A stretch of DNA of 64,000 bases from Candidatus Moraniibacteriota bacterium (GTDB lineage Bacteria; Patescibacteriota; Minisyncoccia; Moranbacterales; UBA1568): contig CAVURJ010000002.1 of NCBI GenBank assembly GCA_963743885.1, positions 305,706 to 369,705 on the forward strand, given 5' to 3'. A program made the position numbers and the translations under genes. Below, piece after piece: positions 1-64,000 of the stretch (positions within the stretch are counted from its first letter, which is position 1; each line of letters starts with the position of its first letter). Under the pieces are notes generated by a model. It saw nothing but the letters and a program-made list of their open reading frames with translations, was not told the DNA's origin and did not search any database.

Positions 1-1517
1 TCGATCCGTATATCAACGTCGATGCCGGAACGATGAATCCGACAGAACACGGCGAAGTCTTCGTGCTGAAGGATGGCTATGAGACGGACCAAGACATGGG
101 CAACTATGAGCGGTTCCTTGATATTGAGCTGGATCGCGACAATTATATGACGACCGGCCGCGTCTACAAGGCGGTCATTGAGCGTGAACGCAACTTGGAA
201 TACCAGGGTCGCTGCGTCCAGGTGGTGCCGCATATCCCGCTCGAGGTCATTGCGCGTATCAAGAAGGCAGCTAGGAAGGCAAAGGCGGATATTGCCATCA
301 TCGAGATCGGCGGGACGGTCGGCGAATACGAGAACATCCTCTTCCTCGAAGCGGTGCGCATGATGACGATCGAACATCCGAAGGATGTGTTGACGGCAAT
401 TGTGAGCTATGTGCCGACACCGTCCAAGGTGGGCGAGATGAAAACCAAGCCGACTCAGCACGCGGTCAGGACGCTCAATGGTACCGGCATCCGTCCGGAT
501 ATCATCGTCGCGCGCGCCGATCGGCCGCTCGACGAGAAGCGCAAGGAAAAGCTGGCGATCTTCTGCAATGTGCGGAAAGACGATGTGATCAGTGCGCCGG
601 ATGTCGAGAGCATCTACGATGTGCCGCTCAATTTTGAGAAGGACGAGCTTTCGAAGATCATTCTGAAGAAGCTTGGGCTCCGGGCGAAGAAGCAGGGCGG
701 GCTGAAGGAGTGGGAGAAGCAGGTGAAGCGGATCCATGCTGCCAAGGGCGAGGTGCGGATCGGCGTCGTCGGCAAGTATTTCAAGACGGGAGACTTCGTC
801 CTTTCTGATGCCTATATCAGCGTGCTCGAGGCGGTCAAACATGCGGCCTGTGTCGCGGGGCGTAAGGCGTCCATTGATTGGATTGATAGCACGGAGTTTG
901 AAGGGGATGCGAAGAAGCTCGCGGAGCTCAAGCACTATGACGGTATCCTCATTCCGGGCGGTTTCGGTAGCCGTGGTATCGAGGGCAAGATCGCGGTTAT
1001 CCGGTATTGCCGGGAAAACAAGATTCCGTATTTCGGATTGTGCTACGGTATGCAGCTCGCGGTCATCGAGTACGCCCGCCATATCCTCGGACTCTCGGAT
1101 GCTCATACGACGGAGGTGGCGCCGGAAACCAAGCACCCGGTCGTCGACATCATGCCGGAGCAGAAGGAGAATCTTCGCAAGAAGAACTACGGCGCGACCA
1201 TGCGACTCGGGCACTATGATGCGCATATCCGTCCCGGCACCATCGCTCGCAAGGCGTACGGTGAGGATTCTGTCTTGGAGCGCCATCGCCATCGCTATGA
1301 GGTCAATCCGGAGTATGTGAAGGATTTGGAGAAAGCTGGACTCGTCTTTTCCGCGACGTCACCCGATGGCGTGCTCATGGAGATCGCCGAGCTACCGAAG
1401 GCGAAGCATCCGTTCTTCCTCGCGACCCAGTTCCATCCGGAATTCCAGTCGTCGCTTACCCGTCCGCATCCGCTCTTCGTCGCTTTCGTCGCCGCCTGCG
1501 CCCGCGGGAAGAAATAG
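1..1517 (+). CDS. pyrG: CTP synthase, 5'-truncated at window edge (reading frame continues to position 3)
   Basis: DPYINVDAGTMNP...; glutamine amidotransferase block GLCYGMQLAVIEYARH; C-terminal HPEF region; N-terminal ~50 aa missing upstream of window. Confidence 0.9.
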   Translation, partial: DPYINVDAGTMNPTEHGEVFVLKDGYETDQDMGNYERFLDIELDRDNYMTTGRVYKAVIERERNLEYQGRCVQVVPHIPLEVIARIKKAARKAKADIAIIEIGGTVGEYENILFLEAVRMMTIEHPKDVLTAIVSYVPTPSKVGEMKTKPTQHAVRTLNGTGIRPDIIVARADRPLDEKRKEKLAIFCNVRKDDVISAPDVESIYDVPLNFEKDELSKIILKKLGLRAKKQGGLKEWEKQVKRIHAAKGEVRIGVVGKYFKTGDFVLSDAYISVLEAVKHAACVAGRKASIDWIDSTEFEGDAKKLAELKHYDGILIPGGFGSRGIEGKIAVIRYCRENKIPYFGLCYGMQLAVIEYARHILGLSDAHTTEVAPETKHPVVDIMPEQKENLRKKNYGATMRLGHYDAHIRPGTIARKAYGEDSVLERHRHRYEVNPEYVKDLEKAGLVFSATSPDGVLMEIAELPKAKHPFFLATQFHPEFQSSLTRPHPLFVAFVAACARGKK

Positions 1518-1526
1518 TCTTTAACT

Positions 1527-1931
1527 ATGTCATCATTTGAAAATCTAGAGCAGAAGATAGATCCGGCGAGGATACTCCAAGAGCTCTTTGAAGCTGATCA
1601 GAAAGACCGATCAGACAACCTCTTTGCTACTAATGAAAAACTTTTCTCAGAGCGAGAAGGGGCTCGATATCGAAAAGCCCAAGAACTCTACGTGCTTTTC
1701 GAAAAGGATCCGGCTTTATTTTCTGGAGAAATGAAATTCGATTTAGCTCTTCTTTTTCAGCATGGAGCAAATACTGAAGATTACGAAAGAGCGTTCCACC
1801 TTGCGCAGGCGGCTGAACAAGATGGTTTCGATGGAGCAGAAACATTAGTCAGAGCGACTGAGGACCGCTATCTCCTCTCTATTGGAGAATCACAGAAATG
1901 GGGCACACAGATTTTGAAAGATAAGGACTAA
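1527..1931 (+). CDS. hypothetical protein (134 aa)
   Basis: intact ORF, 9 nt after pyrG stop, coding-like composition; no recognisable motif. Confidence 0.5.
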   Translation: MSSFENLEQKIDPARILQELFEADQKDRSDNLFATNEKLFSEREGARYRKAQELYVLFEKDPALFSGEMKFDLALLFQHGANTEDYERAFHLAQAAEQDGFDGAETLVRATEDRYLLSIGESQKWGTQILKDKD

Positions 1932-1965
1932 GTTAACGATGACGGCAAAAATTTCCTTAGAGGAA

Positions 1966-1995
1966 AGAAAAACCCCGCACTCGGTGCGGGGTTTA
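1966..1995. terminator. bidirectional intrinsic terminator (ccccgcac-tcgg-gtgcgggg) between convergent hypothetical gene and rpmA
   Basis: perfect 8-bp GC stem flanked by A-run upstream and T-run downstream. Confidence 0.6.
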
Positions 1996-2026
1996 TACTT
2001 GATACATGATACGAAATACGTGATAC

Positions 2027-2380
2027 TTATTTCGTTTTCTTCACAGCAACCTTCTTCTTCGGAGCAGCAGCCTTCTTGGCTGGAGCAGCGACTTTCTTCT
2101 TCTCTGCGACGATGACGTGGACGAAGGTGCGCTCGACGAGCTTGCCGGTGAAATCCTTGACCTTCTTGGTCTGGAATTCGACGGCGCCGTTCTTCATGGC
2201 GAAGAGGGTGTCATCGTTGCCGCGTTTCACGTTCTTGCCCGGCTGGACTTTGGTGCCGCGCTGGCGAATGATGATATTGCCGATTTCTACCTGCTGGCCG
2301 CCATAAATCTTCACGCCGAGACGCTTCGATATGGAATCACGACCGAGGGCTGTAGATCCGCCTGCTTTTCTGGTTGCCAT
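2027..2380 (-). CDS. rpmA: 50S ribosomal protein L27 with Lys/Ala-rich C-terminal extension
   Basis: [55 protein letters not shown] typical L27 core; extra ~30 aa [24 protein letters not shown] tail. Confidence 0.9.
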
Positions 2381-2467
2381 AACCGCTTTCCTTAAGGTAT
2401 ATTACACGGGAATTTTTTGCTATACTCAAAGAGCATATCATCATCTCGAAGTCTTGTCAATCATGGG

Positions 2468-2866
2468 ATGGACACGTCGCACTGGATGAAAAAAGTCGCA
2501 AAATGGGCATCTTCCAACCGGGGACGGCTTTTTCTGTTCTTTGGTATGGTGCTTGTGGGTGGTCTCTGTTTCGAGGCAGGGCTGCTCTACGGAGCGCTCC
2601 GGGAGACGGAAGCGGTCTCTGTATCCTTGGTAGCGCCTTCCCAGGCGGCTGAGGCGATGCCAGCGGTGCAAACTGCCCGGGTCGCGGGGGAATCCACCGT
2701 TTCCGTGGCGGCAGCCACTTGCGCGTTCGTTGGGAGCCGCAATTCTGACAAATATCATCTGCCGAAGTGTGCCGCCGCCAAGCGTATCAAGCCGGAGAAC
2801 ATCGTCTGTTTCGCTTCGGAAGAGGATGCGAAGAAGAGGGGATATGTGGCGGGATGCCTGAAGTAG
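2468..2866 (+). CDS. membrane-anchored protein with C-terminal Ada-like (N-Ada type) zinc-binding domain; start uncertain (2417 lies upstream of a likely extended -10 at 2418-2426; 2468 or 2486 plausible)
   Basis: N-terminal TM segment LFLFFGMVLVGGLCF; C-terminal YHLPKCAAAKRIKPENIVCFASEEDAKKRGYVAGCLK matches the Y-x-P-x-C...R...F-S-EA...GY-x-C pattern of Ada_Zn_binding domains. Confidence 0.55.
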   Translation: MDTSHWMKKVAKWASSNRGRLFLFFGMVLVGGLCFEAGLLYGALRETEAVSVSLVAPSQAAEAMPAVQTARVAGESTVSVAAATCAFVGSRNSDKYHLPKCAAAKRIKPENIVCFASEEDAKKRGYVAGCLK

Positions 2867-2898
2867 AATAAATCCAAAGCTCAAAATCATAAGCTCCA

Positions 2899-3040
2899 AA
2901 TAACGGGTATTGAACTCCAGGGCAAGCCCTGGACCCAATCCCCCTCCGCCAGGGACGGAGGGTATTGCCCCGATTTTACCTGCGTTCCTCTCGGAAACGA
3001 GAGTTTACTCTCGTTTCACTCGCTACACTTGGTAATAAAT
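2899..3040 (+). repeat. copy A of repeated structured intergenic element (aataacgggtatt...cccgattttacctgc...covarying hairpin...ttggtaataaa), with ~60-nt hairpin-rich insert
   Basis: shares 5' and 3' blocks with copies at 14898-14987 and 47603-47760; stem aaacgagagt/actctcgttt. Confidence 0.55.
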
Positions 3041-3125
3041 CCAAAGTATAAATTTCAAAAATTTGAGCATTTGAATTTATGATTTGTTTGGAAATTGTGG
3101 TTTTGGATTTTGTGTTTTACAGATT
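3040..3125. repeat. AT-rich imperfectly palindromic intergenic element (aaatccaaa...gaatttatgatttgtttgga...tttggattt), family member 1 of 3
   Basis: near-identical 40-mer to 9436-9475 and reverse-complement similarity to 8190-8228. Confidence 0.4.
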
Positions 3126-3177
3126 TTGAAAAAACGAACATCAACGCCGGTATGATATACTGGTTAAAATAGTAAAC

Positions 3178-4386
3178 GTGTTGCGCAATATGGTTCATAT
3201 AGACAATTTCGACAAGCAGAAATCGACCGTCGTGAGTATTGTCTCGCTCATGCTCGGATTTTTCGGAGCTCTTCTCCTGTATATCCTTTCAGCGTACTTT
3301 TCCGAGGTGTCGGGGAGCGACAATGTCGGTGTCTTCTATATCGCTGCTTATGCCGGGACGCTCGTTTCGCTTTATCTCATCCGTCCTCTCATCCGTAAGA
3401 TCGGCAAGGCTCGGCTTCTCTTCCTCTCGCTCGGCCTGACGGTTTTTCTGCTTGCGCTTCTCACGCATCTGCCGGTTTCGTGGTTGCCGGTCGCACTGCT
3501 TCTTCTTATGCTTATCGTCGATAGCGTCACCTGGGTGACGCTTGATATCATCCTTGAGGGGTATTCGTCGGACGGCATGTCGGGGCGGATCCGAGGCATG
3601 CACCTCACCATTATGAATATCGGTGTCCTGTCGGCGCCGTATGCTTCGACGTCGGTGCTCGACCGGTTTGGCTATGAGGGTATCTTCTTCGTGATGCTGC
3701 TCGGGTACATCGTGATCTTTCTCGTCTCGCTCGTCTCGCTCCGGGGTGGCAATGGCACGTTCCGCGAGCAGCTCAATCCTGAGCAAGCGTTCCGCCGGAT
3801 GCTCCGGGAGAAGGATCTGCTCCGCATCTATATCGTCTCCTTTTCGCTCGAGTTCTTCTATGCGCTCATGACGATCTATACGTCACTCCGTATGCTCGAG
3901 ATTGGCTTCTCTTGGCATGAGATCGGTATCGTCTTCACGGCGATGCTCCTGCCATTCGTGCTCTTCCAGTATCCGCTTGGAGCCTTCGCTGACCAGAAGA
4001 TGGGGGAGAAGGAGATGCTCATCGGCAGCCTGGTGCTCCTCACGCTTTCGACCGGAGCGCTCTATTTTCTCGGCGTCCACAGCGTCCTTGCTTGGGGTGC
4101 GGCGCTCTTCCTGACGCGCGTCGGCGCGGCCGGCATCGAAGTGCTCCGCGATTCGTATTTCTACAAGCAGGTAGATGGTGACGATATGGATATCATCGCT
4201 TTCTTCCGTACGGCTCGTCCGGCCGCCGGCCTCATCGGTTCCGCACTTTCCGCTTGGATGCTCGTCTTCTTGCCGATCGAGAGCGTCTTTCTGCTCGTAG
4301 CAGCCCTCTTCATTCCAGTGATCGTATCGACCCTTTTCCTTCGGGATACGGCGAGTGAGGCGGAATTGACCAAGAAGGCTGTCTAG
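3178..4386 (+). CDS. MFS-type transporter (12 predicted TM helices); GTG at 3178 or ATG at 3190
   Basis: 402 aa polytopic hydrophobic protein with two 6-TM halves and a basic central loop. Confidence 0.65.
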   Translation: MLRNMVHIDNFDKQKSTVVSIVSLMLGFFGALLLYILSAYFSEVSGSDNVGVFYIAAYAGTLVSLYLIRPLIRKIGKARLLFLSLGLTVFLLALLTHLPVSWLPVALLLLMLIVDSVTWVTLDIILEGYSSDGMSGRIRGMHLTIMNIGVLSAPYASTSVLDRFGYEGIFFVMLLGYIVIFLVSLVSLRGGNGTFREQLNPEQAFRRMLREKDLLRIYIVSFSLEFFYALMTIYTSLRMLEIGFSWHEIGIVFTAMLLPFVLFQYPLGAFADQKMGEKEMLIGSLVLLTLSTGALYFLGVHSVLAWGAALFLTRVGAAGIEVLRDSYFYKQVDGDDMDIIAFFRTARPAAGLIGSALSAWMLVFLPIESVFLLVAALFIPVIVSTLFLRDTASEAELTKKAV

Positions 4387-4432
4387 AGCCATTTCCAGAA
4401 TTTGAAAAACCGCAGAAAAATGCTATTCTAGG

Positions 4433-4459
4433 AGAGAGGAAGATCCCTCTCTCTTTTTG
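4433..4459 (+). terminator. intrinsic terminator gagagagg-aagat-ccctctctc + T-run
   Basis: 8-bp perfect stem followed by tttttg directly before scpA. Confidence 0.45.
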
Positions 4460-4461
4460 TT

Positions 4462-5166
4462 ATGCACTATCATTTCCGCCTCCAGCAATTCGAAGGGCCG
4501 CTTGATCTCTTGCTTGCTCTTATCGAGAAGGAAAAGCTCGATATCACCCAGGTATCGCTCGCCCAGGTGGCGGACCAGTATCTTGAGCACATCCAGGAAG
4601 ATAAGGAGCATATCTCGCTCGAGCATCTTTCCTCGTTCCTTTCTGTCGCGGCGCGGCTGATCCTTATCAAATCCAAGGCACTCCTTCCGATCCTCTCGTT
4701 CAGTGACGATGAGGAGATGATGATGGATGACCTCGAAGCGCATCTCCGCGCGTATCAGCGGTTTCGTGAGGCGGCGGCGAAGCTCGGCGCTCTCTTCGCA
4801 GGAGCAAAGGCTGCTCGCATGCGCGAGAGTTTCCTCGGCAGCCAGTCGGTCTTCTATCCGCCGCAGGATCTTTCGGCAGCCGACCTCCGCGCGCACTTTC
4901 TCGACGTGCTCGGTACTATTCCGGTCTTCGAGGCGCTGCCGGAGAAGGAGATTCGCGCCGTCATCACGCTCGAAGAGAAGATCGCGACGCTTCAGCGGAC
5001 GCTTTCGGAACGGGCCGAATCGTCGTTTGCAGAACTGGCCGCCAGCGCGAAGGATCGTGTCGAGGTGGTTGTCTCGTTCCTCGCGATACTCGAGCTCGTG
5101 AAGCAGCGTTTCATCTTCGTCGAGCAGGGTGGGACGTTCGCTGATATCCGTATCAAGAAACTTTAA
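4462..5166 (+). CDS. scpA: segregation and condensation protein A (kleisin)
   Basis: N-terminal FEGPLDLLLALIEKEKLDITQVSLAQVADQYL is classic ScpA; followed by scpB. Confidence 0.85.
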   Translation: MHYHFRLQQFEGPLDLLLALIEKEKLDITQVSLAQVADQYLEHIQEDKEHISLEHLSSFLSVAARLILIKSKALLPILSFSDDEEMMMDDLEAHLRAYQRFREAAAKLGALFAGAKAARMRESFLGSQSVFYPPQDLSAADLRAHFLDVLGTIPVFEALPEKEIRAVITLEEKIATLQRTLSERAESSFAELAASAKDRVEVVVSFLAILELVKQRFIFVEQGGTFADIRIKKL

Positions 5167-5178
5167 ACTACATCACGT

Positions 5179-5838
5179 ATGGACTCATCCAAGCTCATCT
5201 CGGCTCTCGAATCACTGCTCTTCATCAGCGGCGAGCCGCTTTCGTACGGTCGGCTGGAAAAGACGCTTGCTGCATCGAAGGACGAGCTCCATGTCGCTGC
5301 AGAAGCGCTCGCGAAACGGTACGCGGATGATGCCGCATCGGGACTGGTCATTCTTTTTGAGGGCAGCCAGGTAGCGATGGCGACCAAGCCGGAAAATGCC
5401 GCGCATGTCGAAGCCTTCACCAAGAGTGCGCTCACGGAAAGTCTGTCGAAGGCGGCGCTCGAAGTGCTTGCCATCATCGCCTATCGGGCGCCGGTGACGC
5501 GCGCTGAGATCGACGCGATCCGAGGGGTCAACTGCAGCTTCACGCTCCGCAACCTGTTGCTCCGTGGTCTGATCGAGCGCGAAGGCAATCCTGATGACAG
5601 CCGCGGCTATATCTACCGTCCGGCGTTCCGTTTCCTCGAAGTGCTCGGATTGTCCAAAACATCAGAGCTACCAGATTTTGAAGCGCTTTCACAGGATGAG
5701 CGGCTGACGATGATCCTCGAGGAAGAAGCCAAGGAAGCCGAAGCGCTCGTTGGCGATGTTTCTGAAGGCGTGGAAAACGAGAGTAAGCTTGAAGATCAGG
5801 ATGACAGCCAGCCATCATCGCCAGTTACCAGTCACTAG
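5179..5838 (+). CDS. scpB: segregation and condensation protein B
   Basis: LESLLFISGEPLS...AYRAPVTRAEIDAIRGVNCSFTLRNLLLRGLIE winged-helix ScpB signature; acidic C-terminus. Confidence 0.85.
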   Translation: MDSSKLISALESLLFISGEPLSYGRLEKTLAASKDELHVAAEALAKRYADDAASGLVILFEGSQVAMATKPENAAHVEAFTKSALTESLSKAALEVLAIIAYRAPVTRAEIDAIRGVNCSFTLRNLLLRGLIEREGNPDDSRGYIYRPAFRFLEVLGLSKTSELPDFEALSQDERLTMILEEEAKEAEALVGDVSEGVENESKLEDQDDSQPSSPVTSH

Positions 5839-5856
5839 TTACCGATTCCCAGTCCC

Positions 5857-6885
5857 ATGCGCAAGCTCATCGTATTCATCATAGCGGCAGGCGTAGCCTA
5901 TTACGCGGTCATCGGTCGTGACGCGGGTTTTTCGGCGCACGGCGAAGGATTGCTTGGATTCTTCCAGCCGCGGCACGAGAGCCGGGTGGCTGGCGCTCGG
6001 ACCGCTGATGTCGAGATGCCGCAGCCGTACGTGGCTGAGAGCCGTGAGCTGACGACGACGTTCCAGCCGGTGCTCAAGCCGTATGCGCCGCGTATCGAGG
6101 TGGTGACGGCACATGCCTCTATCATTATGGATGCTGATTCCGGTGAGGTGCTCTATAGCCGCAATGCTGATGTGGAGCGGCAGATCGCATCGCTTACCAA
6201 GCTGTTCACGGCGACGCTCGCTATGGAGCGGATCACTGATCTCAATGAGCTCGTGACGATTGATGAGGAGGCGGTCTATGCTGAGGGGACGCGCATCGGC
6301 TGCCCACGGTCCGGCTTTTGTAATGGTGAGCGTCTCAAGGTAGGTGAAAAAATTTCTGTTCGTAGTCTGCTCAAGGCGGCACTCATGAATAGCGCCAATG
6401 ATGCGGCGATCGCGCTCGGTAAGCATATGGGTGGGACGCAGGATGGTTTCGCGAAGATCATGAACGAGCGGGCCAAGGAGCTTGGTCTCGTGCATTCGCA
6501 CTTCTGTACGCCGTCAGGACTCGAGCCGGATGGGCGGGAGAGTGAGTGTTATTCTTCGGCTTCGGACGTGGCGAAGATTGCGGTCCATGCGCTCGAGTTT
6601 CAGGAGATATGGAGCATCATGCAGATCGAGAAGGATGTCATCACGTCATCCGACGGCAGGTATAGCCATGAGCTCTTCAATACTGACCAGCTACTCGGTC
6701 AGATGCCGAACCTGATTGGCACGAAGACGGGCTTCACGCCGAATGCCGGCTATTCGCTCCTTGCGGTCGCATCCGATGGGACGCGGGGACATCGTATCGT
6801 CTCGGTGGTGCTTGACGACCCGTACCGCTGGCAGACTATCCGGTCGATGTTTGACTGGAGTTTCTCGGCGTTCGATTGGAAATAA
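5857..6885 (+). CDS. D-alanyl-D-alanine carboxypeptidase (PBP5/DacA-type serine peptidase)
   Basis: SLTK (SxxK), SAND (SxN) and KTGF (KTG) motifs in canonical order; N-terminal signal/TM. Confidence 0.8.
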   Translation: MRKLIVFIIAAGVAYYAVIGRDAGFSAHGEGLLGFFQPRHESRVAGARTADVEMPQPYVAESRELTTTFQPVLKPYAPRIEVVTAHASIIMDADSGEVLYSRNADVERQIASLTKLFTATLAMERITDLNELVTIDEEAVYAEGTRIGCPRSGFCNGERLKVGEKISVRSLLKAALMNSANDAAIALGKHMGGTQDGFAKIMNERAKELGLVHSHFCTPSGLEPDGRESECYSSASDVAKIAVHALEFQEIWSIMQIEKDVITSSDGRYSHELFNTDQLLGQMPNLIGTKTGFTPNAGYSLLAVASDGTRGHRIVSVVLDDPYRWQTIRSMFDWSFSAFDWK

Positions 6886-7032
6886 CCAAGACTATGCTCT
6901 CCGGCCCGTTTCTTTGTTGCGACCATGCAGTGCTCGACGCGGTACCGGAAAGTACCGCTTACTCCGCGCTTCGGTCGCGCCTCGAACCGGACTCGGATAT
7001 CACAGTCTTGGAAAATAACGTATACTAGCCAT

Positions 7033-8142
7033 ATGGAAACGATGCAGATAGCCCAGATCCAGAGCATCCCGCTCGTCATGAATGTCCTCAAGGTTTTCGC
7101 GACCGGATTTTTGGCATTTTTGCTCGCCTTCGTCCTGACGCCTTTGTGGACGCACATCCTTTTCAAGTATAAGTTTGGCATCAAGATCAAGAAGAACGAT
7201 GTCAATGGAGAGAAGCTGACATTCGTGAGCAAGCTCCATGCTGGCAAAGCAGGGACACCGACGATGGGTGGTGTGATCGTCTGGGTCTCAGTGTTTATTC
7301 TCGTGCTCGTATCGCATTACGCTTTCCCGTACATCGCGGAGTGGACGGATACCAACTTCATCGCTCGTCTCGATTTCTTCAAGCGTTCACAGGTCTGGCT
7401 GCCGCTTTTCGTCTTGGTGACGGCTGGCATCCTGGGCCTTTTTGACGACTATATGAGTGTCCGCGGTTGCGGTACCAATAAGGGCGGCGGCATGCGCTTC
7501 GCCTTTCGTTTCTGGTGGCTGTTCATCATTGCTGGTGCGGGCGCCTGGTGGTTCTATGACAAGCTTGGTTGGGACCAGATCCATGTGCCAGCAATCGGAG
7601 ATTTCACTATCGGTTGGTGGTATATCCCGCTTTTCATCTTCGTGATTCTCTTTGCGGCTATCTCCTCCAACGAGACGGACGGTTTGGACGGCTTAAATGG
7701 CGGCGTGCTGCTCATGGCGTTCTCGGCTTTCTCACTCATCGCCTTCATGCACAACAAGATGGATCTGGCGGCCTTCTGCGCCGCGATCGCGGGCGCGCTC
7801 CTGGCATTCCTCTGGTTCAATATCTATCCGGCGCGCTTCTTCATGGGAGATACGGGAGCGATATCGCTTGGTACGACGCTCGGCGTCGTCGCGATGCTCA
7901 CTGATTCCGCACTCGTGCTTTTCGTTGTTGTTTTCATCTATGTGCTCGAATCAAGTTCTGTAGCGATACAGCTTACGAGCAAGCGTTTCTTCGGGAAGAA
8001 GGTATTCCTTGCCGCTCCGCTCCATCATCATTTCGAGGCCAAGGGTTGGCCCGAGCCGAAGGTGGTCATGCGCGCCTGGGTCTTCTCGGCGATCACGGCT
8101 CTTCTTGGCGTGATGATCGGGATATTGGGGATGGGGAAGTAA
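7033..8142 (+). CDS. mraY: phospho-N-acetylmuramoyl-pentapeptide transferase
   Basis: multi-TM protein with DDYMSVRG, NETDGLDGLNGG and FMGDTGAISLG motifs; upstream in-frame extension from 6925 looks non-coding. Confidence 0.9.
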   Translation: METMQIAQIQSIPLVMNVLKVFATGFLAFLLAFVLTPLWTHILFKYKFGIKIKKNDVNGEKLTFVSKLHAGKAGTPTMGGVIVWVSVFILVLVSHYAFPYIAEWTDTNFIARLDFFKRSQVWLPLFVLVTAGILGLFDDYMSVRGCGTNKGGGMRFAFRFWWLFIIAGAGAWWFYDKLGWDQIHVPAIGDFTIGWWYIPLFIFVILFAAISSNETDGLDGLNGGVLLMAFSAFSLIAFMHNKMDLAAFCAAIAGALLAFLWFNIYPARFFMGDTGAISLGTTLGVVAMLTDSALVLFVVVFIYVLESSSVAIQLTSKRFFGKKVFLAAPLHHHFEAKGWPEPKVVMRAWVFSAITALLGVMIGILGMGK

Positions 8143-8149
8143 GGAATTG

Positions 8150-8230
8150 CAGATTTTTGATTGTAGATTGTAGATTGGATCCGAAAAAATCTGAAATCAT
8201 AAATCTGCAATCTGCAATTAATCGCGTTTA
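8150..8230. repeat. AT-rich palindromic intergenic element, family member 2 (ttgcagatt...aatctgcaa)
   Basis: inverted repeat ttgcagatt/aatctgcaa and gatttatgattt word shared with 3078-3117 and 9436-9475. Confidence 0.4.
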
Positions 8231-8249
8231 TTCACATAAGATATTGCCT

Positions 8250-9296
8250 ATGATCATGCGCAGTATAGAAAAGGAAAATTTTTCAGGAAAAAAAGTTCTG
8301 GTACGGGTGGATTTCAATGTCGAGATGAACAACATCGGCGAAGTCGAGGAGCATTTCCGTTTCGACATTGCCAAAAAAACCGTCGATCATATCTTGTCGT
8401 TTCCTGGGGCGAAGGTTGCACTCCTCACGCATTTCGGTCGACCGGATGGCAAGCCGGTGCCGGAATATTCTACGGGTCGCCTCGTGCCAGCTGCGGAGCG
8501 CGCTCTCGGAAGGAAGATCACCTTCGTCGATGATTGCGTAGGCGACAAAGTGATCGCGGCACTCGCTTCGCTTGAGGAGGGTTCCGTCGTTCTGCTCGAG
8601 AACGTCCGTTTCTATGCCGAGGAAGAGCGTGATGACATGGTTTTCGCTGAGCGTCTTGCCCGGCCGTTCGACCTCTATGTTAATGATGCTTTCAGTGTCT
8701 GTCATCGCGCGCATGCGTCCGTCTCGGCGGTGACGAAGCGTCTACCATCATGTGCTGGTTTCCGCGTGCTCGAAGAGGCGTCGCGGCTTGATGATGTGCG
8801 CTTCTCGCCGGAGCACCCAGCGATCGCAGTCATCGGCGGTGCCAAGATAGAGACTAAGCTGCCACTCATCCATGCGCTTGAGAGTGAGTACGACTGCATC
8901 CTGGTCGGCGGCAAGATTGCCAACGAAGCGATCGACCAGAAGATCGAGTTTTCCGACAAGGTGCTCCTGCCGAAGGATTTCGCGAAGGATCGGCTTGATA
9001 TCGGCCCCAACACGGTCGCGTATTATACTCAGATCATCAAGACAGCGAAGACGATCGTCTGGAACGGCCCGATGGGCAAGTTCGAGGAGAAGCCGTACGA
9101 TATCGGCACGGGAGCCATCCTTGAGGCGATGGTTGAGAGCCAGGCGTTCGTGGTGATCGGCGGCGGCGAGTCGCTCGCGGTTATCGAGCATGCTGGCGTC
9201 TACGACAAGATCGGTTTCGTATCATCTGGCGGCGGTGCGATGCTCGAGTACATGGGTGGCAAGAAGCTTCCAGGACTTGAGGTGTTGGAATCATAG
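8250..9296 (+). CDS. pgk: phosphoglycerate kinase
   Basis: KKVLVRVDFNV, LENVRFY..EEE, YVNDAFSVCHRAHAS, VIGGAKIETKLPLI, TIVWNGPMGKFE, VIGGGES...SSGGGAMLEY. Confidence 0.9.
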   Translation: MIMRSIEKENFSGKKVLVRVDFNVEMNNIGEVEEHFRFDIAKKTVDHILSFPGAKVALLTHFGRPDGKPVPEYSTGRLVPAAERALGRKITFVDDCVGDKVIAALASLEEGSVVLLENVRFYAEEERDDMVFAERLARPFDLYVNDAFSVCHRAHASVSAVTKRLPSCAGFRVLEEASRLDDVRFSPEHPAIAVIGGAKIETKLPLIHALESEYDCILVGGKIANEAIDQKIEFSDKVLLPKDFAKDRLDIGPNTVAYYTQIIKTAKTIVWNGPMGKFEEKPYDIGTGAILEAMVESQAFVVIGGGESLAVIEHAGVYDKIGFVSSGGGAMLEYMGGKKLPGLEVLES

Positions 9297-9334
9297 AAGA
9301 AACAAGACGTAAGAGGCAAGAAAGAGTCATGTCC

Positions 9335-9478
9335 TCTAAAAGCACCAAATCCAAAATTGCAATTTCCAAATAAATTACAATACTCAAAATCCAAATATGA
9401 CTCATATCGTTCCTGGTTTTGAAATTAGAATTTGTGATTTATTTGGAGCTTGTAATTTTGAATTTTAAGTTTTTTTGT
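9335..9478. repeat. AT-rich palindromic intergenic element, family member 3
   Basis: left half aaatccaaaattgcaatttccaaataaattacaat is approximate reverse complement of right half gaatttgtgatttatttggagcttgtaattttgaatttt. Confidence 0.4.
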
Positions 9479-9504
9479 GCATTATATTTTAATGAAAAAA
9501 TCAT

Positions 9505-10779
9505 ATGGCAAAAATAGTTGAAGTAAAGGGGAGGGAGATCCTTGATTCGCGCGGCAACCCGACGGTCGAAGTGACTGTGACGCTCGAAGACGGGACGATG
9601 GCGCGTTTTGGAGTGCCGTCCGGCGCTTCGACGGGTGCGTTCGAGGCAGTCGAGCTTCGCGACAATGATCCGAATCGCTATGGCGGCCTGGGCGTGCAGA
9701 ATGCTGTGTCGCATGTGAATGGTGAGCTCCGTGAGGCAGTCATCGGCATGGAGGCTGGTGATCAGAAAGCGCTTGATGACAAGATGATCGCGCTCGATGG
9801 TACGGAGAACAAGGGTCGCTTCGGTGCGAACGCTATCCTCGGCATATCAGCAGCCGCCTGCCGGGCAGCGGCCAAATCAGCTGGTAAGCCGCTCTATGAG
9901 CATATCTCTTCCTTGTATGACGCTAAGAAGGGGGCAAGGTATCCGGTTCCGATGTTCAACATCGTGAATGGTGGCAAGCATAGCGATTCTGGTCTTTCGG
10001 CGCAGGAGTTTAAGCTCGTGCCGTACGGTATCGCTTCATACGCAGATCAGCTGCGGGCTGGGAGCGAGATCTTCCATGCACTGAAGAAGCTTTTGGAGAA
10101 AGAAGGCTTCGCGGTTGGTGTCGGAGACGAAGGTGGCTTTGCTCCACACCTTGAGAGCCATGCGCAGGCACTTGAGATGATTGGCCAGGCTGTCGCAGCG
10201 GCCGGATACAAGCTTGGCGAGCAGGTCTTCATCGGTCTCGATGTGGCTGCCAACTCATTCTACGAATCAGCTGATGACCAGTACGCGCTCAAGCCTGAGA
10301 ATGTGAATCTTTCTCGCGAGAGCCTCATCAATGTCTATCGTGAGTGGATGGAGAAGTACGCCGTCGTTTCCATCGAAGACGGTCTCCATGAGGAGGACTG
10401 GAGCGGCTGGGCGCAGATGAAAGAGAAGCTCGAGAAGGAAGAGACGGCCTGGAAGCAGCCGCTTATGCTGATCGGCGATGATCTCCTCGTGACCAACGTG
10501 AAGCGCCTTGAGAAGGCGATCGCGGAGAACTCTTGCAATGCGGTGCTTATCAAGCTCAATCAGATTGGTACGGTGACAGAGACGCTCGCGTGTATGCGGA
10601 TGGCGGCCGAGCATAATATGAATCGTGTCATTTCGCACCGTTCAGGCGAGACGATCGACGACTTCATCGCGGACTTGGCAGTCGGTACCGGAGCGGAGTT
10701 CATCAAGACCGGATCGCTCTCTCGTGGCGAGCGCATCGCGAAGTACAATCGCCTGCTCGAGATTTCGGAAAAGCAGTAG
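9505..10779 (+). CDS. eno: enolase
   Basis: MAKIVEVKGREILDSRGNPTVEVTV...; SHRSGETID; full-length 424 aa. Confidence 0.95.
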   Translation: MAKIVEVKGREILDSRGNPTVEVTVTLEDGTMARFGVPSGASTGAFEAVELRDNDPNRYGGLGVQNAVSHVNGELREAVIGMEAGDQKALDDKMIALDGTENKGRFGANAILGISAAACRAAAKSAGKPLYEHISSLYDAKKGARYPVPMFNIVNGGKHSDSGLSAQEFKLVPYGIASYADQLRAGSEIFHALKKLLEKEGFAVGVGDEGGFAPHLESHAQALEMIGQAVAAAGYKLGEQVFIGLDVAANSFYESADDQYALKPENVNLSRESLINVYREWMEKYAVVSIEDGLHEEDWSGWAQMKEKLEKEETAWKQPLMLIGDDLLVTNVKRLEKAIAENSCNAVLIKLNQIGTVTETLACMRMAAEHNMNRVISHRSGETIDDFIADLAVGTGAEFIKTGSLSRGERIAKYNRLLEISEKQ

Positions 10780-10833
10780 GAAATAAGCTTTGGCGTCTTA
10801 GGGGTTTGTAGAAAAACGTAAACAATAAATACT

Positions 10834-13800
10834 ATGCGAAAAAATCACGTGTTTTTTGTGAGTGTTTTTTTGGTAGCGTTTTTTTGCAATAGCAGCATCG
10901 CTTCGGCGTATTATCAGGATGATGACGGTAGGTATATCGTCAATGAGGATGAGACATGGAACAAAGATAATACATATGTTTTTGATCACGAGGTCGTGGT
11001 CGATATGGGAGCAAAATTGATCATCGAGCCCGGTACAACAATCTCTTTTAGGCGTGATGATAATGGTGATGCGGTGCCGTTCAGTGTCTATGATGGCCAA
11101 GTACAGGCAATTGGGACCGAAACAGAGCCGATCGTATTCAGGCGCGAAGGCGATGATGGCGCATTCTATATTAATTTCGATGACGGAAGTAATAAGACGT
11201 CTGTTTTTAAGTACGTACGTTTTCTTGAGGGGGGTGACGCGTGGTATGTCGATGCCTGTACGGATTGTCAACAGTCGCTTTTTGAGGGTTTTTTTGTTCA
11301 TCGAGCCATGGCAGCGCAGCAAAAGGCGGGAACAGAAACGCTGAGATATTCATATGGAAAACTATTGATAGAGAACTCGGTCTTCTCGAAGAGCGCATTC
11401 ATGGATGTTTGGGCGCAAGAATCTGGAATTGGTGACATTTTTGATGAAGATGGGAAGGTCATAGGAAAAGATCCTGCGCGTCTCAATATTAGTAATTCTG
11501 ACTTTAGTGGTGACACGACGGTGCCAGCGTTGCAGGTGTATGATTCCCATTGTCCATTTGCTGATCCGAATTGCCTGAAGAAGATCACATTTAATAATAA
11601 TTGGTACAGTTCACCGAGCGGCCCGAACGCGACAAGCAATTCTCAGGGGACCGGAAAACAGGTTATCGGTGCCATCAATCTCAATGGTTGGAGCACGAGC
11701 CAATTCTTTTGTTTGGAGAATTGTCATTCGAGTGTGATGTTTCTGCCAGGATTCGAGGGGAGTAGGCTGCTTGAAGGTTCACAGCAGGTATGGGAACCAA
11801 GGGCTAATTTTGACGTGGAAAGACTGTATCTCGATAAGGGTAACAATATTTCCGTAGGAGGTATCATAGACGAGGTAAATATAACTCCGGTTACTGGTAT
11901 AGTAAACATTTACAAGACATTTGTTCGGCGGATGGATGCCATGAAGAATATTGACCACCTTATAAAGGATTGGAAGCCCGTGGCGTATGATTGGCGCCTT
12001 TCGTACGATGAAATACTTGCTGACGCATCGATTGAGAACTCCTTGAGAGATCTTGCTCTGAATTCGAATACTGGAAAAGTGACTATTGTCGCGCATTCGA
12101 ATGGCGGGTTACTTGCCAAGGCATTGATGAAGAAGATCGGCGATGCTGATACAGCGAAGCTGATTGATAAGGTTATTTTTGTGGCGGTCCCACAGGTCGG
12201 GACACCAGAGGCGATTATTGGGATGTTGAATGGCGAGAAGCAGGAAATCACACCGATGATGGATGAACGGACTGCTCGGGGATTGTCGGAGAACATGCCG
12301 GGAGCGTATCAATTGCTTCCATCAGATGAATATTTTTCGGTCGTACAGACTCCGGTTGTGACGTTTGATATTTCTGATAGTTCTGATTTGAAGGGGCGCT
12401 ATGGTGATAAAATAGAATCAAAGGGAGGACTGGATGATTTTCTCGATGATGGCCATAGGCGGGTATCGGCGATTGATGATGATATCCATACGCCGTCGAG
12501 TCTGAAGGGGAATCTTATAGACGCCGCAAAGAATGTGCATAGCTCGCTGGATGGTTGGGATGCTCCTGATGGAGTGAGAGTGGTCCAAATTGCTGGTTGG
12601 GGAGTGCCATCGACTACCAAAGGAGTAGAATACTTTTCAGAAAAGAAAAAGCATTGCGATGAATCGCTTTGTACTACGGCGGATTATCTGCGGTTAGGAG
12701 ACATCGATTCTACCATTGATGGTGATGGTACGGTGGTGTTTCCGAGCGCACTGTATATGGACGGTGGGGCAGAGAGGTATTATGTTGATTTGGCGGGATA
12801 TAATAAATCGCTTGATAGAATTTCTAATCTCCAGCTTTTAGGAATTGATCATAAAAATATTCTTGAAATTCCAGAACTCACCTCTTTTATAGTGGATTCT
12901 GTTTCTAAAAATCTGAAACCTATTGCTGATTATGATTATCTTTCGACAGAAATTCCGGATTCTGATGATGAAAATCGTATCCAGTATTCACTTCATTCAC
13001 CGCTTACTCTTGATTTATATGATGATCAGGGTCGGCATACTGGCGTGACGGCTGACGGGATTATCGAAGAGAAGATTCCAGGAACGTATTATAAACAGTT
13101 TGGTGACGTGAAGTTCATTTTCGCTGACGAGTCTTCTTCGATGCATGTCTCGATGAGTGGGTATGCCGCCGGGACATTCACGTTTTCCGTGAAGGAATTG
13201 CACGGTGACACGGAGCTCGGGGAGGTTGTATTCAAGGATATGCCGACGACCTCAGAGACCGAAGTGACCTTCGATATGCCGAGCGATCTCGCGCACGCTG
13301 GTGATTTGCATATTGATGTGGATGGGGATGAGGCGGTTGATTATCAGTTGCAGCCGAAAATAGGCGAAGTGGTGACGTTTGGAGAAAAAGACGAAATTGC
13401 CCCGACGACAACTCTTTCGCTCTTTGGTACCCAGGGAACGAATGGTTGGTATACGAGTGATGTGACAGTCACGCTCTCGGCTACGGACAATGATGGTGGC
13501 AGTGACATCGAAAAAAAGGAATACTCTCTCGATAATGGCACGACTTGGACCGCGTATGCCGATTCGTTCGTAGTCTCGACCGAAGGCACGATGACTCTCC
13601 AATATCGCTCCATCGACAAAGCTGGCAATCAGGAAGAGATGAAGACTGAAACCGTAAAGATCGACAAAATCAAGCCAATCATCACGGGGACAGCTCTTCC
13701 GGCTGCCGATGCGAACGGATGGAATACTACTGATGTTGAGGTACGTTTCGTCTGTACTGACAGTGGAGTGAGTCAGTCAGGCATTGAGACGGACATGGTA

Positions 13801-14475
13801 GCAGGGAGTACTCTGACATCAGAAGGCAAAGGGCAATCAGTGACGAATACGGGGGAATGTACCGACAAAGCTGGCAACCAGGCCATACTAGCAACGGTAT
13901 CGGGCATCAATATCGACAAAACCGCCCCGGAAGCGAAGATATCCTTCAATCCGACCACGCAGAAGCTTGATATATCAGGAACAGACAATCTTTCAGATGT
14001 TTCCGTCACTCTCCTCGAAAAACAAGAACTGACGCCATCAAATAAGAAGGTGAAGAAGATCAAAGACTGGTTCTCAAAGTGGCACGGCAAGCACAAGAAG
14101 AATCTTCCAGATATGCTCGCTACTATCACGGACCAGGCTAGTCATACTACGAGTCTTTCTTTCGAGAAGCAAGAAAACAAAGGAAATGCCTTTGTTCGCC
14201 TTCTCTCTATAGAGTATGATGGAGAGGAAGAAAATATCCTGAGAAACGCCTCTCTCGGCTATACCTGGCGCATAGACCGGAAGGGCCAGTATTTGGACTT
14301 TTCTTCATCGCTGATTACGGAGGATATTCGTCTTTTTTCCACCTACCTCTCTAAGCAGGATCGGACACTTATCCTGGAGCAGGAGAGGCGCCATCTTCTT
14401 CGTTTGACGAGCGTTGATGGGATGACAGTGCCATATCTGGAGAGTGAGAAAGGAAAAATGAAATTTGAGTATTAA
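10834..14475 (+). CDS. large secreted LCAT/PGAP1-like lipase-domain protein with beta-helix-like N-region and C-terminal Ig-like/conserved module (paralog P1)
   Basis: signal peptide; YDWR motif; nucleophile elbow VAHSNGG (AHSxG lipase variant); DGDGTV acid motif; YSLDNGTTW...YRSIDKAGNQEE beta-sandwich motif; last ~330 aa ~85-95% nt-identical to 42900-43965. Confidence 0.75.
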   Translation: MRKNHVFFVSVFLVAFFCNSSIASAYYQDDDGRYIVNEDETWNKDNTYVFDHEVVVDMGAKLIIEPGTTISFRRDDNGDAVPFSVYDGQVQAIGTETEPIVFRREGDDGAFYINFDDGSNKTSVFKYVRFLEGGDAWYVDACTDCQQSLFEGFFVHRAMAAQQKAGTETLRYSYGKLLIENSVFSKSAFMDVWAQESGIGDIFDEDGKVIGKDPARLNISNSDFSGDTTVPALQVYDSHCPFADPNCLKKITFNNNWYSSPSGPNATSNSQGTGKQVIGAINLNGWSTSQFFCLENCHSSVMFLPGFEGSRLLEGSQQVWEPRANFDVERLYLDKGNNISVGGIIDEVNITPVTGIVNIYKTFVRRMDAMKNIDHLIKDWKPVAYDWRLSYDEILADASIENSLRDLALNSNTGKVTIVAHSNGGLLAKALMKKIGDADTAKLIDKVIFVAVPQVGTPEAIIGMLNGEKQEITPMMDERTARGLSENMPGAYQLLPSDEYFSVVQTPVVTFDISDSSDLKGRYGDKIESKGGLDDFLDDGHRRVSAIDDDIHTPSSLKGNLIDAAKNVHSSLDGWDAPDGVRVVQIAGWGVPSTTKGVEYFSEKKKHCDESLCTTADYLRLGDIDSTIDGDGTVVFPSALYMDGGAERYYVDLAGYNKSLDRISNLQLLGIDHKNILEIPELTSFIVDSVSKNLKPIADYDYLSTEIPDSDDENRIQYSLHSPLTLDLYDDQGRHTGVTADGIIEEKIPGTYYKQFGDVKFIFADESSSMHVSMSGYAAGTFTFSVKELHGDTELGEVVFKDMPTTSETEVTFDMPSDLAHAGDLHIDVDGDEAVDYQLQPKIGEVVTFGEKDEIAPTTTLSLFGTQGTNGWYTSDVTVTLSATDNDGGSDIEKKEYSLDNGTTWTAYADSFVVSTEGTMTLQYRSIDKAGNQEEMKTETVKIDKIKPIITGTALPAADANGWNTTDVEVRFVCTDSGVSQSGIETDMVAGSTLTSEGKGQSVTNTGECTDKAGNQAILATVSGINIDKTAPEAKISFNPTTQKLDISGTDNLSDVSVTLLEKQELTPSNKKVKKIKDWFSKWHGKHKKNLPDMLATITDQASHTTSLSFEKQENKGNAFVRLLSIEYDGEEENILRNASLGYTWRIDRKGQYLDFSSSLITEDIRLFSTYLSKQDRTLILEQERRHLLRLTSVDGMTVPYLESEKGKMKFEY

Positions 14476-14491
14476 TTTAAAAAATATTTTT

Positions 14492-14902
14492 ATGGAAAAG
14501 TTTTGGACAAAAAAAAAGATTTTTTTTGTAGCATTTTTCGGTGTTATTTTCTTTTCTGTATCTATTTTTTCTAGGGAAATTTCTTTGTGTCCCTCATATA
14601 GTTATAGTGATTGTGCTGAGTTTTTTGATAATTTTGCTAAAATACTTTTTCCCTTTCTTTTTCTCTTTTTCTTCTCCCTCGTCACGTATTTTATGAAGGA
14701 AGAAGTTTTTCAGGCTTGGTTCCGTCTCGTCCGCATCTATATACCTGGATCCATATTTCTTATCCTTCTTGCCCCGTCCTATAGTAGTAATTGGATGTTC
14801 CCGTATGACAAGGGTATGGCGGCCGTTATCGCGTCTGTTGGCTTTATCATCGTTTCGATTATTAATATCACCTGGTCCTACAGACGGACGAAACAAAAAT
14901 AA
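14492..14902 (+). CDS. small polytopic membrane protein (type A partner; SLVTYFMKEEVFQAWFR motif); annotated from first ATG, track ORF begins at TTG 14465 overlapping P1 stop
   Basis: K-rich N-terminus followed by 3-4 hydrophobic helices; motif shared with 45058 and 46429 proteins. Confidence 0.55.
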   Translation: MEKFWTKKKIFFVAFFGVIFFSVSIFSREISLCPSYSYSDCAEFFDNFAKILFPFLFLFFFSLVTYFMKEEVFQAWFRLVRIYIPGSIFLILLAPSYSSNWMFPYDKGMAAVIASVGFIIVSIINITWSYRRTKQK

Positions 14903-14987
14903 CGGGTATTAACCCGATTTTACTGGCGCTCCGTTCGAAAACAAAAGTAAACTTTTGTTTCACTCACTACACTTGGTAATAGAAATT
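14898..14987 (+). repeat. copy B (minimal, ~90 nt) of repeated structured intergenic element, ending 1 nt before the PfkB kinase ATG
   Basis: cgggt-atta-acccg hairpin; covarying stem aaacaaaagt/acttttgttt; 3' ttggtaatagaaatt. Confidence 0.55.
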
Positions 14988-16016
14988 ATGTTGTTCAAAA
15001 AGAAACCGTTTGAAGTCATCTGTATCGGGTCGACGTCCAAGGACGTCTTCTTTCCGACGGACGAGGGGGTCATCATCGAGACGCCGGAAGATATCACCTC
15101 CAAAGTGAAGGTGGCTTTCGAGATGGGTGGGAAGTTCCGTGTGAAGAATCGCTATGAGGCGGTCGGTGGTGTCGCGGCCAACGTTGCTTGTGGTCTCGGT
15201 CGGCTCGGACACAAAGTCGCCTGCTATAGCAAGGCCGGAACGGACGAGATGGGGAAATGGGCCGTAGCGGAGCTTCGGAAGAATCACGTCTCGACTGAGC
15301 GCTTTTTCTCTGACAAGAGCGTCAAGACCGACCTTTCAGCCATCGTCGTCATGGAACAGAATGCTGAGCGCATCATCTTTCATAATCGGGATGCCAATGA
15401 GAAGCTCGAGATCATCGAGGAGCGTCTGCTTGATACCAAATGGCTCTTCGTGAGTGCTCTCAATGGCGATTGGAAGGGGAATCTCGGCAAGATCCTCGAT
15501 ATCCGCGAACGGCACGGTTTTCGGCTCGCACTCAATCCCGGCCAGCACAATATCAAGCATGATGCCCGGGAGGTGCTCCAGGCTATCCGGAAGACGGATC
15601 TGCTCATTCTCAATAAGGACGAGGCGATCGAGCTCATCATGCAGTCGCACGAGCAGTATACCCGCGAGGAGCTTGATGATGAGGTATTCCTCCTCTCGGC
15701 GCTCCACGAGGCTGGGGCCAAGACGATCGGCATGACGGACGGCAAGCGCGGCGCCTGGGGATCGGATGGCAAGGAACGCTGGTTCTGTCCGATCCATACG
15801 CGCGCTGGTGTCATCGATAGCACCGGCTGCGGCGATGCGTTCGGATCAGGGCTTTTTGCGGCACTGCTTGAGGAACGGCCGCTCGATGTGGCGCTTCGTT
15901 ATGGCATGGCGCAGAGCGGCAGTGTCGTAGGATATTACGGCGCTATCGAAGGTCTGCTCCGTCCAGAAGAGATGGAGAGTCTCATCCAGAAGATTATACC
16001 GAAACGTCTCAAATGA
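14988..16016 (+). CDS. PfkB-family carbohydrate/nucleoside kinase (ribokinase-like)
   Basis: DSTGCGDAFGSGLFAAL (PfkB signature 2, DTxGAGD-like); GG dipeptide region; start set at ATG 14988 because 14955-14987 is occupied by the repeat element. Confidence 0.8.
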   Translation: MLFKKKPFEVICIGSTSKDVFFPTDEGVIIETPEDITSKVKVAFEMGGKFRVKNRYEAVGGVAANVACGLGRLGHKVACYSKAGTDEMGKWAVAELRKNHVSTERFFSDKSVKTDLSAIVVMEQNAERIIFHNRDANEKLEIIEERLLDTKWLFVSALNGDWKGNLGKILDIRERHGFRLALNPGQHNIKHDAREVLQAIRKTDLLILNKDEAIELIMQSHEQYTREELDDEVFLLSALHEAGAKTIGMTDGKRGAWGSDGKERWFCPIHTRAGVIDSTGCGDAFGSGLFAALLEERPLDVALRYGMAQSGSVVGYYGAIEGLLRPEEMESLIQKIIPKRLK

Positions 16017-16026
16017 TGGTATACTG

Positions 16027-16172
16027 ACAGTAAACAGCTAACAGCTAACAGCTAACAGTAAACAAGATGCCCCGAAGGGATGATTCTGCGTCCAATTTGT
16101 TCTCTGTTGACTACTTATTGTTATCTGTTGATTGTTAACTGTTTCTTGTTGACTGTTCCCTGTTGATTGCTC
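16027..16172. repeat. tandem heptamer (cagctaa x3.5) plus downstream inverted partner (tgttgayt repeats) forming a long imperfect hairpin between the kinase gene and the ftsA-like gene
   Basis: aacagctaacagctaacagctaacag ... ctgttgactacttattgttatctgttgattgttaactgtttcttgttgactgttccctgttgattg. Confidence 0.45.
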
Positions 16173-16185
16173 ACTGATCTGACGT

Positions 16186-17454
16186 ATGGGTCTTTTCTCG
16201 AAACTCTCACTCAAAGGAGGCTCTGATCTCCTCTTAGCGCTCGACATCGGCACCGAAGTCGTGAAGGCGCTGATTTTTCGTGTCGATCCGGCCGAGAAAA
16301 AAGGGGTCATCATTGGCGTTGGCAAGGTACCGCAGAAGGCCGGCAATATGCAGAGCGGCGCTGTCTCTGATATCAGCGGCGTCATCGTGTCGTCGCGCGA
16401 AGCGATCGCGCTCGCCAAGGAGCGTGCCGGGGTCAAGCGCGTCGAGAAGAGCATCATCGGCATCGCGGGCGAGCTTGTGAAGGGGACGACGACCACGGTG
16501 CACTACGAGCGCGTCAATCCTGAGATGCATATCGGTATCCCCGAGCTCAAGATGATCATCCAGAAGGTTCAGGAGAAGGCATATGAGCGCATCCGCCGCC
16601 AGCTTGCCTGGGAGACGGGCCAGGACGATATCGATGTGAAGCTCATCAATGCGGCAGTCGTGGACGTGCGTATCGACGGCTATCATGTCCAGAACCCAGT
16701 CGACTTCCAGGGGCGCGATGTCTCGATGAGCGTCTTCAACGCGTATGCTCCGATGATCCATCTTGGTGCGCTTCAGACCATCGCGGACGAGCTCGATCTC
16801 GATCTGCTTTCCATCGCGGCGGAGCCGTATGCGGTCGCGCGCTCGATTGAAGTGGATGACATGCTCGATTTCAGCGCTATCTTCATCGATATTGGCGGCG
16901 GCACGACGGATATCGCTGTGGTGCGCAATGGCGGTCTGGAAGGCACCAAGATGTTCGCGCTCGGCGGTCGCGCCTTCACCAAGCGACTGGCGCAGGAGTT
17001 CGGCGTGAGCTTTGATGTCGCGGAACAAATGAAGATCGATTATTCGAACGGCAAGCTCTCGGGTGGTGACCAGACGCGCATCGCGACCCTCTATGCTGAT
17101 GACTGTCGTGTCTGGCTCGGCGGTGTGGAGCTCTCGCTCATGGAATTTGCTGAGACAGACCTCCTCCCGTCGCGTATCTTCCTCTGTGGCGGCGGTTCGG
17201 CTCTTCCGGGCATCAAGCAGGCGCTCCTCTCGCCGGAATGGGCGAAGGCGCTGCCATTTTCCAAGGCACCTCAGGTTGGTTATCTCCAGCCGCGCGATGT
17301 CGTCCGCATGACGGATGCGACCGGTGAGCTCAATAATCCGCAGGACATCACTCCGATCGGACTCGCCCATCTCGGGCTCCTCGATCACATGGAGGAAGAG
17401 AAGATGCTCTCGAGCATCCTCCGCCGCAGCATGGAGTCGATAGAGAGACGCTAA
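16186..17454 (+). CDS. ftsA: FtsA-like actin-family ATPase (FtsA/PilM superfamily)
   Basis: LALDIGTEVVKALIF (phosphate 1), FIDIGGGTTDIAVV (phosphate 2), GGRAFTKRLAQEF; 422 aa; not followed by ftsZ. Confidence 0.65.
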   Translation: MGLFSKLSLKGGSDLLLALDIGTEVVKALIFRVDPAEKKGVIIGVGKVPQKAGNMQSGAVSDISGVIVSSREAIALAKERAGVKRVEKSIIGIAGELVKGTTTTVHYERVNPEMHIGIPELKMIIQKVQEKAYERIRRQLAWETGQDDIDVKLINAAVVDVRIDGYHVQNPVDFQGRDVSMSVFNAYAPMIHLGALQTIADELDLDLLSIAAEPYAVARSIEVDDMLDFSAIFIDIGGGTTDIAVVRNGGLEGTKMFALGGRAFTKRLAQEFGVSFDVAEQMKIDYSNGKLSGGDQTRIATLYADDCRVWLGGVELSLMEFAETDLLPSRIFLCGGGSALPGIKQALLSPEWAKALPFSKAPQVGYLQPRDVVRMTDATGELNNPQDITPIGLAHLGLLDHMEEEKMLSSILRRSMESIERR

Positions 17455-17468
17455 AAATACACATTCAT

Positions 17469-19442
17469 ATGCAGCAGACCTTCTACATCGAATCAGACGA
17501 AGAAATCATCTCGGTTATCGGCCGGCTCCGCAAATCCGGATCCGAGAAGAATTTCTTTGTCTTTCCGAAGCGGGCGCTGGTGCTTCAGAGTATCATTAAT
17601 CTGCGTCTCTTCCAGCGCGAGGCTCAGAAGCTTGGCAAGAAGGTGATCATCGTCACGCAGGACGAGGCGGGCCGAGCGCTCGCTGAGAAGGCTGGCATGG
17701 AGACGGAGCACTATTCTGATGATTTTTCTCGCGATCGCGCCCATGTCGAGCTTGCGGCTGCGCCGGTTGTTCCGGTATCTGTCCCAGTAGCGCCGGCGGT
17801 TGCCGGACCTGAGAAGATCGCTCCTCGTGCTGATATGATTGGTAGTTCCGATTTTCATTCGTCAGCTCAGTCATCGATTCGGCCCGAAGCACCGCAGGTT
17901 GCTATGAATGATGCGCTCGGCCAGAAGCTCCGTATCCGCAATGCCTCGCCGGAACGCCAGCCGGGACTCAATTCGGTCCGGTATGCCGAAGAGGCGGCGG
18001 CGCGTTCCCGCGAATCCCATGAGCAGCCACCGGTCCGATCAATGACGGACATGGCTCCGGCCCAGTCGTACCAGCAGGCACCAGCGCCGCTTCAGGCGCC
18101 TCTGCCTCAGATTTCTGTCGAGCAGTCTGCTCCGTCGGCTGCGCTTCCTCGTGAGGAACGACTCCGCAATTTCTTCGCTGACCGAGGATCATCCCAGGCC
18201 CCGACTGCTCCTCGTCCGCCGCGCCCATCTGCGCCTATCCAGGCCGCCATTGTCCGTCCGCACATCCCGTCCATGGGCCGGCATGCCGGTGCTATCTTCG
18301 CTTTTCTCGGTGTCATTGCGCTTGTTTCCGTGGTAGGTGCCGGCATCTATCTTTTCTTGCCGGAAGCTGCGGTGCATGTGACGCCGCACAGGACTGCCCA
18401 GAGCGCTGATACCCAGTTCTCAGCGGTCGCTGATGGCGGCATGTCTTCGGAGAGTAGTGATACCGTGTCGGGGCGCATCATCGAGAAGGATATCGAGATC
18501 TCCCGCCAGGCCGAGACGACCGGAGCATCCGGCGCTTCAAGTCAGAAGGCGCGCGGTACGGTGGTTATATACAATGCTTATAGCAAGGAAGACCAGCCGC
18601 TCGTCGCGACGACCCGGCTTGAGACATCTGATGGTAAAGTCTATCGGCTGACAAGCGGCGTCGTCGTGCCAGGCATGACCGATATCGGTGGCAAGTCGAC
18701 GCCTGGGGCGATCGAGGCCGAAGTGGTCGCCGACCAATCTGGCGAAGAGTACAATATCAGCGCATCCGAATTCACTATTCCTGGCTTCAAAGGCAGCCCG
18801 AAGTATGCGAAGTTCTCGGCCAAGTCATCCAAGTCGTTCATCGGCGGCGGGAGCGCGGGAGATGGCATGAAGATTGTGTCGAAGGCGGACATTGATAAGG
18901 CGGAAGCCGATGCAAAGGCTGATGCGAAGGCGCGCTTCCTTGAGGAGGCGGTCTCATCGCTGTCGGCTGGTGAGAAGATCATCGAGGAGAGTGTCGATAT
19001 AGCGGTCCAGTCGGTATCGGCGCCTCAGGTCGGTACAGCAGCGTCGTCATTTGATTATCAGGGTACGTTCCGCGTGCGCGCATTCGCCGTGCCGGAAGAG
19101 GAGATCCGCACCAAGGCCGGTGCTGCTGCCGCCAAAGAAGTGGCGGGCATCAAGTTTCATCCGGTATCGGTGACCCTCACGTATGGTGATGTCTCGGCTG
19201 ATTATGACCGGCGCGCTGTCCGTTTCCGGGCGCATGCGCTTATCACGCTCGAATCCGATATCGATGCTGACCGTTTCCGCATGGCGATCCTTGGTAAGGA
19301 CCAGCCTGGCATCGAGCAGGCGATGGTAGTGTTCCCTGGTATCAAGAAGATCAGCATCGATTTCAGCCCGGAATGGTTCGTGACGAGCGTGCCGGACGCC
19401 GAGAATCGGGTCACGGTCATCGTCGGTCCAGGAGAAGAATAG
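17469..19442 (+). CDS. hypothetical bitopic membrane protein (cytoplasmic N-domain, Pro/Ala/Gln-rich linker, TM, ~370-aa extracytoplasmic C-domain), translationally adjacent to ftsA-like gene
   Basis: single strong TM AIFAFLGVIALVSVVGAGIYLFL near residue 280; low-complexity linker; no recognised domain. Confidence 0.6.
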   Translation: MQQTFYIESDEEIISVIGRLRKSGSEKNFFVFPKRALVLQSIINLRLFQREAQKLGKKVIIVTQDEAGRALAEKAGMETEHYSDDFSRDRAHVELAAAPVVPVSVPVAPAVAGPEKIAPRADMIGSSDFHSSAQSSIRPEAPQVAMNDALGQKLRIRNASPERQPGLNSVRYAEEAAARSRESHEQPPVRSMTDMAPAQSYQQAPAPLQAPLPQISVEQSAPSAALPREERLRNFFADRGSSQAPTAPRPPRPSAPIQAAIVRPHIPSMGRHAGAIFAFLGVIALVSVVGAGIYLFLPEAAVHVTPHRTAQSADTQFSAVADGGMSSESSDTVSGRIIEKDIEISRQAETTGASGASSQKARGTVVIYNAYSKEDQPLVATTRLETSDGKVYRLTSGVVVPGMTDIGGKSTPGAIEAEVVADQSGEEYNISASEFTIPGFKGSPKYAKFSAKSSKSFIGGGSAGDGMKIVSKADIDKAEADAKADAKARFLEEAVSSLSAGEKIIEESVDIAVQSVSAPQVGTAASSFDYQGTFRVRAFAVPEEEIRTKAGAAAAKEVAGIKFHPVSVTLTYGDVSADYDRRAVRFRAHALITLESDIDADRFRMAILGKDQPGIEQAMVVFPGIKKISIDFSPEWFVTSVPDAENRVTVIVGPGEE

Positions 19443-19532
19443 CGGACATTCCGCCGGCGGGCGGGGGCCTTTTCGGGCGCCCGGTTTTCTGCTAGTATTG
19501 CTAACTAATGAATTCATAGTAAGTTTCTCCTC

Positions 19533-19612
19533 TGTCATTCTCGCGAAGGCGGGAATCCAGGCTCCGTAAGCAGGCTTTTTCTGGATCCCGGGTCATAAGC
19601 CCGGGATGACAA
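19533..19612. repeat. two copies (one per strand) of short palindromic repeat tgtcatyc-hairpin-gaatc family
   Basis: tgtcattctcgcgaaggcgggaatcc (+) and tgtcatcccgggcttatgacccgggatcc (- strand). Confidence 0.45.
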
Positions 19613-19690
19613 AAGAAAAAATCTTTGTCGGCTTATAAAAAGGCCGAATGAGGGAGCGCTTGTTATAGTTAAACCGTAATAAGGAACCCT

Positions 19691-19957
19691 ATGCAGATGC
19701 TTTCTGAAGAGGACCAGAACCGCCAAACCGCGAGACGGCGATTGGAATCCGAGATGGTGATTCTCCAATCCGATGGCAAGAAGATAGAGCGCCAGACCGA
19801 GGATATCGCGATTGAGATTAAGCGGATTAGTGATAATATCAAGCGCTTGGAGCTCGATATCCAGACCAAGGAAGCGGCTCGCCGCAAGCTTGAGACGGAG
19901 AAGATGTTGAATGACGGCGAGATGGCCCGCCTTAAGAAGCGCATGAACGTGCTATGA
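19691..19957 (+). CDS. hypothetical coiled-coil protein (88 aa)
   Basis: charged heptad-like sequence; ATGA overlap with next ORF. Confidence 0.4.
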   Translation: MQMLSEEDQNRQTARRRLESEMVILQSDGKKIERQTEDIAIEIKRISDNIKRLELDIQTKEAARRKLETEKMLNDGEMARLKKRMNVL

Positions 19958-20181
19958 CCAAGGATACGTTTGTCAGGATCGTGAAGTCGGTCGTCGAGGG
20001 CAAGGGCGTCAAGGTCTATTCTTCGAAGGAATCGAAGCTCGCGGATATCGGTCGGCAGGTCGAACGCCGTGAGATTGATCTTGATGAGGCGGCGGAAAAG
20101 GTGAAAGAAGCCTTTTCGGATGAATACGCGCTCGGCAAGGATGATTTCAAGGCGATCGCGAAGCAGCTCAAGCGGTATTGA
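19954..20181 (+). CDS. hypothetical protein (75 aa)
   Basis: ORF overlapping previous stop by ATGA, 18 nt upstream of alaS. Confidence 0.4.
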   Translation: MTKDTFVRIVKSVVEGKGVKVYSSKESKLADIGRQVERREIDLDEAAEKVKEAFSDEYALGKDDFKAIAKQLKRY

Positions 20182-20199
20182 ACAAGGAATACTCCCGAT

Positions 20200-21978
20200 A
20201 TGATCAAGACAGAAGACATACGCAAGCGGTATTTGGAATTCTTCAAAGAGAAAGGCCATGTTATCGTGCCTTCGGCACCGCTTGTGCCAGAGAATGATCC
20301 GTCGGTCCTTTTCAATACGGCCGGTATGCAGCCATTGGTGCCATACCTCCTCGGTAAGCCGCATCCGGTGGGCAAGCGCCTTGCGGACGCGCAGAAGTGT
20401 GTCCGGACCGGCGATATCGATGACGTGGGCGATGATACGCATCTCACGTTTTTTGAGATGCTTGGCAACTGGTCGCTCGGGGATTATTTCAAAGAGGAGT
20501 CCATCGCGTGGTCGTGGGAATTCCTGACTGACGCCCGGTGGCTCGCGCTTGATCCGAAGATGATCTCGGTGACGGTCTTTGAAGGTGACGCCAACGCGCC
20601 GCGCGACGAGGAATCGGCGGCAATCTGGAAGTCGCTCGGCATGCCGGAAGAGCGGATCGCGTATCTGCCAGCGGAGGACAACTGGTGGGCAGCTGGACCG
20701 ACCGGACCGTGCGGACCGGATACGGAGATTTTCTACTGGGTCGGCGAGGGGGAGCCAGAGGGTAACAAGGGCACGCACTCGAAGCAGTGGATGGAAATCT
20801 GGAACAACGTCTTCATGCAGTACAACCGCATCGATGCGGTGACGCTCGAGAAACTGCCGCAGCCGTGTGTGGATACTGGCATGGGGCTTGAGCGCGCAAC
20901 AGTGACGCTCAATGGTATGAAGAGCGTCTATGAGACTGATGCATTTGCTGATGTTCTTTCGGCAATCCGCGACATCGTCGGGGCTGACCGGTATGACGAG
21001 CGTTCTGGCCGCATCATCGCGGACCATCTGCGCGCCGCGACGCATATCATCTCTGATGGTGTCGTACCAAAGAACGTCGACCAGGGCTATATCCTCCGTC
21101 GTCTCATCCGTCGCGCGATTCGTGAGTTTTATAAGATGGGCTATGAAGAGCCGGCCGTTGCTACGATCGCGAAGCTTTTCATCGGCAAGTTCAAGGATGT
21201 CTATGCACCGGTCGCAGCGAATGAGGAAAAGATCCTCTCTGAGCTTTCACGAGAGGAAGAGAAGTTTGCCCGGACGCTTGCGCAGGGTATCCGTGAGTTC
21301 GATAAGTTGACGAAGGACCTTTCTGGAAAGATCATCGATGGCCGCGCCGCTTTTACGCTGTTCGATACGTATGGTTTCCCGTTTGAAATGACGAAGGAAC
21401 TGGCATCTGAGCGAGAGCTTTCCGTCGATGAGGCTGGTTTTCGTGAGGCGTTCCAGAAACATCAGGATCTCTCGCGTACGGCAAGCGAGGGCAAGTTCAA
21501 AGGCGGGCTGGCTGACCATAGTGCCAAGGTGACGGCGTTCCATACGTCGACGCACCTTATGCTTGCGGGTCTTCGCAAGGAGTTGGGCGACGGCGTGCAC
21601 CAGGCCGGATCCAATATTACTGAAGAGCGCACCCGGTTCGACTTCACGCATTCGGAGAAGGTGCCGCGCGACGTGCTCGATCGTGTCGAAGTCTTCGTCA
21701 ACACTGTTATCGATGCGAAGGCTGCCGTCACGACCGAAGTGATGGACAAAGAAGCGGCTCGGGCAGCTGGCATTGAAGGTAGCTTCTGGGAGAAGTATCC
21801 TGACAAAGTGACGGTCTACCGCGTGATCGGTCCGGACGGCACGGTGTACTCGCAGGAGCTTTGTGGCGGTCCGCACGTGGCGAATACCGAGGAGATCGGC
21901 GCCTTTGGACGATTCAAGATCGGCAAGGAAGAGGCCTCATCCGCCGGCGTCCGCCGTATCAAAGCAACCCTTGGTTGA
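20200..21978 (+). CDS. alaS: alanine--tRNA ligase, short form (catalytic + editing domains, no C-terminal DHHA1-like domain)
   Basis: FNTAGMQPLVPYLLG, WSLGDYFKEE, GPCGPDTEIFY, editing-domain HTSTHLM...H and CGGPHV. Confidence 0.9.
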   Translation: MIKTEDIRKRYLEFFKEKGHVIVPSAPLVPENDPSVLFNTAGMQPLVPYLLGKPHPVGKRLADAQKCVRTGDIDDVGDDTHLTFFEMLGNWSLGDYFKEESIAWSWEFLTDARWLALDPKMISVTVFEGDANAPRDEESAAIWKSLGMPEERIAYLPAEDNWWAAGPTGPCGPDTEIFYWVGEGEPEGNKGTHSKQWMEIWNNVFMQYNRIDAVTLEKLPQPCVDTGMGLERATVTLNGMKSVYETDAFADVLSAIRDIVGADRYDERSGRIIADHLRAATHIISDGVVPKNVDQGYILRRLIRRAIREFYKMGYEEPAVATIAKLFIGKFKDVYAPVAANEEKILSELSREEEKFARTLAQGIREFDKLTKDLSGKIIDGRAAFTLFDTYGFPFEMTKELASERELSVDEAGFREAFQKHQDLSRTASEGKFKGGLADHSAKVTAFHTSTHLMLAGLRKELGDGVHQAGSNITEERTRFDFTHSEKVPRDVLDRVEVFVNTVIDAKAAVTTEVMDKEAARAAGIEGSFWEKYPDKVTVYRVIGPDGTVYSQELCGGPHVANTEEIGAFGRFKIGKEEASSAGVRRIKATLG

Positions 21979-22011
21979 AGAAGACGTATGAGGTAGGAGG
22001 CAAGAAGCATG

Positions 22012-22044
22012 AAAAAACGGGACTGATATCAGCCCCGTTTTTCT
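22012..22044. terminator. bidirectional terminator between convergent alaS and PBP genes
   Basis: aaaaaacggg-actgatatcag-ccccgttttt. Confidence 0.5.
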
Positions 22045-22104
22045 TTTCTTACCTCTTGCTTCTTATTTCGTATCTCTCGTCTCGTGCCTCTTACCTCATA
22101 TCTC

Positions 22105-24237
22105 TTACCTCTGCTGGTATGCCGAGAGGACTTCGGAGAGCGGGATGGCACCACCTTCGCCATAGCTGTCGCTCGGGATGCCTTCGGATGAGAATGTTCC
22201 GGTATCGATCTTGTCTACGCGGCTCTTCTTGAGTTTCTTCGCTTTGTCCTTGGAGATCTCGCGGCCGGTCTTCTTGTCGATATAGATAGTCTTGCCAGAG
22301 AGGGCTTCGCTGGTCGGCTGGGTGATGCCGGTTTCTACAGCGGTCGCTGTCGGCTGGTATGGTGTGAAGCCAGTTTCTGGGAAACGCTTGAGCGCGGCAT
22401 TCATGTAGGCTCGCCAGATGGGAGCGGCGACGAAGATACCGTCGGATCCGGCGCGCATTGGACGGTTGTCATTGTTGCCGACCCAGACGGCTGTGGCGAT
22501 GGACGGCGTATAGCCGACGGTCCAGGCGTCGCGGAAGTTCTGCGTCGTGCCGGTTTTTCCGGCGACCTGGACGCCAGCTGGGAAGGCGAGCGGACTATTC
22601 GGACCGAAGATTGGCGTGCGGGCCGCGTTGTCGGAGAGGATGGAATTGATCTTCCTCGCGATGTCTTCGTTCAGGACGCGCGCTCCCGTATCGGCTGGCA
22701 GTGGATACTCATTGCCGCGGGTGTCCTTGATTTCGTGGAAAGGGCGGATATCGTGGCGGATGCCTTCCTGGCTGAAGACGGAGAAGGCGTTCGCCATCTC
22801 GATCGGACGGACTTCGGCACCTCCGAGCACGAGTGCGAGGCCGTAGCGCGAAGGATCGGTGAGTGTCGTGATGCCGAGCCGGGTCGCGAGCGCGATGGTG
22901 CGGTCGATGCCAGCCAAGGCGAGCGTCTGTACAGCCGGGACGTTGAGCGACATAGAGAGCGCCTGGCGCATCGTGAGGACGCCGTGGAACTTGCCGTCAT
23001 AGTTGTTTGGGATGTAGCTCTTGCCGGTACCGTCGGGGCCGAAGTTGATCGGTCGGTCGACGATGAGTGTTTCTGGCTGGAAGCCTTTCTCGAAGGCAGC
23101 AGCGTAGGCGAACGGCTTGAAGGAGGAGCCCGGCTGACGGACGCTCGTCGCGATGTTCACCTGGCCGTCAATGGTCTTGTCGAAATAATCCTTCGAGCCG
23201 ACCATGGCAAGCACTTCGCCGGTCTTCGGGTCGAGCGAGACGAGGGCGGCATTTTCTGCTCCATGGACGCGGTTCTTCTCAGCGCCTTCGCGAACGACTC
23301 TTTCGGCTGTCTGCTGGAGATCCCAGTCGAGCGATGAGAGGATGCGCAGCCCAGCGGTCTCGAGGCGTTCTTTGCCGTACATCTCCTTGAGCTGGCTTGC
23401 GGCATAGAGGGTGAAGTGTGGAGCGAGGAGTCGGTCTTCGCGCGGGTAGGTTTTCGCGAGCGTGTCGGCTTCGGCTGCTTCGCGGAGCTCGATCGACGAG
23501 ATGAAGCCGAGCTCATACATCTTGCGGAGGATGTCTTTCTGGCGGGTGAGAAGTGCGTCCCGGTCGCCGCCCTGGGGCGAGAGAATCGATGGAGCGTTAG
23601 GGATTGCGGCGAGGAGTGCGCTCTCATCGAGTGAGAGGTCCTTCGCGTGTTTGTGGAAATATGCCTGTGCGGCTGCTTCGATGCCGTAGGCATTCGAGCC
23701 GTAGGGGACGGCATTGAGGTAGAGGTCGAGGATGGTCTCCTTGTCGAGACTGTTGTCGAGTTTGACCGCGAGGAAGGCTTCGCGGATCTTACGGACGAAA
23801 GTGCGTTCACGCGTGAGGAAGAGGCTGCGGGCCAGCTGCTGCGTGATGGTCGAGCCGCCTTGCTTCACGTCGCCTTGCTCGACGTTTACCGCTACGGCAC
23901 GGAGGATGGCCAGAGGGTCGATGCCGCGGTGTGAGTAGAAGTTGGCGTCTTCGCTTGCGACGGTCGCGAGGCGGATGCTCTCTGGCATGGCGGCGCGCGC
24001 TATGACGGTGCGGTTCTCTTCGCCGTAGATATGATAGAGCTCGTGCTCGCCCGTCCGGTCGTAGATGATGGAGGTCTCATGGAAAGGGTAGTCCGCCGCC
24101 GAGGAGACGTCGGGCGTGCCGAAGAAGTAGATCGCTGTGACGCCGATGCCGATGCCGGACGCGATGAGAATCGAGATCCAGATGATCTCGCGGATGAAGA
24201 ATCGTTTGGTCAGTTTGGGAAAGCGGATGTGCAGCAT
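22105..24237 (-). CDS. class A penicillin-binding protein (bifunctional transglycosylase/transpeptidase)
   Basis: N-terminal TM; GT51 motifs EDANFYSHRGID, GGSTITQQLARS, RKIREA; transpeptidase SSFKPF (SxxK), SLN, KTGT. Confidence 0.85.
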   Translation of the reverse strand: MLHIRFPKLTKRFFIREIIWISILIASGIGIGVTAIYFFGTPDVSSAADYPFHETSIIYDRTGEHELYHIYGEENRTVIARAAMPESIRLATVASEDANFYSHRGIDPLAILRAVAVNVEQGDVKQGGSTITQQLARSLFLTRERTFVRKIREAFLAVKLDNSLDKETILDLYLNAVPYGSNAYGIEAAAQAYFHKHAKDLSLDESALLAAIPNAPSILSPQGGDRDALLTRQKDILRKMYELGFISSIELREAAEADTLAKTYPREDRLLAPHFTLYAASQLKEMYGKERLETAGLRILSSLDWDLQQTAERVVREGAEKNRVHGAENAALVSLDPKTGEVLAMVGSKDYFDKTIDGQVNIATSVRQPGSSFKPFAYAAAFEKGFQPETLIVDRPINFGPDGTGKSYIPNNYDGKFHGVLTMRQALSMSLNVPAVQTLALAGIDRTIALATRLGITTLTDPSRYGLALVLGGAEVRPIEMANAFSVFSQEGIRHDIRPFHEIKDTRGNEYPLPADTGARVLNEDIARKINSILSDNAARTPIFGPNSPLAFPAGVQVAGKTGTTQNFRDAWTVGYTPSIATAVWVGNNDNRPMRAGSDGIFVAAPIWRAYMNAALKRFPETGFTPYQPTATAVETGITQPTSEALSGKTIYIDKKTGREISKDKAKKLKKSRVDKIDTGTFSSEGIPSDSYGEGGAIPLSEVLSAYQQR

Positions 24238-24359
24238 AGGGATGATGGAAAGTGTCTTCTTGGTCTGGGCGCCGTTTTGGTGTACTCTAGGGGAGGAGAT
24301 GCCCTCTGTATTGAGGGTGAATCATACTACTGAACCGCCCTTCTGTAAAGTCTCGATAT

Positions 24360-24863
24360 ATGCGCCTCCCAGTCTGGAAGCCTCTCTATCTTCTCATGAA
24401 AACCTGCGGATTCCCAGCTGTCTGGGAGGTATCCGTGGGTGCAGTCGTCTATCGGCAGGAACCGTCCGGTCGCCGCTATCTCCTGCTCCATTATCCGAGC
24501 GGGCATTTTGACTTTGCCAAGGGACATGTGGAGGAAGGGGAGACGGAAGAGATGACGCTTCGCCGCGAGACGGAAGAAGAGGCGGGTATCCGTGACCTCG
24601 AGGTCTCTCCGAAGCGGGTGAGCATCCGCTATTTCTACGTCGCCAAGGGCACCGAGTATGACAAGCGCGTCCGTTCTGGTAAGGGGACGATGATTTTCAA
24701 GCAGGTGCATTTCTATCCAGCTAGGACTGAGGCGCTCGATGTAGAGATATCGCACGAGCATATCGGTTTCGTCTGGCTGCCATACGAGGAAGCCCTCGCC
24801 AAGGTCACCTTCGACAACGCCAAGCGCGTCCTCGAGGAGACGGAGGCGTTTTTGGTGAAGTAA
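24360..24863 (+). CDS. Nudix hydrolase
   Basis: Nudix box GHVEEGETEEMTLRRETEEEAGI. Confidence 0.8.
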   Translation: MRLPVWKPLYLLMKTCGFPAVWEVSVGAVVYRQEPSGRRYLLLHYPSGHFDFAKGHVEEGETEEMTLRRETEEEAGIRDLEVSPKRVSIRYFYVAKGTEYDKRVRSGKGTMIFKQVHFYPARTEALDVEISHEHIGFVWLPYEEALAKVTFDNAKRVLEETEAFLVK

Positions 24864-24883
24864 CTTACTCTTTTTTGTAGTAT

Positions 24884-25077
24884 AAAATCCCGCCCCCGCA
24901 GCCGCTGTTTTCGGATCATCCGGCAAACTCGCGAGGCTTTTCTGTCAGAGCGAAACATTTCCCTCCCTCTTTACGACCAGGGCCTGCCTGCTGGTAGGCA
25001 GGGAAATGTTTCGGACAGAAAAGCTCTCTCAAACAATGCCGGATGACCGAGAAACACGTCTGCGGGGGCGGGATTTT
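24884..25077. repeat. 194-bp long imperfect palindrome (arms ~90 bp, termini aaaatcccgcccccgcag / ctgcgggggcgggatttt) with internal sub-hairpins; MITE-like or cruciform element
   Basis: left arm and reverse complement of right arm align over ~85 nt with few mismatches; central hairpin cctgcc-tgctggta-ggcagg. Confidence 0.6.
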
Positions 25078-25246
25078 CAAGTTTTAAAAATGTTACCTGA
25101 AATGACGGCCGTCGGCTCGCGTTACATTTTACTTTTGTGATTTTTTGGGGAAATGAAAACCGCCCGGGATACATTCGCGGTGTTGCGCGAGGTATCCTTG
25201 AGGGCGGTAGTGCGGCCGGTCAGTTGCCGGCGATCGGAGAAGCGGG

Positions 25247-25483
25247 TCAGGTCCACAGGACCTTGATGCCGATGGCCATGACCATGAGCCCGATTGAACA
25301 AAGGTAGGTCGAGGCCATGTTGCTAAGTGAGAGGGCTATGCTCATATCGGATTCTTTATGGAGACTTTTGAATGTTTCTTTGTTGGTGATCTGGTCAACA
25401 AAGATGGCGGCTATGAAGATGATGATTCCTGTCGCCATCAGGCTGTTTGATAGCCATAACAATATCAACATGGTGAGAGACAT
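25247..25483 (-). CDS. hypothetical small membrane protein (78 aa, 2 TM) in AT-rich segment
   Basis: two hydrophobic helices; weak coding evidence. Confidence 0.3.
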   Translation of the reverse strand: MSLTMLILLWLSNSLMATGIIIFIAAIFVDQITNKETFKSLHKESDMSIALSLSNMASTYLCSIGLMVMAIGIKVLWT

Positions 25484-25773
25484 GGCAAGATTCCTTCTCG
25501 GTTGAGTTGTTCGTGAACTACATCCAGAATAATTCTGAACCGTTCATTATACACCTTATTTTCTGTTTTGTCAATTGTAATGTACATATTTTGGCTCAAG
25601 AAAGGGGAGTATCAGCTATCATTCATACTGGATCCATAGACACCCTTTACAAAATTCATTTTTCGTATCATAATTGCTTTTCAGTGAGCCGTGTCTGATA
25701 GCGATTCTATCGGTCTGGCAGCACCCTGATCCCGTCTTCCCAGTTACGAGTTACTGATTACAAATTACCGAGC

Positions 25774-27462
25774 ATGTTGACTCTCAAAAACATCCGTAAA
25801 GTCTATGGCATCCGCCGTGTCCTCGAGAAGGTCTCTTTCAGTTTGGGCGAAGGACAGAAGGCGGCGCTCGTCGGCCAGAACGGTATCGGCAAGTCGACCT
25901 TGCTCCGGATCATCTCGGGCATCGAGTCGCCGGACCGCGGCGAAGTTCTCGTGCCCAATCGCGCACTCATCGGCTATCTGCCGCAGGAGGTCCTGGCTGA
26001 CGGCGGCGAGACACTTCGTTCGTACCTACGTCGTATGGCAGGTCTTGGCGAGCTTGAGGATGAGATGAAGGAGCTCGAGCCGCGACTCGAGAAGCCGGAA
26101 GCACTCGCGCGTTATGAGATGCTCGAAGCGGAATACCGCCGTCTGGGCGGCTATGATTTCGAGCGCCGGTCCAAGAACATCCTTTCCGGTCTCTGTCTCT
26201 CGCATATCGCTTTGGATCGTCCCGTGTCTGAACTTTCCGGTGGCGAGAGGCGCAAGACGGCGCTCGCAGGCGTGCTGCTTCGCGGCGTGGACATCTTGCT
26301 GCTTGATGAACCGACCAACAACCTCGATCTGCCGGCGCTCCTCTGGCTCGAGAAATATCTCAGCCGTTCTGCTGCGACCTGTCTTATCGCGTCGCATGAC
26401 CGGCGTTTCCTCGACAATGTCGTCGAGCGGGTCGTCGAGCTTGATTGGTTCAAGCGCGATGCGACGATGTACACCGGCGGCTGGACCGAGTATGCCGGGA
26501 TGAAGGCGCACGCACACCGTCGTCACAAAGAACAGTATCGTATGCAGCAGGAAGAGCGTGATCGGTTGTACGAATCGAAAGAGCAGAAGATGGATTGGGT
26601 GGAGCGCGTGAAGAACAAGAAGGCTCCGGATCATGACAAGTTCACGTCTAACTACAAGAAGGAGCGCGCGACCAAGAAGTTTACCAATTCTGCCAAGGCG
26701 CTCGAGGGACGTGAGAAGCGTCTTGATGACGTGGAGAGGCCGCTCGAACGCGTGCCGCTCGTCATTCCGCTCAAGCCGAAGGCTGAGATCGGTATGGACG
26801 ATATCGCTCTCAAGGGTGTGCATTTTGGATACAAGAACGGATTCCAGGGCGGACCGACCAGCCTCGATATCGCGTACGGCACGAGGATTTCTATCCTGGG
26901 TGACAATGGCGTCGGCAAGTCGACGCTCCTCAAGACCATCGCGGGGGAGATTAAGCCGCTCTCAGGTGAAGTCGCCTTGGGTGGCGGTGTCGTCTTCGGC
27001 TATCTCATGCAGGAGCATGAGAACATCGCTTCCGAGGACAAGATTTCTGAGATCTTCAAGAAGCGTCTCGATATCTATGACCGCGACGAAGTCATGATGC
27101 ATCTCACGCGTTTTCAGTTTCCGCCGGACGTGCTCGATGACAAGGTATCCTATCTCAGCCCGGGCGAGCGTGTGCGGCTCATTCTTTCTTTGCTTTCTGC
27201 ACTTGGGGCCAACGTGCTGGTACTTGATGAGCCGACCAACCATCTCGATCTCGAGACTATCGAAGCGCTCGAAGAATCGCTCGAGCTCTATCCTGGCACG
27301 ATCCTCCTCGTCACGCACGATCGCTACTTCCTCGAGAAGATGCGGATCGATCGCTATCTCATGCTTTCTTCGGATGGTGTTCTCTCGCCGGTCGAGAGCT
27401 ACGAGGCCTACGCGGCTTCTACGTTACCCAAGGCCGACCGCATCCTCAAGCGTCTCGAATAG
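25774..27462 (+). CDS. ABC-F family ATPase (tandem ABC domains, no TM domain; ribosome-associated translation factor class)
   Basis: two Walker A (GQNGIGKST, GDNGVGKST), two signature motifs (LSGGERRK, LSPGERVR), long inter-domain linker. Confidence 0.85.
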   Translation: MLTLKNIRKVYGIRRVLEKVSFSLGEGQKAALVGQNGIGKSTLLRIISGIESPDRGEVLVPNRALIGYLPQEVLADGGETLRSYLRRMAGLGELEDEMKELEPRLEKPEALARYEMLEAEYRRLGGYDFERRSKNILSGLCLSHIALDRPVSELSGGERRKTALAGVLLRGVDILLLDEPTNNLDLPALLWLEKYLSRSAATCLIASHDRRFLDNVVERVVELDWFKRDATMYTGGWTEYAGMKAHAHRRHKEQYRMQQEERDRLYESKEQKMDWVERVKNKKAPDHDKFTSNYKKERATKKFTNSAKALEGREKRLDDVERPLERVPLVIPLKPKAEIGMDDIALKGVHFGYKNGFQGGPTSLDIAYGTRISILGDNGVGKSTLLKTIAGEIKPLSGEVALGGGVVFGYLMQEHENIASEDKISEIFKKRLDIYDRDEVMMHLTRFQFPPDVLDDKVSYLSPGERVRLILSLLSALGANVLVLDEPTNHLDLETIEALEESLELYPGTILLVTHDRYFLEKMRIDRYLMLSSDGVLSPVESYEAYAASTLPKADRILKRLE

Positions 27463-27485
27463 TCTTTGAGGAGCCTTTTTTCGGT

Positions 27486-27514
27486 TTGACAAAAGCCTTT
27501 TCCAGAGGTATTTT
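27486..27514 (+). promoter_or_regulatory. sigma70-like promoter (TTGACA-17-TATTTT)
   Basis: ttgaca at 27486-27491, 17-nt spacer, tatttt at 27509-27514. Confidence 0.35.
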
Positions 27515-27548
27515 TTAGGTATCATCGTTCTTTGGAAGGGGCTATCAC

Positions 27549-27896
27549 ATGAAAACGTGTGACGGATTCATGGAGTGCGGTATCGTGGCGATGCCCGAAG
27601 GGTCGTTTGTTTTGAGACTTTGCGGCATAGGTGCATCGATACCGATTACGGCGCAGTATTTCGGTCCTGTTTCTGTGCGGCCGATGAAGCATAAGGCCTT
27701 CGGTGATCAGGACGATCCATCGCGAAGGGTCGAGATCGAAGGATGGTTTCGCCGTCGCCGTCGCCGGACGTTTTTCGAATGGATACAGCGGCTTCCGCGT
27801 GAACAGTGCGAAGAAATCGGTCCGGAAATATCGGTCAGGATCGAGTGCTACCCGTATCGAGAGAGCGGTCCCAAAGGGACCATACACCCGATATGA
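27549..27896 (+). CDS. hypothetical small protein (115 aa) bracketed by promoter and terminator (hairpin ~27918-27950)
   Basis: ATG preceded by ggaagggg; Arg-run WFRRRRRRTFF; downstream hairpin cagccgag...ttggctg + T-run; could alternatively be a non-coding leader of secD. Confidence 0.35.
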   Translation: MKTCDGFMECGIVAMPEGSFVLRLCGIGASIPITAQYFGPVSVRPMKHKAFGDQDDPSRRVEIEGWFRRRRRRTFFEWIQRLPREQCEEIGPEISVRIECYPYRESGPKGTIHPI

Positions 27897-28003
27897 GGTC
27901 ATTTCCTCACATACGCAGCCGAGAACGAACTTCTTGGCTGTATTTTTTTGAAAAATCCCTCAGATTTGCCTCTTGTAGCGCTTTCCGATATACTTTTACG
28001 TAT

Positions 28004-29680
28004 ATGAAACAGCACATACGTCTCCGCTGGCAGTTCGGCTGGGTACTTTTTCTCGGCTTGGTCTGCGGCATCATCTCATATCCTCAGGCGGTGAAATTCA
28101 TCCCGCCGCTTTTTTCGGCGCTCGATAGTTGGAAAGTCAACGAAGGTCTCGACCTGCAGGGTGGCATCCATCTCGAATACGCTGCCGATGTTTCGCAGAT
28201 TGCGTCCGACAAGCAACAGGCTGCGCTTTCGGCTGCCGAGGCGGTCATTGAGCGTCGCGTCAACGCGTTCGGCGTGGGCGAACCGCTCGTCCAGCTGTCA
28301 CGTTCAGGATCGGAGCATCGCATCATCGTCGAGCTGCCAGGTATCAAGGATATCGAGCAGGCGAAGAAGATGATCAAGGAGACACCATTCCTTGATTTCC
28401 GTGAGGAGGCAGGTGACGAGGCGAACGCACAGTTCGATGCGATGAACGCGCAGACGAAGGTCGAGGCCGCGAAGGATCTGGCCCGTGCCAAGAGCGGCGC
28501 CGATTTTGCAGCGATGGCCAAGGAGCTGAGTCAGGACCCTGGATCCAAGGACCAGGGCGGCGAGCTCGATTTTTATAAGAAAGACGATTTGGATGCAGCG
28601 TTTTCTGCAACCCTCTTTGATCCGAGCTTTCAGGCCGGTACTATTTGGCCGGAGCTCGTAGAGAGCCAGTTTGGCTGGCATATCATCAAGAAGCTCGAAG
28701 AGCGTGGTGAAGGCGATGCCAAGGAGATCAAGGCGGCTCATATTCTCTTTATCAAGCATTCCGTCGCCATGTACCCTGATCTCGCCTGGAAGGCGACCGG
28801 CCTTTCTGGTAAGAACCTGAAGGACGCATTCGTGGATTTCCAGAGCCAGGGCATGGGGGCACCGCAGATCGCGCTCCGTTTCGATGATGAGGGCACGCAG
28901 TTGTTCGCGGATATCACCAAGCGCAATGTCGGCAAACCAGTTGCTATCTTCCTCGATGAAGAGATTATCAGCCAGCCGACCGTGCAGAACGAGATCGTTG
29001 CCGGCCAAGCCGTCATCACGGGCAACTTCACCATGCAGACGGCCAATGACCTCGTGAAGCGGTTGAACGAAGGTGCACTGCCGGTACCGATCACCCTGGT
29101 CGGCCAGCAGTCCGTCGATGCGTCGCTCGGCGAGGCAGCTCTCAAGCAGAGCTTGTTCGCCGGTCTCGTGGGGCTTGGTGCTGTCGCGGTCTTCATGGTT
29201 TTCTACTATCGCTTGCTCGGTGTGGTCGCGGTCTTCGCGCTTCTCCTCTATACAGCGATGCTCCTCACGCTTTTCAAGCTCTCGGCTTTCACACCGTTTG
29301 GCATTACCGTGACGCTTTCTGGTATTGCGGGCTTCATCCTTTCGATCGGTATCGCGGTCGATGCGAACGTGCTCATCTTTGAGCGCACCCGAGAAGAGCT
29401 CTCCTATGGCAAGGGTGTCATCAAGTCCATCCGTGAAGGTTTCCGCCGCGCCTGGCCGAGCATCCGCGATGGCCACGTCTCGACGCTCATCACGACGCTC
29501 ATCCTGATTGGCTTTGGTACTGGCTTCGTGAAGGGCTTTGCGGTCATCCTGGGGCTCGGCGTGCTCCTCTCTCTCTTCACAGCGGTCGTGCTCGTCCGTA
29601 TCACGACGACCTTCCTCGCCGATGAATGGATGGAGCGCCACGCGAAGCTTCTCGTTTCTCCCAAGAAACCTCTTGAATAA
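28004..29680 (+). CDS. secD: protein translocase subunit SecD with embedded parvulin-like (PpiC-type) segment in the periplasmic head
   Basis: LDLQGGIHLEY SecD signature; C-terminal 6-TM block; inserted GADFAAMAKELSQDPGSKDQGGELDFY...FGWHIIKKLE resembles rotamase core. Confidence 0.85.
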   Translation: MKQHIRLRWQFGWVLFLGLVCGIISYPQAVKFIPPLFSALDSWKVNEGLDLQGGIHLEYAADVSQIASDKQQAALSAAEAVIERRVNAFGVGEPLVQLSRSGSEHRIIVELPGIKDIEQAKKMIKETPFLDFREEAGDEANAQFDAMNAQTKVEAAKDLARAKSGADFAAMAKELSQDPGSKDQGGELDFYKKDDLDAAFSATLFDPSFQAGTIWPELVESQFGWHIIKKLEERGEGDAKEIKAAHILFIKHSVAMYPDLAWKATGLSGKNLKDAFVDFQSQGMGAPQIALRFDDEGTQLFADITKRNVGKPVAIFLDEEIISQPTVQNEIVAGQAVITGNFTMQTANDLVKRLNEGALPVPITLVGQQSVDASLGEAALKQSLFAGLVGLGAVAVFMVFYYRLLGVVAVFALLLYTAMLLTLFKLSAFTPFGITVTLSGIAGFILSIGIAVDANVLIFERTREELSYGKGVIKSIREGFRRAWPSIRDGHVSTLITTLILIGFGTGFVKGFAVILGLGVLLSLFTAVVLVRITTTFLADEWMERHAKLLVSPKKPLE

Positions 29681-29684
29681 CCCT

Positions 29685-30584
29685 ATGCTGCAGATCATCC
29701 AAAAGAGGAAATACGCGTACATCGCCTCCGGGTTTTTGACCGCGGCGAGCATCGCGCTCATCGCCGTCTGGGGGCTTCATTTCGGCATTGATTTCAAGGG
29801 TGGTACGCTCATGGAAGTGCGCTTCTCGGAAGGCGTGTCTGTGGAGGCTCCGCAGGTGATCGAAAGCCTGGCCGATTTGTCGCTCAATAGTCTGACGGTC
29901 CAGCCGACCGATGGCAATGGCATGCTGCTCCGCTACCTCGCATCCGATGACAATGGCAACGAGCAGGTGCTTGCGAAGCTTAAGGGCTTCGATCCGAAGG
30001 TGACGCAGATTCGCACCGACTTCATCGGCGGTTCCGTGTCGGACCAGATCAAGAAGAATGCTCTCTATGGCATCGCACTCTCGATCATCGGCATCGCGCT
30101 CTATATCGCTTGGGCGTTCCGTCGTGTGTCCGGTATCGTCACGTCGTGGGAATACGGCCTGGGAGCAGTCATTGCGCTCGCACATGATATCGTCATCGTC
30201 ATCGGACTCTTCGTGCTCCTCGGTCGCTACTACGGCATCGAGGTCGGTGTCCCGTTCGTCGCGGCGCTCCTCACTATCCTTGGCTATTCCGTGAACGACA
30301 CCATCGTCGTCTACGATCGCGTCCGCGAGAACCTGCTCCGCTCGCGCAAGGGGGAGGATTTCGAAGTGACGGTCAATCGCTCGCTCAACGAGACACTTGG
30401 TCGTTCCATCAATACGTCCATGACGGTTATCATCACACTCATCGCCATCGTGCTCTTCGGCGGTGAGAGCATCAAGTACTTCGGCGTCGCGCTCCTCGCG
30501 GGCGTGGCTTTTGGTACCTATTCGTCCATCTATATCGCTTCGGCGCTCCTCGTCACGCGGTACCGGATGAAGACCTCGAAGTAA
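29685..30584 (+). CDS. secF: protein translocase subunit SecF
   Basis: HFGIDFKGGTLMEV; 6 TM helices; follows secD with 4-nt gap. Confidence 0.85.
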   Translation: MLQIIQKRKYAYIASGFLTAASIALIAVWGLHFGIDFKGGTLMEVRFSEGVSVEAPQVIESLADLSLNSLTVQPTDGNGMLLRYLASDDNGNEQVLAKLKGFDPKVTQIRTDFIGGSVSDQIKKNALYGIALSIIGIALYIAWAFRRVSGIVTSWEYGLGAVIALAHDIVIVIGLFVLLGRYYGIEVGVPFVAALLTILGYSVNDTIVVYDRVRENLLRSRKGEDFEVTVNRSLNETLGRSINTSMTVIITLIAIVLFGGESIKYFGVALLAGVAFGTYSSIYIASALLVTRYRMKTSK

Positions 30585-30598
30585 TGTATCGTGTATCC

Positions 30599-30619
30599 GG
30601 TATCATGTAGCATGTATAG
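30599..30619 (+). promoter_or_regulatory. TGTA-rich motif gtatcatgtagcatgtat (1 of 3 near-identical copies)
   Basis: also at 39737-39754 and 39957-39974. Confidence 0.3.
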
Positions 30620-30676
30620 AATGCTTTCCGGATCGATACATAATACGTAATACGATATACATAATACTTTTCTGAT

Positions 30677-30973
30677 ATGAAATGGAATCCTTTCAAAAAA
30701 TCCGATAGCGCCGATAAGCAGACTGACGACCTTCCAAGCATTCCTGGCGGTCCGGATGTCGAGAAGATGGGCATGCTACAGAAGATCGCTTATAAGCGTT
30801 TCCTCAAGATGAGCCCGACTGAGCGCGAGAAGGTGATGAAGAAGGCACTTACGCCGAAGAACGTCGCCAAACATAAGGATGAGATCCTGGCATCGCTTGA
30901 GGCCATGCGCAAGAACCGCCAGATTTCCGATGATCAGTACCGTCTCGCCAAAGCGAAGTTCGGACTCAAATAG
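30677..30973 (+). CDS. hypothetical basic protein (98 aa)
   Basis: intact ORF, lysine-rich; no recognised domain. Confidence 0.45.
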   Translation: MKWNPFKKSDSADKQTDDLPSIPGGPDVEKMGMLQKIAYKRFLKMSPTEREKVMKKALTPKNVAKHKDEILASLEAMRKNRQISDDQYRLAKAKFGLK

Positions 30974-30995
30974 TATTTCGTATCCCGTATATCGT

Positions 30996-31373
30996 ATGTC
31001 GGAAGAGAATGCTCCGAAAATTCGGTCGTTCACTGATTTGCGCGTATGGCAAAAGGGGCATAGGTTCGTTGTTGATATGTACCGGGTTACGAAGGATTTT
31101 CCTCGAGAGGAAATGTTCGGTCTTACTTCCCAGATACGGAGAGCAGCCGTTTCGTTCACTTCGAATATAGCCGAAGGTTTTCGCCGGCAATCTCAGAAAG
31201 AGAAAAGACAGTTTTATGCGATAGCGTTTGGGTCGTTGACAGAAGTTCAGAATCAGCTTCTTATCGCGAGAGACGTTGGATATCTTTCGAAAAAAGAGTT
31301 CGATGCTTTGGCTGCCGAGACCGTTGAGTTGAGTAAGATGATAACCGGACTCATGAAGTCGGCCGGCGAATGA
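30996..31373 (+). CDS. four-helix-bundle protein (family often encoded in 23S rRNA intervening sequences / variable spacers)
   Basis: SFTDLRVWQKGHRFVVDMYRVTKDFPREEMFGLTSQIRRAAVSFTSNIAEGF pattern typical of this family; in-frame upstream extension from 30879 overlaps previous gene and is unlikely. Confidence 0.7.
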   Translation: MSEENAPKIRSFTDLRVWQKGHRFVVDMYRVTKDFPREEMFGLTSQIRRAAVSFTSNIAEGFRRQSQKEKRQFYAIAFGSLTEVQNQLLIARDVGYLSKKEFDALAAETVELSKMITGLMKSAGE

Positions 31374-31454
31374 GCTGGCCATCCCGATATACGATATGCT
31401 GTATACGGATACCTTCGCTGGAGATTGGTTTGTGTAATCATAGGAAAATCGTTT

Positions 31455-32645
31455 ATGGATAAGAGAATCGAACAGGTAGATGAGCTTCTGACCCGCGGCG
31501 TGGCCGAGGTGATCGGACTTGATCATCTCAAGAAACGTCTGCTCGCAGGCGAAGCGCTTCGTGTGAAGTTTGGCGTCGATCCGACTAGCCCGAATCTTCA
31601 TATCGGACGTGCGGTCGTGCTCCTCAAGCTCCGCGATCTCCAGCGGCTCGGCTGCAAGATCGTGCTCATCGTGGGAGATTTCACTGGTGTGATCGGTGAT
31701 ACGAGCGACAAGGAGAGTGAGCGTCCGATGCTCGCGGCTGATGCGATTGAGGCCAACATGAAGGGCTACATCGCGCAGATGGGCAAGCTCATCGATATCG
31801 ACCAGGCCGAAGTGCACTACAATTCCACGTGGCTCTCGACGCTTGGTTATGAGGATATCGGCACGCAGGCGGATGCCTTTTCGCTCGCTGAGTTCATTTC
31901 CCGCGACAATATTCGCCGCCGTCTGGATGCCGGCAAGCGCGTCTCGCTTCGTGAGGTGCTCTATCCGCTCATGCAGGGATTCGATTCGATTGCGGTCAAT
32001 GCGGACGTCGAGCTCGGCGGTACTGATCAGCGCTTCAACCTCCTCGCCGGCCGGACACTTCAGGAGAAGCATGGGCAGGAGCCGCAGGATATCATGATGA
32101 CCGATCTTATTCTTGGCACCGACGGCCGTAAGATGAGCTCGAGCTGGGGCAACACGATCAATCTGCTCGATGTACCGAACGATATGTTTGGCAAAGTGAT
32201 GAGTATCCCGGATGAACTAATCATGGAATACTTCGTGCACTGCACGCGCGTGTCGATGACGGAGATTGCAGCAATGGCTGAGGAGATCGTAACGGGCGCC
32301 AATCCGCGCGATGCCAAGGTGCGCCTCGCGAAGGAGATCGTCGCGCTTTACCATGGCGCCGATGAGGCAGCGAAGGCTGAGGCGTATTTCATCGAGACGT
32401 TTTCCAAGGGTGTGGTACCGGAGGATATCGCCGAGGTCAAAGCTGAGGCAGGCGAGAAGCTGATTGAGGTGATCGTCCGGGTCGGTCTCGCGACGAGCAA
32501 TGGTGATGCGCGCCGCAAGGTGGAGCAGGGCGGTGTCTCGATCGATGGCGAGCGGGTCGCTGATCCGCAGGCGGTCGTCGCAGTGGAGTATGCCGGCAAG
32601 GTCATGAAGGTCGGCAAGAAGGACTTCGTCCGCATCGTGGTATAA
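31455..32645 (+). CDS. tyrS: tyrosine--tRNA ligase (bacterial type with C-terminal S4 domain)
   Basis: GVDPTSPNLHIGRAV (HIGH-class), KMSSS (KMSKS), C-terminal S4-like GLATSNGDARRKVEQGGVSIDGERV. Confidence 0.85.
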   Translation: MDKRIEQVDELLTRGVAEVIGLDHLKKRLLAGEALRVKFGVDPTSPNLHIGRAVVLLKLRDLQRLGCKIVLIVGDFTGVIGDTSDKESERPMLAADAIEANMKGYIAQMGKLIDIDQAEVHYNSTWLSTLGYEDIGTQADAFSLAEFISRDNIRRRLDAGKRVSLREVLYPLMQGFDSIAVNADVELGGTDQRFNLLAGRTLQEKHGQEPQDIMMTDLILGTDGRKMSSSWGNTINLLDVPNDMFGKVMSIPDELIMEYFVHCTRVSMTEIAAMAEEIVTGANPRDAKVRLAKEIVALYHGADEAAKAEAYFIETFSKGVVPEDIAEVKAEAGEKLIEVIVRVGLATSNGDARRKVEQGGVSIDGERVADPQAVVAVEYAGKVMKVGKKDFVRIVV

Positions 32646-32676
32646 TAGAAATGTTTTTAATCTTAACTTCAGCACT

Positions 32677-33393
32677 ATGAAGAAGGTTGTCATCGTGGTG
32701 GTAGTCGTGCTCGCGCTGATCGTCGGCGGTGGAGTCTGGTTCGTCATGAAGGCCAAGCAAGCGCTCAATGAGCATGGCATCGAGGTCGGCAAGAACGGCG
32801 TGTCGGTCGATGTGAACGGTACCAAGGTTGATATATCCAAGGAGAACGGTGGTTCGATCAAGGATAGTCTCACGAACATGCTATCCGGATCGGCGGCTGT
32901 GAAATGCGCGGTCGAGGATGAAGAAGGCAAGTACACCGTCACTGCCAAGATGGGCAATGTGAAGATCGACGGTATCGGCTATGCCGCACCGGGCGTCCCG
33001 GGGACGGATGAAAAGGACAAGAAGGGTACGATGATTGTCACCCCTGAGATGTTCTACATGTGGAGCGGCAAGGAGGGTATGAAGTGGAACGTGAAGGAGA
33101 TGGAGGCGCTCAACAAGAAGATGGGTGGCGAGAACGCCGCGGTGCAGGAACCGGAAGCGTCCGACTGGTCCGATTGGGCTAAGAGCATGGAAGCTTCGGG
33201 TGCCAAGTATGATTGTTCTCCGTCCGTCGTGACCGATGCTGATTTTACTCCGCCAGCGGATGTACAGTTCCAGGATTTTGGTGAGTTCATGAAGCAGTTC
33301 GGTGCTGGTGTGCAGGCGCATGCGGAATCACAGATGGATTTCGGTGCTGCCGGACAGGTAGACCTGTCGCAGATGGGCGCCTTCCCGCAATAG
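32677..33393 (+). CDS. hypothetical membrane-anchored/secreted protein (238 aa)
   Basis: N-terminal hydrophobic anchor VVIVVVVVLALIVGGGVWFV; hydrophilic body. Confidence 0.5.
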   Translation: MKKVVIVVVVVLALIVGGGVWFVMKAKQALNEHGIEVGKNGVSVDVNGTKVDISKENGGSIKDSLTNMLSGSAAVKCAVEDEEGKYTVTAKMGNVKIDGIGYAAPGVPGTDEKDKKGTMIVTPEMFYMWSGKEGMKWNVKEMEALNKKMGGENAAVQEPEASDWSDWAKSMEASGAKYDCSPSVVTDADFTPPADVQFQDFGEFMKQFGAGVQAHAESQMDFGAAGQVDLSQMGAFPQ

Positions 33394-33412
33394 TCTTTCT
33401 AGAGAATCGCAG

Positions 33413-33443
33413 CCCCGCACTTTCCGAAAGTGCGGGGTTTTTT
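33413..33443 (+). terminator. intrinsic terminator ccccgcac-tttccgaaa-gtgcgggg + T-run (same stem family as 1973-1991 and 37087-37103)
   Basis: perfect 8-bp stem then gttttttt. Confidence 0.6.
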
Positions 33444-33471
33444 GACCGGGAAAGGCGGTTCGAGGTACAAT
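33442..33471 (+). promoter_or_regulatory. sigma70-like promoter TTGACC-18-TACAAT upstream of pheS
   Basis: ttgacc 33442-33447, tacaat 33466-33471. Confidence 0.35.
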
Positions 33472-33499
33472 ACGGGGGTGATTAATCGCCGAAAATCCT

Positions 33500-34603
33500 A
33501 TGATACAGGAAAAGATTGCCTCTATCCTTGAAGCCGGAAAGCAGGCCTTGGAAGCGGCCAAAACGGAAGCTGGGCTCGCAGCATGGGAGACGGAGTATCT
33601 CGGCCGCAAGAGCGAGTTGAATGAGATACTGAAAGGCCTCAAGGATCTGTCGTCGGAAGAGAAGCGCGTCGTTGGACCAGCTGGCAACCAGGCCAAGCAG
33701 GAGCTCTTTGGGGCGCTTGCCCGCTATCGTGAGGAATTGTCCGAAAAGAATGCTGATTGGAGTGCGGAAGCGATCGATGTCACCGCTCCTGGTCGTCCGG
33801 TCGCGCGCGGCCATCTGCATCCCATCACCCTGATCGAGCATGAGATCGAGGATATCTTTTCGTCGATGGGGTTCTCTATTGCTGACGGACCGGAGGCTGA
33901 GACCGAGCATTACAATTTTGATGCGCTCAATGTGCCTGCCGATCATCCGGCGCGCGATATGCAGGATACGTTTTGGCTCAAGTCAGTCAACAGTCAACAG
34001 CGAACAGCCAGCAAAAAAGCGAATCGGGAGAGGTACGTCATGCGTACTCATACCTCGCCAGTCCAGGTCCGCTATATGGAGACACACAAGCCGCCATTTC
34101 GGATCGTTATCCCGGGCCGCGTGTTCCGCAATGAGGCGACCGATGCATCGCATGAGCATACTTTCCATCAGTTCGAGTGTCTGATGGTCGGCAAGGAAGG
34201 CGAAGTGAGCGTCGCGACGTTCAAGCATGTTGCTGAGACTTTCTTTACAGCTTTCTTCGGTGAGAAGGTGGTCATCCGTCTGCGACCCAGCTTCTTCCCG
34301 TTCACTGAACCGTCATTTGAATTCGATATCAGCTGCATCCTCTGCGGTGGGAAGCCTGCCCGAAACCCTTCGCATGGCGATGGGGGCGGGGGCTGCCCGA
34401 CGTGCAAGCAGACCGGCTGGCTTGAGATTGGTGGTGCCGGCATGGTCAATCAGAAGGTCTTCGAGGCGGCTGGTTACAAGCGCGGAGCGCACCAGGGCTT
34501 CGCGTGGGGCTTCGGTGTGACGCGTCTTGCGATGATGAAGTACAAGATTTCCGATATCCGCCTGCTCATGTCCGGCGACCTCCGATTTATAAGACAATTT
34601 TGA
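33500..34603 (+). CDS. pheS: phenylalanine--tRNA ligase alpha subunit (with Cys4 insertion)
   Basis: FRNEATDASHEHTFHQFECLMV (motif 2), FPFTEPSFEFD, GWLEIGGAGMV (motif 3); CxxC...CxxC insert. Confidence 0.9.
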   Translation: MIQEKIASILEAGKQALEAAKTEAGLAAWETEYLGRKSELNEILKGLKDLSSEEKRVVGPAGNQAKQELFGALARYREELSEKNADWSAEAIDVTAPGRPVARGHLHPITLIEHEIEDIFSSMGFSIADGPEAETEHYNFDALNVPADHPARDMQDTFWLKSVNSQQRTASKKANRERYVMRTHTSPVQVRYMETHKPPFRIVIPGRVFRNEATDASHEHTFHQFECLMVGKEGEVSVATFKHVAETFFTAFFGEKVVIRLRPSFFPFTEPSFEFDISCILCGGKPARNPSHGDGGGGCPTCKQTGWLEIGGAGMVNQKVFEAAGYKRGAHQGFAWGFGVTRLAMMKYKISDIRLLMSGDLRFIRQF

Positions 34604-34697
34604 TCAGTTTTTCTGTTAACGAGTTAACGCGTTCACGCGTTGGAAGATAAGAAATAAACCCGTTAACCCGCAACTCGTTAATGCACGAACCGAGATT

Positions 34698-37082
34698 ATG
34701 AAATATTCCTATCGCTGGCTGAAAGAATTGAGCGGCACCAAGAAATCCGCTGACCAGATCGCGAAACTCCTCATGACGCATGCGTTTGAGGTGGAGGGGA
34801 TGGAGCGGTTCTCGCTCGGCTTGGATGGTGTGACGATCGGCCAGGTAGTTGGTCTTGAGAAGCACCCGGATGCCGATCGGCTCCGTGTCGCTCAAGTGAT
34901 GTTTGGCAAGAAGGATACCCGCCAGATCGTCTGTGGTGCGCCCAATCTCGCTCTTGATCAGAAGGTAGCGGTGGCGCTGCCGGGCGTCGTGCTGCCGGGT
35001 GGAGAAATCAAAAAAGCGGTCATCCGCGGCGTTGAGTCGAACGGCATGATCTGCTCGGAAGCCGAGATGGGTCTGGGAGATGACCAGGGCGGCATCCTGG
35101 TTTTGCCGGAGGATGCACCGGTTGGTGCGCTCTTTGCCAAGCATTTCGGACTCGAGGATACCATCATCGAAGCCAAGATATTGCCGGACCGCGGATCCGA
35201 TGCGCTTTCCTATCAGGGGCTCGCGCGTGAGATCGCTGCGCTCGACGGCTATGCGCCGCATTTCATCGAAAAGAAGGCCAAGGCATTGCGCATCCCGTCA
35301 TACAATCGTGCTCCGAAGGTTGTCATCGCCGACAAACTCCGTTGCCCGCGCTATATCGGCCTCTCGTTCAAGGGTGTCACGGTCGGGGAGTCGCCACTTT
35401 GGTTGAAGGCCCGCCTCATCCTTTCTGGGCTTCGTCCGATCAACAACATCGTGGACGTCACGAACTATCTCATGCTGCTCACGGGCCAGCCGATGCATGC
35501 CTTCGATGCGGCGAAGCTTTCTGGAGCGGTGACAGTGCGCCGTGCCAAGAAGAACGAGAAGCTTGTCATCCTTACGGGGGAGACCAAGAAGCTCTGTGAA
35601 GACGATTTGGTCATCGCCGATAGCAAGAAGGTGGTCGCGCTCGCAGGTGTGATGGGCGGCCAGGATACGGGCGTCACGGAAGCCACCAAGGATATCTTCC
35701 TCGAGGTCGCGAACTTTGAGAGCTCTTCAGTCCGCCGTACCAAGACCCGGCACAATCTGCCGACCGATGCGAGCTACCGTTTCGAGCGCAATCTCGATCC
35801 CAATCTCGCGTCCGTAGCAGCCGGAGAAGCCGCCGCGCTCATCGGAGCACTCACCGGAGGCAAGCTTTCCGGTATGCGCGACACCTATCCGCGGAAGGTA
35901 TTGCCGTGGAAGATTGCTTTGTCGCTCGCTCGCGTAGGGAATGTGCTCGGCGCTCCGTTGCCACTTTTCGAAGCGGTGCGGTATCTGGCTCTTCTCGGAC
36001 TCCAGGTGAAGAAAGTTTCGGGCAAGGATGTCCTTTCGGTCACGGTGCCGACACGCCGTCCGGATCTCCGCGACGAATGGGATCTGATCGAGGAGATTGG
36101 CCGTATGCGTGGTTATGACAAGATTGCGCCGGCTGCTCCGCTTCTGCCGCTCACGCCCGCTTCGGAAAATCCAGCCAAACGATTCGCTCGCTCCGTGAAG
36201 GAGTATCTCGCGAACGCTGGTTTTGATGAGGTCATGACGTATTCTTTCTATGGCGACAAGGACCGCGTGGCCGCGCGTCTGTCGGAAGAGGGGCATCTCG
36301 CGCTCGAGAATCCGATGAATCCTGATCAGCAGCTCCTCCGCATGACGCTTCTGCCGACGCTTCTCCGCAAGGTTCGTGAGAATCTCCGTCATATAGGCGC
36401 ATTCGATTGCTTCGAGTGGGAAAGCGCTTTTTCCAAGGCTCCGAAGCGCGGAGCGATCGATGAGCGGAAGATGCTCGCGCTCGCGACGGTGCTCGCCGAA
36501 AAAGGCGCCAAGGGTGATGCCTTCTATGCGCTCAAAGGAAAGGTACAGGCACTTCTCGGAGCGATGCGTGTCACGGGAGTCTCGTTCGTTCCGCTTGCGG
36601 ATGCTTCTTCGCTTACTGCTTCAGTGATGCTCCATCCGACTCGTGCCGCTCTTATCATGGCCGGCGATCGGATCATCGGTGTGGCAGGGGAACTTCATCC
36701 TTCTGTTGCCAAGGCTTTCAATCTCGATGCCCGGGTGGCCTGCGCTGAATTCGACGCGGAGGCGCTTCGCCTGTCAGTCGATGACAAGATGGTCTATGAA
36801 CCGCTTCGGCGTTTCCCGTATGCGATGCGTGATATCTCACTCGTCTTTCCGGAGGGGGCGACCGTAGGCGAAGTCGAGCAGATGTTGTCCGAGGCCGGCG
36901 CGCCGCTCCTTGGCAGGCATGAGCTGTTCGATATCTACGGCGAAGGGAAGGGGAAGAGTCTGGCGTTCCACCTCTTCTTCGGGGCTTCGGACCGTACTAT
37001 CACGAACGACGAGGCGGATAAGGCTTTCGACCGGATAGTGGCCGAAGCCGACAAGCGATTCGGGGCAAAACTGAAGCAATAG
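34698..37082 (+). CDS. pheT: phenylalanine--tRNA ligase beta subunit
   Basis: MKYSYRWLKEL N-terminus, tRNA-binding domain, B3/4 and B5 regions, C-terminal FDX-ACB-like domain; 794 aa. Confidence 0.9.
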   Translation: MKYSYRWLKELSGTKKSADQIAKLLMTHAFEVEGMERFSLGLDGVTIGQVVGLEKHPDADRLRVAQVMFGKKDTRQIVCGAPNLALDQKVAVALPGVVLPGGEIKKAVIRGVESNGMICSEAEMGLGDDQGGILVLPEDAPVGALFAKHFGLEDTIIEAKILPDRGSDALSYQGLAREIAALDGYAPHFIEKKAKALRIPSYNRAPKVVIADKLRCPRYIGLSFKGVTVGESPLWLKARLILSGLRPINNIVDVTNYLMLLTGQPMHAFDAAKLSGAVTVRRAKKNEKLVILTGETKKLCEDDLVIADSKKVVALAGVMGGQDTGVTEATKDIFLEVANFESSSVRRTKTRHNLPTDASYRFERNLDPNLASVAAGEAAALIGALTGGKLSGMRDTYPRKVLPWKIALSLARVGNVLGAPLPLFEAVRYLALLGLQVKKVSGKDVLSVTVPTRRPDLRDEWDLIEEIGRMRGYDKIAPAAPLLPLTPASENPAKRFARSVKEYLANAGFDEVMTYSFYGDKDRVAARLSEEGHLALENPMNPDQQLLRMTLLPTLLRKVRENLRHIGAFDCFEWESAFSKAPKRGAIDERKMLALATVLAEKGAKGDAFYALKGKVQALLGAMRVTGVSFVPLADASSLTASVMLHPTRAALIMAGDRIIGVAGELHPSVAKAFNLDARVACAEFDAEALRLSVDDKMVYEPLRRFPYAMRDISLVFPEGATVGEVEQMLSEAGAPLLGRHELFDIYGEGKGKSLAFHLFFGASDRTITNDEADKAFDRIVAEADKRFGAKLKQ

Positions 37083-37086
37083 TAGT

Positions 37087-37372
37087 CCCGCACTATCTTT
37101 TTTCGGATATGTATTATGTGTATGTAATACAGAATGAGAAGGACGAGCTTTATTATGGCTTTACTTCCGATTTAAAAAAACGGATGCGAGAACATAATGA
37201 AGGAAGCACGTTTTCTACAAGAGGATTTTTGTGGCGTCTTGTCTATTACGAAGCGTATCTTTCGAAGAAAGATGCTATGACGAGAGAACGTAGCATGAAG
37301 CGATATGGCCAAGCGCTCGGGCATCTGAAGAATAGGATAAAGGCTTCATTAAAAGAAAAAAGATAGTGCGGG
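37087..37372. repeat. 17-bp perfect inverted repeat (cccgcactatctttttt / aaaaaagatagtgcggg) whose 252-nt loop is exactly a GIY-YIG ORF; looks like a terminator hairpin invaded by the gene
   Basis: left arm 37087-37103, right arm 37356-37372 (overlaps the ORF stop codon). Confidence 0.6.
37109..37366 (+). CDS. stand-alone GIY-YIG nuclease domain protein (85 aa)
   Basis: YYVYVIQNEKDELYYGFTSDLKKRMREHN matches GIY-(10)-YIG-T-DL-R-H core. Confidence 0.75.
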   Translation: MYYVYVIQNEKDELYYGFTSDLKKRMREHNEGSTFSTRGFLWRLVYYEAYLSKKDAMTRERSMKRYGQALGHLKNRIKASLKEKR

Positions 37373-37449
37373 ATTGCAAGAATAGCATTTTTGTGCTATA
37401 ATTAGTTGTTTGCAGTACCTTTTCATGACAGATCGGATCATCGCGCGAT

Positions 37450-37581
37450 CCCTCACATGAAATGACATGGCCAGTCCGCTGGCTCTTTAGGGACGATGTG
37501 TAAGTAAAAAAGCTATTACTTCGCACAAAACGTTCTCTTGGATGCAAACAAACAAGTTTGTTGTGTCATTTCATGTGAGGG
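37450..37581 (+). repeat. R1: ~130-nt element bounded by perfect 18-bp inverted repeats ccctcacatgaaatgaca / tgtcatttcatgtgaggg, inside RNase P RNA at the P2/P3 position
   Basis: direct repeat of 38007-38140. Confidence 0.6.
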
Positions 37582-38006
37582 AAGTGAGGAAAGTCCGGAC
37601 ACTCAGCCGCCGAAAGGCGGCACGGGTAGCAGGTAACGCCTGTCAGCCGATGCATGGCATCGGAAGTTCCAAGAGACAAGTTCCAAGAAACAAGGAATAT
37701 CCAATATTCAATGACCAATGATCAAGGCGGAGCAGTATTCCGAAATTGTGATTTGAGAGTTGGAGATTGTATCTTATTTGTATCTTGTAGCTTGAGGCTT
37801 GGTGATTCCGCTGCCATGCAGCGGCAGAGGTGCGAACAGTGACGCCGAAGCCGAAAGGCCGAGGATCCCTTCGGGGATAATTCCGTTGGAAGGCGGAAGT
37901 GAAACGGCTAAATCCTTACTTGGGTGCAAGGCCGCGTCTCGGCGTAAGCCGAGAAGAGCCGCAAAGATCTTCCTGGCGACAGGAAGGCAAGAGAAATGAT
38001 GGTCAT

Positions 38007-38140
38007 CCCTCACATGAAATGACATAGCCAGTCCGCTGGCTTCTTGAGGACCATTGTGTAAGCAGGCAGAATCAGCCATGTGCATGATGCGTTCTCTCGG
38101 ATGCAAACAAACAAGTTTGTTGTGTCATTTCATGTGAGGG
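38007..38140 (+). repeat. R2: second copy of the 18-bp-IR-bounded element, immediately 5' of the P4 3' strand
   Basis: 44-nt and 20-nt identical blocks with R1; central ~30 nt diverged. Confidence 0.6.
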
Positions 38141-38227
38141 AGACAGAATCCGGCTTATAGATCTGTCATGAAAAGGTATTAGAATAACAGGGTATAGGGG
38201 AAAGGGCTTAGGGTATAGTCAAAAAAT

Positions 38228-38285
38228 CTAAACCCTACTATCTATATCCTGTCCTCTAAACCCTATCCCCTAAACCCTAACCCCT
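38228..38285. repeat. short telomere-like CTAAACCCT/CCCTAA repeats with inverted TTAGGG-like partner upstream (38190-38225)
   Basis: tctaaaccctac...ctctaaaccctatcccctaaaccctaacccctg. Confidence 0.35.
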
Positions 38286-38292
38286 GTTTACA

Positions 38293-39723
38293 ATGAAGCG
38301 TTCCGAAATATTCTTCAGCGCTATTCAGGTGCCAGTCGATCTCATTGTGATTGTGCTGGCGGCTATTTCTGCGTATTACCTGCGCAGCTGGGAACCTGTC
38401 CGGCCGTTCTTGTCGCCGGTCTTCAATCTTTCTTTCGAGGATTATTTCCGTTTTGCGGCGACGGTCTCGCCGTTTTTCCTGCTCGTCTACGCGATCGAGG
38501 GGCTGTATACCATGCGTGTCACCCGCAGCTTCTGGCGCGAGGTATCGAGCATCTTCCGGGCGACGTCGCTCGGTCTCATTATCCTTATCATCGCGGTCTT
38601 TCTCAAGCGCGAATGGTTTTCTTCGCGTTTCGTCATTCTGGCAGGGTGGGGGTTGGCTGTGGCCTACGTCGTCTTCGCGCGCTATCTCATCCAGCGGGCC
38701 CAGAAGTGGTTCCTGGTGAATCGTGGTATTGGCGTCCATCGTGTCTTGCTCATCGGCTACAACGACAAGATGCGGCTGCTCCGCATGCGCCTCGACCATG
38801 ACAAGACGCTCGGCTACCGTGTGGTCGACCAAATTTCCGACGCCAGTCTGACGCACATCAAGGAGATCCGTCAGATGAAGGGTGTCGATGAGATCGTTGT
38901 GGGCGATCCGTCGCTTACCGATGATGAGCAGGAGAAGCTTTTCGATTTCTGCCAGATCAACAATGTCGCTTACAAATACTATCCGACGACGCTCCAGACG
39001 CAGCGTTTCTCTATGCGCATGTTCCAGGGCGAGCCGATCATCGAGTTCGAGCATACGCCGCTTGATGGCTGGGGCAAGGTGCTCAAGCGTGCCTATGACA
39101 TCGTCGCCGGCTTCGTCCTGACGGTGCTTTTTTCCCCGATCATGCTCGTCATCGCCATCCTCATCAAGCTTGAGGATCCGGATGGTCCGATCATCTACAA
39201 GAACGAGCGTATCGGCGAGAACGGCAAGAAATTCTTCGTCTACAAGTTCCGCTATATGCAGTGGAAGTATTGTGTCACCAAGGACAATCCGAAGATGAAA
39301 GAAGCAATCGCCTTCGAGAAAGAGCTCATCGCGAAGCACAATACCCGTGAAGGTGGTATCCTCTACAAGATCAAGGATGATCCGCGCAAGATGCGGGTCG
39401 GTGCGTTCATCGAGCGTTTCTCACTCGACGAGTTCCCGCAGTTCTTCAATGTCCTGAAGGGGGATATGAGCCTCGTGGGGCCGCGGCCGCACCAGGAGCG
39501 CGAAGTGGAGCTCTACAAAGAGTACCATCGCCGCCTCCTCACCATCAAGCCGGGCGTGACCGGTATGGCGCAGGTCTCCGGCCGCTCCGACCTCGCCTTC
39601 GAGGATGAGTACCGTCTCGACGTTTTCTACATCGAGAACTGGTCGCTTTGGCTTGATATCATCATCTGTTTCAAGACCGCCGGTGCGCTCCTCCGCCGCC
39701 GGAAGAATGGCCATGGGAAGTAG
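38293..39723 (+). CDS. polyprenyl-phosphate hexose-1-phosphate transferase (WbaP/EPS initiating sugar transferase family)
   Basis: N-terminal 4-5 TM, C-terminal 'bacterial sugar transferase' block KFRYMQ...DEFPQFFNVLKGDMSLVGPRP. Confidence 0.85.
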   Translation: MKRSEIFFSAIQVPVDLIVIVLAAISAYYLRSWEPVRPFLSPVFNLSFEDYFRFAATVSPFFLLVYAIEGLYTMRVTRSFWREVSSIFRATSLGLIILIIAVFLKREWFSSRFVILAGWGLAVAYVVFARYLIQRAQKWFLVNRGIGVHRVLLIGYNDKMRLLRMRLDHDKTLGYRVVDQISDASLTHIKEIRQMKGVDEIVVGDPSLTDDEQEKLFDFCQINNVAYKYYPTTLQTQRFSMRMFQGEPIIEFEHTPLDGWGKVLKRAYDIVAGFVLTVLFSPIMLVIAILIKLEDPDGPIIYKNERIGENGKKFFVYKFRYMQWKYCVTKDNPKMKEAIAFEKELIAKHNTREGGILYKIKDDPRKMRVGAFIERFSLDEFPQFFNVLKGDMSLVGPRPHQEREVELYKEYHRRLLTIKPGVTGMAQVSGRSDLAFEDEYRLDVFYIENWSLWLDIIICFKTAGALLRRRKNGHGK

Positions 39724-39736
39724 GAATGGTATTTAG

Positions 39737-39754
39737 TATCATGTAGTATGTATT
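39737..39754 (+). promoter_or_regulatory. TGTA-rich motif gtatcatgtagtatgtat between wbaP stop and its terminator
   Basis: 17/18 identical to 30602-30619. Confidence 0.3.
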
Positions 39755-39760
39755 TTGTAT

Positions 39761-39786
39761 GCGGGCCTCAGGGCCCGCTTTTTTTC
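39761..39786 (+). terminator. intrinsic terminator gcgggcc-tca-gggcccgc + ttttttt
   Basis: 8-bp GC stem + 8 T. Confidence 0.6.
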
Positions 39787-39869
39787 TGTCATTCTGAGCC
39801 CGCCAAAGGCGGGTAGACTCCACGAAGAATCTCGTAGTTATATTGTCATTCCGGACTTGATCCGGAATC
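39787..39869. repeat. two further copies of tgtcattc...gaatc palindromic repeat family
   Basis: tgtcattctgagcccgccaaaggcgggtagactccacgaagaatctc and tgtcattccggacttgatccggaatc. Confidence 0.45.
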
Positions 39870-39956
39870 TAGGTTTTTAGTGAGTTCAATAATTCAAAAC
39901 GCTTGACAGACCCAGCAAAACACTTCTTTCTAGGTGTATAATAAAAGCAGATACTT

Positions 39957-39974
39957 TTGTATCTGGTATTTTGT
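39957..39974 (+). promoter_or_regulatory. TGTA-rich motif gtattttgtagtatgtat, copy 3, just downstream of a TATAAT box (~39938)
   Basis: sequence identity to other two copies. Confidence 0.3.
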
Positions 39975-40047
39975 AGTATGTATATTATGTATGATCCAAT
40001 ACCTCTTTGGCTTTAAGAACTTTATAACTTTATAAACTTTCAAGCAT

Positions 40048-40395
40048 ATGTTGCTACTGAAATGGTTAGTCAGCACTCTTGCGTTCCTCGCGCTGCCACA
40101 CATCGTGCCGGGCATTTCAGTCGAGGGTTTCGGGACAGCGCTCGTCCTCGCACTCTTTTGGGGGCTTATGAATATCACGATCAAGCCGATCCTGACAATT
40201 CTCACGCTGCCAATCAATCTTCTTACCTTCGGTATCTTCACCTTCGTCGTCAACGGCTTCCTGCTCTGGCTCCTCGCGGGCATTATCAAGGGCTTCGCCG
40301 TGAAGGGCTTCTGGATCGCCGTCCTGGGTGGCCTGGTCCTCTCCGCCATCCACACGCTGACGCATTGGGCGCTCAGCCATCATCCAAGCGAATGA
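40048..40395 (+). CDS. DUF360 / phage-holin-4-like small membrane protein (YvlD-like)
   Basis: LPHIVPGISVEGFGTALVLALFWGLMNITIKPIL...FVVNGFLLWLLAGII pattern, 3-4 TM, 115 aa. Confidence 0.55.
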   Translation: MLLLKWLVSTLAFLALPHIVPGISVEGFGTALVLALFWGLMNITIKPILTILTLPINLLTFGIFTFVVNGFLLWLLAGIIKGFAVKGFWIAVLGGLVLSAIHTLTHWALSHHPSE

Positions 40396-40482
40396 TAAGC
40401 AAAACAAAGGTGTCAGGCGATTCGTCGCCCGGCACCTTTTTCTAAGAGGTCGTAAAAAATAATTAAAATAGCACATAAAATT

Positions 40483-40752
40483 ATGATTATATCTGGATCT
40501 GAAATTGATATAGTTATCACTTCTTTCGCGTATCTGTTTCTTTTGATTGTGGCAATAGCGTGGCTTGTAGTCTGTTTTCGTCGGGATAAACGTTACATCG
40601 GATTGTTGGGTGCCTCTATTCTTCTGAACGTGCTGTCTTTTCTATATTTTCTTGGGAAAACCCCATATTGGATCGGGTATTTTAATCTTTTTATATGGCC
40701 AGTTTTAAATATCGTCTTCGTTCTTAGATATTTTTTGCAGAAAAATAATTAA
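40483..40752 (+). CDS. hypothetical small membrane protein (89 aa), 13 nt upstream of paralog P2
   Basis: 2-3 hydrophobic segments; AT-rich. Confidence 0.4.
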   Translation: MIISGSEIDIVITSFAYLFLLIVAIAWLVVCFRRDKRYIGLLGASILLNVLSFLYFLGKTPYWIGYFNLFIWPVLNIVFVLRYFLQKNN

Positions 40753-40764
40753 GATGTTTGAAAT

Positions 40765-43700
40765 ATGCTCAAAAAAATAATTTTTGTAGCATTTATAATG
40801 GTGGTTCTTGTGGGAGCCGTCGTTCCTTTTTCTGTTGATTTTACGCTTCTTTATTCTTCAGCTGATGATGAATATACTGAGATTCTTGAGGATACTGAAT
40901 GGTCTGGCGAGATGACTATCGGTGGTTATGTTTGGATTGATCCAGAAGCTACACTAACCATAAAGAAAGGTTCCGTACTTATAATCAAGGGTGGAACTTT
41001 TTTTGATGTGAATGGGAAGATTTCTTTTGATGGGACAGTTAAGGATCCGGTGGTGATACGGAAAGAATCGTCTGGTTCAAACGAGGGATATTCGATCGCC
41101 GCTAATGGAGCTGGTCGTATAAATATTCGTAATGCTGATATAAGCGGTGGCGGTAGTGCAATAGATGCTGTTCTTGTAAAAAGGAAGCGATCCTTTTTAC
41201 AAACCGTATTTGCGACGATATTTTATTCTGGAGCAATCAGCGTTCATGATAGTGGATCGTTTGTCGCCGAAGGAGTGAATTTTCATGATAATACTGTCGC
41301 TGTCCATGTTGATCGAAATGAGTATTCTTATAATGATGATGTTGTCGTGAATCGGTCTAAGTTTTCGGACAATGTTTATGATGTAGTAAATGTCGATTCG
41401 GCGCAGTTTGATTTTCGATATAACTGGTGGGGTAATGTGTCTGGTCCGGAATCATGTTTGGATTCCGAGGAATGCGGGTCAAGACAGTTTAAAAAAATTA
41501 GAGGGGATGCGAATATCACTGACTGGGCAAAAGAAGAAGATTTCAGAGACCCAGTGATTATTGTACCTGGTATTGTCGGATCTACCATGAAAGATGGGAA
41601 ATTAGAGTTGGATCAAATACTCCATACCTACGATAATCTTTACGCGTCTTTCGTTGCTAATGGTTATCTACAAGAGAAGAATCTTTTTGTCTTTCCATAT
41701 GAATGGCGTGATAGCAATATAGATAACGCAGTGCTTCTTAAGGAAAAAATAGATGAAATAAAGCAATCCATGCATTGGCCAAAAGTTGATATCGTAGCTC
41801 ATTCTATGGGCGGGCTTTTGACAAGACAATATCTCGAGTCTGGTGGGTATCAACAGGATATTGATCAGCTGATAACAATAGGCACTCCGCAGAGGGGCTC
41901 TCCGGCGGCATATTTGACGTGGGGCGGCGGAAAAATCGGCCCGAGTTTTTCTGATATTATTGTGGGGCTTATTTTTGATCAAGAAGCCAGAAAGAATGGG
42001 TACAAGGATATATTTGATTACGTCAGGAATCGGCCCATACTTTCAGTTAAAGAACTTCTACCAGAATATAGCTATCTTCATGATGCGTTAAATAGTGACG
42101 AAACAAGGGTGTACCCATCCAATTATCCGAGAAATGAATTTCTTGAGAATCTCAATGTTTTACAAAATAAAGAACACTTGGATGATGTTGAATTTAGTAA
42201 AATTGTAGGTAATATAAGGGATAATAAAACCATTTCCGGTATACGAACCGTAAATAATGGAAATTATGCCATAGGAGAGCCATGGGAGCACGGATATCCG
42301 ATTGGATTCGAAATACCCGCTGGTGATAGGGGGTTGTTGTTTGGTGATGGAGACGGTACTGTTCCATTGGAATCAGCGAGGTATTTAGATGGAATTTATA
42401 ATATCGAACTTGATTCTAGTCATAGAAGCCTTCCTACGGATGCCCAGAGTGATGTTTTGAGTATTTTAACTGGAACATCGCCGGAAATTATTGTGGATAG
42501 GGGGATAGTGGAAGACATTCTTATCGCTCGTGCTTTTTCTCCTATTGATATCCAGATTATTTCTCCCTCAAAGAAAAGGATTGGTAAGAATTTTGAGACG
42601 GGAGGCGTATATGATGAGATTCCTGGTGCATATTACACCGGATACGATACGAAATCTGAGTTCATTACCATCCCTAATCCAGAAGATGGAGAATACAAGA
42701 TTTTGACTCGGGGGACGGACACTGGAAGCTATCGTATAGAAGTGGCTAAAATTGTTGAGGATGGAGATGGCAGCACGAAGGAGTCCGCAGTGTCATTCGC
42801 CGGAACGGCCGTTTTGGATGCGGAAGAGGAGACAGTCGTGATGGTTGAAGGTGATGAGGTATTTTCTGGCGGGATAAAAGATGAAACCGCTCCGATAACG
42901 ACAGCCTTGCTCTCTGGTACCCAAGGAACGAGCGGCTGGTATACGGGTGAGGTGATGGTGGCGTTCTCGGCTACGGACAATGATGGCGGCAGTGGCATCG
43001 ACAAAACTGAATACTCTCTCGATAACGGAGTAAATTGGATTGCATACGCCGACCCATTTACAATTTCGACCGAGGGCACAACGACCTTCCAATATCGTTC
43101 CATCGACGAAGCCGGTAATCAAGAAGAAGCGAAGACGGAAATCATTAAGATCGATAAAACTAAGCCGATTATCACGGGAACAACTCTTTCAGTGGCCGAT
43201 GCGAACGGATGGAATACTACTGATGTTGAGGTGCGTTTTACCTGTACCGACAGCGGACTGAGCCAGTCCGGTATCGAGACAGACACGGTGGCAGGTGGCA
43301 CTCTGACATCAGAAGGAAAAGGGCAATCATTGACGAATACAGGGGTATGTACTGACAAGGCAGGTAACCAGGCTGCTCCAACAACCGTATCGGGTATTAA
43401 TATCGACAAAGCCTCCCCTGAAGCGAAAATATCCTTCAATCCAACCACGCAGAAGCTTGATATATCAGGAACAGACAATCTTTCAGATGTTTCCGTCATC
43501 ATCCTCGAAAAACAAGAACTGACACCAGCAAACAAGAAAGTAAAGAAGATCAAAGACTGGTTCTCTCGTTGGCACAACAGGCATAAGAAGGACCTCCCAG
43601 ATATGCTTGCTACCATCACAGATCAATCTGGCCGCACTACAGCACTTTCTTTTGAGAAGCGGGAGAACAAAGGCAGTATCTTTGCCCACCTGCTTTCCTT

Positions 43701-43965
43701 GGAGTATGATGGAGGAGAGGAAAAGATCCTGAATGAAGCTTCCCTCGGCTACGCCTGGCATACGGATAAGAGAGGGCGCTACATTGATTTCTCCTCATCT
43801 CTCTCCGTAGAAGATTCCCGCCTCATGTCTACGTATCTTCAGAGGCAGGATAGAACAATCATTCTAGAGCAGGTGAGGCGTCGTCTTCCGAAACTGACAA
43901 GCGAGGAGGGGATGGTGGTGCCGTATATGGAGAGTCAGAAAGGAAGTATTGGTATAAAGCATTAA
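40765..43965 (+). CDS. large secreted LCAT/PGAP1-like lipase-domain protein (paralog P2) with conserved C-terminal module
   Basis: signal peptide; FPYEWRDS (DWR-type motif); VAHSMGG nucleophile elbow; GDGDGTVPLESA; YSLDNGVNW...YRSIDEAGNQEE; C-terminal ~330 aa near-identical to P1. Confidence 0.75.
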   Translation: MLKKIIFVAFIMVVLVGAVVPFSVDFTLLYSSADDEYTEILEDTEWSGEMTIGGYVWIDPEATLTIKKGSVLIIKGGTFFDVNGKISFDGTVKDPVVIRKESSGSNEGYSIAANGAGRINIRNADISGGGSAIDAVLVKRKRSFLQTVFATIFYSGAISVHDSGSFVAEGVNFHDNTVAVHVDRNEYSYNDDVVVNRSKFSDNVYDVVNVDSAQFDFRYNWWGNVSGPESCLDSEECGSRQFKKIRGDANITDWAKEEDFRDPVIIVPGIVGSTMKDGKLELDQILHTYDNLYASFVANGYLQEKNLFVFPYEWRDSNIDNAVLLKEKIDEIKQSMHWPKVDIVAHSMGGLLTRQYLESGGYQQDIDQLITIGTPQRGSPAAYLTWGGGKIGPSFSDIIVGLIFDQEARKNGYKDIFDYVRNRPILSVKELLPEYSYLHDALNSDETRVYPSNYPRNEFLENLNVLQNKEHLDDVEFSKIVGNIRDNKTISGIRTVNNGNYAIGEPWEHGYPIGFEIPAGDRGLLFGDGDGTVPLESARYLDGIYNIELDSSHRSLPTDAQSDVLSILTGTSPEIIVDRGIVEDILIARAFSPIDIQIISPSKKRIGKNFETGGVYDEIPGAYYTGYDTKSEFITIPNPEDGEYKILTRGTDTGSYRIEVAKIVEDGDGSTKESAVSFAGTAVLDAEEETVVMVEGDEVFSGGIKDETAPITTALLSGTQGTSGWYTGEVMVAFSATDNDGGSGIDKTEYSLDNGVNWIAYADPFTISTEGTTTFQYRSIDEAGNQEEAKTEIIKIDKTKPIITGTTLSVADANGWNTTDVEVRFTCTDSGLSQSGIETDTVAGGTLTSEGKGQSLTNTGVCTDKAGNQAAPTTVSGINIDKASPEAKISFNPTTQKLDISGTDNLSDVSVIILEKQELTPANKKVKKIKDWFSRWHNRHKKDLPDMLATITDQSGRTTALSFEKRENKGSIFAHLLSLEYDGGEEKILNEASLGYAWHTDKRGRYIDFSSSLSVEDSRLMSTYLQRQDRTIILEQVRRRLPKLTSEEGMVVPYMESQKGSIGIKH

Positions 43966-43992
43966 AAGTAAGAAGATTAATTTAAAAAAAGT

Positions 43993-44355
43993 ATGAGAAA
44001 AAATATATTTTTATTAGTGATGTTTGTTTGTGGACTGATTGGTATGGGAATTGATTATTTTAATTTAATAAATTTCCATTTAGGAGATGTGCTGTCGAAT
44101 ATCTCATTTTCTTTGATCGTAACTTCCATCATCATTTTTATTGGAAATGATTTGATGTTCCATTTCTGGCTCAAGTTTTTCTGTTGGTGGTTTGTGATCT
44201 CTGTGGTTTTTATTTTCATTTCTCCTGCGGGTATAGGTGGATTTTTTCCATCCATGTTTACAAAAGAGCTTGTTTCTTTGTGGGTGGGTATAGTCCTCGT
44301 TCTGATGAGCCTTTTCATGATTATTCGAGAATCTTATAAGTCTCGTAAACAGTAG
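43993..44355 (+). CDS. small polytopic membrane protein (type B partner, 120 aa)
   Basis: 4 hydrophobic helices, C-terminal basic tail; 28 nt after P2. Confidence 0.5.
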   Translation: MRKNIFLLVMFVCGLIGMGIDYFNLINFHLGDVLSNISFSLIVTSIIIFIGNDLMFHFWLKFFCWWFVISVVFIFISPAGIGGFFPSMFTKELVSLWVGIVLVLMSLFMIIRESYKSRKQ

Positions 44356-44365
44356 GATGAAAAAC

Positions 44366-44396
44366 CAAAACAAGGGCTTAAGTCCTTGTTTTTTTA
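44366..44396 (+). terminator. cassette-boundary terminator aaacaagggc-ttaa-gtccttgtttttt
   Basis: stem + T-run; related to hairpins at 46112 and 46805. Confidence 0.55.
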
Positions 44397-45014
44397 TGTA
44401 CCGATAAAGCTGGCAACCAGGCCGTACCAGCGACTGTGTCGGGTATCAACATTGATAAAATCGCTCCAGAAGCCAAAATATCCTTCAATCCAACCACGCA
44501 GAAACTCGATATATCCGGCATGGATAATCTCTCGGATGTTTCCGTTGTTACTATCGACAAGCCCGAGATGAATTCTTCAAACAAGAAGGTGAAGAAAATC
44601 AAGGACTGGTTCTCCGTCTGGCATGGTAGGCACAAGAAGAACCTTCCAGATATGCTTGCTACCATCACAGACCAGGCTGGCCATACTACAGCACTTTCTT
44701 TTGAGAAGCGGGAGAACAAAGTCAGTATCTTTGTCCGCCTGCTTTCCTTGGAGTATGATGGAGGAGAGGAAAAGAGCCTGAAGGATGCTTCTCTCGGTTA
44801 TGCCTGGCATACGGATAAGAGAGGGCGCTACATTGATTTCTTCTCATCTCTCTCCGTAGAAGATTCCCGTCTCATATCCACGTATCTTCAGAGGCAGGAT
44901 AGGACAATCATTTTGGAGCAGGTGAGGCGTCATCTTCCGAAACTAATAAGCGAGGAGGGGATGATGGTGCCGTATATGGAGAGTAATGCAGGAGAGGCGG
45001 AGATAAAGTATTAA
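44397..45014 (+). pseudogene. orphan C-terminal cassette F1: last ~205 codons of the P1/P2 lipase genes, begins abruptly after a terminator in the CTDKAGNQA motif, no ATG start (track ORF uses GTG at 44436)
   Basis: ~93-95% nt identity to 43350-43965; upstream end more P1-like (tgtaccgacaaagctggcaaccaggcc). Confidence 0.6.
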
Positions 45015-45057
45015 ATAGAATAAAAAGTTTAAATCAAAAAGAGTATGACAAAAAAAT

Positions 45058-45456
45058 GTGTTTTTGTTGTCACTTGCTTATATTTTGTATGTTGTAGTGC
45101 TCATGGTTATAAGCGCGAATTGTACGGTATCTCATGGCTGGTGCAATATTCGTGAGGATGACCCATTTGGTATGATAATCTTTATTTTCATGCCGTTCCT
45201 TCCGATGTTTTTCCTTTCCCTCATCACTTACAAAATGAAAGAAGAGGCCTTCCAGGCTTGGTTTCGCTTCGCTCTCTGGTTCGTGCCGATTATTATGGTT
45301 ATGATGTATCTCCTGAATGGATCGGGACAAAGTGGAATGGGGATTAGTGGGGCGGTTTCTCGCTCATTCGATTTTCTTGTTATCAGTATCTTCTACGTTA
45401 TTTTTATTGTAGTCTCTCTAATCAGGGTCGCTCTTGCGTACAAGCGGGCAAGGTAG
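45058..45456 (+). CDS. small polytopic membrane protein (type A partner; SLITYKMKEEAFQAWFRF motif); start uncertain (GTG 45058 or ATG 45103)
   Basis: homologous to 14492 and 46429 proteins. Confidence 0.5.
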   Translation: MFLLSLAYILYVVVLMVISANCTVSHGWCNIREDDPFGMIIFIFMPFLPMFFLSLITYKMKEEAFQAWFRFALWFVPIIMVMMYLLNGSGQSGMGISGAVSRSFDFLVISIFYVIFIVVSLIRVALAYKRAR

Positions 45457-45464
45457 AATTAGGA

Positions 45465-45490
45465 AACCAGGGGATTTCCCCTGGTTTTTT
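45465..45490 (+). terminator. terminator aaaccagggg-attt-cccctggtttttt
   Basis: 9-bp perfect stem + T-run. Confidence 0.55.
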
Positions 45491-45499
45491 AATAGAGTC

Positions 45500-45685
45500 T
45501 ATCTTGATACAGAGCTCCGTCTCAAGGAAAAATCTAGATTGAAAGCGGAGTATCGGAAACAGAAGAATGAGACAAAGATAACGGAGAAGGATAAGGAAGA
45601 AAAGACAAAGACCGTAATAACAAGGTCGGGTTTGGTGTCTGTCAATGTAGAGACGAAGGCGGGGGATATAATTTGGGGATATTAA
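45500..45685 (+). pseudogene. possible degenerate tail cassette F2 (no ATG; ends ...VSVNVETKAGDIIWGY)
   Basis: position in array and weak tail resemblance (xESxxGxxxIxY); low confidence. Confidence 0.25.
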
Positions 45686-45705
45686 ATAATATTATTGAAA
45701 TTTTT

Positions 45706-46104
45706 ATGTTTAAAAAAATATTTGGAAGCGTAATTCTATCGTCTTGGGTGTATATTTTTTGGGCGCTTTCTTTGAGGAATGATTATCCATCGGCTTGCAT
45801 CCCAATCGGTATTCAGGAATTGACGAATATATGCGAGGCCACAGCACAGTATCTGCTTGTCTTTGTGCCGATGGGTGTATTTTTTGTGATATTAGCTATT
45901 TGGAATAATGAGATATATAAAAAATGGGAGAAGTTCACACTTATATTTTTAGGATTATATTTTATTATATTTTTTGTGCTTACCCCAACGGACGCTCCTG
46001 ATTTTGTTCCTTTTTATAAGGAAACAGTGGCTATTTGGGGAATGATACTGTATGCAGTAATATCTATGGTGCATATAGCGTACCTGAAATTAAAGAAGAT
46101 CTGA
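45706..46104 (+). CDS. small polytopic membrane protein (type C, 132 aa from first ATG; track ORF begins at TTG 45673)
   Basis: K-rich N-terminus then 4 TM helices. Confidence 0.45.
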   Translation: MFKKIFGSVILSSWVYIFWALSLRNDYPSACIPIGIQELTNICEATAQYLLVFVPMGVFFVILAIWNNEIYKKWEKFTLIFLGLYFIIFFVLTPTDAPDFVPFYKETVAIWGMILYAVISMVHIAYLKLKKI

Positions 46105-46111
46105 AATTTTA

Positions 46112-46140
46112 AAACAAGGGCACCGCGGCCCTTGTTTTGG
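46112..46140 (+). terminator. cassette-boundary hairpin aaacaagggc-accgcg-gcccttgttttgg
   Basis: same stem as 46805 hairpin. Confidence 0.5.
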
Positions 46141-46193
46141 TATATACTGAAAGTAAATCCCACTATATCCCAAGGAAAGATGAGACCTGGATC

Positions 46194-46376
46194 ATGGAGA
46201 AGTCCGAAACATTGAAGGATGACGACCAGGATGAAGAAAATAGGTGTGGCCATGACGAGAACGATAGATGCGGCGATGAGCATGAAGACAATGGTCGGCC
46301 AGTCAGAGTGAAACTTCCTGGTATGGTAATTCCGTATTTGGAGAGTGTTAAAGGGAGTGTGGGGATAAAATACTAA
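46194..46376 (+). pseudogene. orphan tail cassette F3: acidic 60-aa ORF ending PGMVIPYLESVKGSVGIKY (C-terminal 20 aa of P2)
   Basis: tail identity with P2 (GMVVPYMESQKGSIGIKH); upstream part unrelated and acidic. Confidence 0.4.
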
Positions 46377-46428
46377 ATAATAAAGCTAAATTTAATAATA
46401 TGTCGACAAAAAAAATATACTAGTATTT

Positions 46429-46797
46429 TTGGGAGTTTTGGTACTAGCTGCTCTTTTTTCTACAGAAGAGTTGCAGTTTTGTTGGTTTATCGGATTAAGG
46501 GAATGCCCTATTCACTTGGATGATTCTCAGGAGTCGCTATTTTTTCCATTTATTGTAATGTTTTTTCTTTCCCTCATCACCTACAAAATGAAAGATGAAG
46601 TCTTTCAAGCTTGGTTTCGTTTCGCTCTTTGGTTTGTGCCGATCATCATGTTTTTCCAGTTCGTCTTCATGAATTCTAGCGGCGGAGGAAGCATCGGAAA
46701 CAATGACTTCGCCATTTTCTTCACCTCGCTTTTCTATATCGCTTTCGTCCTCGTCTCTCTCATCAAGATCGTCCGGGCGTACAAGCGGACGAGATAG
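46429..46797 (+). CDS. small polytopic membrane protein (type A partner; SLITYKMKDEVFQAWFRF motif); TTG start in track, true start uncertain
   Basis: 76% identical segment to 45058 protein. Confidence 0.5.
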   Translation: MGVLVLAALFSTEELQFCWFIGLRECPIHLDDSQESLFFPFIVMFFLSLITYKMKDEVFQAWFRFALWFVPIIMFFQFVFMNSSGGGSIGNNDFAIFFTSLFYIAFVLVSLIKIVRAYKRTR

Positions 46798-46804
46798 AAT
46801 CAGA

Positions 46805-46834
46805 AAACAAGGGCTGTGGCCCTTGTTTTTTTGT
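46805..46834 (+). terminator. cassette-boundary terminator aaaacaagggc-tgtg-gcccttgttttttt
   Basis: stem + T-run. Confidence 0.55.
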
Positions 46835-46983
46835 TGGGGAGATAGGCAGGCCGGGCGCTTTTTGGATAGCGAGACCACCAGATGCGGGCTTGATGGATGC
46901 GGGGTTTTGTGATATAATATACGCAATGTTCTTTTTTGGCAGAAACGCTGTTTTTTCGGATTTTCCAGAAGGAGGGTAGGGAA

Positions 46984-47442
46984 ATGGAGGCAGAAATGGA
47001 GAAATGCCGCGTACTCGTGGTTCTGGGCAGCTATGGCGTCTTGCCGTTCAATCAGCTGACCGAAGAAGCGCTGCGTCGTCTCGAACGAGCACTTCAACTC
47101 TGGATGAGCGGGGAATATTCGTATTTGCTCCTCTCTGGTGGCATCGTCGCGGATTGGTCGGAACAGACCAAGTCGGAAGCGGAGCTCATGCAGGAGTGGC
47201 TCCAGAACCGGCTGGTAGCCGATGGCCGCATGATCATTGAGTCGTGCGGCACCAATGAGATCAAGAGCGTCATCCATGCGGTCAGGCTCCTCTGGAAGCG
47301 GGTCATCACTGATGCGGAGATCACGATCATCGGTGAGCTGCCGGGCGCCGTCATGTGCAAGGATACCTTCATTGCCAACGGGTTTGGTCCCGTGCGCTGT
47401 GAATTCGTCGCCGCTGACGAGGATATCGCCGCCTGCGCCTGA
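46984..47442 (+). CDS. DUF218 (YdcF/ElyC-like) domain protein
   Basis: VLVVLGSYG...LLSGGIVADWSEQTKSEAELMQEWL...ESCGTNE pattern; annotated from first ATG (track starts at TTG 46936). Confidence 0.55.
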   Translation: MEAEMEKCRVLVVLGSYGVLPFNQLTEEALRRLERALQLWMSGEYSYLLLSGGIVADWSEQTKSEAELMQEWLQNRLVADGRMIIESCGTNEIKSVIHAVRLLWKRVITDAEITIIGELPGAVMCKDTFIANGFGPVRCEFVAADEDIAACA

Positions 47443-47602
47443 TCGGAATCAGCGTCACACATCAAGCCCCGTCTTGCACAAGCATCACAGGGCTTTTTTC
47501 TTTGGGAAAATTCCCCGAGTACGAGCGCCTGTAGCACTATTTTTGTGCGGTCGTCATAAAATAGTGATATTGGGGGGGGTGATAGTATGGATTTTTGGGG
47601 AA

Positions 47603-47760
47603 AATAACGGGTATTCACCCCAGGGCAAGCCCTGGACCAAAAAACGAACTGATGTTCGTTTTGTTCTGCGGCAAGCCGCGGGGTATTTGACCCGATTTTA
47701 CCTGCACTCGCTCGAAAACGAAAGTGTACTTTCGTTTTACTCGCTTCGTTTGGTAATAAA
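47603..47760 (+). repeat. copy C of repeated structured element (with ~70-nt hairpin-rich insert)
   Basis: aataacgggtatt...gacccgattttacctgcactcgctcgaaaacgaaagtgtactttcgttttactcgcttcgtttggtaataaa. Confidence 0.55.
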
Positions 47761-48035
47761 ATCCCCGCCTAACGATGTTGAGTGTTACCTCTTGGCCGGG
47801 ATTTCGAATCAAGTATACGACGGTTTAGAACAAAGGGAAAGCCTATATGGTATATGAAAATGGCTGGAAATAGGGTGAATGTGGAGTTGCTCGGACTTTC
47901 TTAGTCTTGGTCACCCCGCCGAAGCGGGGATCAGTGGGTTTCCCCAAATGTACCTGTATTATAGCAGGAAATGCGGTTGTGTCAGTAGAGTAGAAAGCAG
48001 TTATTCAAAAATTTCGAATAACTGCTTCTGATGGG

Positions 48036-48077
48036 AAGTCGAAGTGAAACGTTCCACTTATTTCGTTTGGTAATAAA
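48036..48077 (+). repeat. copy D (degenerate 3' portion) of the repeated element
   Basis: tcgaagtgaaacgttccacttatttcgtttggtaataaag. Confidence 0.35.
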
Positions 48078-48079
48078 GA

Positions 48080-48127
48080 AACATGTACACTTTTCGCAAT
48101 TGCGAAAAGTGTACATGTTGTTTTTTT
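48080..48127 (+). terminator. very strong intrinsic terminator (20-bp perfect palindrome aacatgtacacttttcgcaa/ttgcgaaaagtgtacatgtt + tttttttt) with no protein gene within 600 nt upstream
   Basis: perfect stem and 8-T run. Confidence 0.6.
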
Positions 48128-48404
48128 GAATATTAGGCGTATATAAAAATATTTTTTCTTTGAAAGGCCTGTTTTTATTTATCTTTGTAACCTTTCCTAA
48201 TATGTGGCCGGGAGTGGTAGAATTTTCTTGCGGGGGTAGTCTGTGGAATTAAAAAAGCCTCTCGCTTTAACGAGACGCCACTTGGTATCCCAACGCGAGA
48301 GGTCTTACTTCTCGTTTCAGAGTACGCCAGAGTATGTTTATCGTCAATATTGCATGTGTATGACGCAGTGAGTACGTCTTGGTTCCTGTATTAAAAAAAA
48401 GCCT

Positions 48405-49166
48405 ATGTCAGAAGAAGAGAAAAAATTGACCCTAGAGGATTACAAGCAAATCTGGACGAAGTTCTGTTTTCTTGATGAATCAGGAAGTTTGAGCGCAAAG
48501 CAGCAGCCGATTTTTACGGTTGGAATCTTGAAGCTTACCCAGCCGTACTATCTGTATAATAAGATCCAGTATGAGCGCTCTGTGCGGCATTTTTATGATG
48601 AGATGAAGTTCAATCTACTTGGTAAGAAGAATATAGATTTTGCAAAATTTGTCATAGAATCGGTCTTGGAAACGAAGAGCTTGGCCTTTTATTCGTATTC
48701 TCTCGATAAGGATGGTGAATATTTTCATCGGACGTTCGGGACTGATCCGTGGCAGGCATATGAGGATATCTCGATTCGTCTGCTGGATTCGGCTCTTGCT
48801 CCGAATGAGATACTTATTCTTATCGCTGATCATGTCACGACGCCAAAAAACATCAGGTATGAAGTATCGGTGAAGAAGAGAGTGAATGATAAACATAGAA
48901 GGCTATCCCTGGCTGGCGTCTGCCGGTTTGATTCGCGAGGGAACGATCTTCTCCAGGTAACTGATTTGCTTATCGGTTTAGTCAACTATGATTTGAAAAT
49001 GGAATATGGACTTGTCGATACTCCATCGAAGTATAAAAAGGAACTCGTTGATTTTTTCAAGAAACAGCTTGGGGTGAGCAGTTTTTGTGACGGATTCCGT
49101 AACCGGACGTTCAATATCTTTGTCGATAAAGATAGCCGAAAAAGGCGGTGTCAATCTAGTAGCTAG
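48405..49166 (+). CDS. DUF3800-family protein, isolated in AT-rich segment
   Basis: N-terminal FCFLDESGS motif and C-terminal LQVTDLLIGLV motif characteristic of DUF3800. Confidence 0.55.
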   Translation: MSEEEKKLTLEDYKQIWTKFCFLDESGSLSAKQQPIFTVGILKLTQPYYLYNKIQYERSVRHFYDEMKFNLLGKKNIDFAKFVIESVLETKSLAFYSYSLDKDGEYFHRTFGTDPWQAYEDISIRLLDSALAPNEILILIADHVTTPKNIRYEVSVKKRVNDKHRRLSLAGVCRFDSRGNDLLQVTDLLIGLVNYDLKMEYGLVDTPSKYKKELVDFFKKQLGVSSFCDGFRNRTFNIFVDKDSRKRRCQSSS

Positions 49167-49352
49167 GCATAAAAAAAGAAAGAGGGCTATCGTCCAAACG
49201 GTCGACGCCCTCTTTCAAATACTGCAAGCGAATTATACACCCGAAGAATGAATGTGTCAATAGGTGTGAAAATGGCCGAAAATGCGGTAGAATAGAGGAA
49301 ATCGAAGAAAAGTGATAATCGGCTTTAGGGGAGGTTTTTGAAATATTCTGGC

Positions 49353-50015
49353 ATGCATACCCAGTTGCGGCGTTTCTACGTCACCAAGGTCAAAAAATAC
49401 GTCCCCAAGGGGCTGTTTTTGGCATACAACGCCCTGAAGGAGCGGCTGCATATCAAGTTTCCGGAAAGTGCCTTGGCGCATGAGTATCTGGATGGGCTCC
49501 AGGGCCTGGAAATAGGCGGATCGGCGCACAATCCTTTCGGTCTGGATACCCGGAATGTCGATTATACCGTCGAAGAGAACCAGTACAAGAAGCTTGAGAA
49601 AAAATTCATGGGTGAAGCGCTCAAAGTGGATATCGTGGCGCCGGGCGATGCTATCCCGCTTGCGGATGGGAGCCAGGACTTCGTCATCAGCGCACACGTC
49701 ATCGAACATTTTCCTGATCCGATCAAGGCGCTCAAGGAATGGTACCGTCTCATCCGTCCGGGTGGGTATATTTTCATGATCGTCCCGCACAAGGAACGCA
49801 CCTTCGACAAGGATGAGCCGAGGACGACGCTTCAGGAGCTCATCGATCGCCACGAGGGCAGGATCGTCCCGCAGCCGAACAAGAATGATCATCATTCCGT
49901 CTGGATCACTGAGGATATGGTCGAGCTCATGAAATATCTCGGCTGGGAAATCGTCAGAGTAGAAGAGAAGGACGACAAGGTCGGCAACGGTTTCACGGTC
50001 ATCATACGGAAGTAG
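49353..50015 (+). CDS. class I SAM-dependent methyltransferase
   Basis: LEIGGSAHNPFG (motif I-like), DFVISAHVIEHFPDPIKALKEWYRLIRPGGYIFMIVP. Confidence 0.75.
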   Translation: MHTQLRRFYVTKVKKYVPKGLFLAYNALKERLHIKFPESALAHEYLDGLQGLEIGGSAHNPFGLDTRNVDYTVEENQYKKLEKKFMGEALKVDIVAPGDAIPLADGSQDFVISAHVIEHFPDPIKALKEWYRLIRPGGYIFMIVPHKERTFDKDEPRTTLQELIDRHEGRIVPQPNKNDHHSVWITEDMVELMKYLGWEIVRVEEKDDKVGNGFTVIIRK

Positions 50016-50044
50016 GGCCGTTTTTGTGTGTAAATGAGTTCGTT

Positions 50045-51310
50045 ATGCGCCGAATCATCACGCTTTTTCAAGAAAACGCCTTCGTGCGCAATAGCTCTAT
50101 CCTTTTCATCGGCTCGATGCTGATGAATGTGATGAATTATTTCTTCCATCTCGTGCTGGGCCGGGTGATGGAACCGCAGGCATTCGGCGAAGTGGAGTCA
50201 CTCCTTTCGTTCCTCGCTATCATATCGGTCCCGGCGGCGACGCTCAGCCTCATCGCGACGAAATACAGCGCTGCCGCCAAGGCAGGAAACGACCAGGCGA
50301 CGGCGCGGTCGGTATTTTCCTATCTCAACAGGGTGGTGCTCCGATACGGGCTGTTTGTTTTTGTTATAGCGATTATCGCGACGCCGTTTATCCGAGACTT
50401 TTTCCAGTTGGAGAGTATCACTCCGATCATTTTCCTCTGGATGTTTGCCGCGTCGGCATTTTTTTCAGCTATTGCCGTTGGGATACTGAGCGGATGGCAG
50501 AAATTCCAGGAAGTGAATTACGCGAATCTTTCGGTAGCATCTTCAAAATTCGTCATTGCTATCGCTCTCGTGCTCATAGGTTTCGGGGTGAATGGGGCAC
50601 TCGGAGGTCTGGCGCTTGCCGGTCTTGTCGGATATACGGTGGCGTATTTCCTCATCCGCAGGCATTTCCGCGGCATAGAGGAAGTGAAAAAAGAGCAGAC
50701 TTTCGATTTTTCCGCGATGAAGCGGTATGCGCTCCCAGCTTTCTTTGGAACGCTTGCAATCACTGTCCTTGGCAATATCGACATGGTATTTGCCAAGCAT
50801 AGCCTTACCCCGGAACTCTCAGGAGAATATGGGGCGCTTTCGGTGGCGGCCAAGACAATCTTCTTTGCGACTGGCGTGATGGCGACGGTGCTCTTTGCTA
50901 TGGCAGCTGAGAAGAGCCACCGGCAGGAAAGCTCGGAAAAAGTGTTTCGGATTGCTGTCGGGCTAACGACGCTCGTGTCCTTGGGATCGGCGGCATTCTT
51001 CTTCCTTTTCCCAGAGTTCGTCCTCTCGCTCCTTTTTGGAGGGAAGTATGCCCAGGTCAGCGGGATGCTCGGATGGTTCGCTCTGGCAGCCGGGCTTTAT
51101 TCTATTGGCAACCTGCTCCTTCAGTACCTGCTTTCCATGCATGAGACAGCCATAGCCTATGTCTTCTTGGCTTTGATAAGCCTCGAGATAGTAGCGCTCT
51201 TTTTCTTTGGGACGGATTTGTATGCTATAATCATGATAAATGTCCTCGCGCAGGCAGCTGCTATCGGGGCGGGTTGGTTTTTCTTGGCGCAGAAAAAATA
51301 CCATGTCTAA
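50045..51310 (+). CDS. polysaccharide biosynthesis protein / Wzx-like flippase (MOP superfamily)
   Basis: ~12 TM helices, 421 aa, typical Wzx topology; within glycan cluster. Confidence 0.7.
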   Translation: MRRIITLFQENAFVRNSSILFIGSMLMNVMNYFFHLVLGRVMEPQAFGEVESLLSFLAIISVPAATLSLIATKYSAAAKAGNDQATARSVFSYLNRVVLRYGLFVFVIAIIATPFIRDFFQLESITPIIFLWMFAASAFFSAIAVGILSGWQKFQEVNYANLSVASSKFVIAIALVLIGFGVNGALGGLALAGLVGYTVAYFLIRRHFRGIEEVKKEQTFDFSAMKRYALPAFFGTLAITVLGNIDMVFAKHSLTPELSGEYGALSVAAKTIFFATGVMATVLFAMAAEKSHRQESSEKVFRIAVGLTTLVSLGSAAFFFLFPEFVLSLLFGGKYAQVSGMLGWFALAAGLYSIGNLLLQYLLSMHETAIAYVFLALISLEIVALFFFGTDLYAIIMINVLAQAAAIGAGWFFLAQKKYHV

Positions 51311-52241
51311 ACTCATCTCCATCGTCATACCGGTCTATAACGAGGAAAAGAACATTCCTGTCATCACCGACGAGATTGGGAAGGTGTTCACGTCGCTTCC
51401 GGAGTACGGATACGAGATCATCTTCGTCAACGATGGGAGCCGGGACAATAGTTTCCTCACTATCTACGACCTTTCGCAGAAGGATTCCCGCGTGAAGGGG
51501 ATCGATTTTTCGAGGAACTTTGGCAAGGAGTGTGCTACTTCAGCCGGCTGTCACTATGCGACTGGCGATGCCGTGATCACGATGGACGCCGACCTCCAGC
51601 ACCCGCCGGTGCTCATACCGGAGCTCTTGGCACATTGGGAAAAGAGCGCCGAAGTGGTCTATACTGTGCGCAAAGAGAATAAGGGTGCAGATCTGATCAA
51701 GAAGCTGACCTCGGTGCTCTATTATTGGCTTTTCAACAAGGTGTCGTCGATAACGACCGAGCCGCGATCGACTGATTTCCGATTGATCGACAAGAAAGTC
51801 GTTGATGTTTTCCGGAAGTTTCCGGAGCGTGAGCGCATGTTCCGCGGTATGATCGACTGGATGGGATTCAAGCGCGCGAAGGTGGAGTTCGTCGCTCCCG
51901 AGAGGCTACATGGTGAGGCTGGGTATTCATACATCAAGCTCTTTCAGCTGGCGATGAACAGCTTCACGTCGTTTTCGCTCCTGCCGCTCAAGATGGCTGG
52001 GTATTTCGGAGTCATCATCACGACGATTAGTGGACTCCTGCTCGCGACGATGCTCATCACTCGCTGGTTCTTCGATCCGGCTCTCTTCACGCCGATTGCT
52101 ATCCTTGGCGTGAGCAACATGTTCTTGATTGGCATCGTACTGATTTCTCTGGGCTTCATCGCCCTTTACATCGCCCGCATCCACAATGAAGTGATCAACC
52201 GCCCGCTCTATATCGTGCGGGAGAAGGCGAATATAATTTAA
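51303..52241 (+). CDS. GT2 polyprenyl-phosphate glycosyltransferase (DPM1/GtrB/ArnC-like) with two C-terminal TM helices
   Basis: ISIVIPVYNEEKNI, FVNDGSRDNS, DADLQHPP; C-terminal TM pair. Confidence 0.8.
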   Translation: MSKLISIVIPVYNEEKNIPVITDEIGKVFTSLPEYGYEIIFVNDGSRDNSFLTIYDLSQKDSRVKGIDFSRNFGKECATSAGCHYATGDAVITMDADLQHPPVLIPELLAHWEKSAEVVYTVRKENKGADLIKKLTSVLYYWLFNKVSSITTEPRSTDFRLIDKKVVDVFRKFPERERMFRGMIDWMGFKRAKVEFVAPERLHGEAGYSYIKLFQLAMNSFTSFSLLPLKMAGYFGVIITTISGLLLATMLITRWFFDPALFTPIAILGVSNMFLIGIVLISLGFIALYIARIHNEVINRPLYIVREKANII

Positions 52242-52264
52242 AAAAGAGTACTTGAAGTTGTTCT

Positions 52265-53092
52265 ATGGTTGAGAATTCTAGTCCAAAAATTTCCGTTTTG
52301 ATGACGGTTTATAATTCTGAGAAATTCCTTGAATCAGCTATTTCGAGTGTTTTGCAACAGACTTTTACTGATTTTGAACTCGTCATTCTTGATGATTGTT
52401 CAGCAGACTCAAGTTGGAGTATCGTAGAGCGTTTTGCAGCGCAAGATACAAGAATAGTAGCGATTAAAAATGAAAAAAACCTTGGTGGTTGTGAGAATTT
52501 GAATAAAGGACTCCGTTTGCTGAGAGGGAAATATATGGCTCGTCATGATAATGATGACGTGTCGCTCCCAGATCGCTTGCAGAAACAATTCGATTTTTTG
52601 GAAGCGCATCCTGAGGTGGGGATAGTGGGCGGTTCCATCGAAATAGTTGATGTCGATGGAAAAAAAATCGGCAAAAGGACTTATAATCTTTCCGATAGCG
52701 ATATTCGTAGAAAAATTTTTCGATATAGCCCTTTTGCTCATCCGTTGGTGATGATGAGAAAATCCATACTTGATCAAGTAGGGTGTTTTTATAATGCCTC
52801 TTTTGCTCCAGCTGATGATTATGAGCTCTGGTTCCGCATGGGTAAGATCACGAAATTTGCCAATCTCCCGGACGTTCTTTTGAAATATCGAGTAGTGCCC
52901 GGATCAATCACTCTCAGCTCTACAAAAAAGATGGAGCTGACGACTATTCGCGTTCGTGATAAATATCGTACCGATGATTTTTATCAGTTTACCTGGGTTG
53001 ATGCGGTTTATAATATGCTGCACAAGCTTTCGATATATATTTTTCCATCAAAATTGAAGATAGACCTCTATAATTATTTCCGCAACGAATAG
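52265..53092 (+). CDS. GT2 family glycosyltransferase
   Basis: ISVLMTVYNSEKFL, LDDCSAD, HDNDD. Confidence 0.8.
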   Translation: MVENSSPKISVLMTVYNSEKFLESAISSVLQQTFTDFELVILDDCSADSSWSIVERFAAQDTRIVAIKNEKNLGGCENLNKGLRLLRGKYMARHDNDDVSLPDRLQKQFDFLEAHPEVGIVGGSIEIVDVDGKKIGKRTYNLSDSDIRRKIFRYSPFAHPLVMMRKSILDQVGCFYNASFAPADDYELWFRMGKITKFANLPDVLLKYRVVPGSITLSSTKKMELTTIRVRDKYRTDDFYQFTWVDAVYNMLHKLSIYIFPSKLKIDLYNYFRNE

Positions 53093-53103
53093 CTATTGTG
53101 ATT

Positions 53104-53868
53104 ATGAAGAATCAGGTCGTTCTTATTACTGGAGGAGCTTCTGGCTTGGGCAAAGAAATAGCCCTTGAATTTGGGCGCAAAGATTATGTCGTTTACTGCA
53201 CGTCGCGGAAAGATGAATCTTCGGATCAGGAAAATATCCATTTTTTAAAAATGGATATTACGTCCGATGCCGATGTGAAGACGTCTGTTGATCAGGTGAT
53301 GACGCGGGAAGGACGGATCGACATTGTCGTAAATAATGCCGGGATGACGCTATCTGGTCCCACGCTTGATTTTTCTTCTGAGGATTTTAAGACCATAGTT
53401 GATACGAATGCGATCGGATCATTCCGGCTTTTGAAAGGGATATTTCAATACCCTCAAAAGCCACGTATGGTGATCAATATCACCTCTCTTAATGGCTTCT
53501 TTTCGTTTCCGAATTTTGGCATATATTGTGCTTCAAAATTTGCGGCCGAAGCGTTGGGTCTAGCGCTCCGTTATGAGCTTGGCGCCACGACGCAAGTAGT
53601 GAATGTTTCGCCAGGAGCGCTTTTAGCAGAGTCGAGCAAGCCGATTTCTCACAAGACAGCGCGGGAGAAAATAAAAATCTTGAATTGGCTAATGCCGCTG
53701 ACTTCACAGAAAGATGTGGCGAAAAGGGTTGAAGCCTTGGCTCGTATGAAGCGGGTTCCTGCACAGCTCCGTATCGGCCGTGATACGCATATCATATACC
53801 TGATGCAGAAATTTTTGCCGAGTTTTATTTTTGATAGAATAATTTTTTATATTTGGACAAAAAAGTAG
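53104..53868 (+). CDS. SDR-family short-chain dehydrogenase/reductase
   Basis: VLITGGASGLGKEIA (TGxxxGxG), NNAG, YCASKFA (YxxxK). Confidence 0.75.
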   Translation: MKNQVVLITGGASGLGKEIALEFGRKDYVVYCTSRKDESSDQENIHFLKMDITSDADVKTSVDQVMTREGRIDIVVNNAGMTLSGPTLDFSSEDFKTIVDTNAIGSFRLLKGIFQYPQKPRMVINITSLNGFFSFPNFGIYCASKFAAEALGLALRYELGATTQVVNVSPGALLAESSKPISHKTAREKIKILNWLMPLTSQKDVAKRVEALARMKRVPAQLRIGRDTHIIYLMQKFLPSFIFDRIIFYIWTKK

Positions 53869-53920
53869 TGTTTTCACTGGTTTAATTTAGGAAATAATTT
53901 CATTTAGAATAATTGAGAAT

Positions 53921-54940
53921 ATGTTTGAGAATCAAGTCATATTTGTATCCGGGGGAACAGGATCGTGGGGACATGAGCTGGTAAGACAGCTTCTTGAAAG
54001 ATTTTCCGATATAAAGGAGATTCGCATCTATTCGCGAGGGGAGCATAAGCAGGTTGAGATGAGGAGAGAATTCGGATTCAACCCCAAGTTGAAATTTATC
54101 ATCGGTGATATTCGTGATAAGAACATCCTTAATTACGCGATGAGCGGGGTTGATGTTGTTTTCCATTTGGCCGCATTGAAGCATGTCCCAGTCTGCGAGG
54201 AAAATACCTGGGAGGCCGTTCTTACGAATATCAACGGTACTCAGAATGTCATTGAAGCCGCAATCAATAACGGAGTCAAGAAGGTTATTGATGTTTCTAC
54301 CGATAAGGCTGTTGATCCGTTCAATCTCTATGGTGTTACAAAGGCCTGCGGGGAGAAGCTGATGATAAATGCCAATTTCAATTATTCTTTTGGTGATAAG
54401 GGGAGCAAGACGTCGTTTATCTGTATTCGTGGTGGTAACGTGATAGGGACAAACGGTAGCGTTATCCCACTCTTCAAGAAGCAGCTTTTGGAAAATAACG
54501 AGGTTACAGTGACTGATCCGACGATGACCCGGTTTCTTATGAGCACCAGGGAGGCTATCGGACTTATTTTTGCTGCCGTAGAGAAATCGATCGGCGGAGA
54601 GCTTTTTGTGATGAAGATGCCGGCTGCTACGGTCGAGACGGTTGCGAAGGTAATGATCCGGTTGTTTGGGAATGATGAGAGTAAGGTAAAGATCGTCGGT
54701 TCTCGGCCGGGAGAGAAGAAGCATGAGGTACTGGTTTCGAAGAATGAATCTCCAGCCGCCTATATTTTCTCGGATCAATATTTCGTTGTTCTTCCGCAGA
54801 TTCAAAATAGCGAGTTGGTTGGTATGTATACCGATAAGCAAAGGCTTGAGCATGAAGAGTTTAATTCGGAAAATACATATCGTTTGAGCGAAGATGAGCT
54901 AGAGGCCATCTTGAGGAAGGAAGATTGGTTGATGAGCTAG
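53921..54940 (+). CDS. UDP-N-acetylglucosamine 4,6-dehydratase-like (PseB/FlaA1/CapD family)
   Basis: VSGGTGSWGHEL, VFHLAALKHVP, DVSTDKAVDPFNLYGVTKACGEKL. Confidence 0.75.
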   Translation: MFENQVIFVSGGTGSWGHELVRQLLERFSDIKEIRIYSRGEHKQVEMRREFGFNPKLKFIIGDIRDKNILNYAMSGVDVVFHLAALKHVPVCEENTWEAVLTNINGTQNVIEAAINNGVKKVIDVSTDKAVDPFNLYGVTKACGEKLMINANFNYSFGDKGSKTSFICIRGGNVIGTNGSVIPLFKKQLLENNEVTVTDPTMTRFLMSTREAIGLIFAAVEKSIGGELFVMKMPAATVETVAKVMIRLFGNDESKVKIVGSRPGEKKHEVLVSKNESPAAYIFSDQYFVVLPQIQNSELVGMYTDKQRLEHEEFNSENTYRLSEDELEAILRKEDWLMS

Positions 54941-54970
54941 TGCGGAAATTTATAAGCCGACATAGAACAT

Positions 54971-55807
54971 ATGCTTGTTGGGATTACCGGGGCGCGAGGA
55001 TTTATCGGGGAGAATCTGATAAAGCGCTTAGACGTGGAGTCTATCCAGTATAAGATCTTGACAGGGGATCTACTTGATAGCGATGCCGTAGACAGTTTTG
55101 TTGACGGGTGTGATACAGTAGTACATCTGGCTGGTATTTTTAGCGATGATTTTCGAAAGCTTTTGGAAGCCAATCTTTTTGGCACCAGAAATCTTGTTGA
55201 GTCCTGCAAGAAATACAGAGTGGGGAAAATAGTTTTTTCTTCGACCGGAGCCGTATACGGCGAACCTGCCAATGATGGGATTTCAAAGGAGATCGATCCG
55301 CTTTTGCCCAACACCCTCTATGGTCTTTCCAAGCTTTACGCAGAAGAATATATAACTTTTTCTGGTGTTCCGTCGGTTATTCTGAGATTTCCAAATGTAT
55401 ATGGCCCAGGAAATGAAAAGGGTGTAGTCTTTAATTTTCTGAAGTCGATTCGTGAAAAAAAAGAAGTGACTATTTTTGGTTCTGGTGAACAGAAACGAAA
55501 TTTTCTTTTTGTGGATGATGCTGTGCAGTCTATTTTTTCATCGATTGAATATTCTGGTAGCGAAACGGTGTTCAATATCTCTGACAAAGCGATTTATAGC
55601 TTAAATGATGTTGTAGAAATTCTCAGAGAAAGCGGACTATCTTTCGATGTCAAATATCAGGCGGCCGATGAATCCAATGCGCTGCAGGTTCTTTCGGAAG
55701 ATATTTCTAAGGCTGAAAAAATATTGGGATGGACTCCAAAGATTAGCCTTGAGAGTGGCGTGAGAAAAATAATCAAAGCTATGGGGATTATCGATAGCGA
55801 GAAATAG
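54971..55807 (+). CDS. NAD-dependent epimerase/dehydratase family protein
   Basis: GITGARGFIG, YGLSKLYAEE (YxxxK). Confidence 0.7.
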   Translation: MLVGITGARGFIGENLIKRLDVESIQYKILTGDLLDSDAVDSFVDGCDTVVHLAGIFSDDFRKLLEANLFGTRNLVESCKKYRVGKIVFSSTGAVYGEPANDGISKEIDPLLPNTLYGLSKLYAEEYITFSGVPSVILRFPNVYGPGNEKGVVFNFLKSIREKKEVTIFGSGEQKRNFLFVDDAVQSIFSSIEYSGSETVFNISDKAIYSLNDVVEILRESGLSFDVKYQAADESNALQVLSEDISKAEKILGWTPKISLESGVRKIIKAMGIIDSEK

Positions 55808-55837
55808 GTGTTTTTAAATTATAAAATATAAAAAAGT

Positions 55838-56626
55838 ATGCTTCGCTTTTTTGTTAATCTTTTAGTGAAATCACCCCTTTATCCTCATTGGCTTGAGTCT
55901 TTCAAGATGGGAAAGGGGAATGAAGTCATATTTGATGGGATACACGGGGATGTTCTTGAGGTTGGGGCGGGTGATGGCGCTCGGAAAATTGAGCTATTGG
56001 GAAAATATAAGGGTATTTCCCGTTATGTCGCCACTGACTATTCGAGTTGGGATGGTGAATTTTCGGAGGTAGATAAGAAAGTTAGTAAATTTAATAGCTT
56101 AGGAGCGATATTTTTTGGATATCGAAAGCGTGAGCCGCTTGATGCTGTGTGCAGTGCGATGGAACTGCCTTTTCCTGATGGGTCTTTTGATTACCATCTG
56201 AGTTTTGAGGTTTTGGAACATATAAACGATCCAGAAAAATATTTTAGCGAGGTTGCTCGAGTCCTCCGTTCCGGTGAGCGAGCTATTATGAGTGTTCCAT
56301 TTCTTTATAGGATGCATGGCGGAGAGCCTGATCATAAGTTTGATCACTTTAGGTATCTCAAAGGTTTTTTTTATGGAAGAGAAGAGAAAAATGGACTCGA
56401 AGTCGTTAAGATCTATGTGAATGCGGGCTTCGGTACCTCGCTTGCGTCTTTGACGAATCAATGGATGATCAGGAGGATACTTGAGTCGAATATTATTATG
56501 AGGGCAGCGTGCTTGGTTCTTTCGCCGTTTATCTTCGTGGCGTCCAACTGCATTGGCTTTCTGATCGATATTTTCCCAGATGAGCGCTTTTCGACGAGAT
56601 TCCATGTGATTTTGAAGAAAAAGTGA
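55838..56626 (+). CDS. class I SAM-dependent methyltransferase with C-terminal hydrophobic segment
   Basis: LEVGAGDG, ELPFPDGSFDYHLSFEVLEHINDPEKYFSEVARVLRSGERAIMSVP. Confidence 0.65.
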   Translation: MLRFFVNLLVKSPLYPHWLESFKMGKGNEVIFDGIHGDVLEVGAGDGARKIELLGKYKGISRYVATDYSSWDGEFSEVDKKVSKFNSLGAIFFGYRKREPLDAVCSAMELPFPDGSFDYHLSFEVLEHINDPEKYFSEVARVLRSGERAIMSVPFLYRMHGGEPDHKFDHFRYLKGFFYGREEKNGLEVVKIYVNAGFGTSLASLTNQWMIRRILESNIIMRAACLVLSPFIFVASNCIGFLIDIFPDERFSTRFHVILKKK

Positions 56627-56631
56627 CCTCT

Positions 56632-57747
56632 ATGCTTGTAATCGCTACTCATGCCACCAGCATAAACGGGAAGATGTATGAAGCTCCGACAAGTACCCTT
56701 GTGGAGGTATTGAAGGCCGAAAAAAAAGATTTCATGTTTTTGAGGCATTCCATGGATGGTTGTTTCCCATCGACACTTTATTTTTTCAATGACGGAATCC
56801 AGGTGCGAAGCAGGATTTTTTCGGTGCTTTCATCGGTTTCTCTGTTTAGGTATGCAACCGAAGTCCTCTCAACGGTTTCTTTTTTTCTTTTTAGTAGCGT
56901 AAAGATGGATACGTACATCGGTGTTGATCCGCTCAATGCGTTTTCTGGTATTCTTCTGAAGAAGATGGGGCGTGTAAATCGGGTTGTCTTTTATACGGCA
57001 GATTATTCACGCGAGCGTTTTAAGAACGGTGTTCTTAATCGCGCTTATCATCTTCTTGATAAGTTTTGCGTCAAAAATGCCGATTATGTATGGAATGTTT
57101 CTTCTCGAATTTGCGAGATAAGGAAAGGTCAGGGCTTGGTTGATGAGAAGAATATTTTCGTACCGAATGTCCCATCATCCGATTACAAGAAATACCTCGA
57201 TACACGTGATAGGAAGCAGCACACGCTCATATCGCTTGGCATCATAGGTGAACAGCTCGATTATATCGGTATTTTTGATGCAATCAAAAACATGAAATCA
57301 AAATATCCGGATATCTTTTTGAAGATAGTCGGTAATGGCCCAAAAGAGTCTGAGTATAGGGCGTACGTGGATGAAATCGGCCTTAGTAGTCAGGTTGAGT
57401 TTCTTGGATATCTTGATCATGACCGAGCTCTGGAGGAGATTTCGAAGTCTGGAATCGGACTCGCTTTATATAACGGGAAGTGGTCATTCAATTATTTCGG
57501 GGATAGCATGAAGTGTCGAGAATATTTTTGTTTTGGTCTCCCGGTTATTACGACTGATACGCATTCCACCGTGGACGATATAAGAAATGCGAAATCCGGC
57601 GTCGTGTGCGCTCAAGATAAGGATTCGTATGAGTCAGCTATTTCGGACGTGTTTGAAAATTACGATACATACTCCGCGGCGTCTTTTGATTTGGCAAAGA
57701 AATATGACGCTATCCATACCAATCTGTTACGTGAATTTTTTGTATGA
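56632..57747 (+). CDS. GT4 (GT-B fold) glycosyltransferase
   Basis: C-terminal EFLGYLDH...E-x7-E-like block, FGLPVITTD. Confidence 0.75.
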   Translation: MLVIATHATSINGKMYEAPTSTLVEVLKAEKKDFMFLRHSMDGCFPSTLYFFNDGIQVRSRIFSVLSSVSLFRYATEVLSTVSFFLFSSVKMDTYIGVDPLNAFSGILLKKMGRVNRVVFYTADYSRERFKNGVLNRAYHLLDKFCVKNADYVWNVSSRICEIRKGQGLVDEKNIFVPNVPSSDYKKYLDTRDRKQHTLISLGIIGEQLDYIGIFDAIKNMKSKYPDIFLKIVGNGPKESEYRAYVDEIGLSSQVEFLGYLDHDRALEEISKSGIGLALYNGKWSFNYFGDSMKCREYFCFGLPVITTDTHSTVDDIRNAKSGVVCAQDKDSYESAISDVFENYDTYSAASFDLAKKYDAIHTNLLREFFV

Positions 57748-58793
57748 GAGTGCTTTATCAGATTCCGAATTTGGATACGATATATGCTGGGCGAACCATC
57801 TATAATGGCTATAAGAATGCCTTTATAGATATGGGACATCAGTTTTCTCCTTTGACTTCGGAGGATGATTTTGACGCGGTATGTGAATCCTTTCGTCCAG
57901 ATATATTCATAACATCGCTAAGTCAGTTTTATTTGAAATTCTTGGATTTGGATGCATTGGGGAGAAGGAAAAGAGCCGGACTCAAGGTCTTCGTAAATGT
58001 GCCTTTTTGGAAATCTCCGATGTCAAAATTAAGAATTAATGAGACATCTGGGCTTTCTTCGAATGATTATCATATCGGCCTCATAAAGTCTGGAGAGTTT
58101 GGGGATGTTTATTTCAATAGCTGTGAACAGGATGATGAGCGGATGGCTGGTTTTGGGGAGGGGACTGGACATCCATATTTTACGATTCCATTGGCGGCTG
58201 ATAAGACCATTCTTTTCGAGGAGCGTGATGAGAGATTTCTTGCTGATATTTCGTATATTGGTACGTTTTTGCCGGAGAAAAGAAAATTTTTTCGAGAAAT
58301 AATTTTTCCCTTACGACGTAAATACACTGTCCGATTATATGGACAGGATTGGACTTTTATTGATAGATTAAGGGGTTTTTTGCAGAAAATCGGTCAATAT
58401 TTCAATCTTTCTTGGTTGCGCCTGATTCAAAAGCCAAAGATGGAGCTTGAAGATGAGAGGAAAGTATATGCATCGTCAATGATATCTGTTAATGTCCATG
58501 AGGAACATCAGAAGAGATCTGGTGGAGATTGTAATGAGAGGACATTCAAGATACCGCTTTGCGGCGGATTTGAGATAGTAGATGATGTGGATTGTATCAA
58601 GAGATACTTCAAAGAAGGAGAAGAGATGGTAATAGCAAGAGATAGGGATGATTGGCTGAAGAAAATAGCTTATTATATTGAGAATCCAGAGGAGCGAAGA
58701 GCGATTATAGAAGCCGGGAAACAGCGAGTACTTCGCGAACATACCTACCATAATAGAGTTGAAAAAATCATAGGAATATTTAATTCGATTTGA
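57744..58793 (+). CDS. CgeB-like glycosyltransferase (DUF3880 + Glyco_trans_1_2-like C-terminus)
   Basis: NERTFKIPLCGGFEIVDD...YFKEGEEMVIARDRDDWLKKIAYYIENPEERRAIIEAGKQRVLREHTY. Confidence 0.6.
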   Translation: MRVLYQIPNLDTIYAGRTIYNGYKNAFIDMGHQFSPLTSEDDFDAVCESFRPDIFITSLSQFYLKFLDLDALGRRKRAGLKVFVNVPFWKSPMSKLRINETSGLSSNDYHIGLIKSGEFGDVYFNSCEQDDERMAGFGEGTGHPYFTIPLAADKTILFEERDERFLADISYIGTFLPEKRKFFREIIFPLRRKYTVRLYGQDWTFIDRLRGFLQKIGQYFNLSWLRLIQKPKMELEDERKVYASSMISVNVHEEHQKRSGGDCNERTFKIPLCGGFEIVDDVDCIKRYFKEGEEMVIARDRDDWLKKIAYYIENPEERRAIIEAGKQRVLREHTYHNRVEKIIGIFNSI

Positions 58794-58809
58794 TGAGTTT
58801 TCTTGCAAT

Positions 58810-59397
58810 ATGGAAAGAACGATACTTAATCTTGGTTGTGGGAAGGTTAGGATTCCCGGTTCAATCGGCGTTGATCGCGTGAAGATTGAAGATTATGTCG
58901 ATGTAGTACATGATTTGGACGTATTGTCGTATCCGTTCGAATCAGATTCTGTTGATGAAATACATTTTTATCATGTGCTTGAACATCTTCATGATCCATT
59001 GAAAAAGCTTGAGGAGATATACCGTATCCTGAAGCCAGGAGGAATCCTTTATATGAGAGTGCCGCATTTTTCAAGCATGGGGGCTTTTACTGATTTGACG
59101 CATATTCGGCCATTCGGTTATTTCAGTTTTGATTGTTTGGAGAGAGATCATTATCACCATTTCTATACGATTGCTGATTTTAAGATTGCAGAAAAGGAAA
59201 TAAAATATCTCGGGTTGTATCCAAACGGTGGTGTGTATGAGAAGTATGTTCATCCAAATAGTTGCCCGTTGTTTGCAAGGCCATTTGTGAAAATATTGAA
59301 TGTCCTCATTAATATGAGCCCGATGTTTTTTGAGAGGGTTTGGTGTTACTGGGTTGGTGGCGCGACAGAAGTGGTAATAACTTTGCAAAAACGATGA
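58810..59397 (+). CDS. class I SAM-dependent methyltransferase
   Basis: LNLGCGKVRIPGSIGVD, FYHVLEHLHDPLKKLEEIYRILKPGGILYMRVP. Confidence 0.7.
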   Translation: MERTILNLGCGKVRIPGSIGVDRVKIEDYVDVVHDLDVLSYPFESDSVDEIHFYHVLEHLHDPLKKLEEIYRILKPGGILYMRVPHFSSMGAFTDLTHIRPFGYFSFDCLERDHYHHFYTIADFKIAEKEIKYLGLYPNGGVYEKYVHPNSCPLFARPFVKILNVLINMSPMFFERVWCYWVGGATEVVITLQKR

Positions 59398-60587
59398 TTT
59401 TTAATAGGGAGTTTTCTGTTTCGGTAATGAAGAATGCTTTTGCGATTCTTTTCTCTCTTTGTCTTGTCCTGCTTATTTCATATAAGGTGGTGCCTTTTTA
59501 TGGTGGTATAACGTATACTGATGCAGCATATTTTTGGAATTTTGATGAGAGTTATGCCCAAGTAGGGGGCACTTATTCGGAAAATTATCTCGGTGCGGAC
59601 CAGTCTAATGGAGTGTTTGGTTTTTTTTCTAAGGGCGTCTTCATATTTCTCTTGAGATCTCTTGGGATGAGTCATAATCTCATCTCGTACCTGACTTCTT
59701 TTGGGTTTGTGTTCTTATCTTCGGTAGTTGCCTTCTTTGTTTTTAAAAGGATATCTGGGGATAGGCTTTTCGGTTTATTTTCAGCTGCTTTTTTTATTCT
59801 CAATAATATATCTTTGGAATATATTGCATATGGAGGTATGGTTTTTCATTTCTTGAGCTCCATTTCGTTTCTTTTGCTTTGTTATATATTTTGGCTGTCT
59901 TATTCTGAACATAAGTTGAACTATAAGTCCGTGGCAGCATGTGTAGTCGTATCCCTGCTTAACATCCACGCTTTTTATCTTTTGATGTATCTCATGCTGC
60001 TCACAGGCTTTTTTCTTTTTGCGTTTTTTTCTAGGGTCATTTCCAGAAAAGAAGTTATATTGAAATACGTATTATCTATTTTCGGAATAGTGATTATCAA
60101 TTCTTATTGGATTTCCCCATTTGTATATGGTCCTTTAAGTGGGGACTCGCAGACTACTTATAATAATACGGGCGTTGTCTTGAAGGGATTCCTTTCGGTT
60201 GTAAGTTATGTGAATTCAATAAATTTTTTCCAATACGGTAACTTCTTCGCACTTAACTTCCATCAGACTATTTTTCATTACCTGTTTTATTTTTCATTGC
60301 CAATAGTTTTTTTCTGGGCCTTCTTTTTTTCAAAGAAAAGAGAACACGCGAAAATACTTCTTTTTCTAGCGATTCTTTATTTGGTTTTTTTTAACCTTGC
60401 TCTTGGCCCGATGTCTAGGATTACTGGTGGCGTGTGGTTATATCTTTGGGATCATATCCCAGTCTTTTCTTTTTCAGAAGCTTTACGAGATATCAAGCGC
60501 TTATTATACCGTTATACCTGTTTTGTTTTTCTATTCTTACTTTGTCTTGGAGATCTGAGCGGAAGAAGGTTGTTTATGTGGCGATGA
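59394..60587 (+). CDS. polytopic membrane protein, putative GT-C-like glycosyltransferase / membrane domain of a larger protein
   Basis: ~11-13 TM helices; ATGA overlap with upstream methyltransferase. Confidence 0.55.
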   Translation: MIFNREFSVSVMKNAFAILFSLCLVLLISYKVVPFYGGITYTDAAYFWNFDESYAQVGGTYSENYLGADQSNGVFGFFSKGVFIFLLRSLGMSHNLISYLTSFGFVFLSSVVAFFVFKRISGDRLFGLFSAAFFILNNISLEYIAYGGMVFHFLSSISFLLLCYIFWLSYSEHKLNYKSVAACVVVSLLNIHAFYLLMYLMLLTGFFLFAFFSRVISRKEVILKYVLSIFGIVIINSYWISPFVYGPLSGDSQTTYNNTGVVLKGFLSVVSYVNSINFFQYGNFFALNFHQTIFHYLFYFSLPIVFFWAFFFSKKREHAKILLFLAILYLVFFNLALGPMSRITGGVWLYLWDHIPVFSFSEALRDIKRLLYRYTCFVFLFLLCLGDLSGRRLFMWR

Positions 60588-61642
60588 TTGTTATTCTCAT
60601 ATTTCTCAACGGGAAGATGCTTACTGGAAATCTGGATGGTGCTATTTCGGCGGTTAAAATTCCTGAGGAATATAAAAGAGTGAATGACGTCCTTGCTCAT
60701 GATAAAAGTGACGGAAATATAATTGCATTTCCGAATGGGATATACGAGGTATATTCATGGAGCGCTAATGAAAATAGAGATCTAATATTCCAGTCATTTC
60801 TATTAAGGGATTATCTTTTTAGTAAGCCAGTTGTTTCTGAACGAGCATCTGTTTCTTTATATTTGCGCGGGCAGGTCCTGAAGGAAGTTTTTTCTGGAAG
60901 TGATTTGAGAAATATAGAGGAGAATTTCCGCAAGATGAATATTCAGTATGTCCTTGTGCAGAAAGACATGATTGATAATTTTACGGGTGAAAGTGTGAAG
61001 TATGAGAAATATGACGACTATTTTAGAAGCAATGCTGTATTTTCTCTGATTGAGAATAATGACAACTTCAATCTTTACAAGTTTAATGAAGACTCTTCTG
61101 TTCTGATGGCTGACGGCCTTTCTTTTTCGAAATTGAATCCAATAAAATATCAGATTCATATTAAAGGTATAGAATCAAAAGAAGACATCGTTTTCTTGAG
61201 GAATTTTTCATCTCAATGGAAGGTATTTTTTTCTAAAGAAAATGATAGGGATTCTTATTGTCGATATGGAGAAATGATACATATTATTTCTGAAAAAAAT
61301 ATATCAGAATGTTTTGTTGATCAGAAAATGTTTCAGTGGGATGATCTTGGTTATCTTTTTGAAAAACCTATTTTAGGTACGAATCATAAAAAGATATATG
61401 GTTATGCCAATAGTTGGACAATTGATCCTGAATATATCAAGAACAATTTTTCAGAGGATCAGTATCGTGAGAATCCGGATGGAAGCATTGATCTCGATCT
61501 GACGCTCTATTTTAAGCCGCAGTCGTATTTTTATCTCGGACTGATCATTTCCGGCATTACGCTTGTCGGATGCCTGTCTTTTTTGGGATATGTTACAATA
61601 ACCAATCGGGTAAGGTCTAGGAACAAAGCGAAATCACTATGA
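60584..61642 (+). CDS. extracytoplasmic domain protein, either separate (ATGA-coupled at 60584) or the frameshifted C-terminal part of the preceding membrane protein (alternative ORF 60434-61642 overlaps in +2 frame for 154 nt)
   Basis: two overlapping long ORFs in different frames; hydrophobic residues continue in both frames across 60434-60587. Confidence 0.45.
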   Translation: MIVILIFLNGKMLTGNLDGAISAVKIPEEYKRVNDVLAHDKSDGNIIAFPNGIYEVYSWSANENRDLIFQSFLLRDYLFSKPVVSERASVSLYLRGQVLKEVFSGSDLRNIEENFRKMNIQYVLVQKDMIDNFTGESVKYEKYDDYFRSNAVFSLIENNDNFNLYKFNEDSSVLMADGLSFSKLNPIKYQIHIKGIESKEDIVFLRNFSSQWKVFFSKENDRDSYCRYGEMIHIISEKNISECFVDQKMFQWDDLGYLFEKPILGTNHKKIYGYANSWTIDPEYIKNNFSEDQYRENPDGSIDLDLTLYFKPQSYFYLGLIISGITLVGCLSFLGYVTITNRVRSRNKAKSL

Positions 61643-63144
61643 TGAAAATATCTCAAATCAAGCCTTTTTTCGATTTTGTGAAGTCTTTTGTGTTTTCGAA
61701 TGCTCGCTATATAGCGGTGCTGTTCATCTTCGTTTTGGCAGCGTTTTATAGCCTCAATATAGCGAAAGATGATTTGAAGGATGCGAAGAAGGATGATAAG
61801 GAGGGGCAAATGGAGCGCACGGCTGATCTTGATAAGGATATTCAGGAGAAATCGTATCCTGGACAGCTTGATTCCCAGGAAGGGGATTATTATAGGGCTA
61901 TCGTCCGTGCTGAGGCGAATAAGGATACTCTTGTCGATGTATATATCCGGTCGCTTCTTGGTATAGAAAAGAAAGTCGGAGAGATAGCGATCAAGGGCGG
62001 TGTCTCGGCACCATATGAACAGGTGTTTGCTACGGATGGTATCTATCACGATATCATCCTCCGTCGTTTGGAAAAGACGGACCCGAACGATACTTCATGG
62101 GATGGTGTGGAGATATATGTAGCGGATGTTTCCGTGACTCGGCTCAATGTCACATCCCAGTCTATGGCAATGCAGCTCAAGCCGACTATTTTCGGCAATA
62201 CACAGATGGCCCTCCGACAGCTTCCGGCGTCGCTTCCAGGGAAGGTCAATCGGTCGCTGATGTCTGGTGGTCGGAATATCGGCGAATATTTTGAGCCGGT
62301 TGATTCGGCGATTTCGTCGGTGTATGCAAAGTTTTCCGCTGTTGGGAATGGTGGTATCGGGCAGTATGATGTCGAGATATCGGAGTACGATGCGAACGGA
62401 TCTGGTACGAGAAAGACCGCTGCCAAAATTTCTTTTGAAGCGGATAAACTTTGGAAATATGCCGATGAAGAGCATAAGGGTTTGTACCGGTTCGATATGC
62501 CGGTAGCATTGAGCAAGGAGAAATTGTATTTCGTCGGGTTCAGCTCAAAGAATGTCGCAAGTGATGAGAAGAACGGACTCGAGCTCGTCCGTTTCGGTGA
62601 GAATGAAGATGGTGAAGGTGGGGGATTCATAGCGCTTGGGACGGTACAGTATACGCAGGTTGGGGTCGGGAAGACGGCCGCGAGGATCCTTTCGGGGGCT
62701 ACTATCCAGGATATTGGAAGCATGTATTTGTATGAGTATCGGATGAGTCATTCTGAAGAAGATCTACTCGATGTGCATGCTACTCAGGGAAAGCCGAAAT
62801 ATGATGAAGATCTTGGAATGATTACTCAGTCCGAGGCGGATGGTGCAGCGTTCGAATACAAGATCGATACAGTGTATCCTTTCGAGAAGATGAATGTGCT
62901 GGTCGATGGCGTAAAAGAGGTGAAAAGGGGAGGATTCCAAGTCGAGTATTCCTATGATAAGAAGGACTGGAAGAAAGTCTTGGCGGAAGATGAGGGTGGA
63001 ACTGAGCAGAAGGCTGATTTTATCATAGATGGGCAGGGTGGCGCCTCGACGGTTTATGTCAGGGTTGTGCATTACGGAAAATCACAGAAGAATGACATCC
63101 TCGGTTTGAGCGATTTCCAGGTCTCGGCTTTGTTGAAGAAATGA
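61639..63144 (+). CDS. hypothetical N-terminally membrane-anchored extracytoplasmic protein (501 aa)
   Basis: single N-terminal TM ARYIAVLFIFVLAAFY; ATGA overlap with upstream gene. Confidence 0.55.
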   Translation: MMKISQIKPFFDFVKSFVFSNARYIAVLFIFVLAAFYSLNIAKDDLKDAKKDDKEGQMERTADLDKDIQEKSYPGQLDSQEGDYYRAIVRAEANKDTLVDVYIRSLLGIEKKVGEIAIKGGVSAPYEQVFATDGIYHDIILRRLEKTDPNDTSWDGVEIYVADVSVTRLNVTSQSMAMQLKPTIFGNTQMALRQLPASLPGKVNRSLMSGGRNIGEYFEPVDSAISSVYAKFSAVGNGGIGQYDVEISEYDANGSGTRKTAAKISFEADKLWKYADEEHKGLYRFDMPVALSKEKLYFVGFSSKNVASDEKNGLELVRFGENEDGEGGGFIALGTVQYTQVGVGKTAARILSGATIQDIGSMYLYEYRMSHSEEDLLDVHATQGKPKYDEDLGMITQSEADGAAFEYKIDTVYPFEKMNVLVDGVKEVKRGGFQVEYSYDKKDWKKVLAEDEGGTEQKADFIIDGQGGASTVYVRVVHYGKSQKNDILGLSDFQVSALLKK

Positions 63145-63148
63145 TACG

Positions 63149-64000
63149 ATGAAAGCTGTCGAATATCTGAAAGGAATAGCATCGAAGCATGGTTGGGAGA
63201 TTGCTGGTATAGCGACGCTTCTTTTCATTGTGCTGATCAATATCTTTCCGGCGGGATATATCATCGATAGTGGGGATGTCGTCCAGTTTCTCGATCTCAA
63301 GCGGCATTATCTGGACAAGGTCTTTTATGATAGCTGGATGCTCGGCCGTATCTCGATGTTTTTTGGTGTCTTTTATCTCTTGGATCTTGTGGGCATATCC
63401 GACACTGGGCAGCTCTCGTGGTATCTTGGGGTATTCCTTTTTGGATCGTATTTCTCTTTCCGTGTCTTCTGTTGGAATGTCTTTCCTCGCATGCCGAAGC
63501 CGGTCACGGTGCTCATGTCGCTTTTTTATGCGGCCAATATCTATACGCTTTACGTCTTTACCTCGACATGGGGATTCACGTCGTATCAGATACTCTACGC
63601 GTTCATTCCAGCATTGACGGGATTGTATATTAAGGCACTTTACCCCTCACCCTCGAAGACTCAGGAGCTCCCCTTGGAAAGTGGAGCAGGAAGATCGGTG
63701 AGTAGAATAGAGTCGCCCTCAAATAAGAAGAAGTATGTGCTTTGGTTCTTGTTCGCGGCGTTTCTGGCTTCGATGAGTTTTTCTAACCCGGCATTTGCCG
63801 TTTCGTCGGCGGTCTATTTCTCCCTTCTGACAGGAGCTCTTTTCGTATCCGGACTCGTGAAGTCGAATAAAGCGGTTTGGTGGAAGATAGCGATCATGGC
63901 AGCGGGTGTGGTGCTGCTCAATATGTATTGGATACTGCCGCTCATACCGCAGGCGAAGTCTGGAGTAGAGGCGCTTAGCTCCTCCGATGTAATTGTCCTT
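63149..64000 (+). CDS. polytopic membrane protein, 3'-truncated at window end (putative GT-C-like)
   Basis: open frame from ATG 63149 to window end; multiple TM helices (IAGIATLLFIVLINIF, ISMFFGVFYLLDLVGI...). Confidence 0.55.
   Translation, partial: MKAVEYLKGIASKHGWEIAGIATLLFIVLINIFPAGYIIDSGDVVQFLDLKRHYLDKVFYDSWMLGRISMFFGVFYLLDLVGISDTGQLSWYLGVFLFGSYFSFRVFCWNVFPRMPKPVTVLMSLFYAANIYTLYVFTSTWGFTSYQILYAFIPALTGLYIKALYPSPSKTQELPLESGAGRSVSRIESPSNKKKYVLWFLFAAFLASMSFSNPAFAVSSAVYFSLLTGALFVSGLVKSNKAVWWKIAIMAAGVVLLNMYWILPLIPQAKSGVEALSSSDVIVL

Follow-up and report, generated by a model that had tools for sequence, protein, structure and literature searches.

A family of short, structured intergenic repeats in Moranbacteria is best explained, with a probability that we put at about 0.7, as a non-autonomous derivative of IS200/IS605 transposons that is moved in trans as folded single-stranded DNA. 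Three full copies of the element (A, B and C) and a fragment (D) lie in the 64-kb stretch of DNA analysed here, referred to as the window, and about 100 further copies were found in Moranbacteria genomes and metagenomes. The element is a previously undescribed repeat family in a CPR lineage, and the literature searched contained no described CPR or Moranbacteria repeat family or RNA motif of such kind. The original prediction had seen in it either a structured RNA, possibly a cis-regulatory leader, a riboswitch-like RNA or an sRNA, or else a MITE. The mobile-element half of that proposal proved to be the closer reading, except that the element lacks the terminal inverted repeats of a MITE and has its kin among the single-strand transposons that use Y1 transposases. 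The RNA roles, on the other hand, did not hold up, as the orientation of copies is random, their neighbours are unrelated and there is no conserved promoter upstream.

Copies of the element in the window

The claim of three full copies and one fragment was confirmed (Table 1). A covariance model was built from 32 foreign copies and run on the 64 kb with filters off. Only A, B and C were significant (68, 94 and 83 bits; E from 5e-13 to 5e-19), and the fragment is a weak match. The shared 5' and 3' blocks with a variable insertion in the first stem had been described correctly, and the hairpin arms quoted for A, B and C are indeed complementary within each copy. The density of the element in the window is about one per 15-20 kb. 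The sequence TTGGTAATAA, allowing at most one mismatch, occurs 9 times against 2.3 expected, a count reached in 0 of 100 shuffles.

Table 1. The element and its parts in the 64-kb window; T strand is the transposase-sense strand
Feature	Position	T strand	Remarks
Copy A, long form	2899-3040	-	+ in the orientation of the original prediction; core model match 2953-3040, 68 bits, E=4.5e-13
Copy A, right-end-type hairpin CCAGGGCAAGCCCTGG	2917-2932	-	reverse complement is a CTTG-loop hairpin; architecture as in IS right ends
Copy A, degenerate left-end-type hairpin CCCTCCG-ccaggga-CGGAGGG	2942-2962	-	replaces consensus CCGCGGCAAGCCGCGG; long forms compared: L023, L037, L040, L049
Copy A, P3 hairpin aaacgagagt/actctcgttt	2995-3016	-	
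Copy B, short (minimal) form	14898-14987	-	model match 14897-14984, 94 bits, E=4.6e-19
Copy B, P1 mini-hairpin CGGGTattaACCCG	14903-14916	-	reverse complement CGGGTTAATACCC: 13/13 match to the segment immediately left of the L108 IS left-end hairpin
Copy B, P2/P3 module	14920-14979	-	P2: TTACT 14920-14924 with GGTAA 14975-14979; P3: 14939-14948 with 14951-14960
Copy C, long form with three inserted hairpins	47603-47760	-	core model match 47673-47761, 83 bits
Copy C, right-end-type hairpin CCAGGGCAAGCCCTGG	47620-47635	-	
Copy C, optional middle hairpin AAAAACGAAC-tgat-GTTCGTTTT	47640-47662	-	
Copy C, left-end-type hairpin CTGCGGCAAGCCGCGG then GGTATTTGACCCG	47666-47694	-	reverse complement matches the L110 IS left end 26/27
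Copy C, P2/P3 module	47698-47756	-	P2: 47698-47702 with 47752-47756; P3: 47716-47725 with 47728-47737
Fragment D, only the 3' block of the predicted strand (T-strand left end)	48036-48077	-	model E=2.8 only

Copy B makes up the entire gap between the stop of the ORF at 14465-14902 and the start of a kinase gene assigned by Pfam to PfkB. As had been noted, it abuts this gene, ending at 14987 with the ATG at 14988, and the TAA stop of the ORF before it (14900-14902) lies within AATAAC. Its P3 arms are aaacaaaagt/acttttgttt and the loops internal to P2/P3 are conserved. Copy C, in which the P3 arms are aaacgaaagt/actttcgttt, is 86-91% identical to long forms from other genomes. The left-end-type hairpin of copy A has diverged from the consensus, which suggests that A is an old and probably immobile copy. 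Fragment D and copy C have an exact 16-mer, TTCGTTTGGTAATAAA, in common, and right after D there is a strong bidirectional terminator with an 18-bp perfect stem (48080-48119). On the minus strand, a near-consensus sigma-70-type promoter faces copy C (47958-47985; CTGACA, 16 nt, TG-TATAAT; 11/12). Both the promoter and the terminator are located within a 960-nt gene-free stretch upstream of a DUF3800 gene, and none of the DUF3800 motifs of Rfam had a match.

The window carries core genes (CTP synthase, ScpA/B, MraY, PGK, enolase, FtsA and PheT), and a tRNA/tmRNA scan returned none. Several other repeats were also observed. A second intergenic family, AT-rich and AAATCCAAAATTGCAATTTCCAAATAAA-like, has inverted and direct copies at 2867-2903, 3077-3118, 9339-9380 and 9432-9474; the members of one pair fold into a large hairpin between the PGK and enolase genes, and positions 9339-9466 are 79% identical to positions 5386-5508 of L090. 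A 13-nt direct repeat, AATAAATCCAAAG, is present on both sides of copy A plus 23 nt. Two repeated blocks at 37448-37582 and 38005-38141 are 557-559 nt apart (98% and 88% identity), a 14-nt periodic repeat (TCTAAACCCTA…) occupies 38227-38282 just 5' of the sugar-transferase gene at 38293-39723, and 44-nt intergenic inverted repeats (…AAAATCCCGCCCCCGCAGCCGCTG…; 24871-24914 and 25047-25090) are 75% complementary and 132 nt apart. Copies B and C are downstream of paralogous gene sets (10834-14902 and 40765-46797) encoding LCAT/lipase-like proteins of 1213 and 1066 aa, and small paralogous ORFs follow the LCAT/lipase-like genes at 14465-14902, 45058-45456 and 46429-46797. The G+C content is 49-58% in positions 1-40000 compared with 41-45% in 40001-64000. 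Judging by its genes, which include those for DUF3800, methyltransferase, polysaccharide-export and glycosyltransferase proteins, the low-G+C 24 kb may be a variable or acquired surface-polysaccharide region.

Structure and covariation

Three helices, P1, P2 and P3, are supported. P3 covaries strongly in large samples. P1 and P2 were fixed by the first search pattern and were assessed in divergent copies and in a scan anchored on P3; once left free, they too displayed compensated variants (CAGGT/ACCTG and ATGGT/ACCAT in P1; AUAGCAU/AUGCUAU, UUCCC/GGGAA, UAGCC/GGCUA and UUGC/GCAA in P2). The compensatory changes reported for the window are real. The actual structure was better than 500 of 500 shuffles and better than all slid registers. 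The internal loops between P2 and P3 (CACUCGCUCGG and C-CUCGCUUCGUU) are non-palindromic and almost invariant, even across divergent subfamilies.

None of this favours one strand. On the strand of the original prediction, P1 and P3 together contain 21 G.U and 35 A.C mismatches, so that G.U is not favoured. The long copies have fold z-scores of -4.2 and -4.3, and the reverse strand folds no worse, or even better. Matches of the model on the opposite strand are confined to the P3 hairpin. Taken together, mismatches, folding and opposite-strand scoring give no strand signal either way.

Other readings of the sequence were tried and rejected. An alternative in which the 5' arm of P3 pairs with CUUCGUUU further downstream shows no covariation and is broken in L022 and in copy B. 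A coding function was dropped: one frame stays open throughout the short form, but there are 1-nt indels, variation in loop length and a tandem period of 79 nt, and the inserts do not have lengths divisible by three. A 13-bit match was all that spoke for reading the long form as a degenerate short-form dimer, and this reading was set aside.

Distribution and forms in other genomes

When one genome per species was scanned with an exact pattern, 63 loci were returned. About 50 are true copies, and almost all of these come from Candidatus Moraniibacteriota MAGs, with several copies per genome; a second scan was anchored on P3, and copies from metagenomes were added. The search of viral contigs produced 0 matches. 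At the nucleotide level, the window is 66-76% identical to Moraniibacteriota contigs with which it is syntenic. About a dozen of the element-bearing MAGs are titled 'uncultured Bdellovibrionales' though they are syntenic with the window (e.g. L051 and L054). Since the element is specific to Moranbacteria, this synteny suggests that the label is probably wrong.

Two forms recur: a short one of about 85 nt, which is the commonest, and a long one whose first stem encloses 55-75 further nucleotides that form hairpins. Tandem copies have one TAATAA in common (L054, L009, L012 and L052), and there are truncated copies (a 33-nt stump), internally deleted copies and a copy devoid of P3. Copies within a genome are 77-88% alike, and for two thirds of copies the nearest relative is in another genome; thus, there is no sign of a recent burst.

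Orientation, neighbours and boundaries

All copies in the window had been reported on the plus strand, 5' of plus-strand genes. The observation is true but carries little weight, as about 90% of the genes in the window are on the plus strand and GC skew is positive throughout. For the other loci, the orientation of neighbours was taken from a codon-score gene caller checked on the window. Relative to the two flanking genes, 17 copies are same/same, 15 opposite/opposite, 8 convergent and 5 divergent. Opposite-strand neighbours were confirmed to be real genes (among them RNase J, UvrB, FtsZ, GAPDH, ATP synthase beta subunit and BipA). Random orientation of additional copies, which the original prediction had itself named, along with non-compensatory stem changes, as evidence against its RNA reading, is therefore what we observed (17 same/same versus 15 opposite/opposite). 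No recurrent gene family was found beside the element; the neighbours are unrelated housekeeping genes.

These data bear directly on the idea that pfkB, the MFS transporter gene and the DUF3800 gene are controlled by the element as a cis-regulatory leader or riboswitch. We regard this idea as extremely improbable. It draws on the placement of the window copies upstream of plus-strand genes, in particular of copy B against the start codon of pfkB. However, 15 copies run antisense to the genes on both sides and 8 sit between convergent ones, all neighbours being verified genes; the downstream genes have no functional theme in common, and the element is missing from the orthologous leaders in related genomes. 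Covarying structure does not discriminate between a riboswitch and a transposon, as it is also expected of transposon ends that fold as single-stranded DNA. Nothing found here suggests regulation of any of the three genes by the window copies.

The element might instead be a functional structured RNA of another kind, a multi-copy small RNA or a processed module in P2/P3 for which the transposon ends serve as a vehicle. This reading would account for the covariation of all three helices, for the strong conservation of nominally single-stranded internal loops and for the fold z-scores of the long copies, and PATEs of the IS200/IS605 superfamily can carry guide-RNA scaffolds (PMC10055086). Even so, we consider it improbable. 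The Rfam scan proposed along with the original prediction, run with Rfam 15, gave 0 matches across the window at the gathering threshold and only chance-level ones when permissive. The boundary profile reveals no promoter-like conservation upstream of the element, and copy B has no room for a promoter. The random orientation to neighbours and the lack of a strand signal, including no excess of G.U over A.C and at least as good a fold of the reverse strand, also speak against an RNA. As for the possibility that the element and a terminator form one sRNA unit, it was rejected since terminator-like hairpins are not enriched downstream (22% versus 16% upstream, p=0.35).

The same boundary profile defines the element sharply. 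ATAA is 98-100% conserved at the 5' edge of the predicted strand and AATA-A 94-100% at the 3' edge, and conservation ends abruptly at (A)ATAA on both sides. In at least 8 copies, B included, the TAA of the upstream gene is within AATAAC.

Gain, loss and turnover at orthologous sites

Comparison of orthologous sites points to mobility. One site is filled in L011 and empty in L028, the TAA stop being retained in both; at another, L028 is filled whereas L011 has a 33-nt remnant in the opposite orientation. L056 is filled and L040 empty at an orthologous site, and one further site has three states: a long forward copy in L057, a short reversed copy in L063 and none in L097. L029 is filled where the syntenic position of the window is empty. 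Copy A and a copy in L051 lie between orthologous genes and yet belong to different subfamilies. We take these filled, empty and inverted sites as evidence of mobility. The empty sites (L011/L028, L056/L040 and L097) are too diverged to separate a TTATT target from a 4-5 bp duplication.

Some copies are nevertheless well preserved. Orthologous copies in L008 and L013 are 95% identical compared with 78-90% for their flanks, which could reflect selection on resident copies. In line with this, it can be argued that the element is REP-like and domesticated, that is, IS200-type debris kept for an orientation-independent host function, such as the protection of mRNA 3' ends, termination or the attachment of nucleoid/topology proteins, and hardly transposing now. 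Consistent with such a reading are the moderate divergence of copies with their nearest relatives often in other genomes, the identity of 85-91% between elements of genomes in which flanking genes are only 66-76% identical, the conservation of non-palindromic internal loops in divergent subfamilies and the lack of tnpA at most loci. Yet presence/absence and opposite orientation at orthologous sites amount to turnover, as do different subfamilies at the intergenic site of copy A and L051, and the terminator-like hairpins beside the element are not enriched. The GTAG/CGTC tag is also missing, and there is no RAYT gene between inverted REPs. On balance, we find this explanation unlikely.

Link to Y1-transposase insertion sequences

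The preferred reading, a gene-less IS200/IS605 derivative, rests on a direct connection with transposase-bearing elements. A tblastn search with an IS608 TnpA sequence matched a 148-aa ORF in a single contig, L068, which also bears a core copy. The ORF belongs to Y1_Tnp (PF01797; Pfam E=1.9e-33). Hairpins of the sequence CCCCGCGGCTTGCCGCGG, which is CCGCGGCAAGCCGCGG of the long form reverse-complemented, are present in its flanks, and in all DNA compared this 16-mer is confined to long forms and the flank of the L068 tnpA. The ORF and its 62-87% identical homologues are preceded by GGGT(N)AATA(TT)-CCCCGCGGCTTGCCGCGG and followed by (A)TACCCCG..CGGGG-T(T/A)GTT(C/T)ATT^, where ^ denotes the edge of the element. 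On the T strand, the IS thus consists of a T-rich/TTATT flank outside its left edge, a linker of about 11 nt, GGGT(N)AATA(TT), the hairpin, tnpA and the right flank. Two of these proteins, P0077 and P0072, recur with unchanged sequence in at least 5 contexts and in 2 contexts, respectively, with sharp IS boundaries, which indicates a mobile IS with ends set by the points where flanks diverge. In five contexts GGGT…AATA falls within the IS boundary, which makes it a component of the IS and not a preferred target.

The "extra hairpins" of the long form, when reverse-complemented, match both the left and the right ends of IS200-like elements. The reverse complement of the long form in L057 agrees with the L108 IS left end at 30/31 positions, that of copy C with the left end in L110, which is from a Patescibacteria genome, at 26/27, and that of P1 of copy B with the L108 left end at 13/13. 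This evidence shows the ends of the element to be homologous to those of IS200-like elements with Y1/HUH transposases. Because the element is kin to single-strand Y1 transposons, its stems would covary without any RNA function. The enzyme itself is rarely nearby: no tnpA was found in the window, L068 is the only element-bearing locus that has one, and the model search detected no core copy within 4 kb of the other tnpA homologues that it covered (L101-L108). Some IS200-like tnpA genes are located beside DUF3800 (L121, 873-2113), an IS1595 DDE transposase (L102, 1996-3196) or a mutator-type transposase (L122, 112-1714). The proximity to mobile or defence-type genes suggests that insertions concentrate at hot spots or that mobile DNA forms nests.

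Anatomy of the element

Read on the T strand and placed after TTATT^, the element begins with ACC, followed by the P2/P3 module (about 63 nt), GGTAAAATC, CGGGT(T)GAATA, an internal part and CCCGTTATT^. The internal part is made up of the left-end hairpin CCCCGCGGCTTGCCGCGG, an optional hairpin, the right-end hairpin CCAGGGCTTGCCCTGGGG and TGAATA. It is kept in the long form (A and C) and missing in the short form (B), in which what is left, GGGTGAATACCC, forms the small stem P1. The long form has two subterminal CTTG-loop hairpins, and the short form only the P1 mini-hairpin and the unrelated P3. What had been described as the 5' block corresponds to the right tip of a transposon-like unit, and the 3' block to its left edge plus the target.

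There are no terminal inverted repeats, as the 5' end (CGGGTATT...) and the reverse-complemented 3' end (ACCAAACG...) have nothing in common. Conservation of TTATT at the left flank amounts to 94-100%, and copies in tandem share a single TTATT. The right tip is TTATT as well, and a duplication of (A)ATAA is indistinguishable from a target plus an identical right tip. In the IS200/IS605 family, insertion places the left end 3' of a tetra- or pentanucleotide that is specific to the element, and inverted repeats are absent (PMC5027513); the arrangement TTATT^ACC…GTTATT^ without inverted repeats fits this rule. A classical MITE is derived by deletion from a DDE-transposase IS and has both terminal inverted repeats and a duplicated target site. 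It would likewise be short, intergenic and multi-copy, and AATAA at both edges can be read as such a duplication. We nevertheless judge it very unlikely, as the termini are not mutual inverted repeats, the "duplication" is identical in about 95-100% of copies instead of depending on the site, and the ends are homologous to those of Y1-transposase IS. Integron attC sites, IS91/Helitron elements and DDE-MITEs were weighed on sequence grounds and dropped, as R''/R' motifs, a recombinase or inverted termini were lacking.

A model of transposition and its difficulties

According to the model that we favour, copies would have been moved, now or formerly, in trans by a Y1 TnpA through the 'peel-and-paste' single-strand pathway, with insertion 3' of TTATT. 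The helices would covary because the strand has to fold as single-stranded DNA for the enzyme. Folding of P2/P3 would return the TTATT cleavage site to roughly the IS-like distance from the left-end hairpin. With a right tip identical to the target, an element inserted into AATAA where this includes a TAA stop would restore the stop, and this would explain why copies, for example B, often start exactly at a stop codon.

Gene-less IS200/IS605 derivatives mobilised in trans are documented as palindrome-associated transposable elements, or PATEs (PMC10055086), moved by Y1/HUH TnpA. The element resembles them in many respects: its ends are homologous to tnpA-bearing IS200-like ends, the subterminal hairpins of the long form have the same orientation at both ends, inverted terminal repeats are absent, and a fixed pentanucleotide, TTATT, stands 5' of the left end. 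It is also gene-less, multi-copy and intergenic, and compensatory changes keep its stems, as expected for ends that are read as folded single strands. There are differences, too. Where the IS have a linker of about 11 nt separating the left-end hairpin from the cleavage site, the element has the 63-nt P2/P3 module, which is without counterpart in any IS copy examined. Its commonest form is devoid of both canonical transposase-binding hairpins and has only a mini-hairpin of 4-5 bp. We count both features against the IS200/IS605 reading. In addition, the right tip is identical to the target sequence, and no bias towards the lagging-strand template was detected.

In IS608-type elements, the active strand is expected to be biased to the lagging-strand template. 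The 17:15 ratio of orientations relative to flanking genes is a weak test of such bias, given the small numbers and the lack of a replication map for the other loci. In the window, all 4 copies have the T strand on the minus strand, while GC skew and gene direction make the plus strand the lagging-strand template. A search for IS608-style pairs of guide and cleavage-site sequences at the ends of the element yielded no convincing rule.

It is tempting to speculate that P2/P3 is a new functional fold riding on IS200-type ends, either an accessory structure of single-stranded DNA or a transposon-borne ncRNA, although we would call this idea tentative and on the whole unlikely. As an accessory structure, it would present TTATT to the transposase and so let the hairpin-less short forms move. 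As an ncRNA, it would act with a protein partner, similarly to the omega RNAs of the IS200/IS605 superfamily.

Comparison with other repeat families helps to place the element. REP sequences are palindromes of 20-40 nt with a 5' GTAG (or CGTC) tag, found mostly in inverted pairs (PMC3333891). Like REP/BIME associated with RAYTs, the element consists of dispersed intergenic hairpins that are related to the ends of Y1 elements, have compensated stems and occur in both orientations, and by analogy a host role is possible. Unlike them, it has neither the tag nor inverted pairs, and its unit is asymmetric and 85-160 nt long. Moreover, a RAYT is a single gene at a fixed site flanked by REPs (PMC3333891), whereas the related tnpA genes here occur in several contexts. 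Pneumococcal BOX and neisserial Correia elements are, as is the element, modular, strongly folded and intergenic, with optional internal hairpins, in compact genomes. They have the inverted ends and short duplications typical of mobilisation by DDE-type enzymes. The Moranbacteria element has neither such ends nor such duplications.

Implications

Covariation is usually regarded as the mark of functional RNA, but on the favoured reading it is also produced by transposon ends folded as single-stranded DNA. Consequently, anyone searching CPR genomes for structured RNAs should look at orientation and at orthologous sites before a riboswitch is called. For the host, the element would insert exactly at TAA stops with the protein left unchanged, and it fills entire intergenic gaps in very small genomes. 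It may influence operon structure and assembly breaks in Moranbacteria MAGs, and it offers a practical marker. Finally, the P2/P3 module and the abundant hairpin-less form pose a tractable question, namely how Y1 transposases locate their cleavage site.

Follow-up and report, generated by a model that had tools for sequence, protein, structure and literature searches.

Probable gene conversion of a C-terminal module among exported lipase-like paralogs of Moranbacteria

Two lipase-like paralogs with a shared C-terminal module

The DNA analysed here (64,000 nucleotides of a Candidatus Moraniibacteriota contig; hereinafter the window) encodes two large predicted secreted hydrolases, P1 and P2, both present at the coordinates given in the first-pass annotation. 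The genes, the parts of their products and the adjacent membrane protein genes are listed below.

10834..14475, + strand: P1, 1213 aa, predicted secreted LCAT-like serine hydrolase, 'P1-type' (AHSNGG)
aa 1-25 of P1: signal peptide
12091-12108, + strand: nucleophile motif of P1
12718-12735, + strand: Asp motif of P1
12844-12861, + strand: His motif of P1
13390..13668, + strand: Ig1 of P1, OmpL47-type beta domain, first of the shared module; NCBIfam NF047446, 69.1 bits (cut-off 40)
13669..13947, + strand: Ig2 of P1, second Ig-like domain, from alignments, module lengths and an AF2 model
13948..14472, + strand: end domain (CTD) of P1, short form without the acidic insert; AF2 pLDDT 94.4, pTM 0.85
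14492..14902, + strand: 4-TM partner of P1, 136 aa, 'PSYSxNWMFPYDKG' subtype; 100% identical to the public annotation P0008
14903..14916, + strand: small terminator-like hairpin at the end of the P1-TM pair; weak (-7.4 kcal/mol, no better than shuffles)
40765..43965, + strand: P2, 1066 aa, predicted secreted LCAT/PGAP1-like serine hydrolase, 'P2-type' (AHSMGG)
42883-43962, + strand: C-terminal module of P2
43993..44355, + strand: 4-TM partner of P2, 120 aa, divergent subtype common to the L024 and L029 partners

By homology, P1 and P2 are predicted signal-peptide-bearing serine hydrolases of the LCAT/PLA2-like type. Both score above the cut-off of 21 bits for the Pfam LCAT family (PF02450; 49.8 bits for P1 and 60.8 for P2), and P2 additionally matches PGAP1 and Lipase_2 in Pfam and, among PDB sequences, LPLA2 (4x90, E=1.2e-5) and B. 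subtilis LipA. The PDB sequence search with P1 yielded no match, and the Pfam search found nothing in the N-terminal part that had been described as beta-helix-like. The Ser, Asp and His residues of the triad are invariant in the 22 relatives compared, in which the N-terminal hydrophobic signal is retained as well. The previously noted AHSNGG/AHSMGG and DGDGTV motifs are present; the YDWR motif attributed to both proteins reads YEWR in P2. The N-terminal part of the family (signal peptide, N-domain and Ser-Asp-His hydrolase) evolves vertically and splits into the deep AHSNGG and AHSMGG classes: in the lipase region, the nearest relatives of P1 are the full-length orthologs L003 and L007 (64-65% identity), whereas P2 belongs to the other deep clade.

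The C-terminal module consists of one or two OmpL47-type Ig domains followed by an all-beta end domain of ~185 aa. P2 matches NF047446 with 72.5 bits. Ig2, which is modelled with a lower pLDDT (59-86), is found in P1 and P2, and otherwise, among more than 20 relatives, is missing from all full-length proteins except P0050 and P0002. The AF2 models of the module have pLDDT values of 87 and 94; in the P1 model, the end domain is built from three strands, an extended amphipathic helix of basic character (KKVKKIKDWFSKWHGKHKK) and an up-and-down beta meander of 10 strands. Searches of PDB sequences gave no match to this domain and Foldseek against PDB and BFVD gave nothing significant, so that, judging from the model, it appears to have no detectable known fold; the best fold matches of the whole module are Ig-tandem adhesin stalks. 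Matches to the domain occur in 114 cluster representatives and almost always extend to the very C-terminus.

Mosaic divergence and layered exchange

The two proteins are only 21-23% identical as far as P1 aa 852 and P2 aa 706 (21% in the lipase region and 23% in the pre-junction part) and ~75% identical beyond (71-72% in Ig1, 85% in Ig2 and 73% in the CTD; 72-73% across Ig1 and CTD), which bears out the sharp mosaic with diverged N-terminal regions that had been described from the sequence. The module begins at P1 codon 853 and P2 codon 707, and the junction coincides with the 5' edge of P1 Ig1. At the DNA level, the earlier estimate of 85-95% identity beyond about codon 850 exceeds what is found: in blastn, 13405-14269 pairs with 42898-43759 (E=0) at 81.0% identity over 868 nt, identity across the whole 3' 1096 nt, to the stop codon, is 76.5%, only 14% of the 100-nt windows in this part are at least 85% identical, and the last ~330 nt are 53-70% identical. 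The reported 130-nt stretch with under 8% mismatches is real:

13939..14068, + strand: youngest P1-P2 conversion patch; counterpart in P2 at 43429-43558, 93.1% identity

This patch includes a 55-nt exact match (at 13954/43444; the next-longest between the loci is 38 nt); across it, P1 and P2 are 95-97% identical, and F1, an orphan fragment downstream of P2 described below, is 72-87% identical to either. Divergence is not uniform along the alignment: dS is saturated upstream of the junction, drops to 0.3-0.9 at the junction, amounts to 0.87 in Ig1 and 0.67 in Ig2 (0.67-0.87 including the first part of the CTD, CTD-a) and is saturated again (1.84) in the last 95 codons, where amino acid identity is nevertheless 61%. 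Module dN/dS is low throughout (0.13-0.19). The first-pass observation is, as a whole, partly confirmed.

Several lines of evidence point to recombination. In the trees of Ig1 and of the CTD (simple neighbor-joining, no bootstrap), P1, P2 and F1 are mutually nearest, ahead of every ortholog. A 17-residue acidic insert is missing from these three and present in the other 20 aligned sequences (P0050, found outside that alignment, likewise lacks it), and they have Ig2 in common, F1 retaining only its 3' end. Informative sites uniting P1 with P2 and P2 with F1 are distributed 36:8 upstream of column 230 in the alignment and 13:96 downstream (maximum chi-square of the three-way test 70.3; none of 10,000 permutations as high, p<1e-4), with P1=P2 sites prevailing to about 14088 and P2=F1 sites beyond; P2 at ~43600-43930 shows 90-97% nucleotide identity to F1 (dS 0.19). 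The tract in P1 is internal; the lipase domain and the TM gene on its flanks keep their orthologous affinities. These patterns provide strong support for repeated homologous gene conversion, which homogenises the C-terminal module among paralogs of the same genome; P1 and P2 owe their common block to its repeated transfer between the two genes and truncated copies nearby.

Given that dS is 0.67-0.87 in the module and saturated at its end, the data point to several nested conversions of different ages. Conversion is layered and mostly old, with only the ~130-nt P1-P2 patch and the last ~330 nt of P2, the latter with F1, being young. An old event, in one direction or the other, would have put the rare two-Ig, short-CTD variant into P1 and P2; a later tract extends over about 13405-14090, the patch at 13939-14068 is the youngest P1-P2 exchange, and the last ~330 nt of P2 were exchanged separately with the truncated F1. 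The first-pass interpretation is thus supported in part: recombination between the loci and with orphan cassettes is strongly supported by module grouping, shared derived characters and the site switch, whereas the data do not support a single recent event that left the 3' third near-identical; the history is older and patchier. P0050, from another organism, combines the two-Ig, short-CTD module with a P2-type backbone, and the module is closer to P2 (67-72% identity) than the N-terminus (49.5%); therefore, exchange between genomes may contribute as well.

The same mosaic is seen in paralog pairs of two other Moranbacteria MAGs and in two further pairs for which co-residence is unproven. L023 and L028 (one MAG) are 17% identical in the lipase and 89% in Ig1, L003 and L016 are 48% identical in the lipase and 92% in the CTD, the CTDs of L010 and L011 (one MAG) are 85% identical, and P0004 and P0005 switch at the same 'TPPVTT' junction. 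In the orthologs L003 and L007, the relationship is reversed (lipase 78%, CTD 62%).

Membrane protein partners and orphan tail fragments

The 4-TM gene next to P1 belongs, as had been proposed, to the family found after the orphan fragments F1 and F3 (tblastn E=7e-12 and 3e-14), but it does not overlap the P1 stop. The overlapping TTG start at 14465 is a mechanical call; the most likely start is ATG 14492, 16 unstructured nucleotides past the stop codon, where both the public annotation and the conserved N-terminus (MEKFWTKKK, with MEKWVTKKN as the L011 counterpart) begin. Translational coupling by overlap is unlikely, although the neighbor itself is real and conserved. The 5' end of the gene contains A9 and T8 tracts and is in frame. 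The P2 partner is 43% identical to L024_4664 (blastp), an assignment also obtained from the alignment and tree of the TM family; the partner of L028 matches every TM subtype of the window.

A 4-TM homolog lies directly downstream of the lipase in 15 of the 22 related loci and is absent in the remaining seven. It is lacking beside seven of the nine P2-type lipases with flanking sequence and hence is not obligatory for module-bearing proteins. Similarity among the TM proteins follows the lipase domain (r=0.41, p=0.02) and not Ig1 or CTD-a; P2 and F1 have near-identical tails and very different TM neighbors, and tail-to-TM covariation is weak (r=0.28), which speaks against a specific tail-TM docking pair.

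Downstream of P2 are three modules, each consisting of a tail fragment and a TM gene, two of them behind terminator hairpins:

44367..44392, + strand: intrinsic-terminator-like hairpin and T7 run directly before F1; -13.2 kcal/mol, z -2.15
44396..45014, + strand: F1, orphan 3' fragment with the end of Ig2 and an entire short-form CTD
45045..45456, + strand: 4-TM gene after F1; A7 tract at 45050-45056; 56% identical to L010 1150-1554
45458..45493, + strand: strong terminator hairpin and T6 run directly before F2; -23.5 kcal/mol, z -4.06
45503..45685, + strand: F2, orphan tail fragment of a divergent type (…RSGLVSVNVETKAGDIIWGY); 74% aa identity to L010 2161-2334
45706..46104, + strand: 4-TM gene after F2, in frame, with an A7 tract; 66% to L010 2363-2758, dN/dS 0.18
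46182..46376, + strand: F3, orphan tail fragment of the ancestral long form, acidic insert kept; 47% to the L003 and L007 tails
46400..46797, + strand: 4-TM gene after F3; A8 tract at 46408-46415; 77-78% to L010 2782-3192

F1 is 82% identical to P2 and 73% to P1 (tblastn), and its public annotation, P0001, begins at M28. None of 200 shuffles was as stable as the hairpin before F2. F2 lacks a start codon where its homology begins; the comparison of F2 with L010 (Sd/S 0.78, Nd/N 0.14; Fisher p=1e-13) indicates that this fragment is under purifying selection. The A7 tract puts ATG 45045 in a different frame from the body of the TM gene after F1 (GTG 45058), which is 58% identical to L010 over aligned codons (dN/dS 0.17). 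Likewise, the A8 tract places ATG 46400 out of frame with the TM body after F3 (TTG 46429), a frame that A9 would mend; for this gene, pS and pN against L010 are 0.75 and 0.12.

Alternative readings, related systems and possible function

A single old duplication followed by far stronger purifying selection on the module than on the N-terminal part could account for the low module dN/dS and for the last 95 codons, saturated in dS and still 61% identical in protein. This reading is already contradicted, and we give it virtually no weight: the module diverges faster than the lipase in orthologs (78% vs 62% in L003/L007), paralogs are nearer to each other than to orthologs, dS drops at the junction, the site-pattern switch is significant, and an indel and a domain insertion are held in common. 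Nor do we expect, except with very low probability, that a chimeric join or repeat collapse created the mosaic, even though the source is a MAG-type contig and the 55-nt exact repeat links the two loci. The copies are just 81% identical, the next-longest exact match is short, graded similarity with several breakpoints cannot arise from a chimeric join, and the lipase, module and TM architecture recurs in more than 20 independent assemblies; moreover, in a separate Logan assembly (run ERR12035942) an identical TM gene lies 16 nt behind a partial ORF of 164 residues, which is also the spacing between the P1 3' end and its partner.

Two other readings concern the role of the array. F1-F3 might be silent donor cassettes of a contingency locus that vary the exposed tail of expressed lipases by segmental conversion, with the TM partners toggled by slippage of their 5' homopolymer tracts. 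F1 and F2 lack the 5' gene part and directly follow terminator hairpins, the P2-F1 tract is young, F2 combines the missing start codon with strong purifying selection, L010 and L007 have comparable arrays, and C-modules diverge faster than the enzyme between genomes. In addition, the ATG is out of frame in five TM genes, four of which follow orphan tails, with tracts 1-2 nt below the in-frame length of 9, in assemblies of different projects. However, the cassettes number only three, every tail is homologous to the others and fairly similar, the frameshifted tracts are equally explained by early decay or homopolymer sequencing errors, and the constraint on F2 might stem from a full-length gene of its type beyond the window; on balance, we regard this scenario as unlikely. 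A polymorphic toxin-immunity locus, with the CTD as a membrane-acting toxin, the TM protein as immunity and F1-F3 with their TM genes as displaced pairs, seems distinctly improbable. The layout, in which a full gene and its small neighbor precede 3' fragments that retain some upstream homology and are each paired with a small gene, would fit, as would the cationic amphipathic helix of the CTD and the location of relatives' loci amid defense-type or mobile genes (RadC, MutH, methylases, Fic); pore-forming colicins, too, have small multi-TM immunity proteins. But variability is inverted (divergent N-terminus, shared C-terminus), the tails all belong to a single homologous family whose C-terminal motif is conserved, Pfam, NCBIfam, PADLOC and PDB yield no toxin family, the CTD is a beta meander without a toxin match, 7 of 22 loci lack the partner, and the TM subtypes next to the near-identical tails of P2 and F1 are unrelated.

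The enzyme part, which could act as a hydrolase or an acyltransferase, resembles LCAT/LPLA2 (PF02450) and minimal Bacillus LipA (Lipase_2) in the alpha/beta-hydrolase core with the AHSxGG nucleophile, Asp and His; unlike these, P1 and P2 add a large N-domain, an Ig stalk and a novel end domain, and their family is restricted to Moranbacteria. As in the concerted evolution of surface-protein paralogs by gene conversion, for instance in bacterial proteins with repeated domains, within-genome copies are closer than orthologs, tracts end where homology ends and ages are graded; here, however, a single domain block is affected in otherwise ~20%-identical enzymes, the pattern recurs in several CPR genomes, and truncated orphan copies participate. 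Orphan cdiA-CT/cdiI and Rhs-CT/immunity arrays likewise contain 3' fragments with upstream homology and their own small gene, which recombine with the main gene, but the tails of P1, P2 and F1-F3, instead of being unrelated toxins, are conserved homologs, variation lies on the N-terminal side, searches detect neither toxin nor immunity families, many loci lack the partner and the only secretion signal is Sec. Neisseria pilE/pilS, Borrelia vlsE and Mycoplasma genitalium MgPar share promoterless partial copies, which donate segments to the expressed gene of a surface protein, and cassettes that keep an open, selected reading frame; in contrast, the cassettes here are few, each has a TM gene, and the enzyme part is not varied. 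The stalk resembles Leptospira OmpL47-type proteins (Ig1 above the NF047446 cut-off) and the tandem-Ig stalks of GhpA, SiiE and intimin (best fold matches of the whole module), but has only one or two domains, on an enzyme, followed by an unrelated end domain. In the lipase-foldase operons of Pseudomonas and Burkholderia (lipA-lif), a membrane-anchored partner is likewise encoded a short distance behind a secreted lipase gene. Lif, of ~340 aa, spans the membrane once and has a large helical domain in the periplasm; the partner here is a non-homologous 4-TM protein of 120-145 aa.

We consider it quite probable that P1 and P2 are anciently diverged paralogs from a Moranbacteria-restricted family of exported lipases with gene-converted tails and a role in host lipid use. 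Host-lipid harvesting and surface display are parts of this reading that we only infer. Lysolipids are enriched in CPR bacteria, which do not synthesise lipids (PMC7242380). The lipase, held outside the cell on the Ig stalk, might attack or harvest lipids of host-cell membranes, and the end domain, whose amphipathic helix is cationic, could be a membrane- or surface-binding module. The 4-TM protein, presumably co-transcribed with the lipase, might be its membrane partner, serving as a dock, product acceptor or self-protection factor, and the tail and TM modules behind P2 could be relics of displaced lipases or reserve copies that still act as conversion donors.

The lipase paralogs and their shared C-terminal module

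The ORF calls contain both long lipase genes proposed in the first-pass annotation, each with a small hydrophobic ORF behind it:

10834-14475, + strand: P1, long ORF, 1213 aa
40765-43965, + strand: P2, long ORF, 1066 aa

The GC content of the two loci (0.40-0.46) is low compared with the surrounding backbone of housekeeping genes (0.52-0.60), in which they form islands. The LCAT profile (PF02450) matches P1 with 49.8 bits and P2 with 60.8 bits (Pfam gathering threshold 21), and P2 additionally matches PGAP1 and Lipase_2 in Pfam as well as lysosomal phospholipase A2 and Bacillus LipA in the PDB. No variation is seen in AHS[NM]GG, GD[GE]xV or one His among the 20-22 sequences spanning the motif concerned; the Ser-Asp-His set is the same across the family. 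The catalytic motifs listed earlier are present in both proteins, except that the YDWR motif of P1 reads YEWR in P2. The enzyme core adds a new member to the LCAT-like hydrolases, and an N-terminal signal or anchor sequence is predicted in each protein. All named homologs come from Candidatus Moranbacteria/Moraniibacteriota, and the lipase family is restricted to Moranbacteria; a Moranbacteria (CPR) genome is almost certainly the source of the window. Nine lipase-carrying TPA MAGs (L012, L014-L017, L020, L024, L029 and L030 among the loci of relatives, denoted L) bear the title 'uncultured Bdellovibrionales bacterium', which is probably a taxonomic mislabel.

The module shared by P1 and P2 opens with an OmpL47-type Ig-like domain (Ig1; NCBIfam NF047446, cut-off 40), which is found at aa 873-943 of P1 (69.1 bits) and aa 726-796 of P2 (72.5 bits) and is followed by a second Ig domain (Ig2) and an end domain (CTD). 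The AlphaFold models are of high confidence, and that of the whole module (pLDDT 87) resembles tandem-Ig adhesin stalks. The end domain modeled alone (pLDDT 94.4, pTM 0.85) is predicted to combine three strands with a long cationic amphipathic helix and an up-and-down meander of 10 strands. A sequence search of the PDB gave nothing, and Foldseek gave no significant match in the PDB or BFVD. The PDB Foldseek matches to FABP-like and SAHS beta-barrels are non-significant (best E 0.03, TM ~0.2) and are not taken as support for a lipid-binding barrel. The number of homologs of the end domain rose from 7 in a single-sequence search to 35 with a profile and 114 in a full HMMER scan of 1.84 billion cluster representatives. 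The match reaches the very C-terminal end in nearly all of these 114 representatives; the complete proteins among them measure about 850-1400 aa.

Repeated gene conversion limited to the C-terminal module

The proteins P1 and P2 are 21-23% identical up to aa 852 of P1 and aa 706 of P2, and beyond this point, Ig1 and the CTD are 72-73% and Ig2 85% identical. The sharp rise of DNA identity at about codon 850 noticed in the first-pass annotation is real, but the level of 85-95% that was proposed for the entire 3' part is too high: identity is 81.0% over 868 nt (13405-14269 against 42898-43759, blastn) and 76.5% over the whole 3' 1096 nt, reaches at least 85% in only 14% of the 100-nt windows, and drops to 53-70% in the last ~330 nt. 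A 130-nt patch with less than 8% mismatches does exist (13939-14068 against 43429-43558, 93.1% identical) and includes the longest exact match between the two genes, 55 nt. Synonymous divergence (dS) is saturated across the N-terminal 850 codons, falls to 0.29-0.9 from the junction on, and returns to saturation (1.84) over the final 95 codons, even though protein identity there is 61%. Uniform divergence along the two genes was considered and rejected.

Aligning P1 and P2 together with F1 (44396-45014), an orphan tail fragment located behind P2, reveals more than one layer of exchange. Around 13930-14020, P1 and P2 are 95-97% identical, with F1 72-87% identical to either, whereas at about 43600-43930, P2 and F1 are 90-97% identical (dS 0.19), with P1 only 53-75% identical to either. 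The ratio of informative sites grouping P1 with P2 to those grouping P2 with F1 changes from 36:8 to 13:96 near window position 14088 in P1, and the maximum chi-square for clustering of incongruent sites, 70.3, was equaled in 0 of 10,000 permutations.

Set against 22 loci of other Moranbacteria MAGs, along with loci found through the downstream TM gene, the paralogs take different places depending on the domain. The lipase region falls into two deep clades, AHSNGG and AHSMGG; P1 belongs with L003 and L007 (64-65% identity) and P2 to the opposite clade, such that P1 is 65% identical to L003 and 21% to P2. By contrast, in Ig1 and the CTD, P1, P2 and F1 are mutually nearest, ahead of all orthologs (P1 and P2 share 72-73%, and no ortholog exceeds 68% in Ig1 or 62% in the CTD). 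The orthologs L003 and L007 show the opposite pattern, with 78% identity in the lipase region and 62% in the CTD, indicating that the module changes faster than the lipase region from genome to genome but is homogenised inside each one. Shared derived characters agree with this grouping. A 17-residue acidic insert is missing from P1, P2 and F1 but carried by the remaining 20 sequences in the CTD alignment; it is also missing from P0050, a public protein found outside that alignment, and is retained in F3 (46182-46376), another orphan tail fragment. Ig2 is found in P1 and P2, with only its 3' end in F1, and elsewhere only in P0050 and in a second relative, P0002.

The same discordance recurs in other genomes. 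In particular, L023 and L028, from one MAG, are 17% identical in the lipase region and 89% in Ig1; L003 and L016 are 48% identical in the lipase region and 92% in the CTD; L010 and L011, again from one MAG, have 85% identical CTDs; and two public proteins, P0004 and P0005, are dissimilar up to the same junction, 'TPPVTT', and ~85% identical past it. Taken together, the drop in dS, the site switch, the grouping of paralogs, the shared derived characters, the contrast with orthologs and the recurrence elsewhere establish repeated gene conversion limited to the C-terminal module of these lipases. P1 and P2 are two old lipase paralogs whose shared module has been homogenised by layered gene conversion, and recombination between the two loci and with the orphan cassettes, as originally suggested, is borne out by the site switch, its chi-square value and the greater similarity of paralogs than of orthologs. 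Exchange between genomes is hinted at as well: P0050 (1052 aa, from another organism) has a P2-type lipase that is only 49.5% identical to P2 in its N-terminal part and a C-terminal module of the rare two-Ig/short-CTD type that is 67-72% identical to those in the window.

That faulty assembly created the mosaic is very unlikely. The P1 and P2 copies are merely 81% identical, their graded similarity with several breakpoints is beyond what a chimeric join can produce, and the same architecture is present in more than 20 independent assemblies. Moreover, in an independent assembly made from run ERR12035942, the identical TM gene begins 16 nt after a partial ORF of 164 residues, which is the spacing between the 3' end of P1 and its TM partner.

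Orphan tails and four-TM partner genes

Behind P2, three orphan tail fragments, each with its own 4-TM gene (named here by coordinate), are arranged in the order TM43993, terminator hairpin, F1, TM45058, strong terminator, F2, TM45706, F3, TM46429. The two terminators are:

44367-44392: terminator-like hairpin plus T run, exactly between TM43993 and F1
45458-45493: terminator-like hairpin plus T run, exactly between TM45058 and F2 (-23.5 kcal/mol, z -4.1)

F1 and F2 are truncated and stand behind these hairpins; part of F1 has a public annotation (P0001). The start codon of F2 is missing where homology begins, and part of the mechanically called F2 ORF (45434-45500) is no more than the hairpin read as codons. 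Nevertheless, F2 and its counterpart in L010 differ at 78% of synonymous and 14% of non-synonymous sites (p=1e-13), so F2 is no freely decaying pseudogene. Similar arrays are found in L010, where four orphan tail fragments are accompanied by whole or fragmentary TM genes, and, with one fragment, in L007. The tail-plus-TM modules have been retained and take part in conversion.

The partner proteins (120-145 aa) have four predicted TM segments, basic N- and C-termini and a conserved loop, YKMKEEVFQAWWRF. As had been claimed, the small protein behind P1 is of one family with those behind F1 (E=7e-12) and F3 (E=3e-14), and the partner in L028 bridges all TM subtypes of the window. The overlap with the P1 stop codon that was also claimed did not hold: the likely start is ATG 14492, separated from the stop by an unstructured A/T spacer of 16 nt, and it gives MEKFWTKKK, the conserved N-terminus of homologs, in agreement with the public 136-aa annotation (P0008). 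The alternative start TTG 14465 has AAGGA 10 nt upstream, but N-terminal conservation favours ATG 14492. The TM gene is probably co-transcribed with P1, without overlap.

The downstream 4-TM gene is conserved, being located 3-50 nt behind the lipase in 15 of the 22 related loci and absent beside seven P2-type lipases, and evolves under purifying selection (dN/dS 0.17-0.18). In Mantel tests, TM similarity correlates with that of the lipase domain (r=0.41, p=0.02) and weakly with that of the extreme tail (r=0.28, p=0.03), but not with that of the converted parts, Ig1 and CTD-a (the first part of the end domain). This pattern fits an internal conversion tract between vertically inherited flanks; specific co-evolution of tail and TM protein was rejected, the value for the tail being below that for the lipase domain. 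In JACPGV010000011 (L001/L011), a 123-aa ORF is annotated on the minus strand (749-1120) where the conserved 142-aa 4-TM gene lies on the plus strand (689-1117), implying that the family is under-annotated in databases.

The partner genes contain A7-A9 (or T8) tracts in codons 3-6, at the following sites:

45045-45060, 46400-46431 and 14492-14530: tracts in the window
~7634 in L022, ~5968 in L007 and ~3300 in L010: tracts in relatives

In 5 of 25 TM genes, the tract falls 1-2 nt below the 9 nt that keep the frame, which puts the conserved ATG...KK start out of frame; four of these five stand behind orphan tails, and the assemblies stem from different projects. A 5' coding tract of at least 7 nt with frame-switching length variants among homologs, as expected of contingency genes with homopolymer-tract phase variation, is seen here, and the short tracts suggest either slipped-strand phase variation or first-hit decay.

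Possible functions and genomic neighbourhood

CPR bacteria cannot synthesize their own membrane lipids, are thought to take lipids from host cells, and are enriched in lysolipids (PMC7242380). The Ig stalk might present the lipases on the outside of the cell, where they would act on host membrane lipids; this would fit both this inability and the lysolipid enrichment (PMC7242380; see also PMC12455944). The end domain could bind a membrane or surface, and the TM protein might be a membrane partner that serves as a dock, product acceptor or self-protection factor. Such exported LCAT/PLA2-like lipases are a concrete candidate for CPR lipid uptake from hosts. The module is uniform within a genome and diverges fast between genomes, and the tail-partner modules are under selection; both observations point to a surface for interaction on which hosts or phages exert pressure. 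In that case, adaptation of the host interface of an epibiont is testable with existing metagenomic reads.

Two further readings concern the orphan tails. That they serve cassette-based variation of lipase tails is unlikely, although segmental exchange between F1 and P2 is indeed seen in the tract with the low dS of 0.19 and 90-97% identity. Also unlikely is the fuller version, in which an episymbiotic CPR bacterium would use these loci as a contingency system, re-assorting the exposed targeting or display C-modules of its lipases from silent cassettes, each with a 4-TM partner switched by slippage of its 5' poly-A or poly-T tract; this would be a mechanism of antigenic or host-range variation for surface lipases harvesting host lipids, and we found no literature report of such a mechanism in Patescibacteria. 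A polymorphic toxin-immunity locus is very unlikely: arrayed orphan C-terminal fragments with a partner gene, as in F1-F3, L010 and L007, are reminiscent of such loci, but the reading fails on two defining features, because the expected conserved N-terminus with a variable, non-homologous C-terminus is reversed here and the CTD has no recognised toxin family or fold. A defence-system reading was likewise rejected: PADLOC on nine proteins returned nothing except a 14-bit LmuA match for P1 (E=0.0083).

That paralogs undergo gene conversion is already known. What is new is that it is confined to a single domain block, in enzymes whose identity is otherwise ~20%, and recurs across Moranbacteria genomes, together with the uncharacterised end domain, the likewise uncharacterised 4-TM partner family and the orphan tail-plus-partner arrays; our literature searches found nothing on any of these, nor any report on Moranbacteria lipases, CPR phase variation or such cassettes. 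Even the conservative reading is a clean, replicated case of domain-limited concerted evolution in reduced genomes.

Several neighbouring genes were also observed. Upstream of P2, 40048-40395 encodes a 4-TM protein of the Phage_holin_4_2 family (PF04020), and 40483-40752 an 89-aa hydrophobic ORF that ends 12 nt before the P2 start, with no family match and no likeness to the 4-TM partners. Phage_holin_4_2 proteins are also encoded downstream of the lipase loci in L011 (1174-1518) and L014 (10937-11281); this recurrent neighbour may reflect conserved synteny or a functional link. A long GC-poor (0.36-0.45) run of co-oriented ORFs with a composition unlike the backbone occupies 52000-62000. Glycosyltransferase or polysaccharide genes are found near the lipase loci in several relatives. 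RadC plus restriction-modification or Fic genes (among them MutH with a DNA methylase, HsdM and an N6 methylase) often stand behind the lipase-TM pair in L002-L006, L017, L026, L012 and L016, suggesting that the pair tends towards variable, defence-rich regions; in the window, it is located between enolase and a PfkB kinase.

Follow-up and report, generated by a model that had tools for sequence, protein, structure and literature searches.

Why should a bacterial RNase P RNA gene carry two copies of one element, each bounded by a perfect inverted repeat, and what are those copies? The question concerns positions 37415-38180 of a 64,000-nt stretch of DNA, hereafter the window, where the original prediction had placed an oversized RNase P RNA gene and had explained its repeats either by lineage architecture or by insertion. 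On sequence grounds this interval, on the forward strand like all features given below, is the RNase P RNA gene (rnpB) of a member of Candidatus Moranbacteria (CPR) and is type-A-like. It measures 766 nt. Without the two repeated copies (R1 and R2) and a third, AT-rich hairpin, 313 nt are left, bearing out the predicted excess size. The gene is doubled in length by two R copies and one AT-rich hairpin, which sit on the tips of three outer helices.

Identity of the gene and layout of its helices

A covariance-model search, suggested along with the original prediction, gave a divided answer. In a 1-kb search RF00010, the class A model for bacteria, for which the Rfam gathering threshold is 100 bits, matched only as fragments of 22.8 bits (E = 5e-5) and 17.4 bits. 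Within the window there were no Rfam matches at gathering level, and a search of the whole 64 kb at E <= 0.001 found no match. The window shares the gene order pheS-pheT-[RNA]-sugar transferase with its relatives, and the anchor motifs of its rnpB are conserved in these syntenic homologues. Compact homologues matched RF00010 over their full length with E between 1e-22 and 1e-28, namely L021 (96.3 bits, E = 2.6e-28), L009 (81.1 bits, E = 5e-25), and L025 (78.5 bits). The score drops as the load of inserts grows, from 44.8 to 30.6, 29.4, and finally 22.8 bits for the window. Since compact syntenic homologues reach 78-96 bits, the sub-threshold score of the window is due to its inserts. Besides pheS, pheT, and the sugar transferase, the neighboring ORFs code for a GIY-YIG protein and a lipase-like protein. 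ARAGORN found no tRNA genes in the window.

The features expected of an RF00010 member are largely in place. The universally conserved P4 strands GAGGAAAGUCCGG and ACAGAAnCCGGCUUA are present in the right order within P1 and P2, the type A specificity-domain helices P8, P9, P10/11, P12, P13, and P14 could be aligned manually, and P18 has a GNRA loop (GCGA). By direct reading, the internal loop of P15-P17 has no GGU motif of the kind that binds the tRNA 3' CCA in L15. About two-thirds of CPR RNase P RNAs are without this motif (PMC8172020), so its absence does not exclude the RNA from the family. Helix names were assigned by manual alignment to RF00010 via anchors shared with homologues aligned by Infernal.

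Upstream, a promoter at 37374-37402 combines TTGCAA, a 17-nt gap, TATAAT, and an extended -10 TG, the hexamers matching at 10 of 12 positions; a TTTTGTGCTATAAT block upstream of rnpB is conserved in all relatives read. The 5' strand of P1 (37416-37434) is complementary to 38160-38178, the 3' strand, at 19 of 19 positions, and the helix covaries among relatives. The 20 bp originally predicted for P1 are reached only if a G-U pair is added to these 19 perfect ones. P2 pairs GATCATC (37436-37442) with GATGGTC (37998-38004), is homologous to P2 in the Rfam alignment of L009, and is retained in all seven full-length genes compared. In L001 three of its pairs are changed on both strands (GGCTATC/GATAGCC). 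The strands of P4, GAGGAAAGTCCGGAC (37586-37600) and ACAGAATCCGGCTTATA (38143-38159), were read directly and agree with the RF00010 consensus, the former as seen in homologues. Both strands, together with the motifs GGTAACGCCTG and GTGAAACGG, are present, as listed in the original prediction.

Between P5 and P7, at a P5.1-like position, a short hairpin was read directly as GCCGCC-GAAA-GGCGGC (37606-37621). The P12-P13-P14 region (37847-37898), read manually against the anchors, is in a compact form. P15-P17 is reduced to a single hairpin with a GUAA loop (37930-37962). P18 (37968-37987) has 8 bp and shows compensatory changes relative to L024. Downstream of the gene, a 3' trailer hairpin (38189-38282) is built of low-complexity GGGTATAGGG/CCCTAAACCC repeats with a 14-nt periodicity and folds at -36.5 kcal/mol (z = -3.8); it is possibly a terminator or a processing stem, and L004 has a trailer of similar kind.

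The AT-rich expansion of the original prediction is a real hairpin, though not the P12-like one proposed. Both the Rfam alignment of L009 and the anchor distances led us to reject P12 in favor of P9, which the hairpin extends (37644-37826; arms at 37643-37711 and 37760-37828, one of them with 14-nt tandem repeats). Whereas compact relatives have 26 nt between P8 and P10/11, the window has 195 nt. Sequence identity of the hairpin is 91% with its counterpart in L006 and 83% with the one in L003, yet only 44% with the one in L024, the closest genome. G-U pairs in the hairpin outnumber A-C mismatches 6 to 1. Judged from sequence, then, the catalytic core is ordinary and the large hairpin modules are confined to three outer helix tips.

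Structure, distribution, and conservation of the R modules

R1 (37449-37582, 134 nt) takes the place of the inner stem-loop of P3, and R2 (38006-38141, 136 nt) lies at P19, between the 3' strands of P2 and P4. Both have the same architecture, a 20-bp stem topped by three hairpins. In R1 the stem pairs 37449-37468 with 37563-37582 and carries hairpin a (37470-37483), a variable hairpin b (37484-37542), and hairpin c (37544-37561). The same perfect inverted repeat, TCCCTCACATGAAATGACA, closes each copy. It is 19 nt long, one more than predicted, and the predicted limits of R1 (37450-37581) and R2 (38007-38140) hold apart from one base at each end. A search for further copies of the repeat, also proposed at the outset, found it exactly four times in the 64-kb window, which is part of a 500-kb contig, always inside rnpB; shuffled sequence gave an expectation of 0.02 matches, and none of 100 shuffles had four.

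R1 and R2 have in common a block of 52 nt with one mismatch and another of 50 nt at 88% identity. As predicted, each folds on itself: the isolated elements reach -65.4 and -73.9 kcal/mol, with z = -8.6 and -8.5 against shuffled controls. Hairpin b differs in sequence between the two, yet is paired in both, and the consensus structure of R is kept across five copies with some compensatory pairs. Over the hairpin extensions there are 112 G-U pairs to 46 A-C mismatches, a bias pointing to the sense-strand RNA as the object of selection. No ORF is found in R.

Distances between anchors place the excess length where the original prediction had put it, in the two elements and the AT-rich hairpin. 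P1 is separated from P4 by 158 nt in the window compared to 36-42 nt in relatives without the module, and J18/2 from the 3' strand of P4 by 154 nt compared to 32-48 nt. The P19 position in relatives is occupied by hairpins of 16-32 nt, and the Rfam alignment of L009 displays P3, P9, and an insertion zone between P2 and P4.

Module placement was compared among eleven relatives. The window, L024, and L001 all have R on P3 and P19, and L010 has it on P3 and P14; in a sister clade its sites are P3, P19, or P14. The P14 states are less certain, because a run of ten Ns lies 25 nt ahead of P14 in L001 and the L010 sequence stops within its P14 copy. R is absent from L003, L004, L006, L009, L021, and L025. 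It is also missing from P3 of L022, as judged from the 5' half that was sequenced, and from P19 in L026, a contig that begins at the edge of an R copy. Three further relatives (L007, L008, and L023, from PheT P0012 and P0016) had lost the synteny, and no rnpB was found in them. In several close relatives that lack R, these tips bear short hairpins or unrelated modules in several copies. In L004 an unrelated module is present three times, with 96% identity between two of the copies, and L003 has another module in both P19 and the 3' trailer. Extensions of 40-100 nt occupy the P5.1-like site in L006, L009, L001, and L021, and inserts of 120-140 nt the P15-P17 tip in L003 and L004. Within the clade, modules have been added at P3, P5.1, P9, P14, P16/17, and P19. 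R1 and R2 are thus not helices conserved in all relatives, and the choice between lineage architecture and insertion proves too narrow: R is restricted to a lineage and is also insertion-like, being gained and lost.

Where R is present its conservation is uneven. R1 is the same as its L024 counterpart in 133 of 134 nt and R2 in 135 of 136 (99.3%), whereas identity between the window and L024 is only 69-71% at four-fold sites in flanking genes. The P1 strands match L024 at 16 of 19 and 14 of 19 positions. R1 and R2 retain position-specific variants in both genomes. Across deeply diverged genomes the 19-bp stem and hairpin c are invariant. Positional orthology of the copies between clades was considered and found no support, the P3 copy of the window being 64% identical to the P19 copy of L001 and 54% to the P3 copy of L010. 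The near-identity to L024 extends to hairpins that differ freely between R1 and R2 and is hard to explain by structural selection alone; we infer either selection acting on the module or a transfer of it in one piece, and the module could be actively mobile. Other parts of rnpB match different lineages, making the gene a mosaic. Its P12-P13-P14 region is 92% identical to that of the distant L025 and 43-68% identical to those of closer relatives. Chimeric metagenome assembly across the conserved core could account for part of this mosaicism.

Origin and fate of R1 and R2

Every one of the four arm combinations is perfectly complementary, and in the original prediction the left arm of R1 paired with the right arm of R2 in an 18-bp super-P2, leaving the right arm of R1 to the left arm of R2. 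That such a long-range fold is native, or one state of a conformational switch, is hardly credible. The covarying conventional P2 of 7 bp directly outside both modules refutes it; relatives with the same P2 have short P3 and P19 hairpins, and L010 and L026 appear to have R at other combinations of tips. Minimum-free-energy and centroid folds of the whole RNA use local hairpins, and, once P2 has formed, cross-pairing of the arms would create a 19-bp pseudoknot around the entire core. The core is also flanked by inverted 19-mers, those of the right arm of R1 and the left arm of R2, and could be imagined as a DNA segment that flips, the second predicted possibility, or the arrangement as a mis-assembly of repeats, since Logan contigs do break at the repeats (the L010 contig stops partway through an R copy and that of L026 opens at the edge of one). 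We give these ideas next to no weight. The P3-plus-P19 arrangement of R recurs in assemblies made independently from different samples (the window, L024, and L001), the core has the same orientation in five of five genomes with R (including the window, L024, L001, and L010), always such that it pairs with P1 and P4, no recombinase gene adjoins it and no recombinase domain was seen in the neighboring ORFs, and inversion would destroy an essential gene. Nor is it probable that R is mobile DNA of a non-autonomous, genome-wide type, comparable to MITEs, REPINs, or Rickettsia palindromic elements, that landed twice in rnpB and was tolerated as a hairpin. Much in R is reminiscent of one: inverted repeats perfect over 19 bp on both copies, conserved ends around a variable center, presence in some close lineages and absence from others, 99.3% identity between genomes differing at 30% of neutral sites, and a GIY-YIG cassette inserted with its own inverted repeat 40 bp upstream. 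Against this, a 19-mer search of the window that tolerated up to three mismatches gave no copies of R beyond rnpB, and an nhmmer profile, run on the window and on all loci, detected no diverged ones there either. In the larger collections, scanned by exact 19-mer only so that diverged copies would be missed, 185,579 GTDB species-representative genomes gave two matches, one without a partner arm (L002) and one real, in L001, which is another rnpB although the whole L001 genome was scanned. JGI metagenomes gave ten single arms with 8-10 mismatches in the best partner arm, which are chance matches, and IMG/VR gave none. Direct reading found no target-site duplication at either copy (flanks CGA|...|AGT at R1 and TCA|...|GAC at R2), no transposase is encoded among the ORFs near rnpB, and the position-specific variants of R1 and R2 are retained in both the window and L024. 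The mobile palindromic element of the original prediction finds no support in these searches or in the flanks. A link between R and the GIY-YIG gene was rejected, as L024, L001, and L010 carry R without that gene and the protein forms a singleton cluster. Self-splicing introns and self-cleaving ribozymes were likewise rejected, no such family matching 37300-38300 even at E <= 10; R1, at 134 nt, also falls short of the size of a group I or group II core.

Two further accounts concern what becomes of R in the RNA and why it recurs. R1 and R2 might be intervening sequences like those of rRNA, cut by RNase III in their 20-bp stems to leave an RNA in three pieces held together by P1, P2, the stubs, and P4. 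A perfect stem of 19-20 bp closes each module, which stands in place of a hairpin loop; the module is sporadic among relatives, and its identity is high where present, a pattern seen in 23S rRNA at helices 25 and 45 (PMC4990558). We nevertheless regard excision as unlikely. Conservation in the interior of R greatly exceeds neutral expectation, and the hairpins there are kept by compensatory change, which would be unexpected in a discarded segment. Brown and colleagues are said to have observed in 2015 that insertions in CPR rRNA genes are missing from the mature rRNA, which counts for excision, while we know of no naturally fragmented bacterial RNase P RNA, which counts against it. Somewhat less doubtful, and still tentative, is that R is a new kind of self-propagating structured module for the tips of RNase P RNA, spread as a unit by a homing-like process or by recombination, both from one Moranbacteria lineage to another and among the helices of a single gene, or a docking platform for a new lineage-specific RNase P cofactor. 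Such a reading would explain together the recurrence of the module on two or three helices, the invariant stem and hairpin c, and the 99.3% identity.

On balance we favor, with some reserve, R1 and R2 being rnpB-restricted expansion modules of helix tips, copied within the locus and exchanged between lineages. As paralogues they would belong to a single module family, confined to rnpB in the data searched, each copy being a sequence-invariant 20-bp stem topped by three hairpins, with R1 replacing the P3 stem-loop and R2 the small P19 hairpin. P3, P2, and P19 are expected to form one coaxial stack directed away from the active site; because of this direction, the modules would extend both ends of the rod and leave P4 and the substrate-binding surfaces untouched. 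Each module would fold locally during transcription, and the long-range super-P2 pairing would not form. As expansion segments of fast turnover, modules would be copied between tips of the locus, deleted, and swapped between lineages, the last via recombination across the conserved core. The copying was presumably a template switch at the DNA level or gene conversion between hairpins. The modules are probably retained in the mature RNase P RNA, against which it counts that a perfect 20-bp stem is a good substrate for RNase III.

Relation to known systems and significance

Like class A RNAs (RF00010), the rnpB of the window has the P1-P4 pseudoknot core, P8, P9, P10/11, P12-P14, P15, P18, and an optional P19. 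P19 is known to be optional, to vary in length, and to stack on P2 (PMC12974513; PMC2858038). Lui et al. 2021 (PMC8172020) reported CPR RNase P RNAs that have large extensions of their helices and score below the Rfam thresholds, and the window gene resembles these in its score, its extended helices, and the lack of an obvious L15 GGU. Unlike known class A RNAs, it carries one module of about 135 nt on two helices of the same RNA, with a third helix used in another lineage, and module families differ between close relatives in a gene that is mosaic. We found neither repeated or swapped modules nor a mosaic rnpB described in Lui et al. 2021 (PMC8172020) or in the other literature searched.

Intervening sequences of 23S rRNA lie in helices 25 and 45, are sporadic, and have high identity where present (PMC4990558). 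R is similar in being an extended stem-loop (theirs are about 100-400 nt) with a long closing stem on the tip of an essential structured RNA, sporadic in occurrence and able to occupy two helices per genome. Those sequences are removed by RNase III. R differs in lying in RNase P RNA and in having a highly conserved, structured interior and no ORF. Repeats embedded in an outer helix of rnpB have a precedent in the STRR repeats in P12 of heterocyst-forming cyanobacteria, according to the passage of PMC2858038 that cites Vioque 1997. Like R, they are tolerated as mere lengthening of the helix, and the P9 hairpin of the window, with its 14-nt tandem repeats, is also repetitive. Vioque is said to have described the STRR as heptamers dispersed through the genome, whereas R is a complex three-hairpin module found only in rnpB. 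With MITEs, REPINs, and Rickettsia palindromic elements, R shares a size of about 100-150 nt, perfect terminal inverted repeats, a hairpin fold, and patchy presence in close lineages, and the Rickettsia elements insert into functional genes without destroying them. In those families a genome contains tens to hundreds of copies at dispersed sites, and many of the families make target-site duplications; R shows neither feature and is apparently limited to the helix tips of one gene.

A further parallel is with expansion segments. In the accretion model, RNA grows by self-folding segments added at helix tips while the older core is undisturbed (PMC12974513), and in the 5S rRNA of Halococcus morrhuae a 108-nt insertion is retained in the mature RNA and forms a four-way junction (PMC7530397). 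R, too, is an independently folding segment at a helix tip with the core undisturbed. Unlike these cases, the process in rnpB is recent and recurrent and involves copying within the molecule, such that close genomes differ in their modules.

These properties bear on annotation. An essential rnpB is invisible to standard Rfam-based annotation, with no match in the 64-kb search, and its internal repeats break short-read contigs. Together the two would lead to false reports of missing RNase P RNA in CPR genomes. The accretion model was inferred from ancient events, while the Moranbacteria clade shows the process in a ribozyme over short distances. Conservation of both R copies far above that of neutral sites in the two closest genomes suggests a function, or a mode of spreading, not previously described. 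Either, if true, would be new for bacterial RNase P.

RNase P RNA gene and its detection

The gene at 37415-38180 (+) is 766 nt long, and 313 nt without R1, R2 (the two copies of the ~135-nt hairpin module R) and a third large hairpin. Positions 37416-37434 pair perfectly with 38160-38178 to form a 19-bp P1, and both P4 strands and the remaining conserved motifs were found on reading the sequence. Every sequence feature listed in the original prediction is present in the window. Rfam returned no RNA family anywhere in the 64-kb window, either at the gathering level or at E <= 0.001, and ARAGORN found no tRNA gene in positions 1-64000. RF00010, the class A model for bacteria, was seen only as fragments and only with a 1-kb search (22.8 bits, E = 5e-5).

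The gene is flanked by pheS and pheT, together with a small GIY-YIG ORF and a sugar transferase gene. By its PheT homologues the organism belongs to Candidatus Moranbacteria (CPR group), and the contigs of these homologues keep the order pheT, gap, sugar transferase. The promoter and all core motifs of the window gene are common to these gap sequences. Compact homologues match RF00010 end to end: L021 with 96.3 bits (E = 2.6e-28), L009 with 81.1 bits (E = 5e-25) and L025 with 78.5 bits. Insert-richer relatives scored 44.8, 30.6 and 29.4 bits. Because synteny and core motifs are kept and the compact homologues match the model in full, we identify the window gene as rnpB, as originally predicted. 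The high scores of compact homologues and low scores of insert-richer ones argue that it is the inserts that defeat the Rfam model. CPR RNase P RNAs have been found to need lowered thresholds and to carry large helix extensions (PMC8172020); the window rnpB is like them in both respects. P15-P17 (37930-37962) are collapsed into one hairpin in which the GGU motif for the tRNA CCA end was not seen on reading, in agreement with its reported absence from roughly two in three CPR RNase P RNAs (PMC8172020).

Position and fold of the inserts

Inserts were placed by locating nine conserved anchors per gene and comparing the distances between these motifs. From P1 to P4 the compact relatives have 36-42 nt and the window 158 nt; from P8 to P10/11, 26 and 195 nt; and from J18/2 to the P4 3' strand, 32-48 and 154 nt. 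In an Infernal alignment of L009 the enlarged intervals are P3, P9 and an insertion zone between the P2 and P4 3' strands. All module-free relatives have a 16-32-nt hairpin in this zone, helix P19, which is optional, varies in length and stacks on P2 (PMC12974513, PMC2858038). By the anchor distances and the L009 alignment, R1 (37449-37582) is an extended P3 and R2 (38006-38141) an extended P19. P9 is extended too, by the AT-rich hairpin (37644-37826) previously called P12-like.

R1 and R2 are bounded by arms of a 19-mer, TCCCTCACATGAAATGACA, with four copies, two per strand, at 37449, 37564, 38006 and 38123. No other copy occurs in the 64-kb window with three mismatches tolerated, where shuffles expect 0.02 matches. 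The modules share a 52-nt block (one mismatch) and a 50-nt block (88% identity) around unlike centres. Each folds independently into a 20-bp stem with three hairpins (z about -8.5 against shuffles), and these local hairpins are also used in the predicted fold of the entire RNA, in line with the suggestion that each element folds on itself. The other pairing originally proposed, an 18-bp super-P2 between the R1 left arm and the R2 right arm, can be rejected as a conformation of this RNA. A normal P2, GATCATC (37436-37442) with GATGGTC (37998-38004), adjoins the outer edges of both modules. It covaries in L001, a relative with R at the same two helices, where P2 is GGCTATC/GATAGCC, altered on both sides at three pairs. 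P3, P2 and P19 form a coaxial stack (PMC12974513), from which R1 and R2 would lengthen opposite ends of one rod pointing away from the active site.

The hairpin extensions contain 112 G-U pairs and 46 A-C mismatches in total, a count in which the compared elements are not mutually independent and which base composition may bias. P9 hairpins have 6-8 G-U pairs and 0-1 A-C mismatches. Strand-blind evolution of a DNA palindrome would leave the two equally frequent; the G-U excess therefore suggests that the sense transcript has to fold.

Distribution and divergence among relatives

Relatives were ranked by PheT identity to the window. The closest, L024 (93%), has R at P3 and P19. In L003 (83-84%, like L004) P3 is short, P16/17 holds an AT-rich insert resembling the P9 insert of the same gene, and P19 bears an unrelated module repeated in the 3' trailer (7122-7231, 7270-7428). 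L004 carries another unrelated module of ~140 nt at P3, P16/17 and P19 (6527-6672, 6940-7094, 7131-7273), two copies being 96% identical. L006 (75%) has short, UUCG-capped P3 and P19 helices and inserts at P5.1 and P9. R is found again in L001 and L010 (68%; 98% nucleotide identity to each other in pheT), at P3 and P19 in L001 and at P3 in L010, where a further copy starts at P14 as the contig stops. In L026, of the L001 clade, P19 is short (GCTCCTC-TTCG-GAGGGGC). L009, L021 and L025 (62-65%) have compact genes, and the partial L022 (5' half only) has no insert there. Given this patchy presence, R is neither universal in the clade nor unique to the window genome; multi-copy modules at rnpB helix tips recur across the clade.

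Some relatives have an extra structured leader between promoter and P1 (L003 6432-6488, L004 6435-6491, L009 2545-2640). The L003/L004 leader stem (ACCCTGTGAAAT...ATTTCACAGGGT) is faintly like the R stem, and the L009 leader has GTCATTCCGAGCGAAGCGAGGAATC-type repeats.

L001 (CAYVHS010000006.1) is a GTDB representative titled 'uncultured Bdellovibrionales bacterium'. It contains the pheT-rnpB-sugar transferase block of Moranbacteria, sharing 97% identity with L010 over 2.9 kb, and is probably mislabelled or mis-binned. Its rnpB is interrupted by ten consecutive N bases. Logan contigs end at R copy edges in L010 (contig end, 5126-5162) and L026 (contig start, position 1), and several relatives (P0124, P0125, P0127, P0137) have only 1.6-1.8-kb contigs, which hold no more than the sugar transferase gene. 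It seems that short-read assemblies are broken up at rnpB by its internal repeats, and such breaks would worsen its under-detection.

Four-fold degenerate sites of the window and L024 are 69% identical in pheT and 71% in the sugar transferase gene. The P1 strands match at 16/19 and 14/19 positions and P16/17 at 19/25; diverged helices show compensatory changes, and the P9 extension and P12-14 region are wholly replaced. R1 is identical at 133/134 positions and R2 at 135/136, with the nearest mismatches 3-4 nt beyond the module edges. This identity covers the central hairpin too, though that hairpin varies freely between R1 and R2. Across clades, near-invariance is limited to the R stem and hairpin c, and R copies do not group by helix position. 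The P3 copies of L010 and L001 (pheT 98.2% identical) differ by a substitution and a 16-nt deletion taking out hairpin a. By sequence comparison R is thus dispensable clade-wide, yet forms, between the two closest genomes, an island of identity with sharp edges, reflecting either strong selection on the whole module in that lineage or transfer as a unit.

Origin and probable exchange of the modules

The original prediction considered a mobile palindromic element or an invertible segment. An nhmmer profile of five R copies found only rnpB copies in the window and all fetched loci. Larger collections were scanned with exact words, the source genome being covered over 64 kb. Among 185,579 species-representative genomes the exact 19-mer had two matches, L001 rnpB and one lacking a partner arm. 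With one degenerate position it had none in IMG/VR and ten in JGI metagenomes, which we attribute to chance because all are single arms whose best partner has 8-10 mismatches. On reading, the R copies lack target-site duplications, and the ORFs neighbouring rnpB include no transposase or recombinase gene. A general MITE is therefore disfavoured, as is an invertible switch, given the lack of an adjacent recombinase gene. The main rival is excision of R1 and R2 by RNase III, like an intervening sequence of 23S rRNA, which agrees with R anatomy and patchy distribution (PMC4990558) but not with the conserved module interior.

The segments of the window rnpB do not all have their closest match in one genome: R1 and R2 are closest to L024 (99%), the P9 extension (37644-37826) to L006 (6669-6869; 91%, against 44% for the nearest genome, L024), P12-14 (37847-37898) to the distant L025 (2230-2300; 92%, against 43-68% for closer relatives), the leader and P1 to L010 (80%), and the 3' trailer to L004 (75%). 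Such a mosaic suggests that outer modules have been exchanged through recombination across a conserved core. Part of the pattern could come from chimeric metagenome assembly; an assembly artefact is disfavoured as the explanation of the repeats. P12-14 sequences fall into at least four 'allele classes', whose distribution contradicts the PheT tree.

The neighbouring GIY-YIG ORF (37109-37366, 85 aa; PF01541, E = 6e-14) encodes a singleton-cluster protein and is enclosed, within a cassette at 37086-37373, by a 19-bp inverted repeat without mismatch (TCCCGCACTATCTTTTTTC / GAAAAAAGATAGTGCGGGA). The cassette looks like an insertion, since the pheT-rnpB spacers of L003, L004, L006, L010 and L024 lack it. 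Its repeat begins TCCCGCAC and R begins TCCCTCAC, a likeness that may be chance. Long AT-rich low-complexity hairpins also lie between protein-coding genes at 8145-8219 and 9338-9474, similar in style to the P9 extension and rnpB 3' trailer, and may arise through a genome-wide tendency.

Large helix extensions of CPR RNase P RNA are already published (PMC8172020). The literature searched had no account of one module duplicated on several RNase P RNA helices, of sister lineages differing in their rnpB module families, or of rnpB as a mosaic gene. A standard RNase P core with rnpB-restricted expansion modules at its helix tips is the reading best supported here; the modules would fold locally, be copied inside the rnpB locus, and be gained, lost and swapped among lineages.
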